Shown: positions 1-64,000 of the stretch, piece by piece
Position numbering within the stretch: the stretch's first letter is position 1
Layout: every line of letters starts with the position of its first letter
Assembly: GCA_963789265.1 (NCBI GenBank)
Contig: CAWBKB010000005.1
Span: forward strand, 160,001 to 224,000
From: an uncultured delta proteobacterium
Lineage (GTDB): Bacteria > Desulfobacterota > Desulfomonilia > Desulfomonilales > Desulfomonilaceae
Direction: 5' to 3'
DNA: 64,000 nt
Position numbers and translations under genes: made by a program
Notes under the pieces: model-generated
Seen by the model: only the letters and a program-made list of their open reading frames with translations
Told to the model about the DNA's origin: nothing
Database searches by the model: none

Positions 1-123
1 GGAAGAGTTGAAGGAGCGGCCGTGAGTATTTGATAGATAATCTGTCAAGGCGGTTGCGTGGGGAGGGAGAATCCACCCTCCCCGGCAGTTGGGGGAAACT
101 CAAATTTTGACGCGCTGTGAGGG

Positions 124-618
124 TCAGTGCTCGAAAAGCTTGATGCTGATCCCGTTAGGATCGGTCAAGGACGCATAGGTAACGCCGTCTCTCTTGCCGT
201 TGGTCTCCATAAAGGTCAGGCCTTTTGTCTTAAGGATTTGAACCGAGGCCGCCAAATCCTTTACTTTGAAGCTCATGCCGGAGACTCCTCCGGACACAGG
301 GCCGGTTTCGGCAAACTTGTTGTGGCAAATTTCCAGCTTGTACGGCGTTCCTTCCTTTTCCATACAAACCACATCGAGGCCCTTGGAAAGACCTTCACTG
401 GTACTGAAGCCCAGCTTCTTATAAAAGGTTATGGTCCTTTCGGGGTTTGAAGTGGGAATACCGATGGTAAGGGGGTAATCCTCGACCGCTGGCCGACTGA
501 AAGCCGAGGACTCAGCCTCGGTGTTGTGAGCGATCAGCAGAGCGAAAACTACGAGAAACATTATCGAGCAAGTAAACCCGAGAAAAAGCCTTCTGGCATG
601 GCCGGCGGGCAATTTCAT
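124..618 (-). CDS. VOC/glyoxalase-family protein with N-terminal signal anchor
   Basis: Motifs FYKKLGF, SFKVKDL and LTDPNGISIKLFE fit the VOC fold. Hydrophobic N-terminus. ATG at 618 follows an upstream GAAGGAGG. Confidence 0.7.
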   Translation of the reverse strand: MKLPAGHARRLFLGFTCSIMFLVVFALLIAHNTEAESSAFSRPAVEDYPLTIGIPTSNPERTITFYKKLGFSTSEGLSKGLDVVCMEKEGTPYKLEICHNKFAETGPVSGGVSGMSFKVKDLAASVQILKTKGLTFMETNGKRDGVTYASLTDPNGISIKLFEH

Positions 619-1008
619 GCTCGTCCAACCTCCTTCACCTCTCAAAAATACAACCAAAACGTTCCTTCCTTGCGAAAGGCACGCTAACTATACACAAATG
701 TTGGAATAAAAGCAAGGCTCAAGGTGACTTTTCTTGAGGACCTTACAAAAAAAATAACGCAATTCCGCGCGAAGCAGACCTTTTGGGGGTGTTTCTTACC
801 CTGCCTTCGATGCGAAACAAGTCTTCGTGGCGCAGCAATCGGATCTTTTTAGTTGCCACAATTGAAGCTTATCAGTCAAGCACAAAATAGAGGCCACCTA
901 CGTAAGGCCGATGAGAAGCCTTGTTTCGCAATATTGACTTTGCGGCACTTGACTCGCCGGCACTCCTTTGACTCCCCTCCCTTTGTCTCCTCATACCATG
1001 TCGTTATG

Positions 1009-1293
1009 TCATTCGGAATCGTCCCCAGACGTGCTTTGAGCCTGACTGTCGGAACCTGAGGTATCCCATTCGCCCGATACTTCCACATCGATTCCTTCTT
1101 GAGCCATTCGAGCCATCTCCCTGACGTTGATCGTCTGGGTGTCAGCGGCCGAGGGCGCGCATGAATTGCCGCAGGTCGATCTAATAACGGTTCCGCACCT
1201 CGGACATATTTCCAGACCGGATTTGATTCGCTCCGCAGATACCGATAGTCGGTTTCCACAGGTGCATTGCCATACATATTTTTCTCTATTCAT
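1009..1293 (-). CDS. Small zinc-ribbon protein with acidic C-terminal tail
   Basis: CTCG...CPRCG knuckles; Asp/Ser/Glu-rich C-terminus. Confidence 0.6.
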   Translation of the reverse strand: MNREKYVWQCTCGNRLSVSAERIKSGLEICPRCGTVIRSTCGNSCAPSAADTQTINVREMARMAQEGIDVEVSGEWDTSGSDSQAQSTSGDDSE

Positions 1294-1477
1294 GTTGCAC
1301 CAGCAAAAAGCACCTGCATCAACATATCGGATTTTGTCGGCACAGGCAAAGAGTTATTCTCCCGCATGAGACAGTTTCTCTCGCAATGAGCCGCTGCAAA
1401 AGTTACATTCTTTTGATCTGCGGCCATTACGGCAAGACCTCTATCTGCAAGCTAACATCGGCATAAGTCGAAAGCCC

Positions 1478-2929
1478 TCAGTACCAAGAAGAGAAGGGGG
1501 AGAGTTTCGGCCTTTCCCCTGAGCGTAAATAAGCCAGGGCTGCTTTTACGCCCGCATCATTTCTTAATTGTTCGCCGTCCAAAAGGTCGATTCTTCCTTG
1601 AGTCGAACTATCATCCGAATCGGGGACCCGAATGTCTGGCTCAAGCCCTTTCCCGTCGATGTCGCGACCCACGGCGGTATAGTAGTGCGCAGTCGTCAGG
1701 CGTATGGCCATTCCCCGGCCGAGGGGAAAGACTGCTTGAACGGACGCCTTCCCAAAACTGCGGTCTCCTATCACTGAGACTTTCGGTAAACCCTGAAGTG
1801 CTCCTGCCAGGATCTCGGAAGCACTGGCGGTACCTCTATTTATAAGGATCGCGATAGGAAATTGCGGCATACGGCCACGGCCGTTTGCCTTGAAGTCACG
1901 GTTCAAGTTGCTCTGGCGCCCTTTGACGGAAGTCAAGATTCCGGAGGATTTGAAGAGATTGGCCACCTGAATCGACTCCCCGAAAAGCCCGCCCGGATTG
2001 TCACGAAGGTCAAGAATTAGCCCTGCCAATCCCCTGGGGCCGTGAGCTAACATACGGCCTAAAGCCTTTCGTACTTGTCCCGCAGTCCCTTTCTGAAAGT
2101 TGACGATTCTCAAATAGCCTATCCTGCGCGCAAGGAACAGTTCGCGTACAGGCGGGATCTCGATCATCCGTCGCCGAAGCTCTATCTGTCGAACACTGCC
2201 CGATTTTGTGTCCATCACCTTGACAGACATACTCGAACCTGCCGGGCCTCGGACTCTACGCAGAACTTGCAACAAAGATAAACCGTGAAGCGGTTGGCCG
2301 TCAATTTGCAATATTCTGTCGCCGGCCTTGATGCCCGCTTTGTAAGCAGGTGAGCCCGCAAACGGCGAAACTACAACATAGTCCCCTTCTTTCGAGCTCA
2401 CGACCATACCAACTCCGCCAAACTTGCCTGTAGTCCCGATTTCAAGTTCCTTGAGCATCCCGGCATCCATCATACAGGAATTCGGATCCAGATCCCGTAA
2501 CACCATGTCCAGAACCGTAAAAAGCAGCCGATTGACGTCCAGGTTGCAGCGCGCAGACATCCTATTGATATCGTTTACGAAGCACTCATCGATGTCTCCC
2601 GAGCATTTCCCGATGTCTTCGACACACTGGGGGAGCACGATCAGCACCAATTTGTTCATAATCATCCTGAGAAGGTCATTGGCCGATATCTTCTCAACGT
2701 AGTTTGCTACAATCAAGTGTATGCAATTCCTGAACAGTTCTAACCTGTTTCCCGCGCCGGCGAGCGAGCCGGCACCCCCGGGCCGAGCTATACCGAGATC
2801 CGGCAAGGCTTCATGCCTGGCTATCAGACCTGATTCAGCCGTAGCCGACCGCGGAGACAATGTCCCGGCTTGGACAAGAAGGAACGGCTCACACACGATT
2901 ACTATGATGACAATCAGGTACTTGAGCAA
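1478..2929 (-). CDS. ctpA: S41 family carboxy-terminal processing protease (PDZ + peptidase S41)
   Basis: GKFGGVG PDZ loop, LILDLRDNPGG, catalytic TASASEI and SFGKASVQ; signal peptide. Confidence 0.9.
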   Translation of the reverse strand: MLKYLIVIIVIVCEPFLLVQAGTLSPRSATAESGLIARHEALPDLGIARPGGAGSLAGAGNRLELFRNCIHLIVANYVEKISANDLLRMIMNKLVLIVLPQCVEDIGKCSGDIDECFVNDINRMSARCNLDVNRLLFTVLDMVLRDLDPNSCMMDAGMLKELEIGTTGKFGGVGMVVSSKEGDYVVVSPFAGSPAYKAGIKAGDRILQIDGQPLHGLSLLQVLRRVRGPAGSSMSVKVMDTKSGSVRQIELRRRMIEIPPVRELFLARRIGYLRIVNFQKGTAGQVRKALGRMLAHGPRGLAGLILDLRDNPGGLFGESIQVANLFKSSGILTSVKGRQSNLNRDFKANGRGRMPQFPIAILINRGTASASEILAGALQGLPKVSVIGDRSFGKASVQAVFPLGRGMAIRLTTAHYYTAVGRDIDGKGLEPDIRVPDSDDSSTQGRIDLLDGEQLRNDAGVKAALAYLRSGERPKLSPFSSWY

Positions 2930-3180
2930 ATTGATTCCCTGGAGGACATACTTATTACGCCCGTTGCGAGTCTCTCCGCCCGGCGTAGGAGGGTCGTGTT
3001 TTTGGGCCGAGGGTTTGCCCTTGTCTGAAAACGTTAACTTAGACCCGGCATATCCGCACCCTATATTACATCATGACATGCCAAGCGCGCCGTATCAACC
3101 CCACAGCAAAATGAGGGCCTCTTGTCGAATGCCCACCGCTCTACCCGTTTGCCGCGGCGTGGTCTCTATAGCAACACTTA

Positions 3181-3338
3181 GTAGAATTTCATAATTACGG
3201 TGCCAATTGCACGGTAGCGCCGGCGTCTCTGCCGGCGTTTTGCGAAAACCGGCACGGAGGCCGGTCCTGGATTCCCGCGTGCGCGGGAATGACGGCTAAG
3301 GTACCAGAATACGAGACCGTATTTGCGAAAAGAAGTAC
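3181..3338. mobile_element. MITE-like element (family A), TTA flanks, palindromic cargo
   Basis: Imperfect TIRs gtagaatttcataattacggt / accgtatttgcgaaaagaagtac with TTA on both sides. Related ends at 10491, 44735-44907 and 51769-51979. Confidence 0.6.
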
Positions 3339-3455
3339 TTAGGTCTTGACCTTGGACTGATAAGGCAACAAAATGGAAGGCTGTGATGAAAAGCTATTAC
3401 CCTCCCCCTTGCTGTCGCTGCAAACCTTAGCCACACGGGACGAAAGGCCACTGCG

Positions 3456-6140
3456 ATGCCTAAATTTGCCTCAGAATGCTCCGGAAAATCGAGTCAGCGT
3501 CTGAAAGAAAGTGAGATGAGTTACAAGGTCCTCTTCGAGGCCGCGCCTTTGGGAATTTTAATATATTCAAAGGACGGGCAAGTCCTTGGTGCAAATCGGT
3601 TCCTCCTTGATGTGCTCGGCTCCCCTTCTCTCGAAGATACCAAACGGATCAACCTCTTCACTTTCAAGAACCTCAAAATTTCGGGAATATCGGAGTTCCT
3701 CGCAGGCGCCCTGGAACGGACGGAGCCCGGGCAACTGGAAAGCCTTTATACATCAAAATGGGGAAAGACAGCTTACGTGGAGGTCATTGCGGTTCCTTTA
3801 CTCGAAGACGGCTCCACTTGCGAGAAGGCTATAGCAATAGTGCAGGATGTTACGGCTCAGAAAAGAACTCAAGGTCATTTACTTAAGAGTGAGATAAGAT
3901 TCCGGTTATTGGCCGACAAGATCCCCCTGGGAATAGCGATTGTCGACTACACAGACCACATTGAGTACATGAACCCCATGTTCACGAAGATATTCGGGTA
4001 CCCCTCGAAGGAAACCCAAACTTTGCAGTTCTGTCTGGACAAGGCCATTCCGGATGTCGCGTCACGGAACGCCGTAGCCCGGCTTAGTCGATGTCAGAGA
4101 GATTTTGAAGCAGGGAACGCCGATCAAGACCCGATCGTTATATCGTGCAGTGATGGCTCATCAAAAAACATTCGTTTCAGAGCATTTTTTCTTGATGAGG
4201 AAAAACGGGTCATCATTTGCGAGGACAATTCCGAACTGGTCCACTCATTCGAACAGTGCCGCGCCTCGGAAGAAAAATATGCCGGGCTCCTGGAAAACCT
4301 ATCCGACTTGGTTTACTGCTTGGACGTTCAAGGAACCTTGTTGAGTGTCAACAGGTCCGCTGCACAGCTCTTGGGTTATGAGCCCGGAGAACTCATCGGG
4401 CACAATATTGAAGAGATCATTCCGGAGCCCGTTCGAAAATACATTCCGGACAATTTGCAACGGGTTTTGGAAGAGGGCTTCGCGCAGGGTTTATCGCAGT
4501 ACATGGCAAAGGACGGGTCCATATATTATCTCGAGTACCGCAGCACTCTAATCCAGCCTCGCGATCAGCCCAGCTATGTCGTAGGAGTCGCCCGCGACGT
4601 TACGGATCGTGTACTGACGAAGAAGGCCCTGAAGGAATCTGAGGCCAAGTTCAAACTCCTTATAGATAGCGCTCATGATGGGATCGTCTATGTTGACGCA
4701 AGCGGTACCATACAGTTCTGTAATCCGAGGATGAAAGCGATACTGAGGGATGCCGCGCCGGAAGGCAAAAATTTAAGGGAATATTATGACGAAGAAAATA
4801 GGAGAGTACTAGAAGATAATTTGGCAGCGAGGCCGAAAGGAGATAGCACCACCTACTCAATCGCTCTCTCAGACCTTGAAGGGAATCAGCACAGCTTGGT
4901 GATAAGCGGAACCCCTTATTTCGACAGCAGGGGCAATTACCTGGGAGCAGTCGGAGTGTACACGGATGTAAGTGAGCTTAAGAAGCTTGAAGCTCAACTC
5001 CAGCAGTCCCAAAAGATGGAGGCTATTGGGACGCTCGCCGGAGGAATAGCTCACGATTTCAATAACATACTTAGTGGGGTCCTCGGGTACTCTTCCCTTC
5101 TTAAAAAACATACCCTTCCCGATTCTCAACTAACCCACTACGTTGAAATGATAGAAAAGAGCGCAGAGAGAGGCGCAACGCTTGCAGGCCAGCTCCTTGC
5201 GTTTTCCCGAAAAGGCAAACGTTTTCTTCAGCCTGTCGACGTGCATCAACTGATTGACGACGTGACCGAAATCCTGAAGCGTACTCTTGACCGAAAAATT
5301 GCAGTGCAGTGCCTCAAAAATGCTTATGCAAGCACCGTGGACGGCGATCCCGGGCAGATCCAGCAGGTGCTGATGAACCTGTGCATCAACGCCAAGGATG
5401 CCATGCCTGAAGGCGGACGTTTAATTCTGACAACAAAAACAGTTGAGTTGGGCGAGACTTTTTGCCGAGGTCATGACGGCCTGGATCCAGGACTTTTTCT
5501 TGAGATTAACGTTGAGGACACAGGGGAGGGGATGAGCGAGCAAATCAAGAGCAGGCTTTTCGAGCCATTCTTTACCACCAAGGAAGAGGGCAAGGGCACC
5601 GGATTGGGGCTTGCAATGGTCTACGGGGCCGTCAAGGGACACGGTGGCATCGTCAAAGTTTATTCTGAAGTGGGACGTGGGTCGGTCTTTAAGGTGTTAT
5701 TGCCCTTAAGAGGAGAGTGTTTCCCGATTAGGGCCGATTCCATCGAGAAAAGGACCACTCTGGGAACAGGCACAGTACTTGTCGTGGACGACGAGGACAT
5801 CATCAGGAACCTTCTCGGTGAAATGCTGGAAGAGTTAGGATTTACGGTAATTTCAGCCCGTGACGGAGAAGAAGGCCTCGCAACATATCGTGAACGGTGG
5901 CAAGAGATTGATGTGGTCATTGTAGATATGATTATGCCCAAGCTGAGTGGCAGGGAATTATTTCTGGAAATGAAGAACATTAATCCGTCCGTGCGTGTGA
6001 TACTGTCAACAGGCTTTACAAAGGAGGGCGCAGTTCAGGAGACACTTGACGAGGGGATCACGTGGTTTATTCAGAAGCCTTACCGACTCGAAGAACTGTC
6101 CGAGGCCATGTTTCAGGCACTTTCCAGTAAAGAAGATTAA
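3456..6140 (+). CDS. Multi-PAS hybrid sensor histidine kinase (4 PAS, HisKA, HATPase, REC)
   Basis: H-box [11 protein letters not shown]-box [11 protein letters not shown]-boxes DTGEGM and GTGLGL, C-terminal REC VLVVDDE...DMIMP...KP. Confidence 0.93.
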
Positions 6141-6295
6141 TTTCTTCGGCGAACAACGAACCGGCACTGACCTGGCACCATGACGGTGCCTAGGGCAGTG
6201 GCACCCAACATCCATCCATCATGAGGCCCTGGGTGCCACGGATCTGGGCTTTGGCAGATCCGTGCTGTATTTACCATTTGACAACCAAACCAGTA

Positions 6296-7723
6296 TCACT
6301 TGCGCGAAAGCGAACCGTTATAAGACATTGGATCAGCGCCTTTTTCAATGCGAGCTACCAGAATGCGACGTGTTTGGCTGACGATCGGAGCCGCGTCACC
6401 CCTGCGGACGCCCGGAATCCAGAGTATGGTGTCATCTTTCAGGAGCAGGGGCATTCTTGCCCTGAGATGCCTGGGTATTTTCCGGTCTATCAGCACCTTT
6501 TTCAACTTTCGCGTTCCCTGCAGGCCCCACGGTTTGAAGCGGTCGCCCGGATTGGGGTGACGGATGGTAAGCGGAAAAGGGACCTCATCTGCATCGAACG
6601 CGGCCGATGCAATTCCATCAAATTCGCTTGGTCGCGCCGCCTCTCTTTCGAGAACTTGTAACCTCAAGGTGAGCCCGGACTCGGGCACTTGCACGATCCC
6701 GGGCTCCGCGACGACGATAGAAAACAGAGGTGTCAGGACAGCGTCTTCTCTCCTGAAAAGGACGAGTCTGTCGTACTCTCTGGCCGCCACCAGCCTACCG
6801 GCGAGATGTGCTTCGGCAGAGGGTACAGGTGAAAGGAGCAGCTTCCAAACCGTCTCGACATGAGACCGCGACCACCGCGTATCAGGACCCGAGACCCTGT
6901 AAAGAGCAAGAAGAATCACTCTGGAAACCAGCACTCTATGAGCTGAACTCAGACCCGGCACGCTCATTATAACTCTTGTCTCATTGGCCGAAACGCTTCG
7001 CGAGTAGAGCTCCTGCGCCAGGTCATTGAGAAACCCGTTTTCTTCCTTAAGAAGGTCGATGGTGCGTTGCAGAGGCTTGCTGAAATTTGGAAAACGCTCT
7101 TCAATTGTGGGGATGAGGCGGTTTCTTACGAAGTTTCGGTCAGAGGAGATTTCAAGGTTGGTCGAGTCAACCCTGTAGGGAATCCTCGCCTCCGCCAAGA
7201 AACGTAGGATGGCGGCCCGCGACGTCTCTATAAGAGGCCGCACCACTCGCCCGCGAGCCGGCATAATACCGGTGAGACCTTTGAGCGAAGACCCGCGAAA
7301 GATCCTTAGGAAAAAGGTCTCGCCTACGTCGTCCAAGTGATGGGCTGTGGCTATCACCTTAGCCCCGGAAGATGCCCTGATTTCCTCGAAGAATGCATAT
7401 CGGGCATGCCGTCCGGCTTCCTCCACACTTATCCTTCGTTCGGCTGCAATGGCCCGGACATTGATTCTTCTTATCTCAGCCTCCATGCCTAGTCCTAGGC
7501 TCATTTCCTTTACAAATTCGGCATCTGCTGCGGATTCGGGCCGAAGTGCATGATCCAGATGCGCGGGCACTATCCAGAATCCCATATCGGGACGAAGCAT
7601 GTTCAAGATATGCAGCAATGCCGTAGAGTCAGGGCCTCCAGAAACCGCTGCCACTACGCCATCACCGGCCTCGAACATCCCGTGAAGTGTGATTACCCTT
7701 CTTACCGATGGAAGTAGAGTCAA
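6296..7723 (-). CDS. tilS: tRNA(Ile)-lysidine synthetase
   Basis: PP-loop AVSGGPDS, AHLDHALR, TAHHLDD, RNFVRNRLIP and TilS C-terminal GDRF...KLKKVLID. Start codon (TTG 7723) is uncertain. Confidence 0.93.
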   Translation of the reverse strand: MTLLPSVRRVITLHGMFEAGDGVVAAVSGGPDSTALLHILNMLRPDMGFWIVPAHLDHALRPESAADAEFVKEMSLGLGMEAEIRRINVRAIAAERRISVEEAGRHARYAFFEEIRASSGAKVIATAHHLDDVGETFFLRIFRGSSLKGLTGIMPARGRVVRPLIETSRAAILRFLAEARIPYRVDSTNLEISSDRNFVRNRLIPTIEERFPNFSKPLQRTIDLLKEENGFLNDLAQELYSRSVSANETRVIMSVPGLSSAHRVLVSRVILLALYRVSGPDTRWSRSHVETVWKLLLSPVPSAEAHLAGRLVAAREYDRLVLFRREDAVLTPLFSIVVAEPGIVQVPESGLTLRLQVLEREAARPSEFDGIASAAFDADEVPFPLTIRHPNPGDRFKPWGLQGTRKLKKVLIDRKIPRHLRARMPLLLKDDTILWIPGVRRGDAAPIVSQTRRILVARIEKGADPMSYNGSLSRK

Positions 7724-7928
7724 TTCCGATCCGTGTCGCTCAGTTTGCAAGACGTTCCTCAGTACAGTAAATTCGACCCATCGGAGTGCAAGCCTTTTGC
7801 GATGCGTTAGCACAGAAAATCGTCTGACGCAGCTATCTCTTCTTGATCTCCAGAATAAAAGACTCTACCTTGAGAGGCGAGGGGATTCCAGCAAGTCAAC
7901 CATAGCAACTAAAAGGATACTAAGAGAG

Positions 7929-8381
7929 ATGCTCCCTCGAAAGATACTCCTTTGCACCGACTTCTCCGATAACTCCAAGCCTGCCCGAAAGTACGCAGTT
8001 GATTACGCCAAAGCGTTTAACGCCGAATTAATGATCTTCCACGTGATCAACTCGTCTCGAATAGGGTATCCGTCGCTTGAGGAGGGGATTCCTGTGGACA
8101 TACGGTCGGCTTTGTCCGATATCCAGCAATCGGTGGAAAAGGCGCTGGATTTTGTGGCATCTGAATGCCGAAAAGAAGTGGGCCAAGTGCAAACTTCGGT
8201 TCGCATAGGGACCCCCGCCAGGGAAATAGTGCGATTCGCGGAAGAGGAGTCAGTCGATTTGATTGTAACAGGGACCCACGGCTGGACCGGATTCAAACAT
8301 CTGATAATGGGAAGCACCGCGGAAAATGTCGTAAGGACTGCTCGCTGCCCCGTGCTTACCGTAAAGTCGCCTGGGGAATAG
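7929..8381 (+). CDS. Universal stress protein (UspA family)
   Basis: KILLCTDFS...DLIVTGTHG...MGSTAENVVRTARCPVLTV. Confidence 0.93.
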   Translation: MLPRKILLCTDFSDNSKPARKYAVDYAKAFNAELMIFHVINSSRIGYPSLEEGIPVDIRSALSDIQQSVEKALDFVASECRKEVGQVQTSVRIGTPAREIVRFAEEESVDLIVTGTHGWTGFKHLIMGSTAENVVRTARCPVLTVKSPGE

Positions 8382-8395
8382 ATCAGAGACCGCTG

Positions 8396-9217
8396 CTACT
8401 CTGTGGCTATGGGCGGCAAGCCGAAAATGCGTATGGCATTCATAGCCGTCGTCCGACAGATCTCGTCGAATGAGACCCCTCTCACTTCCGCTATCTTCCG
8501 GGCCGTATACACAATGTACGCAGGCTCATTATTCTTCCCGCGCAGAGGCTCCGGAGCAAGGAAAGGACAATCGGTTTCCAAAAGGAGCTTGTCCGGAGGC
8601 AGGGATGCAACGATGGATCGAAGCGTTTCGTTCTTCTTGTACGTCACTGTACCAGGTATCGAAACATGAAATCCGAGATCCAAGGCGCGCCTAGCGTCGG
8701 CTTCACTCCCGGAAAAACAATGGATTATGCCTCCGGCAGGGAAAGGTCCCGCCTGTTCCAGCATATCGAGCCCTTGCTCGTACGCGTTGCGCAGATGAAT
8801 CACGACCGGTTTTCCCAGATTCTTACCTAGAGATAGCTGATCGGCAAATACGTCGATCTGGCGGTCTCGGGGAGAAAGATTTCGAAAAAAATCCAGTCCG
8901 ATTTCACCGTATCCGACTACGCGCGAGTGGTGCGCCAGTGTCTCCATGCTCAGAAGAGCCTCTTCATCAACATCCTTGGCAGTGTGCGGATGGAAACCAA
9001 CGCAAGCAAAAACAGTTTCAAAACGGTCAGCCAAAGCGACTGCGCTCTTCGCGTCATCAAGATCGATCCCCACTGTGACAACGTAGCCTACGCCCGCGGC
9101 GGATGCTCTTCGCACCACTGCGTCCACATCGGACACAAGCGGCTCCAGTTCCAGATGAGCATGGGAATCCACAAGGAAAGGACGGACCAGTTCTCGTTGC
9201 TTGACATGCTCATCCAT
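8396..9217 (-). CDS. tatD: TatD-family hydrolase
   Basis: DSHAHL, GFHPH, GEIGLDF, IHCFSG, LLETDCPFLAP. Confidence 0.93.
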   Translation of the reverse strand: MDEHVKQRELVRPFLVDSHAHLELEPLVSDVDAVVRRASAAGVGYVVTVGIDLDDAKSAVALADRFETVFACVGFHPHTAKDVDEEALLSMETLAHHSRVVGYGEIGLDFFRNLSPRDRQIDVFADQLSLGKNLGKPVVIHLRNAYEQGLDMLEQAGPFPAGGIIHCFSGSEADARRALDLGFHVSIPGTVTYKKNETLRSIVASLPPDKLLLETDCPFLAPEPLRGKNNEPAYIVYTARKIAEVRGVSFDEICRTTAMNAIRIFGLPPIATE

Positions 9218-9308
9218 GGGATCCCTCGAATGATTAGGAGAAATAAAAAGAAGTGCCCCAAGATATACCATCCCGGAGTTCGGCCGCAATATTACGGCAG
9301 GGAAGCGA

Positions 9309-10310
9309 TCACGCGGAGGGGAAAGGAAAGCGTTCCACCATCGGATTGTCCTTGCTGAAGGTTTGGACCACCTCACGCACGTGCTGATACATTGTCACAA
9401 AATCCAGTGAATTTGCTTTGTTGGGATCGAGGGCATCGAAGATGATCTGTCGGAAAAGTTCGACTTCTTCCGATGCTGCCACCTGAGAGCCCCCGCCAGT
9501 CTTCGTTTCTCCTTGCACGATCGAACTCAATGGTTTGTCATTTTGAAGGGAGACAAACAGATCACTGAGAAAACTTTCCGACCCCGCTTCTTGTTGGTCC
9601 GTACTCCCCATCTCGACGATAGTCCTTGCCAGATGCGTGAAACAGAATGTGGTTTCAGACTGCGGCGCCATAACCACGAAAGGCAGCCGTTCTTGCAAAG
9701 CCGAAACCATGAGAGGCTCGTATGGCACATATCCGAGGCAAGTCGAGGCCACCCCCAATATCTTGCCGAGATCGTGCCCCAGTCGATTAGACATCGCTTC
9801 CGCGATCTCCGGTACAGGGACCTTGTTAAGGATCATGAAGATACGTTTTCCGAGTGCAATTCTGTGCAAAGTTGTTATGAATGCGGTGGCTTCGGCGCTT
9901 GCTACATCTTCGGGCGTGACCACTGCCAAAACATGAGCGGGGCCCGCCAGGTCTCCTGCAGGAGTGTCGATAAGAATAAAATGGTATTGGCTCAAGAATG
10001 GAGCCAGAGACAGCAAATGGGACATCTTATCTTTGCCGCTCCATCCAACGGGCTCCCCGAGAGCCACGAGGCTCACATTGTGCCCCCACGAAACAATGAC
10101 TTCTTCGGCTGAACAATATCCCCATACAAGGTCGTTCAAAGTGTGCAGAGGTTGCAATCCGAGGGCTGTACCAACATTCGTGACTGAAGCGTTCATGTCC
10201 AGCAGCAAAACAGTGGCACCTATCTTCCCCAACGTAACAGCGGTGTTCAATGCCAGACAGGTTTTCCCGGGCGATTCTTTTCCACTGGTAAAGGCTAGGA
10301 TTTCACACAT
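9309..10310 (-). CDS. Degenerate MinD/FlhG-family P-loop protein
   Basis: AFTSGKESPGKT (deviant Walker A), VLLLD, ILIDTPAG, ILNKV, LGYVP. Confidence 0.75.
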   Translation of the reverse strand: MCEILAFTSGKESPGKTCLALNTAVTLGKIGATVLLLDMNASVTNVGTALGLQPLHTLNDLVWGYCSAEEVIVSWGHNVSLVALGEPVGWSGKDKMSHLLSLAPFLSQYHFILIDTPAGDLAGPAHVLAVVTPEDVASAEATAFITTLHRIALGKRIFMILNKVPVPEIAEAMSNRLGHDLGKILGVASTCLGYVPYEPLMVSALQERLPFVVMAPQSETTFCFTHLARTIVEMGSTDQQEAGSESFLSDLFVSLQNDKPLSSIVQGETKTGGGSQVAASEEVELFRQIIFDALDPNKANSLDFVTMYQHVREVVQTFSKDNPMVERFPFPSA

Positions 10311-10530
10311 GGTCAGAGACACTCCTACTTGCGGAACGGCATGCCAATAAATTCATTGTGATTAATATTAGCTTATATTATCATTATTTGCAATAATTAA
10401 TTAATGTAAAACGTCGCTTAATACATATAAGCGTTTTAACCGTTCAGCGGAAAAGATTCTCGGATTCCATCAGCCATTGACAACACCTTAGTGCTCTGTT
10501 TCATAAATTCGGTCGCGGATTTTCACCGTG

Positions 10531-10605
10531 GAGCTTGCTTCGTCGTTTCACTTCTCGCAATGACACCATCCATGCCTGTCATTGCGAGCGAAGCGAAGCA
10601 ATCGC
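10531..10605. repeat. Palindromic REP-like doublet (GTCATTGCGAG...AGCAATC family), left flank of GIY-YIG gene
   Basis: ttgcttcg...ctcgcaatgaca-spacer-tgtcattgcgag...cgaagcaa; near-identical copy at 10979-11053. Confidence 0.85.
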
Positions 10606-10668
10606 AAGGGCTTACGAAACGACGAAGGGAAACTGTTTCGTCGCGTGGCTTCTGGTAATTCCATAAAC

Positions 10669-10932
10669 ATGGAGCGACAATACTACGTCTACATTCTCAC
10701 CAATCGCAGTAACACGGTCCTGTACACCGGAGTGACCGGCGACCTCAAGAGACGCGTCTGGCAGCACCGAAAGAAGCTGGTGCCAGGCTTTACTCAGCGG
10801 TACAAAGTTTACAAACTAGTGTTTCACGAGATCACGTGTGATGTGCATGTGGCGATAGCCCGAGAAAAACAGACAAAGGCAGGTTCTCGCCAGAAGAAAA
10901 TTGATCTTATCGAAGCCATGAATCCCGAATAG
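10669..10932 (+). CDS. Stand-alone GIY-YIG nuclease (YhbQ-like), slightly truncated at C-terminus
   Basis: YYVYILTNRSNTVLYTGVT, LKRRVWQH, AIAREKQ. The usual NPEWxDL motif reads NPE-TAG-QDLY. Confidence 0.85.
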   Translation: MERQYYVYILTNRSNTVLYTGVTGDLKRRVWQHRKKLVPGFTQRYKVYKLVFHEITCDVHVAIAREKQTKAGSRQKKIDLIEAMNPE

Positions 10933-10978
10933 CAAGATCTATACGAATACTTGTGGGAAATCACCCGGAGCGAAACTG

Positions 10979-11053
10979 GAGATTGCTTCGTCGTTTCTCT
11001 CCTCGCAATGACACCTTCCATGCCTGTCATTGCGAGCAAAGCGAAGCAATCTC
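10979..11053. repeat. Palindromic REP-like doublet, right flank of GIY-YIG gene
   Basis: gagattgcttcg...ctcgcaatgacaccttccatgcctgtcattgcgagcaaagcgaagcaatctc. Confidence 0.85.
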
Positions 11054-11071
11054 TTCCTTTAAACCCCGCTC

Positions 11072-11157
11072 AGATTGCCGGTGGGACGGGCATCCTGCCC
11101 GTCATCCACCATAGACAGGCTGGAAGCCTGTCCCACCATTCACTCCTCGCAATGACA
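11072..11157. repeat. Composite repeat: GTGGGACGGGCATCCTGCCCGTC...GACAGGCTGGAAGCCTGTCCCACC nested in a GATTGC...GCAATGAC unit
   Basis: Near-identical composite at about 51810-51892. Confidence 0.8.
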
Positions 11158-11241
11158 GGGGTTCGACAATTCCCCCGCGCAAGTGCTGTTTTGCAAGTCC
11201 TGAATAAAGCTTGGTTATTCTAAAGCCTGCGGAGGCAGGGC

Positions 11242-11598
11242 TTAATGTAGGTACCCGTTGGGTTGACAGGAGCCGTCCTTGCACGCGACTGCCCTGATCA
11301 GTTCGGGTTCGATAACGCTCATCTGGGTCTGGTCGTCAACCTTGGCTTGAATGAACGAAACAAGATTCTCGAAGTCTTGTTTGGTAATCACTGGGAACTT
11401 GTCGGTCAGGTCGGAACCCGCGTAGTCCAGAGCGGTAAAATTCCCGGTATGCGGATCGACTTCTCCGGAGATCTGTATAACCTCGACATTGTCGTCGGAG
11501 GCATATCGGCCCACAATGGCCAGTCCTCGGGATCGAGAGAAGTACAGCATAGCGACTTTGTAAACGCCCGACGATTCAAACAACTCGAAGGGATTCAT
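11242..11598 (-). CDS. Hypothetical protein
   Basis: 118-aa ORF with globular composition, filling the intergenic gap; no family recognised. Confidence 0.55.
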   Translation of the reverse strand: MNPFELFESSGVYKVAMLYFSRSRGLAIVGRYASDDNVEVIQISGEVDPHTGNFTALDYAGSDLTDKFPVITKQDFENLVSFIQAKVDDQTQMSVIEPELIRAVACKDGSCQPNGYLH

Positions 11599-11997
11599 CT
11601 CTTATTTCCCACATCTAAGAAGGACGTTCAGGTGACGGCTCAAAACGTATTTGACTTAACATCAATCTAACAGCGGCAACTGGGAATGTCAAGGAAGCTA
11701 TCGCCACCCTGGAGGGCGCGCGCAGGCGCGCCTACAGGGGCTTTTCCGAGTTCTTCTTCAATGGCGCGATGACCGCGTCACTAAATGCCTTTCGTTCCAG
11801 CCGCGCTGATAAGCTCCTGCACTCTTACTCAGACGAGAATGGGAAGCATTTTTGCAATGTTAGCGTCTTCAGGGGCAGTTATCCTATAACTTCGGTCTGT
11901 CATCTAAAAACTTGTTTGCAAGGCGGTTCTTCTCTTCCATTGTAAAGAATGTTACGCTATAACTACTTCTAGGGGATTGCTCGAACCGGAGGATCAG

Positions 11998-13971
11998 ATG
12001 AAGCAGATCATTTTTGGGCGCTGGGGTCACGTCCTTAGGGATTATCGGCAAGAAGGCGAACCATCCGTAGATCTAACTGCCGGATTTCCGAGCGCAGGGG
12101 TATTCCCGGAGAACATCGTCGCTCTTATGAGCGGCAAAGGCTTCCTACAGTTTGAAGAAGATTTCAACTTCGTTCCCATGATAAGAGATTACATCAGTCA
12201 GATTCAGGCCAAGTACCGCTGCGGGAAGTGCATCACCGGTATCAAAGGTTCGAAGATGCTGCTGCTCACCCTTGACAAGATCATGCGGGGAGACGGTAGA
12301 GAATCCGATCTAGAAATTCTGTCCCGCATGGCGGACATCCTCAATGACGCTGCCAAATGCTCGGTCTGCCAGAGCGCCGGCGAGCTGCTGAGAGAGGGCC
12401 TTACTCATTTCCGAGAGGATTTTCTCAGGGCTGTTCGTGACGGCGTGCCCGGAGATTCGGTCAGTTATCGGGGAAGCATTTCTGCGCCCTGCATGAACAC
12501 CTGCCCCTGCCATATCAATATACCGGGTTATGTGGAGATGCTCCTTGAACTCCGTTATGGGGAAGCCCTCAGGATAATAAGAGAAGAGATGCCTTTACCG
12601 GGCATAACCGGACGCATTTGTCCTGCCCCATGTGAAAAAGCTTGCAGTGTCGCAAATATGGGAGATGTCGCCATTCCCATCAAGACGCTAAAACGTGTTG
12701 CCGCCGATTACGAAATGTTCCACCACCTTGGGGCTCCAATCGAGAAAATTGATTTGCCCGGTCCGCCCGTAGCAGTGGTCGGTGCCGGCCCGGCAGGCAT
12801 TTCCGCGGCGTATTATTTGAACCGCCTGGGACATCCCGTAACAGTATTGGAAGCCCTTCCGGTTACCGGCGGCATGATAGGCGTCGGGATACCACCGTAC
12901 CGTCAACCGCGAGACGTGCTTCAGCGAGAAATCGACATAATAAGAGACCTCGGTGTCGAGATTAAGTTCGGGGCTCGACTGGGTAAGGATTTTACAATTC
13001 AAGATCTCTTTCATCAGGGATACAAGGCGGTCTTTCTCGGCGTCGGTTCTCATCGTTCCCTGCCACTTGGGCTCAAGGGAGAAAACGACGGGATCGGTGG
13101 TGTGTTTTCCGGCGGCATAGATTTCCTGAGAGATATTAATCTGGGCCGCGACGTAACTGTTGGCGAAAACGTCGCCATCGTGGGCGGAGGCAACACGGCA
13201 ATTGATTGCGCGAGGACGTGCCTGAGAATGGGCGCTTCCCGGGTAGGCATTGTGTACCGGCGAACCGAAGCTGAAATGCCCGCGGATCCGGAGGAAGTGG
13301 AGGATGCACGGGAAGAAGGGATCAACTTTTATTTTCTTACCCAGCCCATCGACATCCTTTCCAATGATGGGAAAATGGCAGGGCTAAAATGCATCCGCAT
13401 GCAACTGGGAGAACCGGACTGGAGCGGCCGACGACGCCCGGTTCCGGTGGAAGGATCGGAATTCGACCTGGCCGCGGATACGTTGATCCCTGCTATAGGG
13501 CAAGCTTCCAACCTTGACTTCATTTCGCCGGATGACGGCATCGAAATAGCCCGACGGGGTACCATTAAGGTTGACAAGCAAACCATGATGACTACGAGGC
13601 CCGGAGTCTTCGCAGCCGGCGATGCAGTAAGCGGTCCTCTCACGGTCGTCCACGGTTTGGCCGGAGGCAAACGGGCAGCAAAGATGATTCATGACTACGT
13701 GACCCGAGGAAAGTGCGCCCCTTCGGAACAGCATTGGATGGAAGATCTTATCGCGAGTATAGAAAAGGACCATGGGGTGCTCGTAACGGCCCGGACTCCC
13801 AGCCGAGAGGGAGGCGCCCCACCCAAGAGGAAACTTGATGCCAGGGAGAGAGTGACCAGCTTTCGCGAAGTGGACTCCGGGTTCACTCAGCGAAGTTCCT
13901 TTATAGAGGCGAGCCGGTGTCTCCGATGCTTCCATCTCATCCTCACGGCGGTGAGGGAAACCGGGGCATGA
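11998..13971 (+). CDS. sfrB: SfrB-like NADPH oxidoreductase beta subunit (NuoF-like Fe-S + GltD-like FAD/NAD(P) domains)
   Basis: N-terminus QIIFGRWG resembles Geobacter SfrB as I recall it. CGKCITG, APCMNTCP, GRICPAPCE, GAGPAG, GGGNTAIDC, EASRCLRC. Confidence 0.75.
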   Translation: MKQIIFGRWGHVLRDYRQEGEPSVDLTAGFPSAGVFPENIVALMSGKGFLQFEEDFNFVPMIRDYISQIQAKYRCGKCITGIKGSKMLLLTLDKIMRGDGRESDLEILSRMADILNDAAKCSVCQSAGELLREGLTHFREDFLRAVRDGVPGDSVSYRGSISAPCMNTCPCHINIPGYVEMLLELRYGEALRIIREEMPLPGITGRICPAPCEKACSVANMGDVAIPIKTLKRVAADYEMFHHLGAPIEKIDLPGPPVAVVGAGPAGISAAYYLNRLGHPVTVLEALPVTGGMIGVGIPPYRQPRDVLQREIDIIRDLGVEIKFGARLGKDFTIQDLFHQGYKAVFLGVGSHRSLPLGLKGENDGIGGVFSGGIDFLRDINLGRDVTVGENVAIVGGGNTAIDCARTCLRMGASRVGIVYRRTEAEMPADPEEVEDAREEGINFYFLTQPIDILSNDGKMAGLKCIRMQLGEPDWSGRRRPVPVEGSEFDLAADTLIPAIGQASNLDFISPDDGIEIARRGTIKVDKQTMMTTRPGVFAAGDAVSGPLTVVHGLAGGKRAAKMIHDYVTRGKCAPSEQHWMEDLIASIEKDHGVLVTARTPSREGGAPPKRKLDARERVTSFREVDSGFTQRSSFIEASRCLRCFHLILTAVRETGA

Positions 13972-14168
13972 GAAAGCACCGAACCTTTTCAGATTAAAAA
14001 GACTGTCGTCAGGCTGATCTTTGCAAGGAAGGTTTCCCGGCAATTTCTTTCGAGAAACCCCGGAATCTTAGAGAAATGGTCGGGATTCCCGTAAATCCCA
14101 AGGAGCCGGCTCAAGCCGCTACGATGCCGGCGCCTGAAGGCTTCCGTTGAGAAGACAAGGAACATACA

Positions 14169-16797
14169 ATGCCTCTGCTGACCATCGATGACATTGACGT
14201 AGCCGCCGCGGAAGGGATGACCATTCTGGAAGCAGCCAAGACTGCGGGAATCTGGATCCCCACACTCTGTTACTACCAGAAGACGAGCCCGTCCGATTCC
14301 TGTCGCATGTGCGTGGTAGAAGTCGAAGGGGTCTCACGTCCCATAACTTCCTGCAGCACGCTTGTCGCAGATGGAATGAGGGTACACACGGACACTCCTC
14401 GAGTGAGGGAGATCAGGGAAGAGGTCATGAGGTTAGTCCTAATGGACCACCCCTTGGAATGCCCTACTTGTCCGGCAGCGGGAGAATGTGAAATTCAGAA
14501 TTTGACCTATCGGCTTGGCATTCAGGGATCGGATTACCCAGTGGGAAAGCGCAGCAGTCCTCCGGTTCGGAATTGGCCTCTTATCGAGTCACAATCCGAA
14601 CCTGTGTATCACTTGCCTGCGCTGCGTGAAGGTTTGTCATGAGGTCATTGGAGCAAGCGCACTTGCGCTTACCGATGTCGGGTACAATGCCAGGATAGAC
14701 ACACGTGACGGAAACGTGCTCAATTGCGACTTCTGTGGTGAATGTGTAGAGGCGTGTCCGTCGGGGGCCATGTCGAACAAGGTGTCCAGACGGTGGGCCC
14801 GATCATGGGAACTGAGAAAGACCCCCACAATTTGTCCTCTCTGCTCTGCAGGCTGCCGATTGGAGATGAATGTCAAAGACAACCAGATCTTCCGGGTGAC
14901 TACCGACATTGAAAGCCATAACAAAGGCACATTATGCGCAGGTGGCCGCTTCGGTTACGACTTTGTTCATGACGAGAACAGGTTGCTTTCCCCTCTCCTG
15001 CGACATAACGGGGAACTCAAGCCCGCATCCTGGGAAGATGCGCTTACCTTTGTTGCGGGTAAGCTGAAAAAAATCATAAACGACTCGGGTCCTGAGAGCG
15101 TTGCGGGATTGGCATCGCCTCGTTTGACCAACGAAGATTGCTACGCATTCCAGAAGCTGTTCCGAGCAGTTATAGGTACAAACAATATCGACAGCGAGGC
15201 AAGGTTCAGTTTTCTACGAGTTCAAAGGGCTTTCGAGTTGACCGGTCTTGCAGGCTCCACGGGAAACCTTGAAGAACTACTCGACACAGAGGCCATGCTC
15301 GTAATAGGGGTGGATCCACTGGAAGAAACCCCTGCTCTAGGTTGGAAGATCAAGGCTGCCGCACGACGATATGACAGCAATGTAATTGTCGCAAACTCGC
15401 GAAAGACCAGCCTGGACAAGTTTGCGCGGGTGCGGCTGAAAATCCGCCCCTATTCGGAAAGCGATCTGGTCCTTGGGATGATGAAAATCATTCTGGATTT
15501 GGACCTGTGGGACAGGAAATTTCTCCGCGACCGGACTGTCAATTTTCTTCCCATGAAGAACCTGCTTGACAAGATTTCTCTTAAGGGCATTCTGAAGAGA
15601 ACCGGTGTTTCCAGCGAAGCACTCGAGGAAGCAGCCCGTGTTCTGGGTGAGTCCCCAAAGGCGTGCATAATCTTCGGTGGCGACGTAATCTTACAGGAGA
15701 ACGGTCTCCAATGCGCCATGAATTTGGCGAACCTCGCCCTTATGACGGGGAACGTGGGAGGAGAGGGGGCTGGACTATTCCCAATTTTCGAGAAGGGGAA
15801 CATGCTGGGAATGTGCGACATGGGGGTGCTTCCGGAATACCTCCCGGGTTTCCAGGACGCAGCATACGCCCGGGACCTCTTTGAGCGCGTCTGGAAAACG
15901 AGCCTTCCTTACGGCAAAGGGAGAACGGTTCCTGAAGTTGTCCGAGGGTTGGAAACCGGTGAGATCAAGGCTGCATACATTGCCGGCGCTGACCCGCTCA
16001 CTGATTACCCCAATGCAGGCCGTTTCGCGTCAGCATTGGAGCGGGCAGAACTGGTAATCGTGCAAGATCTTTTCCTGAGCCCGACAGCGAAGATCGCTCA
16101 CTGTGTTTTTCCGGCAGCCTCCTTTGCCGAAAAGGAAGGGACCATGACCAATATTGAGCACCGCATTCAGAAGCTCAATGCGGTAATTCCCCCGCCGGGT
16201 CAAGCCATGCCGGACTGGAGTATCTTCGAAGAGGTAGCGAAGGCCCTTGGGCGTCCCATGGGATTCTTCAAAGCCGCGGACGTGTTCAGAGATATGACTC
16301 AAACCATGCCCTACTATAAGGGCCTCAGACCACAAGACCTTGAAGGGGACGGCAGAATCGTACCCCCAATCGCTGCCGCCAATTCGCGGCTACGGGGCCG
16401 AAATTCCTACTCTTTTGCGCCGGTAAGAACGTGGGAGGCTCCCGAAAAAGAAGATGTGGCAGCATATCCGTTTGAGCTGATTGCAGGCCGTGCGATGTTT
16501 CATTTTGGGTCGACTACCACTCGTTCCAGGAACTTGCTGAACCTTTGTCCCGAAGGATATTTGGAGGTAAATTCGGAGGACGCCGCGGCACTGGGCATTA
16601 AAGAAGGAAAGCGAGTGAAAGTGAGTTCCCGCATCAGTTCCTTTGAGGCCCTCGTCAAGCTGTCCGACAAAGTTGATCGGGGGATGGTTTTTGTTCCTAC
16701 GAACTTTCCAGGCCAGTCCGTATATCGATTGTTTGAGGAGAACACTACCGTATGCAGGGTCAAATTGACCTCTGTCACAGAGGTATCTGCTCAGTGA
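14169..16797 (+). CDS. sfrA: SfrA-like alpha subunit (2Fe-2S, 4Fe-4S, molybdopterin-oxidoreductase fold); +1 frameshift near 14590
   Basis: IPTLC..CRMC..C, HPLECPTC..GEC, then WPLIE|NPNLCITCLRCVKVC, CDFCGECVEACP, CPLCSAGC, SPRLTNED, NIDSEAR. The two ORFs join by removing one base in gagtcacaatccg. Confidence 0.75.
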
Positions 16798-17025
16798 CCC
16801 TCCTGCGATCTGACGGATGACTCACCTGTGCCAAGGGTGATTGATTAGAGTGTAGTATGTGAGAGGAGGGGATCGGGACCTCCGCTTCTCGGACGGGAGC
16901 AGGGCCTTTGGCCGTTTATGCGGCATGCGCTGCCTCGTGGACAGAAAAACCGCCGACATTATGCTCCATTAATTCGCCGTGGAGCTCACACAAGAACCAG
17001 GGTCGCAAAATATAAGGAGGTAAGC

Positions 17026-17988
17026 ATGAACGCCCGGGGGAAACCAAAGGCAACGATACTCGTAATTGACGATGAACAGATCGTTCACGAAAGTGTCCAG
17101 AGGATTCTCGAAGAAGAAGGATACCGCGTGGAAGGAGCCTTTCGAGTGGACAAGGCTCTGGATATGCTGGCAGAAGGATCGTACGATCTGGTTCTCACAG
17201 ACTTGATGATGCCGGACCGCAGTGGGATGGACGCGGTCGAGGCCGTTGCCAGGGATCATCCCCATGCCGGTGTGGTCATGTTTACCGGATACGCCACAGT
17301 GGACTCGGCAGTGGAGTCCATGAAACTGGGGGCACTGGATTATCTCCCCAAGCCGTTCACTCCTGAAGAGTTGGTTGAGGTGACAGAGAAGGCCCTCGCC
17401 AAGACTTGGAAAGCCAGACGTGACAGGGAGATCGAGCATACATACGCGGAAGCGGAAAGGGCCCTTGTATCGAGCTTGGACTTGAAAGAGCTTTTGAACC
17501 TGATTTGCGCGAGTGTAGTTAGGCTTTTTAAGGTGAAGGGCAGCTCGCTCCTCATGTACCGGAAGAAAGATCAAACCCTGGAAATAGCTTCCTCTTTTGG
17601 CCTCAGCGACAAGTTCCTGCAAAAGGGCCTGGTCAACAGCTCAAAGAGCATCGCTGAAGTTCTTGAATCCGGACAGCCCGTCTTAATAGACGAGTCGGAT
17701 TTTGACACAAAACTACAATACCCTGCCGAAGCCAAGGAAGAGGGAATCGTTTCCGTACTGTCGCTTCCGCTTGGACTTAGCGGCACTATACTGGGCTTCC
17801 TTAGGATCTACAGCTCCGAAAAGCGCTCCTTCGACTCCGAAGAGATGAATTTGTTGGTCAAATTTGCGGAACAAGGAGCGCAAGCACTTGAAAATGCCAT
17901 GAGTTACGAAAGAGTTCGCAGCGACATTGAGGGCATGAAGAAGTCCATTCCCGGACCCCTCGCCAAGAAAATAGCGGAACAGGGCTAG
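17026..17988 (+). CDS. Response regulator (REC + GAF), no DNA-binding domain
   Basis: ILVIDDE, TDLMMPD, LPKPF, then GAF ending FAEQGAQALENA; RBS AAGGAGG. Confidence 0.85.
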   Translation: MNARGKPKATILVIDDEQIVHESVQRILEEEGYRVEGAFRVDKALDMLAEGSYDLVLTDLMMPDRSGMDAVEAVARDHPHAGVVMFTGYATVDSAVESMKLGALDYLPKPFTPEELVEVTEKALAKTWKARRDREIEHTYAEAERALVSSLDLKELLNLICASVVRLFKVKGSSLLMYRKKDQTLEIASSFGLSDKFLQKGLVNSSKSIAEVLESGQPVLIDESDFDTKLQYPAEAKEEGIVSVLSLPLGLSGTILGFLRIYSSEKRSFDSEEMNLLVKFAEQGAQALENAMSYERVRSDIEGMKKSIPGPLAKKIAEQG

Positions 17989-18028
17989 CTGCTGTTACGA
18001 ATGCATTTTTCGTTAGGAGTAGGATAAG

Positions 18029-18976
18029 ATGGACAAAAGAAATGGAAAGGTGCTGGTACTCGATGACGAGCAGATCGTGCTGGATAGTGTCACGCGTATC
18101 CTTGACGACGAGAACTATGAGGTAAAAACGTGCCGTAAGGGGCAAGAAGCCTTGGAACTTCTTAAAGAAGGCGGGTTCGACATCCTGATCACTGATTTGA
18201 AAATGCCGGGGATGGACGGACTTCAAGCTATGGAAGCCCTAACGGAAGTGGATCCCGATCTTTCCATGATAATGGTCACCGCGTATTCGACCATCGATTC
18301 AGCAGTGAAAGCTATGAAGCTAGGGGCAGTAGACTATATTCGGAAGCCATTCACTCCCGATCAACTTACAGAGCTTGTGGCCAAGGTGATGAACGATCGG
18401 AAAGTCCGCTTTGACAAACGTTATCGGGAAGACACCTTTGCAGAGATCAAGACGGCCATCTCTTCTACATTGAATTTGAAAGAAGTCCTGGACCTCATTG
18501 TCCAGGGTGTGGTCAAGGTTATGAAGGTTAAGGGAAGCACCCTGAGTTTGCTCGACAGGAAGCGGGAAAAGCTCCGTGTATTCGCATATAATGGATTGAG
18601 CCGAGAGTATGTCGAAAAAGGCCCGCTGGACTCGTCCAGGAGCCTGGGGGAGACCGTGATGAACGGCAAGCACTCCTGGGTCGAGGACGCGGCCACAGAT
18701 CCAAGAGTTCAATATCCCACCGAGGCTATGCGCGAAGGTGTCAAATCGATCCTCAGCGTGCCGTTGTTGGTTCGAAATAAAGTAATAGGGGCTCTACGCG
18801 TTTACACCTCCGACACTCGAAAGTTTACTGACGAGGAAGTCCGTTTCCTCTTTGGCTTCGCAGAACAGGTTGCCATGGCAATCGAAAACGCTCGTTCGTA
18901 TGAGGATGTTAAAGACGAGTATCAGGCCCTTCGCGATGATCTTTGGGACTATTTGGACCGAGACGGCTGGTTATGA
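18029..18976 (+). CDS. Response regulator (REC + GAF), paralog of the upstream gene
   Basis: VLVLDDE, TDLKMPG, IRKPF, GAF SILSVPL...AEQVAMAIENAR. Confidence 0.87.
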   Translation: MDKRNGKVLVLDDEQIVLDSVTRILDDENYEVKTCRKGQEALELLKEGGFDILITDLKMPGMDGLQAMEALTEVDPDLSMIMVTAYSTIDSAVKAMKLGAVDYIRKPFTPDQLTELVAKVMNDRKVRFDKRYREDTFAEIKTAISSTLNLKEVLDLIVQGVVKVMKVKGSTLSLLDRKREKLRVFAYNGLSREYVEKGPLDSSRSLGETVMNGKHSWVEDAATDPRVQYPTEAMREGVKSILSVPLLVRNKVIGALRVYTSDTRKFTDEEVRFLFGFAEQVAMAIENARSYEDVKDEYQALRDDLWDYLDRDGWL

Positions 18977-19024
18977 AAGCTACATTTGGCCGCTGAACGC
19001 TATGGTTTCTGAGAGGATAGAGCC

Positions 19025-20776
19025 ATGACTGCCACCTTGGAGTCTAAGTACGTTGGAGGGTGTGGCGGTGGTAGAGCAGGTTCGCAGGATCCCTCGAACG
19101 TGGCGGAGAAAATATCCCCCTACATTACCCGGCAACCCGACCGGCTCGAACAAATACTTCGGAAAATAGAAAAGGTACTCCCTGTATGGCTTAAACCGCG
19201 GAGCGGATACCTCTTTTCGTTCAAGAACCGGATACTCGTCGGCACGTTAGTCGTTGTGATCGGCGGAGTCATCATCGTAGGGGTCATTCTTCAACTCACC
19301 GTATTCCCAAGGTTGTCTGCCGATAGCCCCTCTGCAATCCTCAACTTGATAAAGATAATTCATTTTGTGGTCAGTATTGTGGTAATCGCTGTTAGTTGTC
19401 TTTTTATCCAGTTGATCTCAAAGAGTATAACCTCCCCTCTTTTAGAGCTTACCAAGTGCGCGGATCAGATTAGTCGTGAAGCCGGCGAAAATCTTGCTTC
19501 AGGAGCGAGTGTCAACGAGGGCGAAGCCGAGGAAGACGCTGATTACGAGGCAAACGACTGCTTGCCGGCCGATGAAGTCTGCCAGCTTACCTCGTCATTT
19601 AATCGGATGCTCATCCATCTGAAGGCTTCAGAGGCGTCTCTGCGCGAGTCCCAAGAGAAATATCGGTTTCCGTTCGACAACGCCCCCTCGCCCATATTCG
19701 TGATAGACGCAAACGACCTAACGATCCTCGACGTGAATGCCAGGGCTGAAGAAGAGTATCAATACAGCAGGGAAGAACTGCTTGAGATGACCTTCGCAGA
19801 CCTTGGGCGCCATCGGGACCGGGAACAGACAGCTAAGCTCCTGACACAAATTGCCCCCACTGAAACCACGCTGCTCCCGGTTCTCCAGCATAGGCGGAGA
19901 GATGGGTCCCTGGCAGTAGTTAACTTTCAAGGCAGTTTCAGTCGCTACCGGAATCGTCCTGCAATCATCGCCGCGGTTTGGGATGTAACCGAAAAACTGG
20001 AAAAACACGCCATGCTGATTCAAGCAGGCAAAATGGCGACTCTGGGCGAAATGGCCACAGGGATCGCTCACGAGTTGAATCAGCCTCTCAATGTCATCAG
20101 GCTTGGCTGCGACTACTTTGTCAAGAAAGCCAAGGCCGGTCAGCTCTTGACTCAGGAAGATCTGGTCAATCTGACCAGGGAACTCACCTCCAGTGTCGAC
20201 CGAGCATCCCGAATCATCAATCACTTGCGTCAGTTCGGTCGCAAGAGCGACAACAGTATGGAGCCGGTTGATTTGAACATGCCCATTCGCAATGTCTTCA
20301 CTTTGTTGGGAACCCAACTGGAAGCGAGGGGCATTGTGTGGGAACTTTCGCTGGATTACCATCTCCCACAGATACTGGGTGACTCAAACAGGCTGGAACA
20401 AGTTTTTATCAACCTTCTTCTCAACGCGAGGGACGCAATGCTCGCAGAAGAAGAGCTAGCGGGAGCCGGAGAAGGAAATAAAGTCAAAAAGGTTAAAATC
20501 GCGTCATTTTTGGAAAGAAATCGAGTAGTCGCAACGGTTTCCGACACTGGACCCGGCATCCCGGAGGCGATTAGGAGCAAAGTTTTCGAGCCGTTTTTTA
20601 CAACTAAGAAGCCGGGGGAAGGAACGGGTCTCGGTCTTTCTATAAGTTATGGTATTATCCGAGAGCACCGCGGCACTATAGAGATTCATTCGGAAGGAAC
20701 ACGCGGAGCGACTTTTCGACTGACATTCCCCGTTCTGAAGACGGAGAGCCATGATGGCAACAATCCTGGTCGTTGA
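19025..20776 (+). CDS. Membrane sensor histidine kinase (2 TM, HAMP, PAS, HisKA, HATPase)
   Basis: Two hydrophobic segments, [31 protein letters not shown]. Confidence 0.9.
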
Positions 20777-22253
20777 TGACGAAGAAAGCATCAGAAATCT
20801 GATGCGCATGACCCTTGAGCTTGACCACTATAAGGTCTTTACAGCCGCTGACGGCCCCTCTGCGCTGGAGATTTTCGAAAAAGAGAACCCGGACGTTGTT
20901 TTACTGGATGTGAGAATGCCGGGCATGAGCGGCATCGAGATTTTGGACCGGATAAAGGCCATGAACCCGGACGCGGAGGTCATCATCATAACAGGGCATG
21001 GGGACATGGATATGGCAGTAGATTGTCTCCGTAGGCAGGCTTCCAACTTCTTGACAAAACCAGTGGGAGACGAGTTGCTTTCTCTCTCGTTGAAACGTTC
21101 GCTGGAGAGAGTTGCTCTGAAAAAGAAGATAAAACAATACACTCGCAATCTGGAGATCCTGGTTCGGGAAGCCAATGTCGAGTTGGAACGCGCCTATCAG
21201 TTCAGGGAAAACATCATCGAAAATTCCCCGGACGCCATAGTTTGTGTCCGCAAGGGGGGCGAGATCATTATTTTCAATTCCGCGGCCGAGAAGCTTCTCG
21301 GGTACAAAAAATCAGAAGTGATCGGCAAAATGAACATCGTCAAAGTCTACCCTCCCGGGGGAGCGAAACAGGTGATGAGGTATTTGAGATCCGACGACTT
21401 CGGCGGCCGCGGCCTGTTGCAAAAAACCGAAGTTGCGGTGCTCGACAAGAGTGGAAACGAAATCCCTACCTACTTGTCGGCCGCGATTCTTTACGAAGAC
21501 GGACAGGAAGCGGGCTCAGTTGGGATTTTTACCGACCTGCGGGAACACCGAAAGCTGGAAAAACAGCTCCTTCGGTCTGAGAAACTCTCTTCCCTGGGAA
21601 AGCTTTCCGCAGGTATCGCTCATGAAATTAATCAGCCTTTGACCGGCGTGTTGACGTTTGCGCATCTTCTCTTGAGGAAGTTCAAAGACGATGAAAAGAC
21701 TCGAAAGGACCTCGAGACTATAGTGCGAGAGACCACGCGCATACGGGGCATAGTCCAGGGAATTCTGGATTTCGCCCGCGAAACTCCCATGCAGAAGAAG
21801 CCTCGGAAGATAGACGAAGTTCTCGATCAGACCCTTGAGATTGTGGTGCATCAACAGCGATTCTTCGGGATCACTTTGGAAAAGAACTACGATCAGTCGC
21901 TTCCCGAAGTAGTTGTTGATTCTAACTTGATGGAACAGGTGTTCATGAACGTAATTCTCAATGCCCTGGACGCCATGCACGGGTCTGGTCGATTGACCGT
22001 CAGAACTCGACGCCAAAATGGCTGGGCAGAGGTAGAATTCTCGGACACAGGGATTGGGATGCCCGAAGAGATTCTCGACAAAATATTTGACCCCTTCTTT
22101 ACCACAAAAGACTCTACGGAAGGCATGGGCATGGGGTTGGGACTGGCTGTGAGCTACGGAATAGTGAAAAATCACAACGGTGACATCTCAGTGTCCAGCA
22201 AACCCAGTCAGGGAACCACCTTTTCCATCCGACTGCCACTGGACAATGCGTGA
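20751..22253 (+). CDS. Hybrid kinase (REC-PAS-HisKA-HATPase)
   Basis: ILVVDDE, LDVRMPG, AHEINQPL, LNALDAM, GMGLGL. Confidence 0.9.
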   Translation: MMATILVVDDEESIRNLMRMTLELDHYKVFTAADGPSALEIFEKENPDVVLLDVRMPGMSGIEILDRIKAMNPDAEVIIITGHGDMDMAVDCLRRQASNFLTKPVGDELLSLSLKRSLERVALKKKIKQYTRNLEILVREANVELERAYQFRENIIENSPDAIVCVRKGGEIIIFNSAAEKLLGYKKSEVIGKMNIVKVYPPGGAKQVMRYLRSDDFGGRGLLQKTEVAVLDKSGNEIPTYLSAAILYEDGQEAGSVGIFTDLREHRKLEKQLLRSEKLSSLGKLSAGIAHEINQPLTGVLTFAHLLLRKFKDDEKTRKDLETIVRETTRIRGIVQGILDFARETPMQKKPRKIDEVLDQTLEIVVHQQRFFGITLEKNYDQSLPEVVVDSNLMEQVFMNVILNALDAMHGSGRLTVRTRRQNGWAEVEFSDTGIGMPEEILDKIFDPFFTTKDSTEGMGMGLGLAVSYGIVKNHNGDISVSSKPSQGTTFSIRLPLDNA

Positions 22254-22387
22254 AATGCGGACACGTTGTCGTGCTTGACTTGCGGCCCTCCATACTACAG
22301 AATTGTGCAAGTCGGTCCCGGGAGCGTGTCTTGATGTCTTGACCACATCATCGCACGTCCCAAATTGAATCCAAAAAGGGGGAACAA

Positions 22388-22867
22388 ATGATGCGCTACA
22401 AAATTATGCTGATTGCCGTTGCATTCTTACTTCTAGGATCCATTGGACCTTCGCTTTCGGCAGAAGTTGGAGGCAAGGACGCCAAGAAAGAGCTGCAAAA
22501 GTTCCAAGGCACTTGGATCATGGAGTCAGGGGAGTTAGGTGGCAAAAAGGCCGCTGATGAGCATGTGCGTCGGAGCAAAATAATTTTTGAAGGAAATAAA
22601 GTACAGATTGTCGTTCCCAATCAAACCCCGGAAACAATCATCGCAGAGATCGTAAAAATCGACACGACGAAAAGCCCCAAGGAAATGCATTTCATCCGCA
22701 AGAACGGCCCCAATGCGGGCAATACCCTCATCGGGATCTACGAGTTTGAGGGAAAAGACCGGTACAAATTCGCTTTTGACCCCTCCGGCAGCACTAAGCT
22801 CAAAGAGTTCGTCACGAAAGAAGGAACCGGCCACGTGCGAAATACTTGGAAGCGCGTAAAGCAATAG
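22388..22867 (+). CDS. Secreted TIGR03067-like domain protein
   Basis: Signal peptide, then KELQKFQGTW...KIDTTKSPKEM...GIYEFEG. Confidence 0.75.
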   Translation: MMRYKIMLIAVAFLLLGSIGPSLSAEVGGKDAKKELQKFQGTWIMESGELGGKKAADEHVRRSKIIFEGNKVQIVVPNQTPETIIAEIVKIDTTKSPKEMHFIRKNGPNAGNTLIGIYEFEGKDRYKFAFDPSGSTKLKEFVTKEGTGHVRNTWKRVKQ

Positions 22868-23188
22868 GATTTCCTCTGGAGCAGCCCAAGCTGACGCTCA
22901 ATGAGCAAGCACGGATCTTGGGTGACATGATGGCGATCTGAATTTCGGTGCAAGAAATCACGATGGCATCTAATAAAAAAAGTGCCGTCGCGACTTTTTT
23001 GGTGAGTGTATACTGCATCTGGCGCACTCGTTTAGACATATATCCACTCAGAGTTCCAGCCAGGATTTGAATCGTTATTCTTAATCCCTGTTTCTCGGTG
23101 AGTGTCAGGCCGCGCACCGCGCTGCGGACCGTGCTCGCTCTCCTATTTGCTTGCTTGCCCTAAAGCACGTTCGTGCATACATGGGCTC

Positions 23189-23461
23189 ATGAAATATGAA
23201 TGGGATCGGGAGAAGGCAGAGAACAACCGTCAAAAGCACGGAATAGACTTCGCTGACGCCGTAACTGCCTTGGAAGATGATGCCGGTCTCACACTGGAAG
23301 ATCAATATTCCGACGAGGAACGTTTTGTCACAGTCGAGATGGATGCCCTTGGACGCGTTCTTGTCGTGATTTACGCTCGGCGCGGCGAGCGTATTCGCGT
23401 CATTTCAGCAAGGAGAGCGACGCGAAGTGAACGAAAACAGCATCAAGGAAATGGCACATGA
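23189..23461 (+). CDS. brnT: BrnT-family toxin (type II TA ribonuclease)
   Basis: YEWDREKAENNRQKHGIDF...EERF...IRVISARRAT. Confidence 0.9.
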   Translation: MKYEWDREKAENNRQKHGIDFADAVTALEDDAGLTLEDQYSDEERFVTVEMDALGRVLVVIYARRGERIRVISARRATRSERKQHQGNGT

Positions 23462-23713
23462 AGAAGGAATACGATTTCAGCAGCGGTAAGAGGGGGGCAG
23501 TAGCTCCGGTTCTACCCGGAAAGACACGTGTGACAATTCCACTCGATGACGATGTTTTGGGATTGGTTTCGCTCCCAGATTCACGAAATGGGCGGAGGCA
23601 ACTATCAGAGTCTCATCAACGATGCCCTACGCGAGTATATTCAACAGCACAAGGAACCGTTGGAGAAAATGCTACGACGTGTGATACGGGAAGAAATTGG
23701 CACACATGCATGA
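23458..23713 (+). CDS. brnA: BrnA-family antitoxin; +1 frameshift near 23560
   Basis: MKKEYDFS..KTRVTI.LDDDVL. Removing one G gives DWFRSQIHEMGGGNYQSLINDALREYI...stop at 23713. ATGA overlap with brnT. Confidence 0.85.
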
Positions 23714-23767
23714 CGTGACCTTGCACAAAAAGTCTCCGAGATCTGTCACTTGTGAGGGAAGTGTGTG

Positions 23768-24040
23768 CTAAGAGTTTTTCCGCGTCGTCTCTACGCGCTC
23801 TTTTTTGACCTTTTTGCTGATCCTCGGGAGAAATTCCGGGGCAAAATCGGCCCCGCTGGGCCATTCAATTGTGTTGGTGTCGGAATACGCATGAACTTGG
23901 TTGAATAGATCGAGGCTTTTCAAGGGTTCGAACACTTCACCATGCAGCTCTCTCGTGAGATCCACTTCTCTGACAGTGCCGTCGTCAAATTCCAATCTTA
24001 GCTGGTAATCGTGCAAGCATGCGACCTTCGTGAACTGCAC
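23768..24040 (-). CDS. DUF2442-domain protein (possibly decayed)
   Basis: YQLRLEFDDG..REVDL...GEVFEPLK...TIEWPSGADFAPEFL. Confidence 0.7.
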   Translation of the reverse strand: MQFTKVACLHDYQLRLEFDDGTVREVDLTRELHGEVFEPLKSLDLFNQVHAYSDTNTIEWPSGADFAPEFLPRISKKVKKERVETTRKNS

Positions 24041-24086
24041 ATTGTAATCGTCTAAGGCAGTGAAGCGTGCCGAGGCCATCCAGAAA

Positions 24087-24353
24087 TCAGCCATTCTTAG
24101 GCTTGCGGGCAGGGGTACCGCGGAGCATACCTTCTACGCTTATGTCCTCATCAATATCGGGCCAGTGTATACCGAGACCATCCCCTATTATCCGGAAATT
24201 GGACTTCTGCTCGGGGGTTGCCTCAGATAGGCGCCAGGACCATACAACAGGCACGGAGATGGTGCGCCCGTCCGCAAGGTAAGCTATGATTTCTTCGTCT
24301 GTCACTCTGACATCCATGATTCTTGGCTCTATCACATCAACCGCAATGCCCAT
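24087..24353 (-). CDS. DUF2442-domain protein (putative antitoxin)
   Basis: LADGRTISVP..W..RL..AT.EQ...GIHWPDIDEDISVEG. Confidence 0.85.
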   Translation of the reverse strand: MGIAVDVIEPRIMDVRVTDEEIIAYLADGRTISVPVVWSWRLSEATPEQKSNFRIIGDGLGIHWPDIDEDISVEGMLRGTPARKPKNG

Positions 24354-24573
24354 CCCAACCCTCCAAGATTCTTGTGATGTTAGACAGAATAAGTTGCCGG
24401 ATCATGCCAAGTTCCTTCGGCGAAAAACCGTGGTTTCGACACAGAGTCACGGGTTCCAGCCAAAACTTACAAACCATTCTGTCCCTTTGGTCATGCTCAT
24501 GCTTGGGTTCGTTGCAGTCAAAGCTGAAAAAGAAAAAACGATAAGGTCCGGAAATATTCTCAACGGTAGGCAA
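24337..24573 (-). CDS. DUF4160-domain protein (putative toxin partner of DUF2442)
   Basis: MPTV...GPYRFFFFSFDCNEP.H.H...KFWLEPV...GFS.KEL; overlaps the DUF2442 gene. Confidence 0.82.
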   Translation of the reverse strand: MPTVENISGPYRFFFFSFDCNEPKHEHDQRDRMVCKFWLEPVTLCRNHGFSPKELGMIRQLILSNITRILEGWDGHCG

Positions 24574-24703
24574 AGACTAGCTTCAATATGCCCGTTTGAA
24601 CATTTTTTGTTGTTGGAAAATTATGGCGTTTCGCAACACTCATATTGGGGAGCAGCTTGGCAGTCCCACGCGAATACGGCCTTAGGGCCGCGAAAGATTA
24701 TGC

Positions 24704-24780
24704 TGGTGCGCCCGAAACGATTCGAACGTTCGACCTCAACATCCGGAGTGTTGCGCTCTATCCTACTGAGCTACGGGCGC
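24704..24780 (-). tRNA. tRNA-Arg (anticodon CCG)
   Basis: Reverse complement gcgcccgtagctcagtaggatagagcgcaacact-ccg-gatgttgaggtcgaacgttcgaatcgtttcgggcgcacca folds as a cloverleaf with a GTTCGAA T-loop and encoded CCA. Confidence 0.97.
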
Positions 24781-25030
24781 ACAAGACAAATCTAGCCCAG
24801 CCATGATCGAGTGTCAACGTGTTTTGACCGCTAGCTTCAAAGCTCATGGGCATTAGAAGTTGCCAAAGGCTTGGAACTCTCGTATGCTAACCTTTAGTTA
24901 GATCCAGCAACCAGCTTAAATGAAATGTGAGCAAATCAAGAGCGATGATCCCAGGATGATCGCTCGCCGGGACGGGTTCACCTTGAACCTGATTGCCGGC
25001 GGTGCCTGGGCCGAACGGAGGTGGATGCGG

Positions 25031-25795
25031 ATGGTTGATCGACCGAATCTGGCGGGAAAGATAGCTATTGTCACAGGTGGAGGAAAAGGGATAGGAAAAG
25101 CCATTTCTCTGGGTCTGGCCGAGGCGGGAGCAAAGGTCATGATCGCAGCAAGGACCGCCGCGGAGATTGAAGCCGCGGCTGAAGAAATTCGCTCCCACGG
25201 TGGAGAGGCCGTGGCAAAAGTGACGGACGTCACCCAGAGCGACCAGATCGATGCGCTTGTGCAGACCGCGGTCAGTACTTTCGGCGGAGTGAACATCTTG
25301 GTCAACAACGCGGCTCGTAGCTTTTTCAGACCCCTTATGGATCTCCGAGAAGACGGATTTGACAAAATCTTCAACACTAATGTCAAAGGAACTTTTCTGC
25401 TGAGTCGCGCAGCAGCCAAAGTGATGGCCGGGCAAGGGGGAGGCCGCATCGTCAACATTACCACTGTGGGCGCGGTGCGCGGAGGCCCCATGATGGGAGT
25501 CTATCACTCCAGCAAGGCCGCGGTTAAAATGTTGACCATGTGCATGGCTACAGAATGGGCTCCCATGAACATATTGGTGAACGCGGTTGGCCCCGGGTTG
25601 ACCAGGACTCATTTCAGCCAACCTATATGGGCCAATCCGGAGATAGAGCGACAACTAGTAACTCGCGTCCCTCAGGGAAGGCTGGCTGAACCTGAAGATA
25701 TCGTCGGGGCGGTCCTTTTCCTTTGCTCTGATGCGGCAAGTTTCATTACAGGCCAAACCATTTATGTGGACGGCGGAACATTGGCAAATACGTAA
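25031..25795 (+). CDS. Short-chain dehydrogenase/reductase (SDR)
   Basis: TGGGKGIG, LVNNAA, YHSSK, VNAVGPG, ITGQTIYVDGG. Confidence 0.92.
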   Translation: MVDRPNLAGKIAIVTGGGKGIGKAISLGLAEAGAKVMIAARTAAEIEAAAEEIRSHGGEAVAKVTDVTQSDQIDALVQTAVSTFGGVNILVNNAARSFFRPLMDLREDGFDKIFNTNVKGTFLLSRAAAKVMAGQGGGRIVNITTVGAVRGGPMMGVYHSSKAAVKMLTMCMATEWAPMNILVNAVGPGLTRTHFSQPIWANPEIERQLVTRVPQGRLAEPEDIVGAVLFLCSDAASFITGQTIYVDGGTLANT

Positions 25796-25974
25796 TCGCT
25801 TCTTGCAGGCAGCCGGCGAGATTGTGGACCGTCTTCCGGTGCGGGAAGGCAAAACTGCGACGAGCTTCCGCTAACGAAGTATTTCCTGATTTGCCGCAAA
25901 GATCGAGAGATTGCACTGCCACTTACAGCTCATTCTGAACGCTGACCGCCACGAAAGCCCCGGCGCGGCGGCAA

Positions 25975-27120
25975 ATGGAGGAATTTATGAACGCGGAAGA
26001 TCCGTGGAGGCCATTCAGAGAGGTGATGGCATCTCCATGGGAACAAGCCCTGGCCTGGAAACGCAAAACCGGCGGTAAGGTTGTCGGACACCTGCTCCCG
26101 GATGTACCTGAAGAGATCCTCCATGCTGCGGGTGCTCTCCCGGTGGCAATAGAAGGGGCCGGAGTTCAGATCTCCGATGCACAGGCGCACATTCCCGGAT
26201 ATACGTGCAGCCACGCCATGGGGGCCTTGGATATGGGGCTCCGAGGTTATCTCTCGGTCTTGGACGGCATGGTTATCCCGTATGTTTGCGACACCACACG
26301 CAATCTGTTTCACATTTGGAATCATTGCTTCCCGGACCTGTGCAATGAGTTTCTTCGGCTACCCAAAAGATTGGATTATCCCGAAGCCAGAAAATATCTG
26401 AAGAGCGAGTTCCTGCGGCTTATGGACGCGGTAGCTAAGATTACCGGCCGAAATGTCGGATCTGAAGACTTGGCCGCAAGCATAATACTCTATAACAAAA
26501 GCCGGGCCGCGCTCAGGGAAGCCTATCACAGGCAGCACGTATTACCGTCGCTCTGGACTTCCGAGCGAGTGGGAGTTCTCCTCGCGTCGGCCTTGCGAGC
26601 GCCTCGGCAAGAGCATCTAGCGTGGATGGAAAGCCTGCCCTGGGACGAACGCCCTGCTGACTCCTGCGAACGGATCCCCATATACGTGAGGGGAAAAGTT
26701 TGGGACCCGCCGGGAATTTTCGGCCTCTTTGACCAACTTGGTCTGCTGGTAGTGGAAGATGAAATAGTGACAGGATTCCGTGCCATCGCTAAAGACGCTG
26801 AAGTTAACGGAGATCCTGTAGAAGCCCTGGTGAACCGGCACTTTACCACTGTCCCCTATGCCGGCTATCATCTCTCTCCTTCGCAAGCAGTGCAAAGTTT
26901 TCAGGATCGGGTGCGCTCAAGTGGAGCTCGCGGCGTTCTTTTCCTAAATCCCAAATTCTGCGAAGCTGCCGGCTTTGACACTCCGGATTTTCAAAAGGCC
27001 CTTGAACAAGCAGGCGTCCCGAGTTTGGTGCTGGAGACATCTTCGCGTGGAGTTTCCCTCGAACAGATACGCTTGCGTCTGGAGGCATTTCGAGAAATGA
27101 TAGGAGATGAGGGGCTTTAA
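25975..27120 (+). CDS. 2-hydroxyacyl-CoA dehydratase / benzoyl-CoA reductase family subunit (HgdB/BcrC-like)
   Basis: VPEEILHAAGALP, YTCS, PYVCD, PKFCE, QIRLRLEAF. Confidence 0.85.
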   Translation: MEEFMNAEDPWRPFREVMASPWEQALAWKRKTGGKVVGHLLPDVPEEILHAAGALPVAIEGAGVQISDAQAHIPGYTCSHAMGALDMGLRGYLSVLDGMVIPYVCDTTRNLFHIWNHCFPDLCNEFLRLPKRLDYPEARKYLKSEFLRLMDAVAKITGRNVGSEDLAASIILYNKSRAALREAYHRQHVLPSLWTSERVGVLLASALRAPRQEHLAWMESLPWDERPADSCERIPIYVRGKVWDPPGIFGLFDQLGLLVVEDEIVTGFRAIAKDAEVNGDPVEALVNRHFTTVPYAGYHLSPSQAVQSFQDRVRSSGARGVLFLNPKFCEAAGFDTPDFQKALEQAGVPSLVLETSSRGVSLEQIRLRLEAFREMIGDEGL

Positions 27121-27151
27121 TCGCTTACCGGCCTCTTAAGGAGGACTAAAG

Positions 27152-28364
27152 ATGGAGCCTATCGAGGCCCTTAGGGCCCTTAAGCAAATAAACATCGACT
27201 ATTATGGCGCGGCTCATACGGCTAGACAGAACGGGAAGTTCATCGCGTACGTGAACGCGTTCACGCCTGTTGAACTCCTCTACGCTATGGATGTTATCCC
27301 GATATATCCTGAAAATCATGCTGTAATTATCGGTGCCAGAAAAATGTCGTCGGAACTGGCTGCGGCTGCGGAGGGTATGGGCTATTCCATGGATCTGTGC
27401 TCATACGCTAGATGCGATCTGGGCTCAATTAAAACCGGTCTGAGCCCTACATGGGGCCTGCCGAAACCGGATCTGCTGCTGATCTCAAACAGCCAGTGCG
27501 GGACGCTGACCAAATGGTTTGAGGTCCTGAGCCGGATGTATGCAGCTCCAATGGTCCTGATTGACGTGCCGCATTCGGGAAATGGAGAGCGTGATCTCGC
27601 CGCCGAAGCGTACGTGCGGTCACAACTTGAGGATTTGGTCGGCATGCTCAAAGGAATAACCGGCCGAAGTTTGGATTGGGATCGTCTGAAAGACTCCATA
27701 CGTCTTTCTCGCAAAGCATCCGAGCTTTGGACCCGGGTGCTGGAGTACGGAGCCAGCAAGCCTTCGCCCATGACCGTCTTCGATCAGTTTATATCCATGG
27801 CTCCTATTGTGGCCCAAAGAGGGACTCAGGTTGCCGTGGACTTTTATCTGTTATTGACTCGGGAACTCGAGGAACGAGTTCAGAAGCGGACCGGAGCTTG
27901 TGCGAACGAAAAGTTTCGGCTGTTCTGGGACAATCTTCCGATTTGGCCGGAACTGCGGCGCCTTTCTCAATTTCTGGATGAGCGCGGTGCAGTGCTGGTC
28001 ACTTCTCTGTATACGTGGGCGTGGGCCAGGCTGGCGGTCGGGGAAGACGATCCCATTGGAGACTGGACCGAACAGTACCTTCTATACGGCAAACCTATAT
28101 TTGGAGCGTAGGATAGACCAATACGTGGAGATTGCAGAAAAATACGGTCTCGACGGATTCTTGTATCACTCCAATAGAAGTTGCAAGTTCGTCTCGCAGG
28201 ACATACCCGAGATCCGACGCTCGGTAACCGATAGAACCGGCATACCCGGTGCAATTCTGGAAGCTGACCACAACGATCCTCGCCTCTATTCCATAGAATC
28301 TCTGGAAAGACAGATCGAGAGCTTCCTGGACCTGCTGGCTACTCGTAAACGCGCCGCCAGATAA
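27152..28364 (+). CDS. 2-hydroxyacyl-CoA dehydratase family subunit (HgdA/BcrB-like); +1 frameshift near 28080
   Basis: PVELLYAMD..YPENH, DLCSYAR, QCGTLTKW. The C-terminus HSNRSCK...EADHNDPR lies in the next frame. Confidence 0.85.
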
Positions 28365-28432
28365 ACTATTGGAAATGGTCTCTGGAAAGACCTGCCTGCC
28401 ATTCGTCTCCCCGCACTACGATCCGGTCCAGT

Positions 28433-28493
28433 CTGGATGCCCGCGTACGCGGGCATGACGACATGCAGGGGCGGGTTTCAAACCCGCCCCTAC
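28433..28493. repeat. Two adjacent REP-like palindromes (CTGGATGCCCGCGTACGCGGGCATGAC and GGGGCGGGTTTCAAACCCGCCCCTAC)
   Basis: The same tandem arrangement recurs at about 30034-30082. The first unit also occurs at about 3267 and 44836. Confidence 0.8.
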
Positions 28494-28545
28494 GGAAACT
28501 TCATTCCACTTGCTTGAAAGCGAACCCGCATTAGTCGAAATTCGT

Positions 28546-29184
28546 TCAGTGGCAATCGCAGACATCTCCGCCCAGAGTTCCGATGCCCTCGCGAGCAATA
28601 ATCGGAACCATGATGAGCCCCGCTACCGGGTCGGCCCACCACCATCCAAGAAGTGCATTGAGAGCCAGTCCACCGAGCAGGATAGCAGAGAGGTAGGCGC
28701 ACAAGTCGGTCTGCCGGGAGTCGGCCTCTAGAGAGCGGCTTTCTAAACGCAGGGCGACTTTGCGCTTGGCGCGGGCTAGAAGGGGCATCACGATAAGAGC
28801 GGCACAAGCAAGCACTATACCGACGATGCTTGCATGGGGTTCCTCGCGTAACACTAGCGATTTTGCGGCGTCAAAGGCAATATACGTGGCGAGGAGGATG
28901 AAGCTTATGCCGACGAGCCTGGTCGCAATTCGTTCCCTACGTTCATCTTCCTCGTGCAGTTGCAGCCGCCAGAGCAATATCCCACCGGACAAGCATTCGA
29001 TGAGAGAGTCCGCACCGAATCCAATGAGGGCAATGCTGCCTGCCGCGATACCGGCGGCAACGGCAACACCTGCTTCGATGAGGTTCCAGCTGAGCGTAAA
29101 GTACTCGAGACGGCGACCTTCCCGAGTGTCGTACACACGGGCACCGCTGGATTGAGGTGAGCAACAGCAGTCAATGTCTTGCAT
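28546..29184 (-). CDS. Cation efflux (CDF-like) membrane protein
   Basis: WNLIEA, SIALIGFGADS.IE, GWWWADPVA; Cys-rich termini. Confidence 0.8.
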   Translation of the reverse strand: MQDIDCCCSPQSSGARVYDTREGRRLEYFTLSWNLIEAGVAVAAGIAAGSIALIGFGADSLIECLSGGILLWRLQLHEEDERRERIATRLVGISFILLATYIAFDAAKSLVLREEPHASIVGIVLACAALIVMPLLARAKRKVALRLESRSLEADSRQTDLCAYLSAILLGGLALNALLGWWWADPVAGLIMVPIIAREGIGTLGGDVCDCH

Positions 29185-29266
29185 GTCAAATTACCTTCCA
29201 GTCCAATGATCGGTCTTTAAAAAAAGAAACGCTGAAATCATATTGCTTCATTGACCGGCATTTATG

Positions 29267-29938
29267 CTATTCCGTCCCGTACACATCCAGAAGCTCCAGT
29301 CCGGCATTCGGCGCCACCAGTCTCACGTTAGCTTCAGTTCCTTCCAAATGCTGGCGAACCGCCTGCTCTTTGATGCCGGGCACAGCGTAAACCGTGAACA
29401 AGACGTTTCTAGTGGCCGGTGTGATCATGGTACGCCGGTCGGGGCCGTAGATCACGCTGGAGATGACCGCTACGGAGTCGGCTATCATCATATCGCCGGC
29501 TTTAAGCACCTGCTCTTGACCATTCATTCGGATATATTTTTCATTACCCTTTGACGCGTCCAATTTTAGAGGGGGCTTGACCGCGTCCAAGTCGTGACCG
29601 GCCGTCAACAGCATGTTCCTGATTTCTTCCATGAACATGGCTTCAACCAGGGCCGCCACTCCTGGTATGGACTTTTTTTTGAAAACGACCGATTCCAGTT
29701 GTTGCAAGACGTGATACGTTTTCTTGAAACGCTTGAAATAAGCCTGATATGCCTCTATAGGTTCTAACGATTTCAATGAGTCACGCTCTTTGAAGAGGTC
29801 ACGGAGATCGGCTTCCAGTTCTGATTTTTGGCGATCCAGTTTTTCGTGGCGAGGCGGATTGGTGACATCGCGCATGGCCAGGATTCCTACGTAAGCGCCT
29901 GGATAGGCCTTCTTCCAATCCTCAGAGACTGAGAACAT
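29267..29938 (-). CDS. B3/B4 domain protein (PheRS-beta editing-like)
   Basis: AYQAYFKRFK, ALVEAMF..E, TAGHDLD, GPDRRT. Confidence 0.8.
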   Translation of the reverse strand: MFSVSEDWKKAYPGAYVGILAMRDVTNPPRHEKLDRQKSELEADLRDLFKERDSLKSLEPIEAYQAYFKRFKKTYHVLQQLESVVFKKKSIPGVAALVEAMFMEEIRNMLLTAGHDLDAVKPPLKLDASKGNEKYIRMNGQEQVLKAGDMMIADSVAVISSVIYGPDRRTMITPATRNVLFTVYAVPGIKEQAVRQHLEGTEANVRLVAPNAGLELLDVYGTE

Positions 29939-30084
29939 TGTGCTCCTCCTCGGCCTGTCGAGCTTTATATTGATTTGCTTTCGAGCAAGTGAAACCGTGT
30001 TGCTAATGGGACAGTCTCGAGAGGCCGGTCCTACTGGATGCCCGCGTACGAGGGCATGACAACATGTAAGGGCGGGTTTGAAGA

Positions 30085-30307
30085 GGCTGTCTCAAAATTG
30101 AAAATCGACCCGAAATCGTACTACCGGGCTCAGGATTTCTCGTTCCCAGGCTCTGCCTGGGAATGCCTGTCGCGAGGCTCGGCCTCGACTACGATAGTGA
30201 AATGAAGCCAGCTTGCGGGCAGAGCCCGCGAGACGCGGGCTTGGGAACCAGAACTCTAGCGACTTTCTTGTCACGATCTCGACCCGGTCCGCACTTTTGA
30301 GACAGCC
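30085..30307. mobile_element. MITE-like element (family B), TIR (G)GCTGTCTCAAAA
   Basis: ggctgtctcaaaa ... ttttgagacagcc, carrying GTTCCCAGGCTCTGCCTGGGAA palindromes. Confidence 0.7.
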
Positions 30308-30573
30308 CCGGGACGCCAGCGCTCCGGATCGGAGCCCGAGGTGACCCCGCGGAACTCTGGGCAGGCGGTTCCGCGTCTCGCACGACTGCCTCACCACATC
30401 CGGTCTGTGACCGTCACTTGTTAGACGGCGCATTGCTATTAGATGGCGCGTCGCCACCCACGTTATACCAAGAATCCATCGCTTTGGCATTATGAGGAAA
30501 CAGGTGAAAGAGGACTGCGCGGACTTGAAGAATCAAAACAGTATCGAAAAGACTGGCAGAATGGTTTTTGCAC

Positions 30574-30614
30574 AAAAAAGGCCGGAACCTGAGGGGTGGG
30601 GGATGGTCCCGGCC
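30574..30614 (-). terminator. Putative rho-independent terminator
   Basis: Minus strand ggccgggacc...ggttccggcc followed by tttttt. Confidence 0.55.
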
Positions 30615-30790
30615 CGAAGAAGCTCATCTCGGGGATAGGAGGCGAATGACCTGCATCCGCCATCTATCCGCCGACCTTTTCCTCCATGACGGAGTCCCGT
30701 TTCATGAAGTTGGATGGGATTGATTGGTAAAATGCCTTTTTGTCCGAGTGTTGCCTATATTGCTTCACGGGATCTTTCACCCCGGCGGGT

Positions 30791-31063
30791 CTAGGCCTGA
30801 CCCACGACGTTGGTGTTGGGGCGAGGACCGGAATTCTCCAGCTTTATCTCTTCGATGATTGACGCAATTTCCGCATGAAGAATTTCCAGTTGCCAATTAA
30901 AATAGATGTCCTCACCAAAGTCCCGAAGTAGCCGCTTCTGAGCGTTTATGTAGTCCCTCGGCGATACCGCGCCTGAAAAAACATGAATGGGATTGATAAG
31001 GGTTGCTATGACCTCTTCTTGCCGTTCTGTGGTCTGCTCTATTTTATCGCTGTTCTGACCCAT
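30791..31063 (-). CDS. Hypothetical protein downstream of a sigma-54 promoter
   Basis: RBS AAGGAAGG before ATG at 31063; 90 aa. Confidence 0.6.
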   Translation of the reverse strand: MGQNSDKIEQTTERQEEVIATLINPIHVFSGAVSPRDYINAQKRLLRDFGEDIYFNWQLEILHAEIASIIEEIKLENSGPRPNTNVVGQA

Positions 31064-31099
31064 GCTGCCTTCCTTTGTGTTTTTCATGCCCTCTCATTA

Positions 31100-31115
31100 T
31101 GCAACCCAGATGCCA
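31100..31115 (-). promoter_or_regulatory. Sigma-54 (-24/-12) promoter
   Basis: Minus strand TGGCATCTGGGTTGCA, exact consensus spacing, about 40 nt before the ORF. Confidence 0.65.
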
Positions 31116-31414
31116 AAGCACGGCAAAGCAACAAACAACCCTCATATAGGAGATTTACTGTAATGCCCCTTTGACGACCATGCTTCCAAGCGTTCGGAAT
31201 CGGACACTGCCCCTCTGTGCCTCTGGGCCAAGGACCCAATAAAGACAGAGAGTTACCTGATTGTCCATAATCCGACATGCCTGTCGCATTTCGCGCGATC
31301 AACCACCCCAGCGGAACATTTGACCAATCTTGCCACTTTGAATATAATGACCCCATAAAAAACTGAAAGTTCAAAAAAAAACGAAGAAACTCCTCGTGAA
31401 AGGAATTAAAACCC

Positions 31415-31618
31415 ATGATACCGGGTCCATGGGAATTAATCCTCATTCTTTTTATTGTTGTTGTGCTCTTCGGCGGCAAGAAGATTCCAAAAATCATGGG
31501 TGACGTAGGCAAGGGGATCAACAGCTTCAAAAAAGCCATGAAGTCCGACGAGCCCACGCGCCCTCCGACAGCACAGTCTGACGATGCCTCGAAGAGGACG
31601 ATCAAGTCACAACAGTAG
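31415..31618 (+). CDS. tatA: Twin-arginine translocase subunit TatA
   Basis: GPWELILILFIVVVLFGGKKIP...GKGINSFKK. Confidence 0.92.
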   Translation: MIPGPWELILILFIVVVLFGGKKIPKIMGDVGKGINSFKKAMKSDEPTRPPTAQSDDASKRTIKSQQ

Positions 31619-31653
31619 GCGTCTCATACCAATTCGCCTTCATGCAAGCGACA

Positions 31654-31777
31654 CCGTGTTTCCGGGGGGCTGCCCGCCACATATTGTTCAGGATTGTCAC
31701 TTGTTTGAAGGCGCATGGGTATCAATCCCTAAACCCGGTTCCTATGAAAATCCGTTGCGCACACCACGGAAGCACGG
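31654..31777 (-). ncRNA. Candidate rod-shaped structured RNA, 6S-like
   Basis: Terminal stem ccgtgcttccg/cggaaacacgg, inner stem gtttagggattg/caatcctgaac, unpaired ggattttcatagg bubble. Shorter than a typical 6S; strand uncertain. Confidence 0.4.
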
Positions 31778-31932
31778 GTTCAGCACTTGTGCGGGAAATC
31801 TTATTCACGCGTCACGAGTTGAACGAGACTGTTCCGGCCTACCCCCGGAAGTAGCATGAATGACGCCGCTGACGGCTTTCTTTGTCGAAAAAACGCGATC
31901 ACTTATTTTACCGAACGGCTACCTCGTTGTCC

Positions 31933-33315
31933 ATGAAAAAGAAAAGTTCCAGTGCAGCCGGGACTGATACTAGCGGCGGAGTTTACCTGTTCTACGGCGA
32001 TGAATTCCTCGTCAAAGAACAAGTGAACAAGCTTGTGGATGAAATCCTTGATCCAAAGCTCCGTGCCACGAACCTCTTAATATTTGACGGAGTCAATCTC
32101 GACACGGCCGGCCTTGCCTCGCAAGTGCAAACACCGTCTCTCTTCGGGGGGTCCCGTGTAATAGTGATCGATCAGACCGCACTTTTCATGGGGCGTACCG
32201 ATGAACGTAAACTTGCTGTAAAGGCAATGGACTCCTGGAAAGCCGGCGAGCGGAAGGCAGCATTCAGAGCCATGGGACAGTTGTTAAACCTCGCGGGCCT
32301 CAGGCCCCGCGATCTTCAACACGATTTCGATTGGACAAAACAGATACTGGGGGATTCAGCCGGGGCGGATGAAAAAGCAACGTTGGCTCGTTTGGCCGAA
32401 GAATTCCTTGAGGGGGGAAGCTCGGCCAAAGCAGCGGGAGATGAAGAGTTGGTGGAAGATCTAATCCTTTCTCCGCTTCCCGAAGGGACTGCGCTGGTGT
32501 TCACCGCGCCCGCGGTCGATAAGCGCAAAAAAATTTTCAAAGCCGTGGAACAGGGGGGCCGTGTCGTTGAGTGTTCCGTACGACAAGAAAAATACGGCCC
32601 GGGCATGGAAAAATCCTTCTTCGAGGAGCGAGTTCGCGAAACCTTGCAGCGAGCCGGAAAAGAGATCGCCTCCGATGCCCTTGAAAAGATGTACTTACGC
32701 TCCGGCAAGGAGATCAGGCAGCTCGAGAGCGAAATCGAAAAACTTGTCGGGTACGTCGGGGAACGCCGAAAGATCACTGGGCTTGACGTGGAGACCATGT
32801 TTTCGGATTCCCACGAGGCAGCATTCTTCGAGCTGGCCAACATTTTGCGAACCGCAGACATCAAGAAATGCCTCCCTGCACTGCATGAACACCTGAAGCT
32901 GGTGTCACATCCGTTGCAAACCCTTGCCTTGATAGCCGGTGACTTTCGAAAACTCATGGTTGCCCGAGAGTTGCTTTTTACCGTATTCCGGTCTTCGTGG
33001 AAGCCGGGCATGACTTATCAGAACTTTCTGCCGGTCCTTAAAGGTGTCCGTCAGCAAAATGCCGGCGCGGGGCTAAAAGAAAAATTTAACTTGCTGGCAA
33101 TGAAAGATTATCCGCTCTATCTATGCTTGAGGGATGCTCAAAGGTTCCCTATGGAAAACCTTATGCGAATTATGGAGGCGATTCTCGAGGCGGACATTCT
33201 GATGAAGTCATCCAAACTGGGGTCGCAGGCCCCGAAGACCATTTTGGAGAATCTGATACTGACGATCTGCAGTCCGGCCGATGCCAGAGCGGATAGAGCG
33301 AGAAGAGCTGTATAG
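31933..33315 (+). CDS. holA: DNA polymerase III delta subunit
   Basis: VYLFYGDEFL, TPSLFGG, VDKRKKIFK, LESEIEKL, ADILMKSS; carries the long insertion I associate with deltaproteobacterial HolA. Confidence 0.85.
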   Translation: MKKKSSSAAGTDTSGGVYLFYGDEFLVKEQVNKLVDEILDPKLRATNLLIFDGVNLDTAGLASQVQTPSLFGGSRVIVIDQTALFMGRTDERKLAVKAMDSWKAGERKAAFRAMGQLLNLAGLRPRDLQHDFDWTKQILGDSAGADEKATLARLAEEFLEGGSSAKAAGDEELVEDLILSPLPEGTALVFTAPAVDKRKKIFKAVEQGGRVVECSVRQEKYGPGMEKSFFEERVRETLQRAGKEIASDALEKMYLRSGKEIRQLESEIEKLVGYVGERRKITGLDVETMFSDSHEAAFFELANILRTADIKKCLPALHEHLKLVSHPLQTLALIAGDFRKLMVARELLFTVFRSSWKPGMTYQNFLPVLKGVRQQNAGAGLKEKFNLLAMKDYPLYLCLRDAQRFPMENLMRIMEAILEADILMKSSKLGSQAPKTILENLILTICSPADARADRARRAV

Positions 33316-33438
33316 TCTTCGAAAAGACCCACAAAGGAAGACAAGAAAACCTCTCTCCCTGGAAGCTGTGCTCTCACAGACAATTTCTTGCCGCCCGTAG
33401 TAAGCATTCAGTTACAGGCCGAATTTGCCGGTGGCTTC

Positions 33439-33517
33439 GTGGGCTGGGCTTTCTAGCCCGCCATTGAACGGGGGTTTCCTTGGCAGGCAGTCCCGCGCCT
33501 CGCGGAACTGCCCCACA
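33439..33517. repeat. Inverted pair of GTGGGGCAG-type REP units with an inserted mini-palindrome
   Basis: gtgggctgggctttctagcccgcc ... ggcaggcag[tcccgcgcctcgcggaa]ctgccccac. Confidence 0.65.
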
Positions 33518-33663
33518 AGACTGAATGGTTACCGTCCGTAAATGTTTACACTTGACGAGCGACTGCAACATTGACAACAACAAGGCTGCATTCTAATATT
33601 TTTGTTCCCGAAGACGTCTCGTCGTTTTACCGGAACTGCACCTTCCAATCGTAAGAGGTCATC

Positions 33664-35769
33664 ATGAACTACAAGATCGGAATCGACGTAGGCGGTACAT
33701 TCACTGATTTCTTGCTCACCCGCTCTGATGGGCAATCCCGGACTTACAAGGTACTCTCTACCCCTAAAGATCCGTCCGTCGCGACTATGCAAGGGATTCA
33801 CGAGATGGCGCAGGACGAAGGGGCGGCTTTGAAAGACTTTCTGGCCGCGGTGGATGTGATTGTGCACGGGACAACCGTTACGACGAATGCCGTTCTCACC
33901 TATCGTGGAGCTAAGACGGGCCTGCTGACGACCAAAGGCGTAAGGGACGCGCTGGAAATGAGGCGGGGAATCCGTGAAGAGCAATACAACAACCGTTATA
34001 CAAATGTGGTCCCACTTGCTCCGCGTTATCTCAGGCTTCCTGTGTCCGGCCGCTTGGATTATGCAGGCAAAGAGATCACCCCTCTCGACGAACAGGAACT
34101 GCGGCTTCAGACGGAGTTCCTGAAGAAGAACGGAGTCGAGGCGGTGGCAATATGCTTCATGAATTCCTTCGCCAACCGCGACCACGAAGAGCGGGCCGCA
34201 AGTATAGTCCGAGAGCTGATGCCCGACGCGTACCTTTCGGTTTCTACCGAGGTGCTGCCCTCAATACGATTCTACGACCGCGTCTCCACTACGGTTCTTA
34301 ATGCGTATGTGGGCCCGATTCTCCGGCGATACCTTCAGAGTCTTCTCAAGAAACTCGATGACGCCGGATTTCCCAATATACTTTTGATAATGCAGTCAAA
34401 CGGTGGCGTAATCTCCCCCGATTTTGCCCTCGATCATGCAGCCACCACGCTGTTGTCGGGCCCGGCAGGCGGTCCGGTTGCCGGAATCGTGTACGCGGGA
34501 ATACAGAATTACCGGGACTGCATCACCATGGATATGGGCGGAACCTCATTTGACTGTGCTCTCATTAAGGATGCGACTCCCTTCAGCACCAACGTTGGGG
34601 AGATCAACCGACTGCGGCTGGCCCTTCCTATGCTCAATGTGGTGACCATCGGCGCGGGGGGCAGCTCCATAGGTTGGATAGATGACGGCGGCCTCCTGAG
34701 AATGGGTCCGCAAAGCGCTTCATCCGACCCCGGTCCGACGTCGTATGGGCTTGGCGGCGAAGAGCCAACCTGTACCGACGCAGACCTGGTCCTTGGGTAC
34801 CTGGATCCGGACTTTTTCGCAGGCGGACGTATGCCTCTTTACGCTGACCGCGCGAAGAGAGCAATAGAGGCTAAGATTGCCAAGCCTTTGGGTTATGACC
34901 TTTACGAAGCCGCAGCCGGGATGTATCAGGTTATCAACGTCAACATGGCCGCGGCCGTCAGAGAAGTGGCTGTAAAACACGGCCAGGATCCGCGGGACTT
35001 TCCTGTGGTGGTTGCCGGCGGCGCGGGCCCGAACCATGCTTGCATGATCGCTTTGGAGTTGGAAAATCCTGTGCTTATCGTGCCAAGGGAGTCCTCGATT
35101 TTCTGTGCAGCGGGTATGCTGATGTCGGACCTCAAGCACAATTTCGTGAGAACTTATGCCGTCAACTTGCAGGACGCAGACCCTCTGGTTTTTGGGCGGC
35201 TTTTTGATGAAATGAAAACAGAAGGGAAACGGCTTCTGAAATCTGAAGGAATCAGAGAGTCTTCCATTGAGTACCAGTATTCCTTGGACTTAAGGTACGT
35301 CAAACAGTATCACGAAGTAGGTGTAACGGTCACGGCGCAGGAAATTGACGGATTCGACATCCTTGCCATGGCCCGTCGATTCCACCCCGCTCACAATGCA
35401 CTGTACGGTTATTCACTCGAGGATCAAGGAACTCCCATAGAGCTTATTAACATGCGTCTTGTATGCATAGGCAAAACGGACAAACCGCAATTCCAAGAGC
35501 AGAAATATGCCGGTGAAGATCCTTCTCGTGCATACAAGAAAACCCGCAACGTTTACCTCCCGCTCCAAAAGAAGTTTCAAGAAGTGAGCGTATTCGATGG
35601 GCTGGCCCTTGAATTCGGCAACCATATAAAGGGACCGGCGATCATCGAACAGGTGAACACTACAACCTTTGTCGCACCCGAGTTCAACGTCCTTACGGAT
35701 CGCTTCGGCAGCTTCACTATGTACCTCAAAGAGTGCGAGGAAGACGTAAAAAGGAGGATCGTCTCGTGA
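33664..35769 (+). CDS. Hydantoinase A / oxoprolinase family protein
   Basis: IGIDVGGTFTD, HGTTVTTNA, SGPAGG, DMGGTSFD, IGAGGSSI, GPAIIEQ. Confidence 0.92.
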   Translation: MNYKIGIDVGGTFTDFLLTRSDGQSRTYKVLSTPKDPSVATMQGIHEMAQDEGAALKDFLAAVDVIVHGTTVTTNAVLTYRGAKTGLLTTKGVRDALEMRRGIREEQYNNRYTNVVPLAPRYLRLPVSGRLDYAGKEITPLDEQELRLQTEFLKKNGVEAVAICFMNSFANRDHEERAASIVRELMPDAYLSVSTEVLPSIRFYDRVSTTVLNAYVGPILRRYLQSLLKKLDDAGFPNILLIMQSNGGVISPDFALDHAATTLLSGPAGGPVAGIVYAGIQNYRDCITMDMGGTSFDCALIKDATPFSTNVGEINRLRLALPMLNVVTIGAGGSSIGWIDDGGLLRMGPQSASSDPGPTSYGLGGEEPTCTDADLVLGYLDPDFFAGGRMPLYADRAKRAIEAKIAKPLGYDLYEAAAGMYQVINVNMAAAVREVAVKHGQDPRDFPVVVAGGAGPNHACMIALELENPVLIVPRESSIFCAAGMLMSDLKHNFVRTYAVNLQDADPLVFGRLFDEMKTEGKRLLKSEGIRESSIEYQYSLDLRYVKQYHEVGVTVTAQEIDGFDILAMARRFHPAHNALYGYSLEDQGTPIELINMRLVCIGKTDKPQFQEQKYAGEDPSRAYKKTRNVYLPLQKKFQEVSVFDGLALEFGNHIKGPAIIEQVNTTTFVAPEFNVLTDRFGSFTMYLKECEEDVKRRIVS

Positions 35770-37517
35770 GTGTTGAGATCGACAAGGTGCTGGTTTCCAT
35801 CCTGCAGCGTCGTCTCAAATCAATTACCGAGGAGATGAGCATTGCGCTGACCATGACGACGAGGTCCCCCATTCTGTGCGAAGCAAGAGACTTCGTTACG
35901 GGCCTTTACGACACGCGAGGGAAAATGCTGGAGCAAACCGAAAACCTTCCTATTCTCTCATTTTCCCTGGGCCCGGTCTGCGAGTACATTGTCAACTACT
36001 TCGGCGACGAAATCTATCCGGGTGATGTGATTTTCCATAACGATGTGTTTTCCATGGGAAATCAAAACAACGACGTCGCGGCGTACAAGCCGATCTTTTT
36101 TGAGGGTACCCTTGTAGGGTGGGCAGCTTGTAAGGGGCACCAGGCGGATATCGGCGGCGCGGTCCAGGGTGGATACAATCCCAATGCCGTTGAGGTCTGG
36201 CAAGAAGCGTTGCGCATACCTCCGGTCAAAGTTTATGAAAGGGGCAAACTGCGCAAGGACGTTTGGGATCTGATCTTTGCCAATATCCGCCTGGACATTG
36301 TGGCTGAGGACATGCGAGCCGAGATCGGTTCCTGCGTGGTTGGCGAGCGCGGTCTCCTGAAAATAATAGAGCGTTACGGGCTCGATGTTTTCGAAGCTCA
36401 CAAAGAATACCTCTTTGACTCTACAGATAGGATGATGCGCTCGGAAATTCGCACGATTCCGGACGGAGTATATTTCGGTGAATCCACGTGCTACTTTGAC
36501 GGGAAAAATCCTGGTTCCAAGTATCAGATCAGGGTCAAAATCACGGTCGATGATGGGGAAATTACCTTCGACTACTCCGACACCGACCCCCAAACGACGG
36601 GTTTTGTAAACGGAACCTACACTTCAAGCGCATCAGCCACGATCCTGACATTCCTTCAGATGGTCAACCCGGATATGCCCCACAACGACGGAATGGTCCG
36701 GCCAGTCAAAATTATCATCCCGCAAGGGACTATACTCAACGCCGCATATCCTGCAGCAACCACATACGGCAACCATTTGTGCCCGAACAATGCCGATGCG
36801 ATCATGAGAGCACTGGGGCCGGTGATTCCGGAGCGAGTCACCGCGGAATGGAATGAGTTGTTGTGCTCGCTCACTACCGGAATAGACCCCCGCAAGAATA
36901 CACCATACGTGGATATTGGCTTTATGGGATTGAAGGGCGGCTCGGGGGCCATCGAAGGGGCGGACGGTTACGATCACATCGGCATGATTGACGCGTCCGG
37001 GGGAGTGTTGGATCAGGATTACGAAATGTTTGAACAACAGACTCCTCATCTTCTGGTCAAACATGAGTACTGGCAGGACTCAGCCGGGCCGGGTCGGTGG
37101 CGTGGAGGGCTTGGCGTTGAGACCGAGTTCGTCATCGGTTCAGATCAAACAAAACTTGTAACATTCGGCGATGGGGATGTGGAGCCCACGCGAGGGTCCA
37201 TGGGGGGAATGGAAGGGACGCTTAACAAGATCGAATTGACCTCTCCTGATGGCCGGCGATATCTTTGCACCACAAAAGACCTTGTGGAGGGTGTTCCTAA
37301 AGGGGCAATCTATTTTCAACAGGCAGGAGGCGGAGGCGGATACGGCGATCCATTTTTGAGGCCCAAGGAGAAGGTCGCCGACGAAGTTCGAAATGGAATA
37401 ATTTCTTTGGAAGCTGCCGGCAGGGATTACGGGGTCCTGGTGGAGCCGGAGAGCTTTGCGGTCAATGAAGGAGAGACCCTACGGCGACGGTCGTCACGAA
37501 ACATCGGGCCGTCATAA
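35766..37517 (+). CDS. Hydantoinase B / oxoprolinase family protein
   Basis: SPILCEARDF, GHQADIGG, DSAGPGRWRGGLG, GGGGGYGDP; GTGA overlap with subunit A. Confidence 0.92.
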   Translation: MSVEIDKVLVSILQRRLKSITEEMSIALTMTTRSPILCEARDFVTGLYDTRGKMLEQTENLPILSFSLGPVCEYIVNYFGDEIYPGDVIFHNDVFSMGNQNNDVAAYKPIFFEGTLVGWAACKGHQADIGGAVQGGYNPNAVEVWQEALRIPPVKVYERGKLRKDVWDLIFANIRLDIVAEDMRAEIGSCVVGERGLLKIIERYGLDVFEAHKEYLFDSTDRMMRSEIRTIPDGVYFGESTCYFDGKNPGSKYQIRVKITVDDGEITFDYSDTDPQTTGFVNGTYTSSASATILTFLQMVNPDMPHNDGMVRPVKIIIPQGTILNAAYPAATTYGNHLCPNNADAIMRALGPVIPERVTAEWNELLCSLTTGIDPRKNTPYVDIGFMGLKGGSGAIEGADGYDHIGMIDASGGVLDQDYEMFEQQTPHLLVKHEYWQDSAGPGRWRGGLGVETEFVIGSDQTKLVTFGDGDVEPTRGSMGGMEGTLNKIELTSPDGRRYLCTTKDLVEGVPKGAIYFQQAGGGGGYGDPFLRPKEKVADEVRNGIISLEAAGRDYGVLVEPESFAVNEGETLRRRSSRNIGPS

Positions 37518-37613
37518 TACGTGTAATCGTGCAGTGGAATCATATCTCCGGGGGTCGCCGTTTCTCACAAGATCTAGGTGATTGTCATTGCGATAATGTG
37601 GGGCAGGCTTTCC

Positions 37614-37821
37614 GAAAGTGTCTCAAAACTATTTTGATGACCAGAATCGTGCCACGATTCAGGCTCATTCGTATAGTCGTCGCCCTCACCCCAACCCTCT
37701 CTCAAAGGGAAAAGGAGCAGATCCAGGGCAGTTTTGCACTTCCCTCGCCCTCTGGGAGAGGGACACAGGGTGAGGGATTCGTGCTACGATTCCGACCGCT
37801 TCATTGTTTTTGAGACAGTTC
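37614..37821. mobile_element. MITE family B copy inserted into a REP hairpin
   Basis: TIRs tgtctcaaaa/ttttgagaca. Host gtggggcaggctttcc|ctttcagcctgcc is split. Internal CCCTCACCC...GGGTGAGGG palindrome. Confidence 0.7.
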
Positions 37822-38036
37822 CTTTCAGCCTGCCGTCAGCCAAGTTTAGAAAAGGGCAGGCTGGAAGAGACTGCCTCAAAAATGCGGACCATATCGAGAT
37901 CGTGTTACGAAAGCCGCTATAGTTCTGGTTCCCAATCCCGCGTCTCGCGAGACTGGGAACCAGAACAAGCGATCTCCGGTGGGGCAGCCGTCTCGCCTGT
38001 TGTCATTCCTGATTGCTGGAGAGGGAGCAATTCTGT

Positions 38037-39324
38037 ATGAGAACGTTCATGCCGACATACTCATCGTATGAAGAACTGGCTGAAATGCAACTCAAAGGAC
38101 TTCTGTGGACGCTTAAACACGCATACAACGGCTCTCCCGCGTACCGCCGGAAACTCGATGGTTCAGGCATCAGTAGCGGAGATATAAGGAACATCGAGGA
38201 CTTGAAAAGGCTACCATTCACCACATCCGAGGACCTTGCAGAAGGCTACCCGTTTCCGCTTTTATCGGTTCCTATAAGCGACGTAGTCAGGGTGCATGCT
38301 TCCTCCGGCACGACAGGCAAGAGGAAGGTGCTCTGTTATACTCAGAACGACATAGACGATTGGGCACATTTCTTTGCCCGATGCTATGAAATGGCCGAAC
38401 TGACCACCGAAGATCGGGTACAGATCTGCGTTGGATATGGTGTGTGGACCGCGGGTGTGGGGTTTCAGTTAGGTTGCGAAAAATTCGGCGCGCTCGGCGG
38501 TGCCGGCCGGTCCCGGCAATCTCGATATGCAGATAGAATTCCTTATAGATTTCCAAAGCACCGTGCTGTGTTGTACAGCATCAATGGGACTGTTACTCGC
38601 TGAAGAAGTGGAACGGCGAGGTGTACGAAACAAGCTGAGTCTCAAGAAAATGATCTACGGTTCCGAACGCTCTTCCGAAGCCATGAGGAATAGGATAAAG
38701 GATCTGCTCGCCCTCTCCGATATGTACGACATTCCCGGGTTGACCGAACTCTACGGACCGGGGACCGGGCTTGAGTGCTCGGCACACGACGGCATGCATT
38801 ATTGGGCCGACTACTACATTTTGGAGATACTGGATCCCGATACCTTGGAACCGGTGCCGGAAGGCCAAGTAGGAGAGATGGTCGTCACTACTCTTCGGAA
38901 GGAAGCAGTCCCGTTGATTCGCTACCGCACGAGGGACCTTTCAGCCCTCAAATCAGGCCCTTGTCCTTGCGGCCGATTACTACCCAGGCACGACCGCATC
39001 CTGGGCAGATCGGATGACATGTTCATCGTCAAGGCCGTAAATATCTATCCCGGTCAGATCGACAGCGTTTTGAGCAACATCCCGGGAATTGGAAGTGAGT
39101 ACCAGGTGATAATCGAACGTAACGAAGGGAGAGACACCATGAGACTCAAGCTGGAGCGCGCTCGGAATGCGGATGCCGCCTCCGATGCTCAAACGACGTC
39201 GGTGGTCAAAGAGGCGCTCAGGGCCAAGATTCTTGTCACCCCGGAAGTCGAGATCGTGAACTACGCTACTTTGCCGCGGAGCGAGCGCAAGACCAGAAGA
39301 GTGTTCGATAACCGGGACGTGTGA
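38037..39324 (+). CDS. paaK: Phenylacetate-CoA ligase family protein; +1 frameshift near 38497
   Basis: LPFT, HASSGTTGK, GLTELYGPG, PLIRYRTRD, GRSDDM; split at GAL|AVPAGPGN. Confidence 0.85.
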
Positions 39325-39399
39325 GGGACCATCGGGATCCCTGCTCACTGGCAATGCGTGTGGGCGCTTGGCACAGATGTTCTCGAGGTAGTACACATT

Positions 39400-39891
39400 A
39401 TGGCCACTGATTTTACGTTTGCCTATGGCTCGAATATGAACCGTTCCGACCTTCGTTCATGGCTGGAAGCGGACGGGTATGATTCTGGTTTGGTTATTGA
39501 TGCCAGTCCCGCAACGCTTGAAGGGTATGATTTCGTCTGGGATTACTACTCTCAGTCCAGGAGCGGGGGAGCGGCTAACCTGGAACGCAAGGATAATTCC
39601 ACCGTTTGGGGAGTGCTGATCGAGTTTGAGCTCTCTTTGCTGAAAGCTTTTGACAGGAAGGAAGGGCACCCTTACTTCTATTCACGGGGCGAGAAGCGAG
39701 TTCCCGTTCGTCGCGTCAGAGACGGTGAAATTATTTCCGCGTGGCTTTATCTGGCCAAGCCGAATAGAAGCGGCAGACGAGACGTGTGGCCGACACGGCG
39801 CTATAAAAAAATAGTCCTTGATGCCGCTCTGTTTTGGAAATTCCCAGAAGAGTATATCGCAAAGATCAATCGCTGGGAAACGCAGCCATAA
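39400..39891 (+). CDS. Gamma-glutamylcyclotransferase (GGCT/AIG2-like)
   Basis: FAYGSNM, GGAANL, VWGVL, FDRKEG.P..Y. Confidence 0.85.
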   Translation: MATDFTFAYGSNMNRSDLRSWLEADGYDSGLVIDASPATLEGYDFVWDYYSQSRSGGAANLERKDNSTVWGVLIEFELSLLKAFDRKEGHPYFYSRGEKRVPVRRVRDGEIISAWLYLAKPNRSGRRDVWPTRRYKKIVLDAALFWKFPEEYIAKINRWETQP

Positions 39892-40138
39892 ATGACAAAC
39901 CGTCAGGGAGTAACGCCTGTCAGTCATGGACAGCCTGAGATTGTCATTGCGAGCGAAGGAAGGGGTAGGTCGGGCCATGCCCGACGTAATATGGCGGCCA
40001 CGGGCAATCCGGCCTGGGCAAGACTGTTCCACCGGAGATATAGTGTTACTCGCTTGTAAACGACTCGGTACAGGCTATTTTTCTTCGCGTTCTCGGCGCA
40101 GTCCCCGGCAAATCTTCATCGCCAGTTGCCTATGAATC

Positions 40139-41443
40139 TTAACCTCGGGAATCGCCAACGCGGGAATACATAGCCGTTTCCTCACTCCAACTTGCCTTTC
40201 CTAAAACAGGTCCGGCAGAAGCCGAAAATATCTTTGAAGCCTCCGGATCGAGGCTCGTCGGCTCATAACGATTTGTATGATAGGTGGTTCCCCTCCACTG
40301 CAAGGCGTCTTTCCACAGAATCTTCTTCAGAATAATGAGATAAACCCAGATGAGCATCAGGTTTCCTACGACCAAAAGAACGGAGTATTTCCTGGGCACG
40401 CCCATCTGCGCGCAGAACCAGGACGAGACCAGACACATCTCGATTGAACAGATCGCTGGGAGGAGAAACCAGGTAGCCGGCCAGATCTCTCGGGCCGTAC
40501 AAATGTAGATATATAAAGATATTGCCATGACCGGGAAGCTCACAAGGACGTGAACGGCCAAATATTTCAGCACCACCGGCATCTCGTAATTCATCGAGGC
40601 GCTGAGAATGCGGGTCCATCCTCTGACGATTGCTCCAAAAGTAGTGTACATCCGAGTTTTCAAAACGTTTTTTCCGTTTGCAAAAACAAGCCCTAGCCCT
40701 GCGGCCTTAATCCTTTTGCCGATCCCTATATCTTCAACAGCCAAGTCCCTCACTTCACTATGGCCGCCGATTTTCTTATAAGCAGATCTGCGGATCATGT
40801 AGAACATGCCATTAGCACTGGCCACGGGACTGGCCGGATCATTTACGCTACCGAGAGGGTAAAGAATGCAGGTCATCGCGGCGAAAACCGGCTGGAGGGC
40901 CTTTTCCCAGAAGGTTTTGACGACAAATCTTGGACTGAGAGTCACCATGTTTGCACGGCGCTTGACTGCTTCATGATAACACAGACTCAGTGCAGACTCA
41001 TGAAGGGAGCTATCCGCGTCGAGAAAGGCCAGCCATTCGCCGGAAGCGTAACTAACCCCCACGTCCAGCGCGTGGCACTTTCCGGTCCAGCCTGGGGGCA
41101 AATTATCCACGGAAATTACACGGAAATTCTCCTGCACATTTGACAGAGACCTTGCGATGGACGCAGTAAGGTCGTCAGACCTGTCGTCGACCAGAATCAG
41201 TTCAAATTGAGGGTAGTTCTGATTCAGCACCGACTCGAGACATTCGCGTATGGTCGACTGTTCGTTGTGCGCAGGCACAATGATGGAGATAAGCGGGGGA
41301 TCCGCAAGGATCGGCAAACTCGCGTTCGGATCCGGAGTCGGAACCCAGTGGAGCGAATTCAAGGCGTCTCGAATTCTCATTGTCCAGAAATAGCCTTCAA
41401 AAAGCAAAACGGCTGTGGCTATCGCAAACGCTAGATACGTCAA
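40139..41443 (-). CDS. Membrane glycosyltransferase family 2 (HpnB/CrtQ-like)
   Basis: SIIVPAHNE, VDDRSDD, LPPGWTGK, FLDAD, AVEDI, RMY; C-terminal TM helices and WRG. Confidence 0.88.
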   Translation of the reverse strand: MTYLAFAIATAVLLFEGYFWTMRIRDALNSLHWVPTPDPNASLPILADPPLISIIVPAHNEQSTIRECLESVLNQNYPQFELILVDDRSDDLTASIARSLSNVQENFRVISVDNLPPGWTGKCHALDVGVSYASGEWLAFLDADSSLHESALSLCYHEAVKRRANMVTLSPRFVVKTFWEKALQPVFAAMTCILYPLGSVNDPASPVASANGMFYMIRRSAYKKIGGHSEVRDLAVEDIGIGKRIKAAGLGLVFANGKNVLKTRMYTTFGAIVRGWTRILSASMNYEMPVVLKYLAVHVLVSFPVMAISLYIYICTAREIWPATWFLLPAICSIEMCLVSSWFCAQMGVPRKYSVLLVVGNLMLIWVYLIILKKILWKDALQWRGTTYHTNRYEPTSLDPEASKIFSASAGPVLGKASWSEETAMYSRVGDSRG

Positions 41444-41733
41444 TTTTTCCCCTTGATAAATCGAATGAGTTTGTTCGAAATGCGGCAACGATTGAAAGCG
41501 GCCCAGTCGGCATGCTGGTCGCATCGTAGGGGCACGATCCCGTGTTGGCAGAATGCCCTTACAATTCGGAGCCGATGTTACTGTACCACACTATATGGCA
41601 ATTGCCAAAAGTAATGTTGGAAAGAAAGAATGAGTCGGCGCGGATTGCAAGGTTAGTGGCAAAGCCCCCCGAAAATGTTTCAAAACTATTTTGATAACGT
41701 AAATCGTTCCATGACCGAGTCCCGGCGCTGAAC

Positions 41734-41942
41734 AAACTGTCTCAAAACTATTTTGATGCCCAGAATCGTGCCACGATTAAGCCTGGTGGGCATTTTCGGT
41801 GCCCTCACCCTGACCCTCTCCCAAAGGGCGAGGGGACGCTAATAGAGACCTTGGATCAGCTCCCTCTCCCTTTGGGAGAGGGCTGGGGTGAGGGAATTTC
41901 GTGGTACCGATCGCGTCCAGTTCAAGAATTTTGAGACAGTTT
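41734..41942. mobile_element. MITE family B copy inserted into a GTAG-type REP with ctgaa duplication
   Basis: aaactgtctcaaaa...ttttgagacagttt; flanks cccggcgctgaa and ctgaagcaccgggctac. Internal sequence matches 37614-37821. Confidence 0.75.
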
Positions 41943-42156
41943 CTGAAGCACCGGGCTACTTTCGGTCGCCTCTATGAGGCTCAAATGGGTTGTCACACAA
42001 GGACGTTTGATAGTAGCCCGGTCCACCGCGGAACGCGGGATTGCCGGGATAAGGAGCATCGAGGCATGATTTGGGGACAGTCTTGGATACTTGTAATACG
42101 CACTAACAACCCGCTTCGCAAAGCTGAATGCGCATGCCCTACAGGAGTCAATGAAC

Positions 42157-42183
42157 AAAAAACGGAGGGCTGAAAACCCTCCG
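42157..42183 (-). terminator. Rho-independent terminator of the porin-like gene
   Basis: Minus strand cggaggg-ttttcag-ccctccg-tttttt, about 35 nt after the stop. Confidence 0.75.
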
Positions 42184-42216
42184 CTATGGCAAGGCGAGCC
42201 TTTTGTATATCATATC

Positions 42217-44175
42217 CTAGAACGATCCGACGACCCGCAACTCGATACCAAAAATCGGATCGATCTGCCTCTTTGGATTGACACCCCAAGCCGCCGGATT
42301 CATGTCTCCAAAGGCTGTCTTTGGCCCACTAGGGTTGTTCATCGACGCTTGAGCCCAATTTGGCACCGCCTTGTCAACGCAGGCCCAGCTAAACCATTGC
42401 CCGGGCTGCCAGTACGCGGATGAGAAGTTTATGGTAAATCCTTCCAGGAGCTTCCAGTCAAACCCTGCGTCGATTTCCCAACCCAGGTTGGCATCCGGTA
42501 TAGAGGGGGCACCTTCCCTCGCCACATCATGATAAAGGGTCACCACACCGGACGGCAACCCACTTGTCGTAGAAGTGGCGGGCTTGCCGAACGTCCCTGT
42601 ATAACCTATAGCCGGCGCCGTATAATGTAAATTTATCGCCCCATTGGGTACAATGGGCTTGATGAACCCCCACCCATAGCCGCTCTTGGATGCTCTGTCC
42701 GCCCAGAAGAAGCTCAAATAGGTATTCAGGTTGGATGCCACCGCGTAGTCCAGTCTGGCCCCGTAAACCGAAGCGTCTTCTACATACCCGTTTCCTGTGT
42801 CACCGTTAATATGAGTGCCCAGACCGTATGCATAGACCATGAGCAAACTGTAGGGCCGAAACAAACCGGTGTTCGAGTTAGAGCAAGACGGTCTCACGTT
42901 GGTGAAAGAACCAACGGTGGAAGTGCTGGTCCTGCCGGCCTGAAATAAAACTCCGGTTTTGTCTATCTGTGCGCCATTTCTCCGGTCAGGTCCCGATGAC
43001 CAGGCATAGATTACGGACATCTTGGCCGGGCCGCAAAGAAAGCCCCCTTCCGCGACGGCTCGCCAATTCTCGATATAGGTGGTCTCAGCACCGGGGAAGT
43101 GACCGGCTACACCCGGAGTGTTACCAAAGTCCGGGGCTCCTGTCGCCGTCCTCCGAATGTTCCTGTTGATCTGATGATCCCAGTCTAATTCCGTGTTGAA
43201 AAAGAATCGGCCATTGTTGTACTTTAGGTACCATACACCATAATTCTCATAATGCTCTACATACGGCCTGACTTTCCTCGTACCCGGACTGGCTATGATG
43301 CCTTCGCCCCCAACGAGCCATCGGACCGGGTTAAACAGGATGCCCATCTCAAACGGTCCGTTGTGATACCTGACGACTGGAAACGAGAAATCAAATTGCC
43401 GTTTGTTATTCTTGTCGAAATCCTGATTAAAATATCCTGAAGGGCTGCTGGTACCGACAACTTGGATATTCGGGTTGGGAGGAGTTCCGCCAAAGTTCAC
43501 AGTCGTGGTCCCCCTTCTGGATGTATCAACACGCAACCCAAACAGAAACGGGCCGAAAGGAACCTCTAGGGAGATCTTATGGGTGGATCGGGATTCCAAT
43601 CCATTGTAAAACATGCCGATACCGAATATAGAAGGCCTCTTGCCTATGCGGATAAGACCCCACGGAAGTTGGACGTCAGCCCAGAGAGTATTCCAGTACC
43701 CAGGTGAAAAGGATCGTTGAACTCCTTGAAACTTGCTGTTAGCATTTTCTGCCGCAACCAGATTGCCCATGCCAAAATCAACGCTGGGGGTGGTATTCGG
43801 ATTGAGTGTTTCCGCCCAAGCACCTATGTAATAATTGCCGTCGATTCGGATCGCGGGATTGATCCTCAGCTCCATATCCGTACTCATGTACTCGACTTGC
43901 CACGAGGAATCAGAGCCGGATACGAAGTTCCCCGCCTGCTCTCCCAGCCATCCATTGATCGGGGCATAAAAGCCCGCAACCGTGCCTGGGATTCCGCTAC
44001 CAGCGTCCTGATCGTAAGGACCGAAAAAGCCCTGACTGCCCCCCTGGGACCTGTAGTCAAACTCCCATGTAAACGCACCGTCCATAACAAATTCCCAGGC
44101 TCCAGCCGGAGCCCTGAACATGATAACGCTCAGGCAAAGAAATATTGCCAACAACCATACGTTATGTCGATGCAT
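42217..44175 (-). CDS. Large outer-membrane beta-barrel (porin-like) protein
   Basis: Signal peptide ending APAGA|WEF, aromatic/Gly-rich amphipathic strands (LGWEIDAGFDWKL), terminal Phe, RBS AAGGAGG. Confidence 0.7.
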   Translation of the reverse strand: MHRHNVWLLAIFLCLSVIMFRAPAGAWEFVMDGAFTWEFDYRSQGGSQGFFGPYDQDAGSGIPGTVAGFYAPINGWLGEQAGNFVSGSDSSWQVEYMSTDMELRINPAIRIDGNYYIGAWAETLNPNTTPSVDFGMGNLVAAENANSKFQGVQRSFSPGYWNTLWADVQLPWGLIRIGKRPSIFGIGMFYNGLESRSTHKISLEVPFGPFLFGLRVDTSRRGTTTVNFGGTPPNPNIQVVGTSSPSGYFNQDFDKNNKRQFDFSFPVVRYHNGPFEMGILFNPVRWLVGGEGIIASPGTRKVRPYVEHYENYGVWYLKYNNGRFFFNTELDWDHQINRNIRRTATGAPDFGNTPGVAGHFPGAETTYIENWRAVAEGGFLCGPAKMSVIYAWSSGPDRRNGAQIDKTGVLFQAGRTSTSTVGSFTNVRPSCSNSNTGLFRPYSLLMVYAYGLGTHINGDTGNGYVEDASVYGARLDYAVASNLNTYLSFFWADRASKSGYGWGFIKPIVPNGAINLHYTAPAIGYTGTFGKPATSTTSGLPSGVVTLYHDVAREGAPSIPDANLGWEIDAGFDWKLLEGFTINFSSAYWQPGQWFSWACVDKAVPNWAQASMNNPSGPKTAFGDMNPAAWGVNPKRQIDPIFGIELRVVGSF

Positions 44176-44491
44176 TTGATATTCCTCCTTAACGTACAAG
44201 GACGGAGAGGATTCCGTCCTCAAATAAAGAAGCACTCGATCTCTTCAGAATCTTGCAAGATAGCGATTCCGAAGCGATTCAAAGCTCATTTTCAAACATA
44301 GATTGAGAATTTAACAGCATATTAGGTAATGCATAGCGTTAGTGTCAAACCAAAAGATGCAAGAGGCTCCTAGGCGTCTGGGAACCTCCTTCCTTCTCTG
44401 AGCTAGTACGAAGGTTCTTTTGGCAAATGTCACGGTGTTCTCTGAACAGAGAAGAGGAGATTACGCCGACTTTGGTTGAGATTTCTTCTTG

Positions 44492-44507
44492 AGCAATTAA
44501 CATGCCA
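44492..44507 (-). promoter_or_regulatory. Sigma-54 (-24/-12) promoter upstream of the porin-like gene
   Basis: Minus strand TGGCATGTTAATTGCT with exact spacing. Confidence 0.65.
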
Positions 44508-44734
44508 CGACGGACTCTTTGTTCAGATGCGAAAATGGTAAACAGTTCACACTGGCACGTGTCAGATTTTTTGTCAGTTCGTAAAAGACCCCGGTCAGAA
44601 TGAAGACATCAGCGCGAGTTTGCAGTTCAAAATCCCGACGCGAGAAAATTTCTTGGAACCGAAAGGCAACTGGGGGAACTTAAAATCTTGGCTGTCACGC
44701 GGTATAGAGAAATCTAAACTACATGGTATACTTA

Positions 44735-44907
44735 GTACTCGATTTCCTAAATACGGTGTCTTATTTCGGGCGATGTTGTGTGTGCTTGCGATCTTATTCG
44801 ACGCCGTCACCCCGGACTCCGATCCGGGGTCCAGTCTGGGTTCCCGCGTACTCGGGAATGACGGCAATGGTGCGAGAATACGAGGCCGAATTTAGGCGTC
44901 AGAGCAC
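44735..44907. mobile_element. MITE family A copy with TTA flanks
   Basis: TTA-gtactcgatttcctaaatacggt ... gccgaatttaggcgtcagagcac-TTA; cargo of CGTCA-type palindromes. Confidence 0.65.
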
Positions 44908-45345
44908 TTAGTGGAACCACGGTGAAGGGCCGACGCGAGTTCGTACCCTCAGAGAGGATCTGAACTTCGTCCTAACAAAGATGATTGTTGGTGCTTCCGG
45001 CTCTGCTTCGTGAAGTCGGCCGGTCCAAAACAACAAGGACAAAGAAATTTCTAGCAAAAGAGGGAAGTCGCTGATAAGCTTAAAGACGATTGATGACACG
45101 AACCCATTTGTCTTGTCAGCCTGGAGTTCGGTGGCTTGAACAAGGTTTCTGATCCGAGATGCGCTCAGTTATCAGTGCGCGGTCATACATCGGCAGATGA
45201 CATTCGCCGATACAAGAACGTTGAGGAATGCCCTAAAAGCCTGTTCAAGCGGTCGTGTCTTGAAAATGGTTTCTTTTCCTTTTTCCTCTTCCTTAACCTG
45301 CAAGGACACACCATCTTTTAACAAAGAGACATAGAGGAGGTTGAC

Positions 45346-45573
45346 ATGACAAACGTCATTATCGCGTTAACACTTGTGGCATCTCTGGCCTTGGTTCCGA
45401 TTGCTTTGGCCAGGGATGCAAACAGAGATTCGGAACACGAGGTTTGGCATGAGCAGCGGATCTCCAAGAAAGACTGGCACGACGTAACGTACAAACATGG
45501 GAGCGCGAAAAAGGACGCCCTCAAGAGGTACATGGAGGATTCGCGGAAGCTCTGGAATCCTAGTGCGCGCTGA
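45346..45573 (+). CDS. Small secreted hypothetical protein
   Basis: Strong RBS GAGGAGG; signal peptide ending ALA; charged mature part. Confidence 0.65.
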   Translation: MTNVIIALTLVASLALVPIALARDANRDSEHEVWHEQRISKKDWHDVTYKHGSAKKDALKRYMEDSRKLWNPSAR

Positions 45574-45755
45574 GCACTGGGCCGTCAGAATGTCTTGAGA
45601 TATTATGAAGACCGCAGCTAGAAGCCGGTCACGCCTGCAATCGGCTTCTGTTAACGTCCTGTTGCATATTTGCCGAAAAGTCGGATAAAACGGATTCCAA
45701 GTTTTGACCGAACCAACCAAGCGGCTGGTTGAATTCGGTCCGATTCCTGCCGCGT

Positions 45756-47760
45756 CTACACTTCGCAAGCCAAGGTGAAGCCACCATCAAGAGCGCTTCC
45801 AATACGTCCAACTTCTTTTGCATCGCCAATGGCGCACACATCCACGCCGGACTGCTCAAGTTTCCGGCTTAGAGAATTCTCCGGCCGCGAGCCCATTGCC
45901 AGCACTACCGAATCCGCAGGTATGGTGATGTCATTACCTTTGGAATCAGTGTATATTACCTTCTCCAAGGTGATATCTTTCATTTTCGCCTCGGTCACTA
46001 TGGTTACACCTCTCATTTTGAGTTCTTTAAGAAGCACCCAGCGAGTAGAAGGCCCAATATCCTGGCCAATCCGTGAGACCATCTCAATAACCGTCACCGT
46101 CTTTACGCCTTTGAGCATCAGTTCCCGAAGCACCTCGGGGGACTCTGCCTGGTGCATCGTGAGAAAATAGACCTGGCTCGGGGAAATCGTCCCTTTTGAA
46201 GCCAAGAAGACCGCTGTTTCCAGACCGACCGACCCTCCACCAACCACTACTACATTCGAACCTGTCTGAACCTTTCCCCTCAGAACATCCCAGGCCTGGA
46301 ACACGTTAGGGGCTTCCACCGCCTCTATGGGCGGCTTGAATGGAGCAGCGCCCGTGGCCACGACCACCAGATCAGGTTTTTCTGCTGCCACGAGCTCAGG
46401 CGTGACCTTCGTGCCTGTGCGCACATCTACCTCGTACTTGTGCAAAACAGCACGATAGTAGTCGAAGAGATAGTGGAAATCATGCTTATGGGTCGTTTCC
46501 GCGGACCAGTTGACTTGTCCTCCGATCTGCTGTTTCTTTCTCGCAAAGAATAATTTCGTGTCCACGCTGTGCCGCAGTGACCGCGAATTCGCATCCGGAC
46601 GGACCCGCGCCGGCCACAAGGATCTTCTTTGGGGACGCGGCCTTTACTATGACGGTCTCCTTTTCACGACCACACCTGGGATTGACCATGCAGCCAACGG
46701 GCTTTAATTGAAAAACGTGATCAAAGCACCTCTGGTTGCAGGCCACGCATCGACGAATTTCCTCGGCCCGCCCATCTCGCGCCTTGTTCACAAATTCTGG
46801 ATCGGCCAACATTCCTCTGGCAACCCCTACCAGATCGGCTACTCCCTCCCTGAGCACTTCTTCGGCTATGAAAGGGTCGTTGATACGGTTGCAGCCTATA
46901 ACCGGGATGCCGACGTTTTCTTTGATACCTCTTGCGAGGTAAACATAACCCGCTTGGGGGAGATCCATTGTTATCTGTGGAACTCGGCTCTCATGCCATC
47001 CTCCTGTAACGTTGATGCAGTCAGCCTCCGCTTTTTCCACCGCCGCGGCAAAGACACGTGCTTCCAGGTTGGTGTGGCTGTCGGGCACGAAGTCATTCCC
47101 CGCCACACGAACAATGACGGCCATGTCCGACCCCACTTCTTGTCGAACACGTTTGACCACTTCCAGCCCGAAGCGCATGCGGTTTTCCAACGGACCGCCA
47201 TAATCGTCCTCTCGCTTATTGGTTTTGGGGGAGAGAAACTGACATATCAGATAGCCCGCGGAGGCCAGCACCTCAACTGCATCAAACCCGGCCTGCTTGG
47301 CCCTTCGCGCAGCTTTGACGAAATCGTCCTGGACGCGTTCGATATCGTCCAGGGTCATAGGAGTTGTCTTTTGTCGCGTGAAATAGGTCGTGTACTCGGA
47401 AGGGGCAAGGGTGGGAAGCCCTCTAAGACCGCAGAAGGAGTAGGCACCCGCCATGTACAACTGCACCGCGGTTTTTGACCCGTTCCGATGTATAGCTTCT
47501 GTGAACCTTTGCAGCCCGGGAACGTAGCGATCGTCTTTGATGGAGAGCATCAAGCCGACACCCGATGCCTGATCGTTGATCTCCGCGCCGCCGATAATGA
47601 TCAATCCCGCGCCTCCTCGGGCACGGGTCGCGTAGAAATCGATGAAACGGTCCGTAACTTGTCCGTCGGGGGTGTAATTAAGGTGCATGGCCGTCATGAC
47701 AACTCTGTTGGACAGAGACATGGGACCTACGGAAATCGGCTCGAACAGTTTTGTAATCAA
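45756..47760 (-). CDS. fadH: 2,4-dienoyl-CoA reductase / OYE-like flavin oxidoreductase; +1 frameshift near 46533
   Basis: NRVVMTAMH, GYLICQFLSP.TN.R.D.YGG, C.ACNQRC.DH, GAGPSG, then VVATGA, GGGSVGLETA, AIGDA in the second frame. Confidence 0.82.
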
Positions 47761-47826
47761 TGAAACCTCCAGGTTGAATCAGATTTCGACCGCAATGAAG
47801 TGTGTGGCATTGTGTTCAATATAATA

Positions 47827-47996
47827 ATTCACCGCGGAGACCGCAGAGATCGCGGAGAACAGTCTCTTCTTCCCATTTCTGCGATATGGGTACGGCGCAT
47901 CAAGGACAATGCCATCCTATCCGTGAGACGGAGAAGTCACGTCGTCCTGTATAAGCCATTTTCGCCTCTGCGTTCTCTGTGCACTCAGCGGTGAAT
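47827..47996. repeat. Inverted repeat pair ATTCACCGC-GAGA-CGCAGAG / CTCTGCG-TCTCT-GCGGTGAAT
   Basis: Ends are reverse-complementary; a partial copy lies near 61245. Confidence 0.6.
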
Positions 47997-48025
47997 CCTT
48001 TTGGCCGCTCTTTCAAGGCCCCACA

Positions 48026-48859
48026 TCACGCGCCTTTGAAATTTCCTTTTCTTTTTTCGAGATACGCGGAAATGGCCTCAAAAAGATCCTCCGATGGCAT
48101 AATCATGCTCGATCTCGCTGCATTGTAGTCCAGAGCCTGATCCATCGGCACCTCATCGTTGAAGAGGAAAACATCCTTGGCACCCTGGACCGCGAATGGC
48201 GGATTATCCGCTATTTCTATGGCCATTTCCAAAGCCTTGGTGTCGAGCGTGTCCTTATCCGGATATACGTTGTTCACCAGGTTGATGGCCCGGGCATGCT
48301 GGGCGTTGAACCGATGGCCTCGAAAAGCTATTTCGCGCGCATGCCCTTGCCCCACCACTTTCGGGAGCCGCTGCAGCCCTCCGACATCCGTGATAATGGC
48401 AAGCGTAGCCTCAGGAAGAGCAAACACGGTCTCTTCCGAACAGAGACGTATGTCGCAACACAGGATAAGTTCCAGTCCGGCGCCAAGGCAGTGGCCGTGT
48501 ATTGCCGCAATCGTGGGCTGTGAGAGGCGCTCCAGCCGCGTATGGATCGCTTGAACTTGCTTTACCTCTTTGAAGAGAGCCACCTTTTGGGCGGCATTCG
48601 CCGGGCCGGTGACCGTTGCTATTATCTTATTTTCAGGGCTCAGATCCAGACCTGCGCAAAAAGATTTGCCCGCGCCTGCCAGGAGTACGACCCTGGCCTC
48701 GGGGTCTTTTTCTGCCATTCCGATGGCCCGGTCCAGGTCCTTCCACAAGCTGAGACTCATTGCGTTCCGCTTTTGGGGCCTGTTAAGCGTGATAAAACCT
48801 ACCCGCCCATCCCTGTGGTAGGTCACGAGAGCCCCGGTTGCCGATACCTCCATGTCCAT
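48026..48859 (-). CDS. Enoyl-CoA hydratase/isomerase (crotonase) family protein
   Basis: ITLNRPQKRNA, FCAGLDL, AAIHGHCLGAGLEL, LPEA, DVGGLQRL. Confidence 0.9.
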   Translation of the reverse strand: MDMEVSATGALVTYHRDGRVGFITLNRPQKRNAMSLSLWKDLDRAIGMAEKDPEARVVLLAGAGKSFCAGLDLSPENKIIATVTGPANAAQKVALFKEVKQVQAIHTRLERLSQPTIAAIHGHCLGAGLELILCCDIRLCSEETVFALPEATLAIITDVGGLQRLPKVVGQGHAREIAFRGHRFNAQHARAINLVNNVYPDKDTLDTKALEMAIEIADNPPFAVQGAKDVFLFNDEVPMDQALDYNAARSSMIMPSEDLFEAISAYLEKRKGNFKGA

Positions 48860-48944
48860 GATCGAATTTCTCCTCACTTTCAGACTCATGTCTCGACGCC
48901 CGTGCGGAGGCGTCCGGCCGCTGTATCGAGAGCTGACGCTCAGT

Positions 48945-51345
48945 TCACAATTCCTCTGATTCACTCCCGTATGCCCCATGTACAAGCTGTATTCCGACAG
49001 GCCTGCCACCCTTATGGATGGCCTCCCGGCCGAGTGCTGCATTTACCCTGAGATCCAGTACATGACGATCGAGAGAAGGGATCCGGGCTGAATCGGGCCG
49101 AGTCGCTTTGAGACACTCTAACAGCGTTTCCTGGAACTCCTTATCGGAAAGCTCCGGAATTGTTTCCAGCAATCTCATGGCCTCTTCAGATCTTTCCATG
49201 TTGAGAAGGCAGCGAACTCTTTTCAGCATGGAGGACGGTACTTCCTCTGAAATTGCCTGGTAATATTCCATAGCCCATGCGTACTTCCCTGCGTTGACCA
49301 GTGTGTCCGCCAATGCGTTCAGCGGGGTGGGCTTGCCTTCCAGCAAACCCGCCAAACTGCGCACGTTGTCGCGTTTATCCAATTTTGCCATCATGTGTAC
49401 CAGCATTAGAAAATGACCTGGAGTCCTCAGCAGAGCACCGGGGTCAGCATCACGCAAAGCCAGGTAGTAAAGGACCTCGTTTTGTTCTCGTAGCAAATCG
49501 AGATCGGGAAATGGATACGTGTTGGATATTCGGAGGTGCTTCACTTCATCGATGGTGCTTGCATTCACCGATATCAATACCTTGTGGATCTTTGCATGCA
49601 CTTGGATTTCTTTTCCCCGCAACTCTTCTTCAACGTAGTCATCGGGAAAAACAAAGTCGAAGTCAATCTCGTTTCCCTCTTTGGCGCCGACAAAACCCGC
49701 TTCAAAAGTTGGGAGCAAAAGCCCTCGTCCCAGCAACACATCCCAGTACTTTCCTGATATTCCTGTAAAGGGAACCCCTTGGATCCAACTCCGTGAGTCG
49801 AATATGATTCGGTCTGTGGGACCGGCCGAGGTTCCGCTCTCTCTAAAAAATCCCAAGGAGGAAATCAGCTCCTTCACCGCTGACTCTTCCCCATTAAGTG
49901 TTGCGCGGTATCCTTCCAAGAATTGTTCTAGCAGCGAAAACTCCTCAATGGCGCTGGCGGCAAGGGCCCCATACGCATGAAACATCGACTCATCCGATAG
50001 ATCCTCCCGATTCGTCAGCAAGAAATCCAGGATCTCAAATAAGCGCTGTTTGTAATAGACGTCTCTTTCCATCTGTTCATTGGCAAGGGCCCAAAGGTTG
50101 CGCACCTTTTTGATGTCCGCCTTTGACATTTGTTCAGTTTCGTACCGGTCCCCAACAGAGAGGTAAGTGGGTCTGTATCCGGGATGGGGCCTGATGCCGA
50201 AGCGTTTCGGGCCGTGTTGGTACACCGATCCAAAGTAAAGCTGCATTTGTTGTGAGCCTGAGTTCGATTGAATAGGGATTTCCAGTGAGCGTAGGAAATT
50301 CATGGTCTCACGCGCGTCATCGACAGTTTCACCCGGAAGCCCGAAAATTGAGAAAAGTTCCGCTTCCATACCCAGTGAATGAACAACCTTGATATTTTCT
50401 TCAAGCTGCCTCAAGAATATCCCCTTGTTGGTATTCTTGAGCACGCCGGGGCTTCCGGATTCGAGGCCGAACGCCACCGTGTCGGCTCCGGCTTGCGCCA
50501 GCTTCTTCAGCAGGGAAGGATCCACGAGATCGGCCCTGGTTTGGAGCCAGAACGGAGTGGTAATCTCCCTCCTGATTTTCTCTTCGAGTAGTCTCTCCGT
50601 TCTGTCCCTGTTCTTCGGTGAAATTGGGGTCGGCAAACCAGAACCGTTTTATTCCCTTTCCTGCGAGGAACTCCATTTCAGCTATTGTTCTTTCAACAGA
50701 ATGGCAGCGTACTTTACCTCCGCAAATGCGGGGAGTTATGCAGAACCAGCAAACATGTCTGCACCCCCTGGAGGAAAGGAGAATTGCCGTATTCTTTCCT
50801 TCCAGATTAAGCAGATTCGCCAAATAAGGGGAAGGATAGAAATCTAGATCTTCAGGCCCTTCCGGCACCGGACCGCTCTCGATGATGCGTCCGTCGCTCC
50901 TGCACGTAATTCCCGGGATCTCTTCAAGGTTCCCGCCCGCCTGAAGGGCCCGGCCTATTGCGGGCAGTATCACTTCGCCCTCTCCCCTTACGAGGGCATC
51001 CACGTCGCAGAGAGCTTCCAGGGCACCTGAAGGCATGGCCGATACCTGCGGACCGCCTAGAACCACCTGTATTTTGGGGTGCCTTGACTTGATGTACCGG
51101 CAGAGAAAGCGAATCCGGCTCATGGTGCTCTGATAGGCCGTGAACCCTACAACCCATGGGTCGATACGGCGAATCCACTTTTCAAGGTTCCTAAGGCTCA
51201 AGGGCCTGTCCCTAAGGTCATCGAGGATTATGCCGTCGAATCCGCCGGCCTTGAGCGCCGCAAGGATATAGCCCGTGGAGATAGGGATACTCTCTGACGA
51301 TTCATAGCCCACATCATGGTTCACATTGATAAAGAGAAAAGCCAC
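48945..51345 (-). CDS. B12-binding radical SAM protein fused to a trigger-factor-type FKBP domain and TPR-like helices; +1 frameshift near 50614
   Basis: VVLGGP, RGEGE, SSRGCRHVCWFC, FADPNF|T, FGLESGS, IFGLPGET; then LPTFEAGFVGAKEG...FPDDY..EELRGK. Confidence 0.8.
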
Positions 51346-51461
51346 GGATCACCGTTCCATTGCTGCATAGTTGAGGAGAGGTATAAGAATAACACCAAAT
51401 GAATTTGACAGACAACATGCGCGGTTGACCGACCGTCCCGCCCCTGCTAAATCATGACCTC

Positions 51462-51749
51462 ATGAAAAAGATCAAGAGTCCGTGGTATGGAGCTTTGTGG
51501 ACACTGGTTTGGACGGCAGCCCTTATCTGGTTCCTTGCCTCAGGCATGTTCAATACAAGGGAATGCGTCGGGTTGGTCCTGATATGGTTGGTTCTTGTTG
51601 GTTTTACCGGCTATTTGATTCTGCGCCACCTGAAACATAGAGCGGGGCACGCGGTGGAGCCGCCATCACGTGTCGTTGCTCTCCCTGCACTGAACGCGCC
51701 CTGCCCATGCGGCTCCGGCAAAAAATACAAGCGCTGTTGCGGAGCCTGA
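51462..51749 (+). CDS. Small membrane protein with C-terminal SEC-C zinc motif
   Basis: Two TM segments, then NAPCPCGSGKKYKRCCG. Confidence 0.8.
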   Translation: MKKIKSPWYGALWTLVWTAALIWFLASGMFNTRECVGLVLIWLVLVGFTGYLILRHLKHRAGHAVEPPSRVVALPALNAPCPCGSGKKYKRCCGA

Positions 51750-51768
51750 GGCAAACAAAAGAGACTAA

Positions 51769-51979
51769 GTTCAGTTTTTCGTAAGTACGGTCGCAGATTT
51801 TCACGCTGGAGATTGCCAGTGGGACGGGCATCCTGCCCGTCATCCATAACAGACAGGCTGGAAGCCTGTCCCACCATTCACGCGCAATGACATTCCCATT
51901 ACATGTCATAGCGAGCGCAGCGAAGCAATCTTCTTCCGGACCGAGTTCTTAGCTTCACCGTATTTGCGAAAAGGAGCAC
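51769..51979. mobile_element. MITE family A copy with TAA flanks, related to the GIY-YIG element
   Basis: TAA-gttcagtttttcgtaagtacggtcgcagattttcac ... accgtatttgcgaaaaggagcac-TAA. Left end and cargo match 10491-10540 and 11072-11157. Confidence 0.7.
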
Positions 51980-51987
51980 TAAGATTA

Positions 51988-52557
51988 CTATCTCGTCAAC
52001 CTGTACGTGCTTTCTATCGTGTTAATTACTTGTTGCCGCGCCTGATCCATCCCCCAACCACTATCCAGCAGACAGGTTAAATATAGCCTGGCGGTCATTT
52101 GCATCTCAGGCTCGGTCCGAGCCCTAGCAATCATCATGGGATACCGTGAGCAGTCAGGCCGCTGCTGCACTTGAGGTGGCGGGGGAGGCTGATAAGCCGG
52201 TTCTGGATGCCATTGCTGGAGGACCCGGCTGCTGGTAATGCTCGTGAGACCGCGACGCCCGTTTGCGCGAGGGAGCTGGAGCAGCATTTTCGGTACATAG
52301 GGCTTCACCGATCCGTAACGAAGGCTGTTGCTATTCTGCTGCTGGTACCGTCGCGAGTGCCGACGGTGTCGGGAATCAAGCGGTTGGGTCGAACCGGTGT
52401 CGAGGTGGTTCCCGCGGTTGTCGAATTCAGGGGCTTTGGGCACGCTGTATGGAAAATCCTGGGCCACGACACTCTGAGTGACCACAGTTCCTACCAGGAC
52501 CATAGCCACCGATAATACAATAACCATACCGAATCTCATCATAACAACGATCTCCAT
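51988..52557 (-). CDS. Secreted Pro/Gln-rich hypothetical protein
   Basis: Signal peptide, low-complexity linker, C-terminal domain with two Cys; probable compensating indels at about 52200-52290. Confidence 0.65.
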   Translation of the reverse strand: MEIVVMMRFGMVIVLSVAMVLVGTVVTQSVVAQDFPYSVPKAPEFDNRGNHLDTGSTQPLDSRHRRHSRRYQQQNSNSLRYGSVKPYVPKMLLQLPRANGRRGLTSITSSRVLQQWHPEPAYQPPPPPQVQQRPDCSRYPMMIARARTEPEMQMTARLYLTCLLDSGWGMDQARQQVINTIESTYRLTR

Positions 52558-52761
52558 CTAAATCGGCGCCGCACTATATCACAAGCACGTTGAGAACGCT
52601 ATTTCGCCCCACGGGCGGGTAGTGCCCCAATTCAGTGTGTCAATCGTTATTCCTGCGTACGCCGTCCCGCGTTTCGCGGGACAGTAGGATCGGCCACCCC
52701 GCGGGACGCGGAGCTTCTTCCCCTTATTGAAGGGGGGCCTTGACCGTTGGGGTTCGGAAAT

Positions 52762-54564
52762 CTATCGGCCACCCGAACCGAACTTGTGAATCTTGTTTAG
52801 CAGACCCTGTCTCGACAGCCCCAACTGCTTCGCCGCGAGACTTCTGTTGCCGGCGCAGCTTTCGAGCGCTTCCTGAAGCATGGATTTCTCCATCCTTTCA
52901 GTAGCTTCTTTTAGAGTGAGAGGATTGGAAGTCGCCTTATCTTCAATCATTTTTTCAACCGAATTTCTTATACGAGGCGAAAGACAGCGAACCGACAAGT
53001 TTCCTCCGTCGCCCGCAAGTATATGGGCACGTTCGATCTCATTTTCCAATTCTCTCACGTTCCCCGGCCAGGGATAACGAACCAACAATTCAAGGACGGT
53101 CGGATCTAGACCGCGGACGGGTTTGCCGGTCAGCACAGTCAATTTGTCCAGAAAATGTAGAGCCAGCAAAGGGATATCATCGGCACGTTCGCGCAAAGGC
53201 GGGATCACAATGGGAAATACATTCACTCTGTAAAACAAGTCTTCGCGAAACATGCCTTGCTGGATTCGTTCGTTCAGGTCTCGGTTAGTTGCGGCAATAA
53301 GGCGTACATCAACAATCTGGGACCTGTTTTCACCTACAGGCTTTATTTCCCCGGACTGAATAGCGCGAAGCAGCTTCACCTGCATGGAGGGGGAGGTCGC
53401 TTCGATTTCATCCAGGAAAAGTGTCCCGCGGTGGGCCGCCTTGAACACCCCTACATGATCGGCTACCGCGCCGGTGAAAGCGCCTTTCCTGTGCCCGAAC
53501 AGTTCACTCTCAATCAGCTCCGACGGGATCGCGGCGCAGTTCAAGCTTACGAGTGATTCATTTACTCTCGGGCTAAGCCGGTGGATCGCTCGGGCCACCA
53601 GCTCTTTTCCTGTTCCGGATTCACCCTGTATCAGGACCGTAGTTTCAGTGGGCGCAACCTTACGGATTAGAGATCGAACTTCCTGCATGCCTGCGGCGCT
53701 TCCGATAATCTCTTCCAGCAAGTCACTGTGGTGAAGAGCCTGCTTCAGACCGACGTTTTCTTGCCTCAGTAAAGAAGCACTCTGTCTGAGATGATCCCAT
53801 TCCAGCGCATGCTCCATTGATCTAGCAGCCTGGGATGCGAGAATTTCAAGTATTTCCAAATCAATAGAAGTGAAGACTCCGGCACGCTTATTAAGCACCT
53901 GGAATACCCCTATTACGGGTCCCCCTGGGACGCGCAACGGCACACAAAGGAGGTTCTTTGTTCTGAACCCTGTCTGAGGATCAACCGCCTTGTTAAAGCG
54001 AGGGTCTTTGTACGTGTCGACGATGTTCAGCGATTCGCCGTGCGTAAACACCCACCCGGCAATACCGGACTGCCAAGGTATACGGATCTGATCGTGCTTT
54101 AGCCCCACCCCGAGGTGCGAATACAGTTCCTTGGTTTGGTGATCCGCCAGAAATATGGTCGCGCGTTCCGCATTCATGACGGAAGGGGCTTCCCTTATGA
54201 GAAGCTCAATCAGTGAACTCATATTCGTTTCGCTGCTAATCAAAATCCCCATCTTGAACAGCAGCGATATCCGTTCCAGATAAGAGCCGAGAGGTTTGGC
54301 TGGTCTCGTGAAGCGCTTCGATCCCTCTTCCATTCCCAGGGCTTCTTTGAGTAAGGTTATGTCAACATGAATGGTGATCGCTTGGACGAGTTCCTCCACC
54401 GAGATCTTGCCTTTCGACAGGAGAATCTCTTGAGGGGACCTTCCTGTCTCCTTTGCCTCATTAATGGCCTTCGCATAATCGTCTTTGCCTATTCTTCCCG
54501 TTTCCAGGAGGAGTCGGCCGATGGAATGGAGATCAATCACGAATACTCTCCCCGGTTTTGCCAT
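52762..54564 (-). CDS. Sigma-54 enhancer-binding protein (MshEN-like, GAF, AAA+, Fis-HTH)
   Basis: GESGTGKE, ESELFGH.KGAFTGA, LFLDEI, FREDLFYR, WPGNVREL, C-terminal HTH; GAF GIAGWV...DPRFN..VD..TGF.T. Confidence 0.92.
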   Translation of the reverse strand: MAKPGRVFVIDLHSIGRLLLETGRIGKDDYAKAINEAKETGRSPQEILLSKGKISVEELVQAITIHVDITLLKEALGMEEGSKRFTRPAKPLGSYLERISLLFKMGILISSETNMSSLIELLIREAPSVMNAERATIFLADHQTKELYSHLGVGLKHDQIRIPWQSGIAGWVFTHGESLNIVDTYKDPRFNKAVDPQTGFRTKNLLCVPLRVPGGPVIGVFQVLNKRAGVFTSIDLEILEILASQAARSMEHALEWDHLRQSASLLRQENVGLKQALHHSDLLEEIIGSAAGMQEVRSLIRKVAPTETTVLIQGESGTGKELVARAIHRLSPRVNESLVSLNCAAIPSELIESELFGHRKGAFTGAVADHVGVFKAAHRGTLFLDEIEATSPSMQVKLLRAIQSGEIKPVGENRSQIVDVRLIAATNRDLNERIQQGMFREDLFYRVNVFPIVIPPLRERADDIPLLALHFLDKLTVLTGKPVRGLDPTVLELLVRYPWPGNVRELENEIERAHILAGDGGNLSVRCLSPRIRNSVEKMIEDKATSNPLTLKEATERMEKSMLQEALESCAGNRSLAAKQLGLSRQGLLNKIHKFGSGGR

Positions 54565-57500
54565 ACAGAGCTATCTCGCCGGTCTGACCGTGAATAATCA
54601 TTTTACTCCCCACCACCACGTCATGTTCGTTGAATCGCACTATTTCGGGCTTGCCCGAAAACTTGGCTATCTGCCGAACCTGACCCACATAAACCTTGTC
54701 CAAGGATTTGGAGATATCCGCCGCGTGCGCTCCTCTGCCACCTAGATGGCTTATGAGAGCGGTAGCCACCGGAAGCGAAAAGATCTCTTCCATTATCTCC
54801 TCGGGAATAGGATCGTTAACCACAAAAATGAATCCGTCCAGTTTATCATGTTCCGGGAGACGTTCGTTCATGGCATCTATAATGGACTGGGCCTTACTGA
54901 TGTGCTTGAAAGGGGCAATTTGATTCCGATCGGTAACCATGATCCCTCTGAAAATTTTGCCGGAAACTCCCGTACCCTGCGCAATCACATCGTAGCCCGA
55001 CGAACTGAGAGGCGGGACTCTCTCTTTGCGCTCTCTATCCTTGCGAATCTGCAGAATGAAAACTTTCCCTTTTTCTATGGTGTACTCAAGACGAGTGTCA
55101 AAATGCAGCCGCTCCGCGGTCCGGAAGAGTACGGAATGAAGTTGCTTCCAAGCGTCAGGCATTTGAGAGGCGAGTGATTCCTGGGCCTTCCAGAGGTCGT
55201 ACACGGGAATCGTTGCCACCTTGCCGTCTACAACGTCGGTCCCCTGATCGCCTTGTGCGAAATCACCCCGAAGATCCATAGTGAAGGGATTGTAAGACAC
55301 AACACCCGTTCCCGAGGAATTGAGTTCCATGTTCCCGTAGACCATACCCTGAACGATGACCGGAGTGCGCCAATTCCCATGGATACCCGCCGCTTCTCTG
55401 TATTTGCTCGCTGCTCTTCCGTCATAGGAATGCAGCACGACGATGGCACAATGGATGAGAATGTCCAGGAATTGTCCCTTGTCAAGCAGCTCCACCACTT
55501 TGGGGGCCAACTCCGCAACTCGCGCCTTGTAATCGAATGCAAGACTCTTCATCTGCTCAGCGCTCATGTGGGCTTTGCGCCTCACTTTAAAACGTTCTTT
55601 GCGCTCATCGATGATTCCCTGAAACTCGTCTCTCTCCAAACCAAATACTGACTGGCTGAATTCCTGCAAGAAACGCCGATAACAATCGTATGCGAACCAA
55701 GGCCCCACTTTGGCAGCCAAAACTTCGGCCGTTTCATCGTTGATCCCAACATTGGTAATAGTTGTCATCATACCGGGCATGCTGACACGGGCCCCGGACC
55801 TCACTGAAAAGAGTGCGGGATTGGACGGATCACCCAAAGATCGACCCCAGAGCTGCCCCAGCTTGGCCACAGCGCGGCCCAACCCTTGTCTGAAGTCGGG
55901 GTTTGTCAACATTTCTTTCGGTTCCAGCAGGGATTGGTCTGTGGTGATGACAAAGTAAGGGGGGGTGTTTTCCGCGAATCGCAGCAAGGACGCCTTCAAT
56001 CCTATCCTGCAAGGTGAAATGTCTTTGGGGTCCGGAAAGTAAAAAGGTACCGAACGTAAAGGCCCCGGCCCTTTGCGAACGACCCTCTTACTGGACTCAG
56101 CAAGGCGCTGATTGAGAAAAAGCTCTATCTTATCTATGAAGGTTTCCAGGACCCTCAGGTTTCCATCTCGTGCCTGAAGATCGGATACATAGAGTGTTTT
56201 CAGATAGTTCTTGAAGAAATCGGTGTCGGGGACCTCTTTCAGGGTGGTCAAGTTCTTGAGCTTGCGCGGCAGTTTCTCCATCGGGCAGAAGGAAAGGAAA
56301 TTGTCAAAAGGCTCCTCGAACGAGCTTCGATAACTGACATATATATCATCGACCTCTTTCTTGATGATGGTCACCAGATCTCGCACTTTGTCCAGAGTCA
56401 GGCCGAGATCGCCGGCGCGGCGCAAATCGCGACCGCCTTGTTCCAAATAGAAACTCGAATGCCCGTTTACGGAGACTCCGCGCACCAGGCAATCGAGAAA
56501 GACGAGCGCATCCGCAAGATTCTCCAATGTAATTGTATCAAAATGAGTATTGTTTACGCTCGTGGCAAGGGTCTCCTGGAGTCCTTCAAGCTGGAGATCT
56601 TTATTGAAAGCCTCGAAACGTTCCTCAATGTATGTGGCTTTTTGCGCGTACGCATGTCCTGCCTTTTTCGCTCGCAAGATAATAGGCGTGCCGGGTCGCT
56701 CCCTGTTTATGAGCTCCATTTCCCGGGCCGCGTCTTCAGTCCCCTCCGTTAGGGTCACCGGCGCTGAAAGAGGTTCTGAAATATCGGGAGTGAGGAATTT
56801 TTGCTTGGTCTCTCCCCGCTCCAGAATGATTTGATCGAGACGGTTGAGGCCTTCCTCAGCCGTGGCGCCGGAGGCGGATTGGAGGACTATAAAATACTTC
56901 GCATACAAACCCTTGGCCAGCTCAATGACGTCCAGGACCATACGCCGGGAGAATTCCGGCCACGTCGGGTCGGAACGGTAGGGCGCAGTATCGAGGAATG
57001 CAAGCTGCATCATGCCTTCTTTTTCGGAAGGGTCTATTTTCAGGTCATCGAAGATGCGGCGGCACAGATCTCGCATCCCCTGCTCTTCCGGCATCGAGCA
57101 CCACTTGTTCATCGGCAGGTACGGCATTGATTCGGAGGGCATCCATTCCGCGATGGCTTCCGGTCGTCCCTCAGAAAAATATTTGACTATTCCCCGGCAA
57201 AAATAGAAATTTTCGATGCTTCCGCGCCAATGTATATCCCCGCGAAGCTTTCCCAGAAAGTTGCCGATGGGCTTTACACCTCGATTTGCCAACTCTTTCG
57301 CAAGCCCCGCTGCCGTGAGCCTCAGAGTGTCGAGCGGCCCTATATCCTTAAAAGAGTATGGAATCGCCTTTATAAGCGTCCGGATAGGGAAGTGCATAAC
57401 AGACGAGTTGGCCTGTAATAGCCTGGAGATCCAATATTGGATGAGGTCCTCATCGCACAGGCGCGTTTGGCCGATTTCGATCTGAATAACAAGATATGGT

Positions 57501-59017
57501 ACGAGGCGATGCATGATCCGCGGATTCGAGGCAATGATGGAGATCAAACACTTTATGTGTTGTGCGTGAGCCCGGTTTGCCCCTGATTCCTCGGCCAAGA
57601 CGAGGGGCTCGCCCGTATCGTCATCCTCGATGGTATATTTCTTGTCCAAAGGCTGAATTATCGGCCGTTTCACAAAATGGTCGATAAGCTCTTGGGCCAT
57701 AAGGAAATACCCGGATTTACCGAGCGTGACACCCAGTGATTCCAGCGCGTTCAGCGAGGATATCACTTCGCCGGTGTCTTTTGACGAATACGCGCGCTCC
57801 AGAAAGACATTGGCAAATGTATTTACAAGGTTCCTGGATGCTTGCTTTCTGGTCTTCTCCAGTCTGACTACTATGCGGCAAAGCCCGTCGATGAACAGCT
57901 CTTTGACTTCCGGTTTATCCACTGCAATGATCTGAGCAGCCAAAATCTCTGCAAAGGCCTCTTGCAAGTCCATCGGAAGCTCATCAATCATTTCCTGGAA
58001 AGCCGAAAGAATTGCTCTCCATTCTTCCGCCAGATTCTTGATGAATGAAATGCCCTTTGTAATCTCGCCTTCGTCTATTTGACCCCGTCCATCCAATGCG
58101 CTTTGATAGGTTTGCCTGCGTTTCTCGATTTCTTCGGCCGAGTGGAGGTTGATCCTTTCCAGGATCTCTTTCCGGAAGCGTTCCTTGGATGCAAAATTCT
58201 CGACCTCCAAAGCGCTTTCCAACCTTTTCACGAGACCTTCGGGACAAGCGCGTATTTCTCCCAGAGCAGTGATCAATGCCTGAACCGCCAATCTGTCCAC
58301 GTGCGAAGTCAGAGCGAATTTGATCTCATCCGACCGCTTCTTCAGGGCTGACCCGATCTCGGAAACTTCCAGAACGCGTCGTTCAAAAGAGTTCAAGGAG
58401 GTGCGAAACGGCTCTTGAGCCAAGAAATCGATGACGGATTCCACGAACGGCTGGTACTGCTGAAATGTCTTATCATTGGCAGTATTCAGAATGCCGGCCA
58501 CCAGACGTGACAAGACGTGTTCTCCTTCAGACCGGGCAGCCGCATCAAACGGCTGACGCACCGCTGCAAACAAATAGCTGAAGAGGATCTCCATTACAGA
58601 GGGAAGGTGGTCGCCCAGCGACTCGTCATCTCTATCCAGCGAATATCGGGAGATCAATCGGACTACTTCCAACCAGTTGGGGATTTCGTACAGCGCTGAT
58701 ATGAGGTTTTCACGGATGGCAAGCCGCCGGCCTTCAAAGGAAGTGAGATAGACAAGCTCTTCCAAAGATTCACGCGAAAACCGGCTGAAGAGCGTAAGTC
58801 GCGAATCATATTGCCGCAAGGCGACCAGATAAGGGGAAGCCTCCTTACCCGTACGGTCGAGGATCATTAAGACTGTAGGGAGAGCCTCAACCGCGAGCGT
58901 CGTTTGATCCCCGAACTTGATGCCGGAAAGATTGATGACCTCGGCCATTCCGGCGATCTGGTACGGATTGAGCGGTTCGTGATCGCTGATCTGCCGTATG
59001 AGATTCCTGACTTCCAC
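54533..59017 (-). CDS. Giant PPDK-related protein: about 980-aa unknown N-terminal region + ATP-grasp + phospho-His domain, no pyruvate barrel
   Basis: SVRSGARVSMPGMM, FAYDCYRRF, VQGMVYGN..SGTGV, QGTDVVDG, EYTIEKGKVFILQIR, GGRGAHAA; the protein ends soon after the His domain. Confidence 0.85.
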   Translation of the reverse strand: MEVRNLIRQISDHEPLNPYQIAGMAEVINLSGIKFGDQTTLAVEALPTVLMILDRTGKEASPYLVALRQYDSRLTLFSRFSRESLEELVYLTSFEGRRLAIRENLISALYEIPNWLEVVRLISRYSLDRDDESLGDHLPSVMEILFSYLFAAVRQPFDAAARSEGEHVLSRLVAGILNTANDKTFQQYQPFVESVIDFLAQEPFRTSLNSFERRVLEVSEIGSALKKRSDEIKFALTSHVDRLAVQALITALGEIRACPEGLVKRLESALEVENFASKERFRKEILERINLHSAEEIEKRRQTYQSALDGRGQIDEGEITKGISFIKNLAEEWRAILSAFQEMIDELPMDLQEAFAEILAAQIIAVDKPEVKELFIDGLCRIVVRLEKTRKQASRNLVNTFANVFLERAYSSKDTGEVISSLNALESLGVTLGKSGYFLMAQELIDHFVKRPIIQPLDKKYTIEDDDTGEPLVLAEESGANRAHAQHIKCLISIIASNPRIMHRLVPYLVIQIEIGQTRLCDEDLIQYWISRLLQANSSVMHFPIRTLIKAIPYSFKDIGPLDTLRLTAAGLAKELANRGVKPIGNFLGKLRGDIHWRGSIENFYFCRGIVKYFSEGRPEAIAEWMPSESMPYLPMNKWCSMPEEQGMRDLCRRIFDDLKIDPSEKEGMMQLAFLDTAPYRSDPTWPEFSRRMVLDVIELAKGLYAKYFIVLQSASGATAEEGLNRLDQIILERGETKQKFLTPDISEPLSAPVTLTEGTEDAAREMELINRERPGTPIILRAKKAGHAYAQKATYIEERFEAFNKDLQLEGLQETLATSVNNTHFDTITLENLADALVFLDCLVRGVSVNGHSSFYLEQGGRDLRRAGDLGLTLDKVRDLVTIIKKEVDDIYVSYRSSFEEPFDNFLSFCPMEKLPRKLKNLTTLKEVPDTDFFKNYLKTLYVSDLQARDGNLRVLETFIDKIELFLNQRLAESSKRVVRKGPGPLRSVPFYFPDPKDISPCRIGLKASLLRFAENTPPYFVITTDQSLLEPKEMLTNPDFRQGLGRAVAKLGQLWGRSLGDPSNPALFSVRSGARVSMPGMMTTITNVGINDETAEVLAAKVGPWFAYDCYRRFLQEFSQSVFGLERDEFQGIIDERKERFKVRRKAHMSAEQMKSLAFDYKARVAELAPKVVELLDKGQFLDILIHCAIVVLHSYDGRAASKYREAAGIHGNWRTPVIVQGMVYGNMELNSSGTGVVSYNPFTMDLRGDFAQGDQGTDVVDGKVATIPVYDLWKAQESLASQMPDAWKQLHSVLFRTAERLHFDTRLEYTIEKGKVFILQIRKDRERKERVPPLSSSGYDVIAQGTGVSGKIFRGIMVTDRNQIAPFKHISKAQSIIDAMNERLPEHDKLDGFIFVVNDPIPEEIMEEIFSLPVATALISHLGGRGAHAADISKSLDKVYVGQVRQIAKFSGKPEIVRFNEHDVVVGSKMIIHGQTGEIALYGKTGESIRD

Positions 59018-59202
59018 GGTGCTGTCCAGCGTGGTGAATTTTCGAATAACAAGCTTAAATCATTGCGATCACTATCGCAAGAAGTACGGATGGTCAGTAT
59101 GTGAAAGGCTTCACAAAGAAACTTTTATTGCGAGGGTCCTACTCCCATAGGCGATAACTGAAGTGCATTTCGTTACCTCTGAAGAGGTCCCAGGGCCATC
59201 AA

Positions 59203-59290
59203 AGTCCCCCTTTTATAAAGGGGGATTTAGGGGGATTTTCAATGGGTTATCTCAAAATCCCCCCTAGCCCCTCTTTATAAAAGGGGGGAA
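59203..59290. repeat. TCCCCCTTT..AAAGGGGGA inverted doublet
   Basis: tcccccttttataaagggggatttagggggattt ... aaatccccctagcccctctttataaaagggggga. Confidence 0.8.
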
Positions 59291-59312
59291 CCCCGCGTCC
59301 CGCGGGGTTGAG

Positions 59313-60848
59313 TTAGCGCCTATGGGGTACTACTCCTGGTTCGGATCTTGTCTCCTGATATAAGAAACACAATTCTCGGCCCAAACTTGAGGTGAGTTTG
59401 ATTCTGTCGTAATTTATGGCCACATTGTTAAAATATTGGAGGATGAGCGAATCTCCCAATGAGGAGGATGGCTTGATCCCAACGAAGAAAAATCCGAGCT
59501 GTTCAAATTCACGGGTCATGTAATAGGTCAAAGGGTCTTCCAGGCTGCAATATAGCTGTATGACCTCAATATGCTGGAGGCAAAGCTCTTTGAGCCTTGC
59601 TTTCACTTCCAATAAGACGTCGGACCCGTACTCTTCAACGTCAATCCACCCGAATCCTGTAGGGCCGTAGTGAACTGTATTCAATCTTGAATGAGGCCCC
59701 GAAAATCGTGGCCCCGGGACGGACGGGGCTTCAAAGTCAGGCTCGACACCGATGTTGATATACAGCTTGCGAATGATTTCTTTATGATGCTCGGGCGCAT
59801 ATATGGGAAATAATTCAAGCTTTGTCATATATCTAAAACAAATCAGGTAAGTTTCACGCTGGGGAAGCGTTTCGGTAAGGCCCTTGAACGACAACGTCGC
59901 AGGGCCGAAACCAACAAGCAATCCGCAATCGTTAAAACCAAACCGATGAATGGCCTGCTGGGAATAAGTGTGGTTGGTTGCGGCCACGACGTAGAGCGCT
60001 CGCGTATTTTCGGATTTTGCTTTTGCGATAAGGTACTCTGTGAGCCGAGTGAGGCACCCCTGCCACCGAAACTCAGGTTTCACAACGGCAAAGCCAAGTT
60101 CTGCCACGTTTGAGCTGGAATCCCACCTGAGCAGCGCACAATGGCCTATTATTTCGCCATCTCGAGTGACTGCCACCACTGATAAAATTTCGCCTTTTTC
60201 GTTGAGTTCGACAATCCTATCCGGATAGTAAATCTGACGATAAGCAAAAGAGTATCCGTAAGCCTTGTAGAAGCACTTGGAAACTTCTATCGCTTCGCGC
60301 GGCTGCATCGGCCGGACTTCAAATTCTACCGTATTCGGCGGGAAAACACGGACTGACGCGGGCCCTTCGTAAGGTTCCAACTCGCAGACATTGTAATAGT
60401 CTTTGATGGTGCCTGTTTGTAGGTAATTGATCAGGTGCGTTTCTTTTCCTTCCAGACCCAGGTTGTGAAAAGAAACTTCATCCATGGCTTGCGTACCCGG
60501 AGAGAGAACACATTGGGGCCTGAACATGAGTTTGGCGTTCGATTCACACTCGGGCGGCACAATCTCGGCAGACTGAAGCGGGAGGCCCTTGTCTTTGATG
60601 ACGATTTTGAGCCCCATGAGGACTCTTTCGCAACTTATATCAAGAGTGGCTCGCTCATTCGGTTCGAATGCCTTCTCGATGACTTTTGAGACTACATCCT
60701 CGACTCCACTAGCAATATCTCGGCAGGTTGTTTCGTCGAAACCGAAACTTTGAGCCACATTTCGAATGTAAGCGCCGACTACACCAAGATAGGAAGCATC
60801 GGTGGGGATAGTAAGCTTTGAGTATTGGCATGGTTCTGTAGTGCTCAT
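59313..60848 (-). CDS. RsbW-like (HATPase_c_2) + GNAT fusion protein; probable C-terminal +1 frameshift
   Basis: LTIP.D.SYL, IKDKGLP, MDEVSFHNLG, then GNAT IIGHCAL...AELGFAVVKPEFR.QG. Removing one T gives the ending ELCSYIRRQDPNQE-stop. Confidence 0.8.
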   Translation of the reverse strand: MSTTEPCQYSKLTIPTDASYLGVVGAYIRNVAQSFGFDETTCRDIASGVEDVVSKVIEKAFEPNERATLDISCERVLMGLKIVIKDKGLPLQSAEIVPPECESNAKLMFRPQCVLSPGTQAMDEVSFHNLGLEGKETHLINYLQTGTIKDYYNVCELEPYEGPASVRVFPPNTVEFEVRPMQPREAIEVSKCFYKAYGYSFAYRQIYYPDRIVELNEKGEILSVVAVTRDGEIIGHCALLRWDSSSNVAELGFAVVKPEFRWQGCLTRLTEYLIAKAKSENTRALYVVAATNHTYSQQAIHRFGFNDCGLLVGFGPATLSFKGLTETLPQRETYLICFRYMTKLELFPIYAPEHHKEIIRKLYINIGVEPDFEAPSVPGPRFSGPHSRLNTVHYGPTGFGWIDVEEYGSDVLLEVKARLKELCLQHIEVIQLYCSLEDPLTYYMTREFEQLGFFFVGIKPSSSLGDSLILQYFNNVAINYDRIKLTSSLGRELCFLYQETRSEPGVVPHRR

Positions 60849-61092
60849 AACGACTTCACTCTAAGAGTTGGGCGAGATCAGGTCAAGTAAAGGTTTTGAC
60901 AGATTCCGTTGGGGCTTATTAAAGAGATTCTCGAAACTAGTCACGGGACGAGAAAATGATGTGGTGGGGACAGGTTGTCCTGCCTCGAGGGACCGTCCCC
61001 CCAATCTGAATTAGGTGAGAACACGCATCACGTGTGACGACAATTTTCGAAAATCAGCATAGAGGACTACAATCGTGGTTGGAGGCTTGCGG

Positions 61093-61165
<73 letters not shown>

Positions 61166-61419
61166 AACACAACCTTTATTGGCTGTCTTGCGTCTCAAAA
61201 GACGGAATTTGGGGGAGCCCATATAAACGTTCAAAAAAAGAAAACTCTCTGCGTTCTCCACGGTGAGGCTTTACTTCATCTCTTTTGACTAATTTCTGTG
61301 ATGCTGCTACCTTACTGCAACAACTCCCTTGTGCTTTCTGCGGCTGTGGCCCGGCCGGGTCAGCCGGCAGATTGATCGATAACAGCCGCCATAAAATTCA
61401 AGTGGATTCGGGGACGATT

Positions 61420-62532
61420 ATGGTCATAGGAGTTCCTAAAGAAATCAAAGAAGACGAGTATCGGGTGGGCATCATTCCCCACGGGGTACGCGACCTTACC
61501 GAACATGGCCATACCGTACTGATCGAACAGGGTGCAGGCGAAGGTTGCAGGATTTCCGATCAGGAATTCGCGGCCGCGGGTGCTCGGATTATCCTCGACA
61601 AGGCCGAGGTCTACAGCCGAGCCGACATGATTATTAAGGTGAAGGAGCCTCTGAAGCAAGAGTACAACTTGTTCCACGAAGGCCAGATTCTGTACGCCTA
61701 TCTTCATCTCGCGCCTGCTCCGGAGCTTACCGCGGCCCTTCTTGACCGAAAAGTCATCGCGGTTGCGTATGAGACGATCCAACTGGATGACGGAACCTTG
61801 CCCTTGTTAGTACCTATGAGCGAGGTAGCCGGCCGCATGGCCGTACAGATCGGAGCGCATTTTCTGGAAAAGACCCAGGGAGGGAGAGGCGTGCTGTTGG
61901 GTGGCGTGCCTGGGGTCGGTCGCGGTCGAGTAACCATAATAGGCGGGGGAACTGTAGGCCGGGCCGCGACAAAAATTGCTGTCGGATTTGGCGCGGATGT
62001 CCATGTTCTGGATGTGGACCAGCAGCGTTTGATATACTTGGACGATATCTACGGGAATCAAGTGACTCTTCTGATCTCGAACTACGAAAACATCCTGCGA
62101 GCTGTGATAAAATCCCACGTTGTGATCGGGTCGGTTCTCATTCCGGGAGCCAGGGCGCCCCGACTTATAACCCGCGACATGGTCGGAGCTATGAAAGCGG
62201 GAAGCGTAATCGTAGATGTATCTATAGATCAGGGTGGATCCTGCGAGACCTCCAAACCTACAACTCACCAGCACCCCACGTTTGTAGTAGATGAGGTGCT
62301 GCATTACTGCGTTCCTAATATGCCGGGCGTGGTGTCTCGAACTTCGACGTTTGCGCTAACAAATATCACTCTGCCTTATGCATTAAAGTTGGCGGACCAA
62401 GGGATTGACGGAGCAGTCGCGGATGATCGTGTTTTGGCCAAGGGAGTCAACCTTTACCGGGGCGCGGTGACCTACGCTAATGTGGCAGCCGCTTTGGGGT
62501 ACTCGTATACTCCACTGCGAGAAGTTATTTAG
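61420..62532 (+). CDS. ald: Alanine dehydrogenase
   Basis: IGVPKEIK.DEYRV, KVKEP, YLHLA, PMSEVAG, GVLLGGVPG, IDQGG, NMPG.V.RTST.AL.N. Confidence 0.96.
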   Translation: MVIGVPKEIKEDEYRVGIIPHGVRDLTEHGHTVLIEQGAGEGCRISDQEFAAAGARIILDKAEVYSRADMIIKVKEPLKQEYNLFHEGQILYAYLHLAPAPELTAALLDRKVIAVAYETIQLDDGTLPLLVPMSEVAGRMAVQIGAHFLEKTQGGRGVLLGGVPGVGRGRVTIIGGGTVGRAATKIAVGFGADVHVLDVDQQRLIYLDDIYGNQVTLLISNYENILRAVIKSHVVIGSVLIPGARAPRLITRDMVGAMKAGSVIVDVSIDQGGSCETSKPTTHQHPTFVVDEVLHYCVPNMPGVVSRTSTFALTNITLPYALKLADQGIDGAVADDRVLAKGVNLYRGAVTYANVAAALGYSYTPLREVI

Positions 62533-62581
62533 TATGAACAATCAATGGCCTGGAAAGCGATTTTTTGGCGGGGGATACCTA

Positions 62582-62665
62582 GTGTGTGGACGTCTCGTGT
62601 TAATGACACCGGGAAACGACTTGGCGGAACGGTTCGGGCTTGAAGAGGAGCCTGTTCTGGAGCGC
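62582..62665 (+). pseudogene. 5' fragment of an SRAP (SOS response-associated peptidase) gene
   Basis: GTG start gives (M)CGRLVLMTPGNDLAERFGLEEEPVLE, like the SRAP N-terminal CGR motif; then cut off by IS sequence. Confidence 0.6.
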
Positions 62666-62936
62666 ATAGTCGGCCAGTCTGGCCAGAGGGATATTCTCGC
62701 CCAGCAGCAACTCCATACCTCTGTCAACAAAGAAATCCTGATGTCGAAACAATGGACTTCGGCCCGAAAGCGCATCCAGGATCATCGCTAGCACCACCCT
62801 GCCAGGTCTGACTTCCATATCGCAGGCAACCAAGTGGTCAATCTCTTCCACCGAGACCGATCCTGCAGGCGTAAGCGGAAACGACGGGGAGAAACCTCGC
62901 GTCCGTAATCTGAAAACCAACCTCTTCCGAACTCAT
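62666..62936 (-). mobile_element. IS1634-family transposase 5' remnant
   Basis: RBS GAGGAGG, MSSEEVGFQ..ARFLPVVSAY..RIGL|VEEID.LV..MEV.PGRVVLAMILDALSGRSPLFR...ELLLGE; frameshifted and truncated. Confidence 0.7.
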
Positions 62937-63202
62937 GGGAACCTCCTCAAAAAGGCCCCCCTCGTCCTATCACAGAAAACGTCTCCTCGTGCAAGCTGTA
63001 ACATATTGATATTATCATGCGACCCAAATGAAAATAATCCGAATCTGGAGCCCACTGCTGCCGAACGCAAGATTTATCATCAGCGCATTGTTCTTGTCTT
63101 TTCCCTTCTCGGAAAACCCGTTGGAGTAGACGGAGTAGCGGACGACACAGAAATTGTTTATCCAAAAGAGTTTACCAAATAAATCGCTTCCTACGCAATG
63201 CT

Positions 63203-63592
63203 TTAGAGCAGAACAGCGATAAAGGCAAAGAGGCCGATGAGCAGTAGCAATATCGCCACAATCAGGGTGATAGGACGGAAATCGCCGTACTGAAACTGCT
63301 GTTTCTCAACTCTTTTGAGAATACGAAAGTGTTGCACAACCGCTGAAATCAAGCCAAGAATCCCCAGGGCTATGAAAGCGCTGCCAAAAACCCTGGCGCT
63401 GTGTAATGGGTCGTGAATTCTATCCGGCCGAACCATCTGCACATAGTCAAGGACTTTACTGATGCCGAATCCGAAGCCTATCAACGCAAGCGACGTCCTG
63501 ATCCACGCCAGAAGAGTTCGATCAGCAGCCTCTCGAGTGCGCTCTTTGGCCAGTTCAGTCGATATGTCGGAGCTTGTTGGCTTGTCTGACAT
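63203..63592 (-). CDS. DUF202/YidH-family membrane protein
   Basis: LAKERT..AADRTLLAWIRTSLALIGFGF; three TM segments. Confidence 0.88.
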   Translation of the reverse strand: MSDKPTSSDISTELAKERTREAADRTLLAWIRTSLALIGFGFGISKVLDYVQMVRPDRIHDPLHSARVFGSAFIALGILGLISAVVQHFRILKRVEKQQFQYGDFRPITLIVAILLLLIGLFAFIAVLL

Positions 63593-63756
63593 TGCTTTCT
63601 CCACGTAACCTATCGCATCATAAGTTAAACACGATTAGTGTGAGCCCCTCCACCCCAGTTGCCGGAGAGGGGTGCAATTGTCTTCAGTGAATCCGTTCCA
63701 TTCAGGTTCTTTCACAACATGATACTCACAGAAGTGAGACACGCCCGATCATATTC

Positions 63757-64000
63757 TCACGGCACAACCGCCGGCAAAGCCCCAAGCGTCTGCAAACTCT
63801 TGATGATGAACTCCGTAGCCAGCATGGCCTGGAGCACGGCCATGATCCACCCGATCACCTGCAGAATTGAAGCAGGGAAGTGCTTGAGCAATGCATCGGA
63901 ACACCAAAACGTAATCAGGTTCAGCACCATGATCACGAACAATAGCACAATAGTAATGACCTCCTGAAGGGAATCGCCTTTTGCGATGGCCACCAGGGCC
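63757..64000 (-). CDS. MarC-family membrane protein, C-terminal part (runs off the window)
   Basis: LQVIGWIMAVLQAMLATEFII resembles the MarC C-terminus. Confidence 0.65.
   Translation of the reverse strand, partial: ALVAIAKGDSLQEVITIVLLFVIMVLNLITFWCSDALLKHFPASILQVIGWIMAVLQAMLATEFIIKSLQTLGALPAVVP

Follow-up and report, generated by a model that had tools for sequence, protein, structure and literature searches.

A giant PPDK-derived dikinase without the pyruvate/PEP barrel, encoded beside a sigma-54 activator in Desulfomonilaceae: a candidate regulatory kinase

The window, i.e. the whole stretch of 64,000 nucleotides that was analysed, encodes a 1494-aa protein which, as judged by its sequence and modelled structure, consists of a PPDK-type ATP-grasp domain and a swivelling domain with its predicted phospho-carrier His, has lost the barrel and carries a helical N-terminal domain of 985 residues in its place. 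The explanation that we tentatively consider best is that of a PPDK-derived regulatory dikinase, which would autophosphorylate and act together with the sigma-54 activator encoded next to it. The combination of an ATP-grasp domain and a phosphate carrier on a helical domain, in a gene mostly adjoining that of an activator, argues for a regulatory kinase and probably against a pyruvate enzyme. The features concerned are the following:

54533..59017, reverse strand: giant dikinase gene, 1494 aa, GTG start (ORF list and translation)
56063..59017, reverse strand: N-terminal domain, residues 1-985, an all-helical solenoid with two small beta elements (AlphaFold2 model)
55028..56062, reverse strand: PPDK-type nucleotide-binding (ATP-grasp) domain, residues ~986-1330 (PF01326, TIGR01828, PDB PPDK)
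54536..55000, reverse strand: swivelling phosphohistidine domain, residues ~1340-1494 (weak PF00391 match, fold, alignment)
54725..54727, reverse strand: codon of His1431, the predicted phospho-carrier (alignment with the catalytic His column of PPDKs)
54533..54540, reverse strand: gene junction GTGATTGA, the probable activator start over the dikinase stop codon, preceded by GGGGAGAG
52762..54564, reverse strand: sigma-54 activator (bEBP), 600 aa with an ATG start, 592 aa if the GTG at 54540 is used
53809..54228, reverse strand: GAF domain of the activator, residues 113-252 (PF01590, PF13185, PF13492)
51988..52557, reverse strand: orf189, third conserved gene of the block, with a hydrophobic N-terminus and ~55 conserved C-terminal residues

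Translation of 54533-59017 confirmed the 1494-aa reading frame described in the earlier note, and all motifs quoted there were found between residues 1005 and 1433. The similarity of residues ~986-1494 to PPDK is far above chance, with matches to PF01326 (E 2.5e-12), to the NCBIfam model TIGR01828 (E 5.6e-62; positions 32-337 of the 865-position model align with residues 1015-1328) and, by sequence, to the PPDK structures 1ggo/1kbl of the PDB (E about 1e-43). The motifs include IGLKAS (residues 1005-1010), SVRSGARVSMPGMM (1071-1084), SGTGV (1235-1239), QGTDVVDG (1258-1265) and EYTIEKGKVFILQIR (1311-1325), and K1008, R1073, G1082, R1114/R1115, E1311, Q1323 and R1325 are kept by 8/8 members of the clade, each at a PPDK-invariant column. 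Altogether, the window clade keeps 80 of the 193 columns invariant among eight PPDKs, among them K22, R92, G101, R134/135, E322, Q334, R336 and H455 (PPDK P0092 numbering).

The PEP/pyruvate barrel (PF02896) was not matched in the Pfam profile search of the 1494-aa protein, which ends 63 residues past His1431, and the description as a truncated PPDK without a C-terminal barrel thus holds. The swivelling domain is recognizable by a weak PF00391 match (E 0.0022; 18 bits, below the cut-off of 23.1) that covers profile positions 6-71 of 72, and by its fold: in a Foldseek search the modelled C-terminal half matched 1kbl across both the ATP-grasp and the His domain (E 1.2e-31, TM 0.74), and the swivel-domain fold also matched the PPDK central domain in 2fm4 (TM 0.72). 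GGRGAHAA (residues 1426-1433) lines up with GGxTSH in PPDKs and in the wider family of giant proteins described below; its His1431, the codon of which had correctly been placed near 54726, is without variation in both alignments (A1 and A3).

The same alignment with PPDKs bears out that the Thr of GGxTSH is Gly in the dikinase. All eight window-clade members have GGRGAHAA in place of the canonical GGxTSHAA, while among distant giant-family members Ser precedes the His position in 16/16 and the His is present in 15/16. The Desulfomonilaceae clade is divergent, with GGRGAH for GGxTSH and two insertions; an insertion of ~17 residues in the His domain is specific to the window clade, and R428V, T431P and R449L are found relative to PPDK columns. 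Phosphotransfer could therefore be altered or even lost in the window clade.

The ~980 N-terminal residues, reported earlier as helical and without assignable family, have kept that character: searches of Pfam, NCBIfam and PDB sequences with residues 1-985 yielded no match, and the AlphaFold2 model (pLDDT 84.1) is helical, with generic HEAT/ARM solenoids as its sole Foldseek matches (E about 1e-3, TM 0.09-0.23). A permuted pyruvate barrel in these residues, which the earlier note had named as the outcome that would speak against its reading, was rejected, since the predicted solenoid is all-helical and matches nothing but HEAT/ARM-type folds. The domain looks genuine and constrained by sequence rather than like a spacer, with a mean column identity of 71 % across 32 species and twelve residues, ten of them polar (H484, D522, D524, R566, R592, H596, K707, Y708, Y796 and E798, common to both clades), kept even in relatives at 24-30 % identity. 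The best-conserved motifs of the domain sit in low-confidence loops of the model.

By its sequence, the window protein represents a divergent branch within a very large family that extends beyond Desulfomonilaceae. The members of this family, of ~1350-1540 aa, fall into at least 1209 clusters (90 % identity) and occur in Magnetococcales, Desulfurivibrio and others, including the cultured organisms Magnetococcus marinus MC-1 (ABK44898.1) and Desulfurivibrio dismutans. A phmmer search with residues 1-985 yielded 92 representatives, of which the long ones are 24-30 % identical, and the common N-terminal core corresponds to window residues ~480-630 and ~700-870. The window dikinase fits the family layout, in which this core is followed by PF01326 and PF00391 without PF02896: among 25 distant relatives scanned, PF01326 and PF00391 occurred together in 16, PF02896 in none and an N-terminal hemerythrin sensor domain in three. 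Since the pyruvate/PEP domain is missing, the names given to these proteins, PPDK or PEP synthase, do not fit, and metabolic reconstructions that trust them would wrongly add PEP-pyruvate interconversion. Our literature search found no paper on the giant dikinase family.

The neighbouring gene encodes a GAF domain (E 2e-18), a Sigma54_activat domain (PF00158, E 1e-68), an AAA lid and an HTH_8 domain (E 8.7e-12), and its translation shows GAFTGA, a Walker A motif (GESGTGKE) and a Walker B motif (LFLDEI). With an AAA+ domain containing GAFTGA plus an HTH, the predicted product of 52762..54564 is a bEBP, and in the NCBIfam search it was closest to the NifA, FhlA and NorR models. The Pfam scan found no REC domain, as had been claimed, and likewise no PRD, EIIA or REC-type acceptor domain; residues 1-100 have no family match. 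Concerning the 32-nt overlap proposed earlier, the longest ORFs of dikinase and activator do overlap to this extent, but the GTG at 54540, which follows GGGGAGAG, aligns with the start of the majority of homologues, where M-[IVF]-D lies six residues ahead of IGRLLLE, and is more likely the true start, which would reduce the overlap to the 8 nt of GTGATTGA.

Whether homologues keep the activator as neighbour was addressed with ~85 full-length homologues of the dikinase (55-93 % identity) and 41 genomic loci of the window clade. The activator gene lies immediately downstream in 36 of the 40 informative species-level loci (four lack it, and one further locus was uninformative), and this pairing spans the entire range of 55-93 % dikinase identity; of 29 junctions, 18 show an overlap of 4-32 nt, which in 11 cases is exactly 8 nt. 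The claim that homologues keep this neighbour hence stands, except that the GAF domain is missing from three of the activators, which are reduced to AAA+ and HTH. Since these gene-order data come from window-clade loci, the link to the activator may be a peculiarity of this single clade.

Other neighbours are less widespread: orf189 occurs in 21 loci and a radical SAM gene in 17, the window included in both counts. The hydrophobic N-terminus of orf189 is, judged by eye, likely a signal peptide, and neither Pfam nor NCBIfam provided a family match. Its homologues (cluster 4) lie downstream in 20 other loci, and directly after the dikinase in loci L004 and L006, which lack the activator. Genes upstream of the dikinase are not conserved across loci, and a fused dikinase-activator protein was not found, which is weak evidence against the regulatory reading.

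It could be argued that the two genes adjoin by chance and have no direct link in function, or that the protein is an ordinary PPDK/PEP synthase with its barrel supplied in trans, considering that four loci lack the adjacent activator and that databases use these enzyme names for the family. We regard this as very improbable: adjacency in 36/40 informative species, mostly with overlapping reading frames, speaks against chance, and the whole-protein TIGR01828 score of 209.9 bits against a curated cut-off of 843.45, the lack of PF02896 here and in all 25 distant relatives scanned, and the failure to find a gene for a barrel in the conserved neighbourhood speak against an ordinary enzyme.

In the four activator-free and the three GAF-less loci, the dikinase stays fully conserved, with no region-specific relaxation. 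Its core function would therefore need neither the GAF domain nor adjacency, which speaks against a strictly GAF-dependent function. This bears on the model favoured in the earlier note, i.e. direct transfer of the phosphate from His1431 to the N-terminal domain, GAF or AAA+ domain of the activator as a new phosphorelay into sigma-54 transcription. The conserved, overlapping gene pair and an activator without REC, the ~100 N-terminal residues of which match no family, would suit such a relay, and there is a precedent in LevR-type sigma-54 activators, which are phosphorylated by PTS phospho-His proteins. However, PRD, EIIA and REC-type acceptors are all absent from this activator, three lineages do without its N-terminal region and GAF domain although their dikinase is unchanged, and the model would give no role to the conserved N-terminal domain that the dikinase shares with its relatives. 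Direct transfer thus appears improbable.

Rather unlikely, in our view, is a metabolic dikinase acting on a small molecule, like RPH, HpeHI or phenylphosphate synthase, with a non-pyruvate substrate bound by the N-terminal domain and the activator GAF sensing this substrate or its product. The characterized enzymes that combine ATP-grasp and swivel His with another third domain are known to act on small molecules or glucans, VadK (see below) aside (PMC4844700, PMC12167813). Furthermore, the conserved His, Asp, Arg and Lys residues of the N-terminal domain resemble a catalytic or phosphate-binding site, and the canonical GGxTSH is retained across the wider giant family. Against this stand the HEAT/ARM-like solenoid, for which neither RPH nor PPDK substrate domains appeared among the fold matches, and the finding of no metabolic or catabolic genes among the conserved neighbours across loci. 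Moreover, no conserved sigma-54 promoter was found upstream of the dikinase in these loci. Substrate sensing is impossible for the GAF-less activators, and the hemerythrin fusions in some relatives likewise point elsewhere. A regulatory role fits these observations better than a catabolic one, and PspF, an activator without sensory domain, indeed depends on a regulator acting in trans.

For the regulatory dikinase that we tentatively favour, homology and the kept catalytic residues suggest that the ATP-grasp domain would bind ATP and phosphorylate His1431, as in PPDK, RPH and VadK. The swivelling domain would then visit a second site in the N-terminal domain, where the conserved His, Asp, Arg, Lys and Tyr residues would bind an acceptor or ligand, a step suggested by their conservation only. 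In Desulfomonilaceae, gene order points to the activator as the signalling partner, co-made from overlapping genes, and the dikinase would set the AAA+ activity of this partner through its own nucleotide state or that of its phospho-His, most likely as part of a stable complex, comparable to NifL-NifA or to VadK and its partner enzymes, rather than by a classical phosphorelay. Against this reading, no target promoter was identified: sigma-54 promoter matches are not enriched in the window (63 observed vs 55.8 expected), and in the loci a conserved -24/-12 element was found neither upstream of the dikinase, nor after the activator, nor upstream of the radical SAM gene. A bolder version, which we consider a long shot, would make the dikinase the sensor kinase of a third His-phosphate signalling route besides two-component systems and the PTS, with a swivel phospho-His, docking by the solenoid and output straight to the activator or via a small molecule read by the GAF domain; in that case, the giant proteins of other phyla would be comparable signalling kinases that have gone unrecognized and have other outputs.

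Regardless, the giant family brings a domain of 900-1000 residues without known relative, and the overlapping activator pairing offers a concrete, testable output for one of its clades. Together with VadK, the family suggests that loss of the barrel with retention of ATP-grasp and swivel is a recurrent route from metabolic enzyme to regulator.

Among known systems, PPDK (TIGR01828; PDB 1kbl, 1dik) is the closest relative of residues 986-1494 in sequence and fold, with 26 % identity and a TM of 0.74 over the nucleotide-binding and central domains. Unlike PPDK, the dikinase has no TIM barrel, has the linker helices (PPDK ~341-389) deleted and GAH for TSH, gains the 985-residue N-terminal domain and scores far under the family cut-off. 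With RPH, assigned to ‘a large unexplored group’ of such enzymes (PMC4844700), and with HpeHI (PMC12167813), it shares the combination of ATP-grasp, swivel His and a third, non-pyruvate domain. The order differs, i.e. ATP-grasp, substrate domain and swivel in RPH, but N-terminal domain, ATP-grasp and swivel in the window dikinase; the C-terminal half matched RPH (5hv1) by Foldseek with E 2.5e-5 and TM 0.31, compared with 1e-31 for PPDK, and the Foldseek matches of the N-terminal model included neither RPH chains nor the rifampin-binding domain.

As in NifL-NifA and PspA-PspF, a GAF-AAA+-HTH activator is encoded beside, and co-translated with, a large nucleotide-binding protein, and three dikinase loci have PspF-like activators without sensory domain. 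In both known pairs the partner protein controls the sigma-54 activator. Here, however, the putative partner is a PPDK-derived dikinase and no PAS/GHKL protein.

The NCBIfam model NF004531 (‘pyruvate, phosphate dikinase’, 534 positions), which we take to stand for the VadK type, matches residues 1017-1327 (E 2.1e-47), but with 162 bits against a cut-off of 456 and 1494 aa against the expected 490-534 or so, the window protein falls outside it. VadK, a truncated PPDK of the Rv1127c type (EMBO Rep 2026), autophosphorylates on the swivel His in a Mg-ATP-dependent manner and regulates partner proteins, reported to be methylcitrate-cycle enzymes (PMC13400623). On this account VadK is the closest precedent, i.e. 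an already published truncated PPDK that serves as a regulatory His kinase, and both proteins pair a PPDK-derived ATP-grasp domain with a phosphohistidine domain in the absence of the PEP/pyruvate domain. As described there, VadK comprises about 490 aa without N-terminal extension, whereas the window dikinase has 985 additional residues, and the partners of VadK are enzymes, whereas the neighbour of the window dikinase is a transcription activator.

The dikinase, a 1494-aa protein derived from pyruvate phosphate dikinase (PPDK), and the sigma-54 activator encoded directly downstream of it are arranged in the window as follows:

54533-59017, minus strand: dikinase ORF, 1494 codons, GTG start
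52762-54564, minus strand: activator ORF, 600 codons
54725-54727, minus strand: codon of the predicted phospho-carrier His1431 within GGRGAHAA, located by translation

All motifs quoted for the dikinase in the earlier note were recovered from its translation, the His of GGRGAHAA being residue 1431. The 32-nt overlap proposed there between the two genes holds for the longest ORFs but is probably too large, since activator homologues usually start at the position matching the GTG at 54540, upstream of which lies GGGGAGAG; from this codon, the genes would share 8 nt (GTGATTGA), a common form among the junctions of related loci. According to Pfam, the activator comprises GAF, Sigma54_activat, AAA lid and HTH_8 domains and, as had been noticed from the sequence, no REC domain; its translation carries GAFTGA and both Walker motifs, and around 100 N-terminal residues are without family assignment. 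Rfam gave no match within positions 48000-64000 of the window.

The sole Pfam family found in the dikinase was PF01326 (PPDK_N). With NCBIfam, residues 1015-1328 align to positions 32-337 of the 865-position PPDK model (E 5.6e-62), the score being 210 bits vs a cut-off of 843, and a sequence search of the PDB led to Clostridium symbiosum PPDK (E about 1e-43). PF00391 covered profile positions 6-71 of 72, at a score below threshold (E 0.0022, 18 bits vs 23.1). The C-terminal module (residues 986-1494), modelled from an alignment of 32 orthologues (pLDDT 82.3), matched the nucleotide-binding and central phosphohistidine domains of PPDK 1kbl in Foldseek (E 1.2e-31, TM 0.74) as well as the isolated PPDK phosphoryl-carrier domain 2fm4 (TM 0.72), whereas the match to rifampin phosphotransferase (RPH) was far weaker (E 2.5e-5, TM 0.31). 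Eighty of the 193 columns invariant in eight ordinary PPDKs are kept in the window's clade, i.e. the Desulfomonilaceae dikinases, among them K22, R92, G101, R134/135, E322, Q334, R336 and H455, which are the nucleotide, Mg and phosphoryl-transfer residues of PPDK. The protein lacks the linker helices of PPDK (~341-389) and ends directly after the swivel domain. Therefore, the module looks able to catalyse the step from ATP to His~P, the first partial reaction, and lacks any site where pyruvate or PEP could bind.

According to the earlier note, its proposal would fall if the N-terminal domain (residues 1-985) folded as a permuted pyruvate-binding barrel. This fold was ruled out by a confident model (pLDDT 84.1), almost wholly helical apart from two small beta elements (~40-78 and ~754-797), and by its Foldseek matches in the PDB, which were generic HEAT/ARM solenoids only (RRP12, CAND1, CRM1 and importins; E about 1e-3, TM 0.09-0.23); among the fold matches listed, none was a TIM barrel or a chain of PPDK or RPH. 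Pfam at E up to 10 yielded no usable family for this domain, and NCBIfam, PADLOC, a PDB profile search, the ESM Atlas and plasmid tblastn likewise returned nothing usable. The domain is strongly constrained (71 % mean column identity in 32 species), and both halves of the dikinase are under strong purifying selection. The most conserved N-terminal motifs, i.e. EDDDTGEPLVLAEE at 464-477, GDIHWRG at ~593-599 and KAGHAYAQ at ~785-792, sit in low-confidence loops of the model. A polar set comprising H484, D522, D524, G560, R566, R592, H596, K707, Y708, Y796, E798 and G852 is kept both in the window's clade and in its distant relatives, and judging from this conservation it may form a second functional site.

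When residues 1-985 were scored against 1.84 billion representatives, 92 matches were obtained, which besides same-clade fragments were proteins of ~1350-1540 aa with 24-30 % identity over residues ~480-630, often extending to ~890. Among 25 of these distant relatives, Pfam found C-terminal PF01326 plus PF00391 in 16, PF01326 only in six, PF02896 in none and an N-terminal hemerythrin domain in three; named members include Magnetococcus marinus MC-1 ABK44898.1, a Thermoleophilia MAG and a Marinimicrobia MAG. A search from the Magnetococcus protein, with 8000 candidates scored, gave at least 1209 clusters at E <= 0.001; Magnetococcales, Candidatus Parabeggiatoa and Desulfurivibrio are among their sources, and the proteins are annotated as 'phosphoenolpyruvate synthase', 'PEP-utilizing enzyme' or 'PEP/pyruvate-binding domain-containing protein'. 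The distant clade has the canonical His motif GGxTSHAA; in the window's clade, comprising about 85 full-length proteins (55-93 % identity), this motif reads GGRGAHAAD, an insertion of ~17 residues lengthens the His domain, and the N-terminal domain contains an inserted acidic loop that is invariant. Members of this clade that carry a name are all labelled Desulfomonilaceae, Desulfomonile or Thermodesulfobacteriota. Within this family of giant dikinases, which has neither a name nor a characterised member, the dikinase is divergent. Another barrel-less fusion of the PPDK module was seen in a 2090-aa protein of a Planctomycetota MAG (P0096), in which precomputed Pfam places enolase (PF03952, PF00113) together with PPDK_N and the PEP-utilizers mobile domain. 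Cases in which the dikinase seemed split or shortened (proteins P0084-P0088; loci L008, L032, L025, L027, L038 and L041) were not accepted as real splits, as they look like frameshifted long-read assemblies.

The gene pairing, which the earlier note had wanted checked in homologues, proved to be conserved within this one family-level clade. A scan of genome contigs gave 41 dikinase loci from 41 different assemblies, and in 36 of them tblastn placed the activator immediately downstream of the dikinase. One locus (L021) is uninformative, its sequence stopping 4 nt past the dikinase, and in four (L004, L005, L006 and L026) tblastn found no activator despite 1.1-10 kb of downstream sequence; the dikinase genes of L006 and L026 are both intact. 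Most measurable junctions overlap (18/29, by 4-32 nt, with exactly 8 nt in 11), and the remaining 11 are spaced by 21-336 nt; the value for L027 is unreliable, the dikinase being fragmented there. No fused dikinase-activator protein (over 1724 aa) was found, which is weak evidence. In three of the 36 paired loci, the activator lacks GAF and is essentially AAA+ plus HTH (339-423 aa), next to an intact dikinase:

L029:14490-15698: GAF-less activator
L037:9828-11099: GAF-less activator
L033:14722-15741: GAF-less activator

The L029 and L037 activators keep ~80 N-terminal residues, the start of which faintly resembles IGRLLLETG of the full-length activators, with no significant alignment for this likeness. 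In a quick maximum-likelihood search, L004 and L006 were sister to L029 and L037, while L005, L026 and L033 branched separately. Since the exceptional loci are nested among normal ones at several places on this dikinase tree, the absence of the activator or of its GAF domain looks like secondary loss. No regional relaxation of the dikinase was detected where the activator is absent or lacks GAF, all changes being conservative.

Upstream of the dikinase, no gene is conserved across the loci. Other neighbours, with the window included in each count, are orf189, a small signal-peptide-like protein gene (21 loci), a B12-radical SAM protein (17), an enoyl-CoA hydratase (18) and an OYE/Pyr_redox reductase (14). 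orf189, which has no family match, is conserved 3' of the activator; in loci without an activator it follows the dikinase directly.

51988-52557, minus strand: orf189; hydrophobic N-terminus, low-complexity middle, conserved ~55-residue C-terminus with two Cys
50401-51345, minus strand: part ORF of the radical SAM gene, 314 aa
48945-50636, minus strand: part ORF of the radical SAM gene, 563 aa; trigger factor/FKBP and TPR models match its C-terminal part as well
52667-52711; 59293-59306; 30225; 37938; 38137; 42025: short GC-rich palindromic repeat

The B12-binding radical SAM gene of the window (48945-51345, minus strand) is split into two overlapping ORFs, its homologues in related loci being single ORFs (median 798 aa), and this looks like a frameshift or assembly error. 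A second apparent frameshift lies where the Oxidored_FMN ORF (46486-47760) overlaps the Pyr_redox_2 ORF (45756-46619), both on the minus strand; in related loci the two are one protein of the 2,4-dienoyl-CoA-reductase type (median 667 aa). A 511-aa protein (59313-60848, minus strand), with a GNAT acetyltransferase domain and a weak, below-cut-off match to RsbW-like HATPase_c_2, is encoded immediately 5' of the dikinase in the closest relatives alone (L001, L025, L027, L036 and L038); in L024 and L033 it is found at a greater distance upstream. The palindromic repeat CCCGCGGGACGCGG and its variants occur in seven copies in the window vs 0.64 expected; intergenic copies flank the dikinase-activator pair beside C-rich/G-rich runs that also look palindromic, resembling REP-like elements. 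A dense signalling cluster at 16918-22253 and 3456-6140 (plus strand) comprises two REC-GAF proteins, a PAS histidine kinase, a REC-PAS hybrid kinase and a multi-PAS hybrid kinase, and a 672-aa ORF (42217-44235, minus strand) has no Pfam family at E <= 1e-5. For sigma-54 promoters, TGGCAC-N5-TTGC with up to two mismatches gave 63 matches in the window vs 55.8 expected, GG-N10-GC scans around the operon in all loci revealed no conserved site, and the candidate TGGGAATGTCATTGC at 51884-51898 (minus strand) was rejected as not conserved.

We suppose that His1431 would be autophosphorylated from ATP, that the N-terminal domain may supply a second docking or acceptor site, and that the dikinase is probably linked functionally to the activator. 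A regulatory role for the dikinase, to which we give close to an even chance, is favoured because the activator gene is its only consistently conserved neighbour and is translationally coupled, activators without a sensory domain need a regulator in trans, and the hemerythrin-fused relatives look like sensors. A serious, if rather unlikely, rival is that the activator regulates a small-molecule dikinase; no catabolic context is conserved, again in favour of the regulatory role. Direct phosphotransfer from the dikinase to the activator, as proposed earlier, is possible but unsupported, and we regard it as improbable. A precedent for the regulatory role is VadK (PMC13400623), which shows that a PPDK lacking the barrel can autophosphorylate, bind partner proteins and serve as a regulator.

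In the openly accessible literature searched, neither the giant family nor its association with a sigma-54 activator was found described. The family is of interest for its size, its systematic misannotation, a 985-residue domain of no assigned family and a link to sigma-54 transcription that can be put to the test. Compared with known systems, the dikinase is not a PPDK, because it lacks the barrel, scores far under the family cut-off and has an altered TSH motif; it differs from the VadK type by score and length, and from RPH-type enzymes in third-domain fold and domain order. What it would share most with all three is the predicted first half-reaction.
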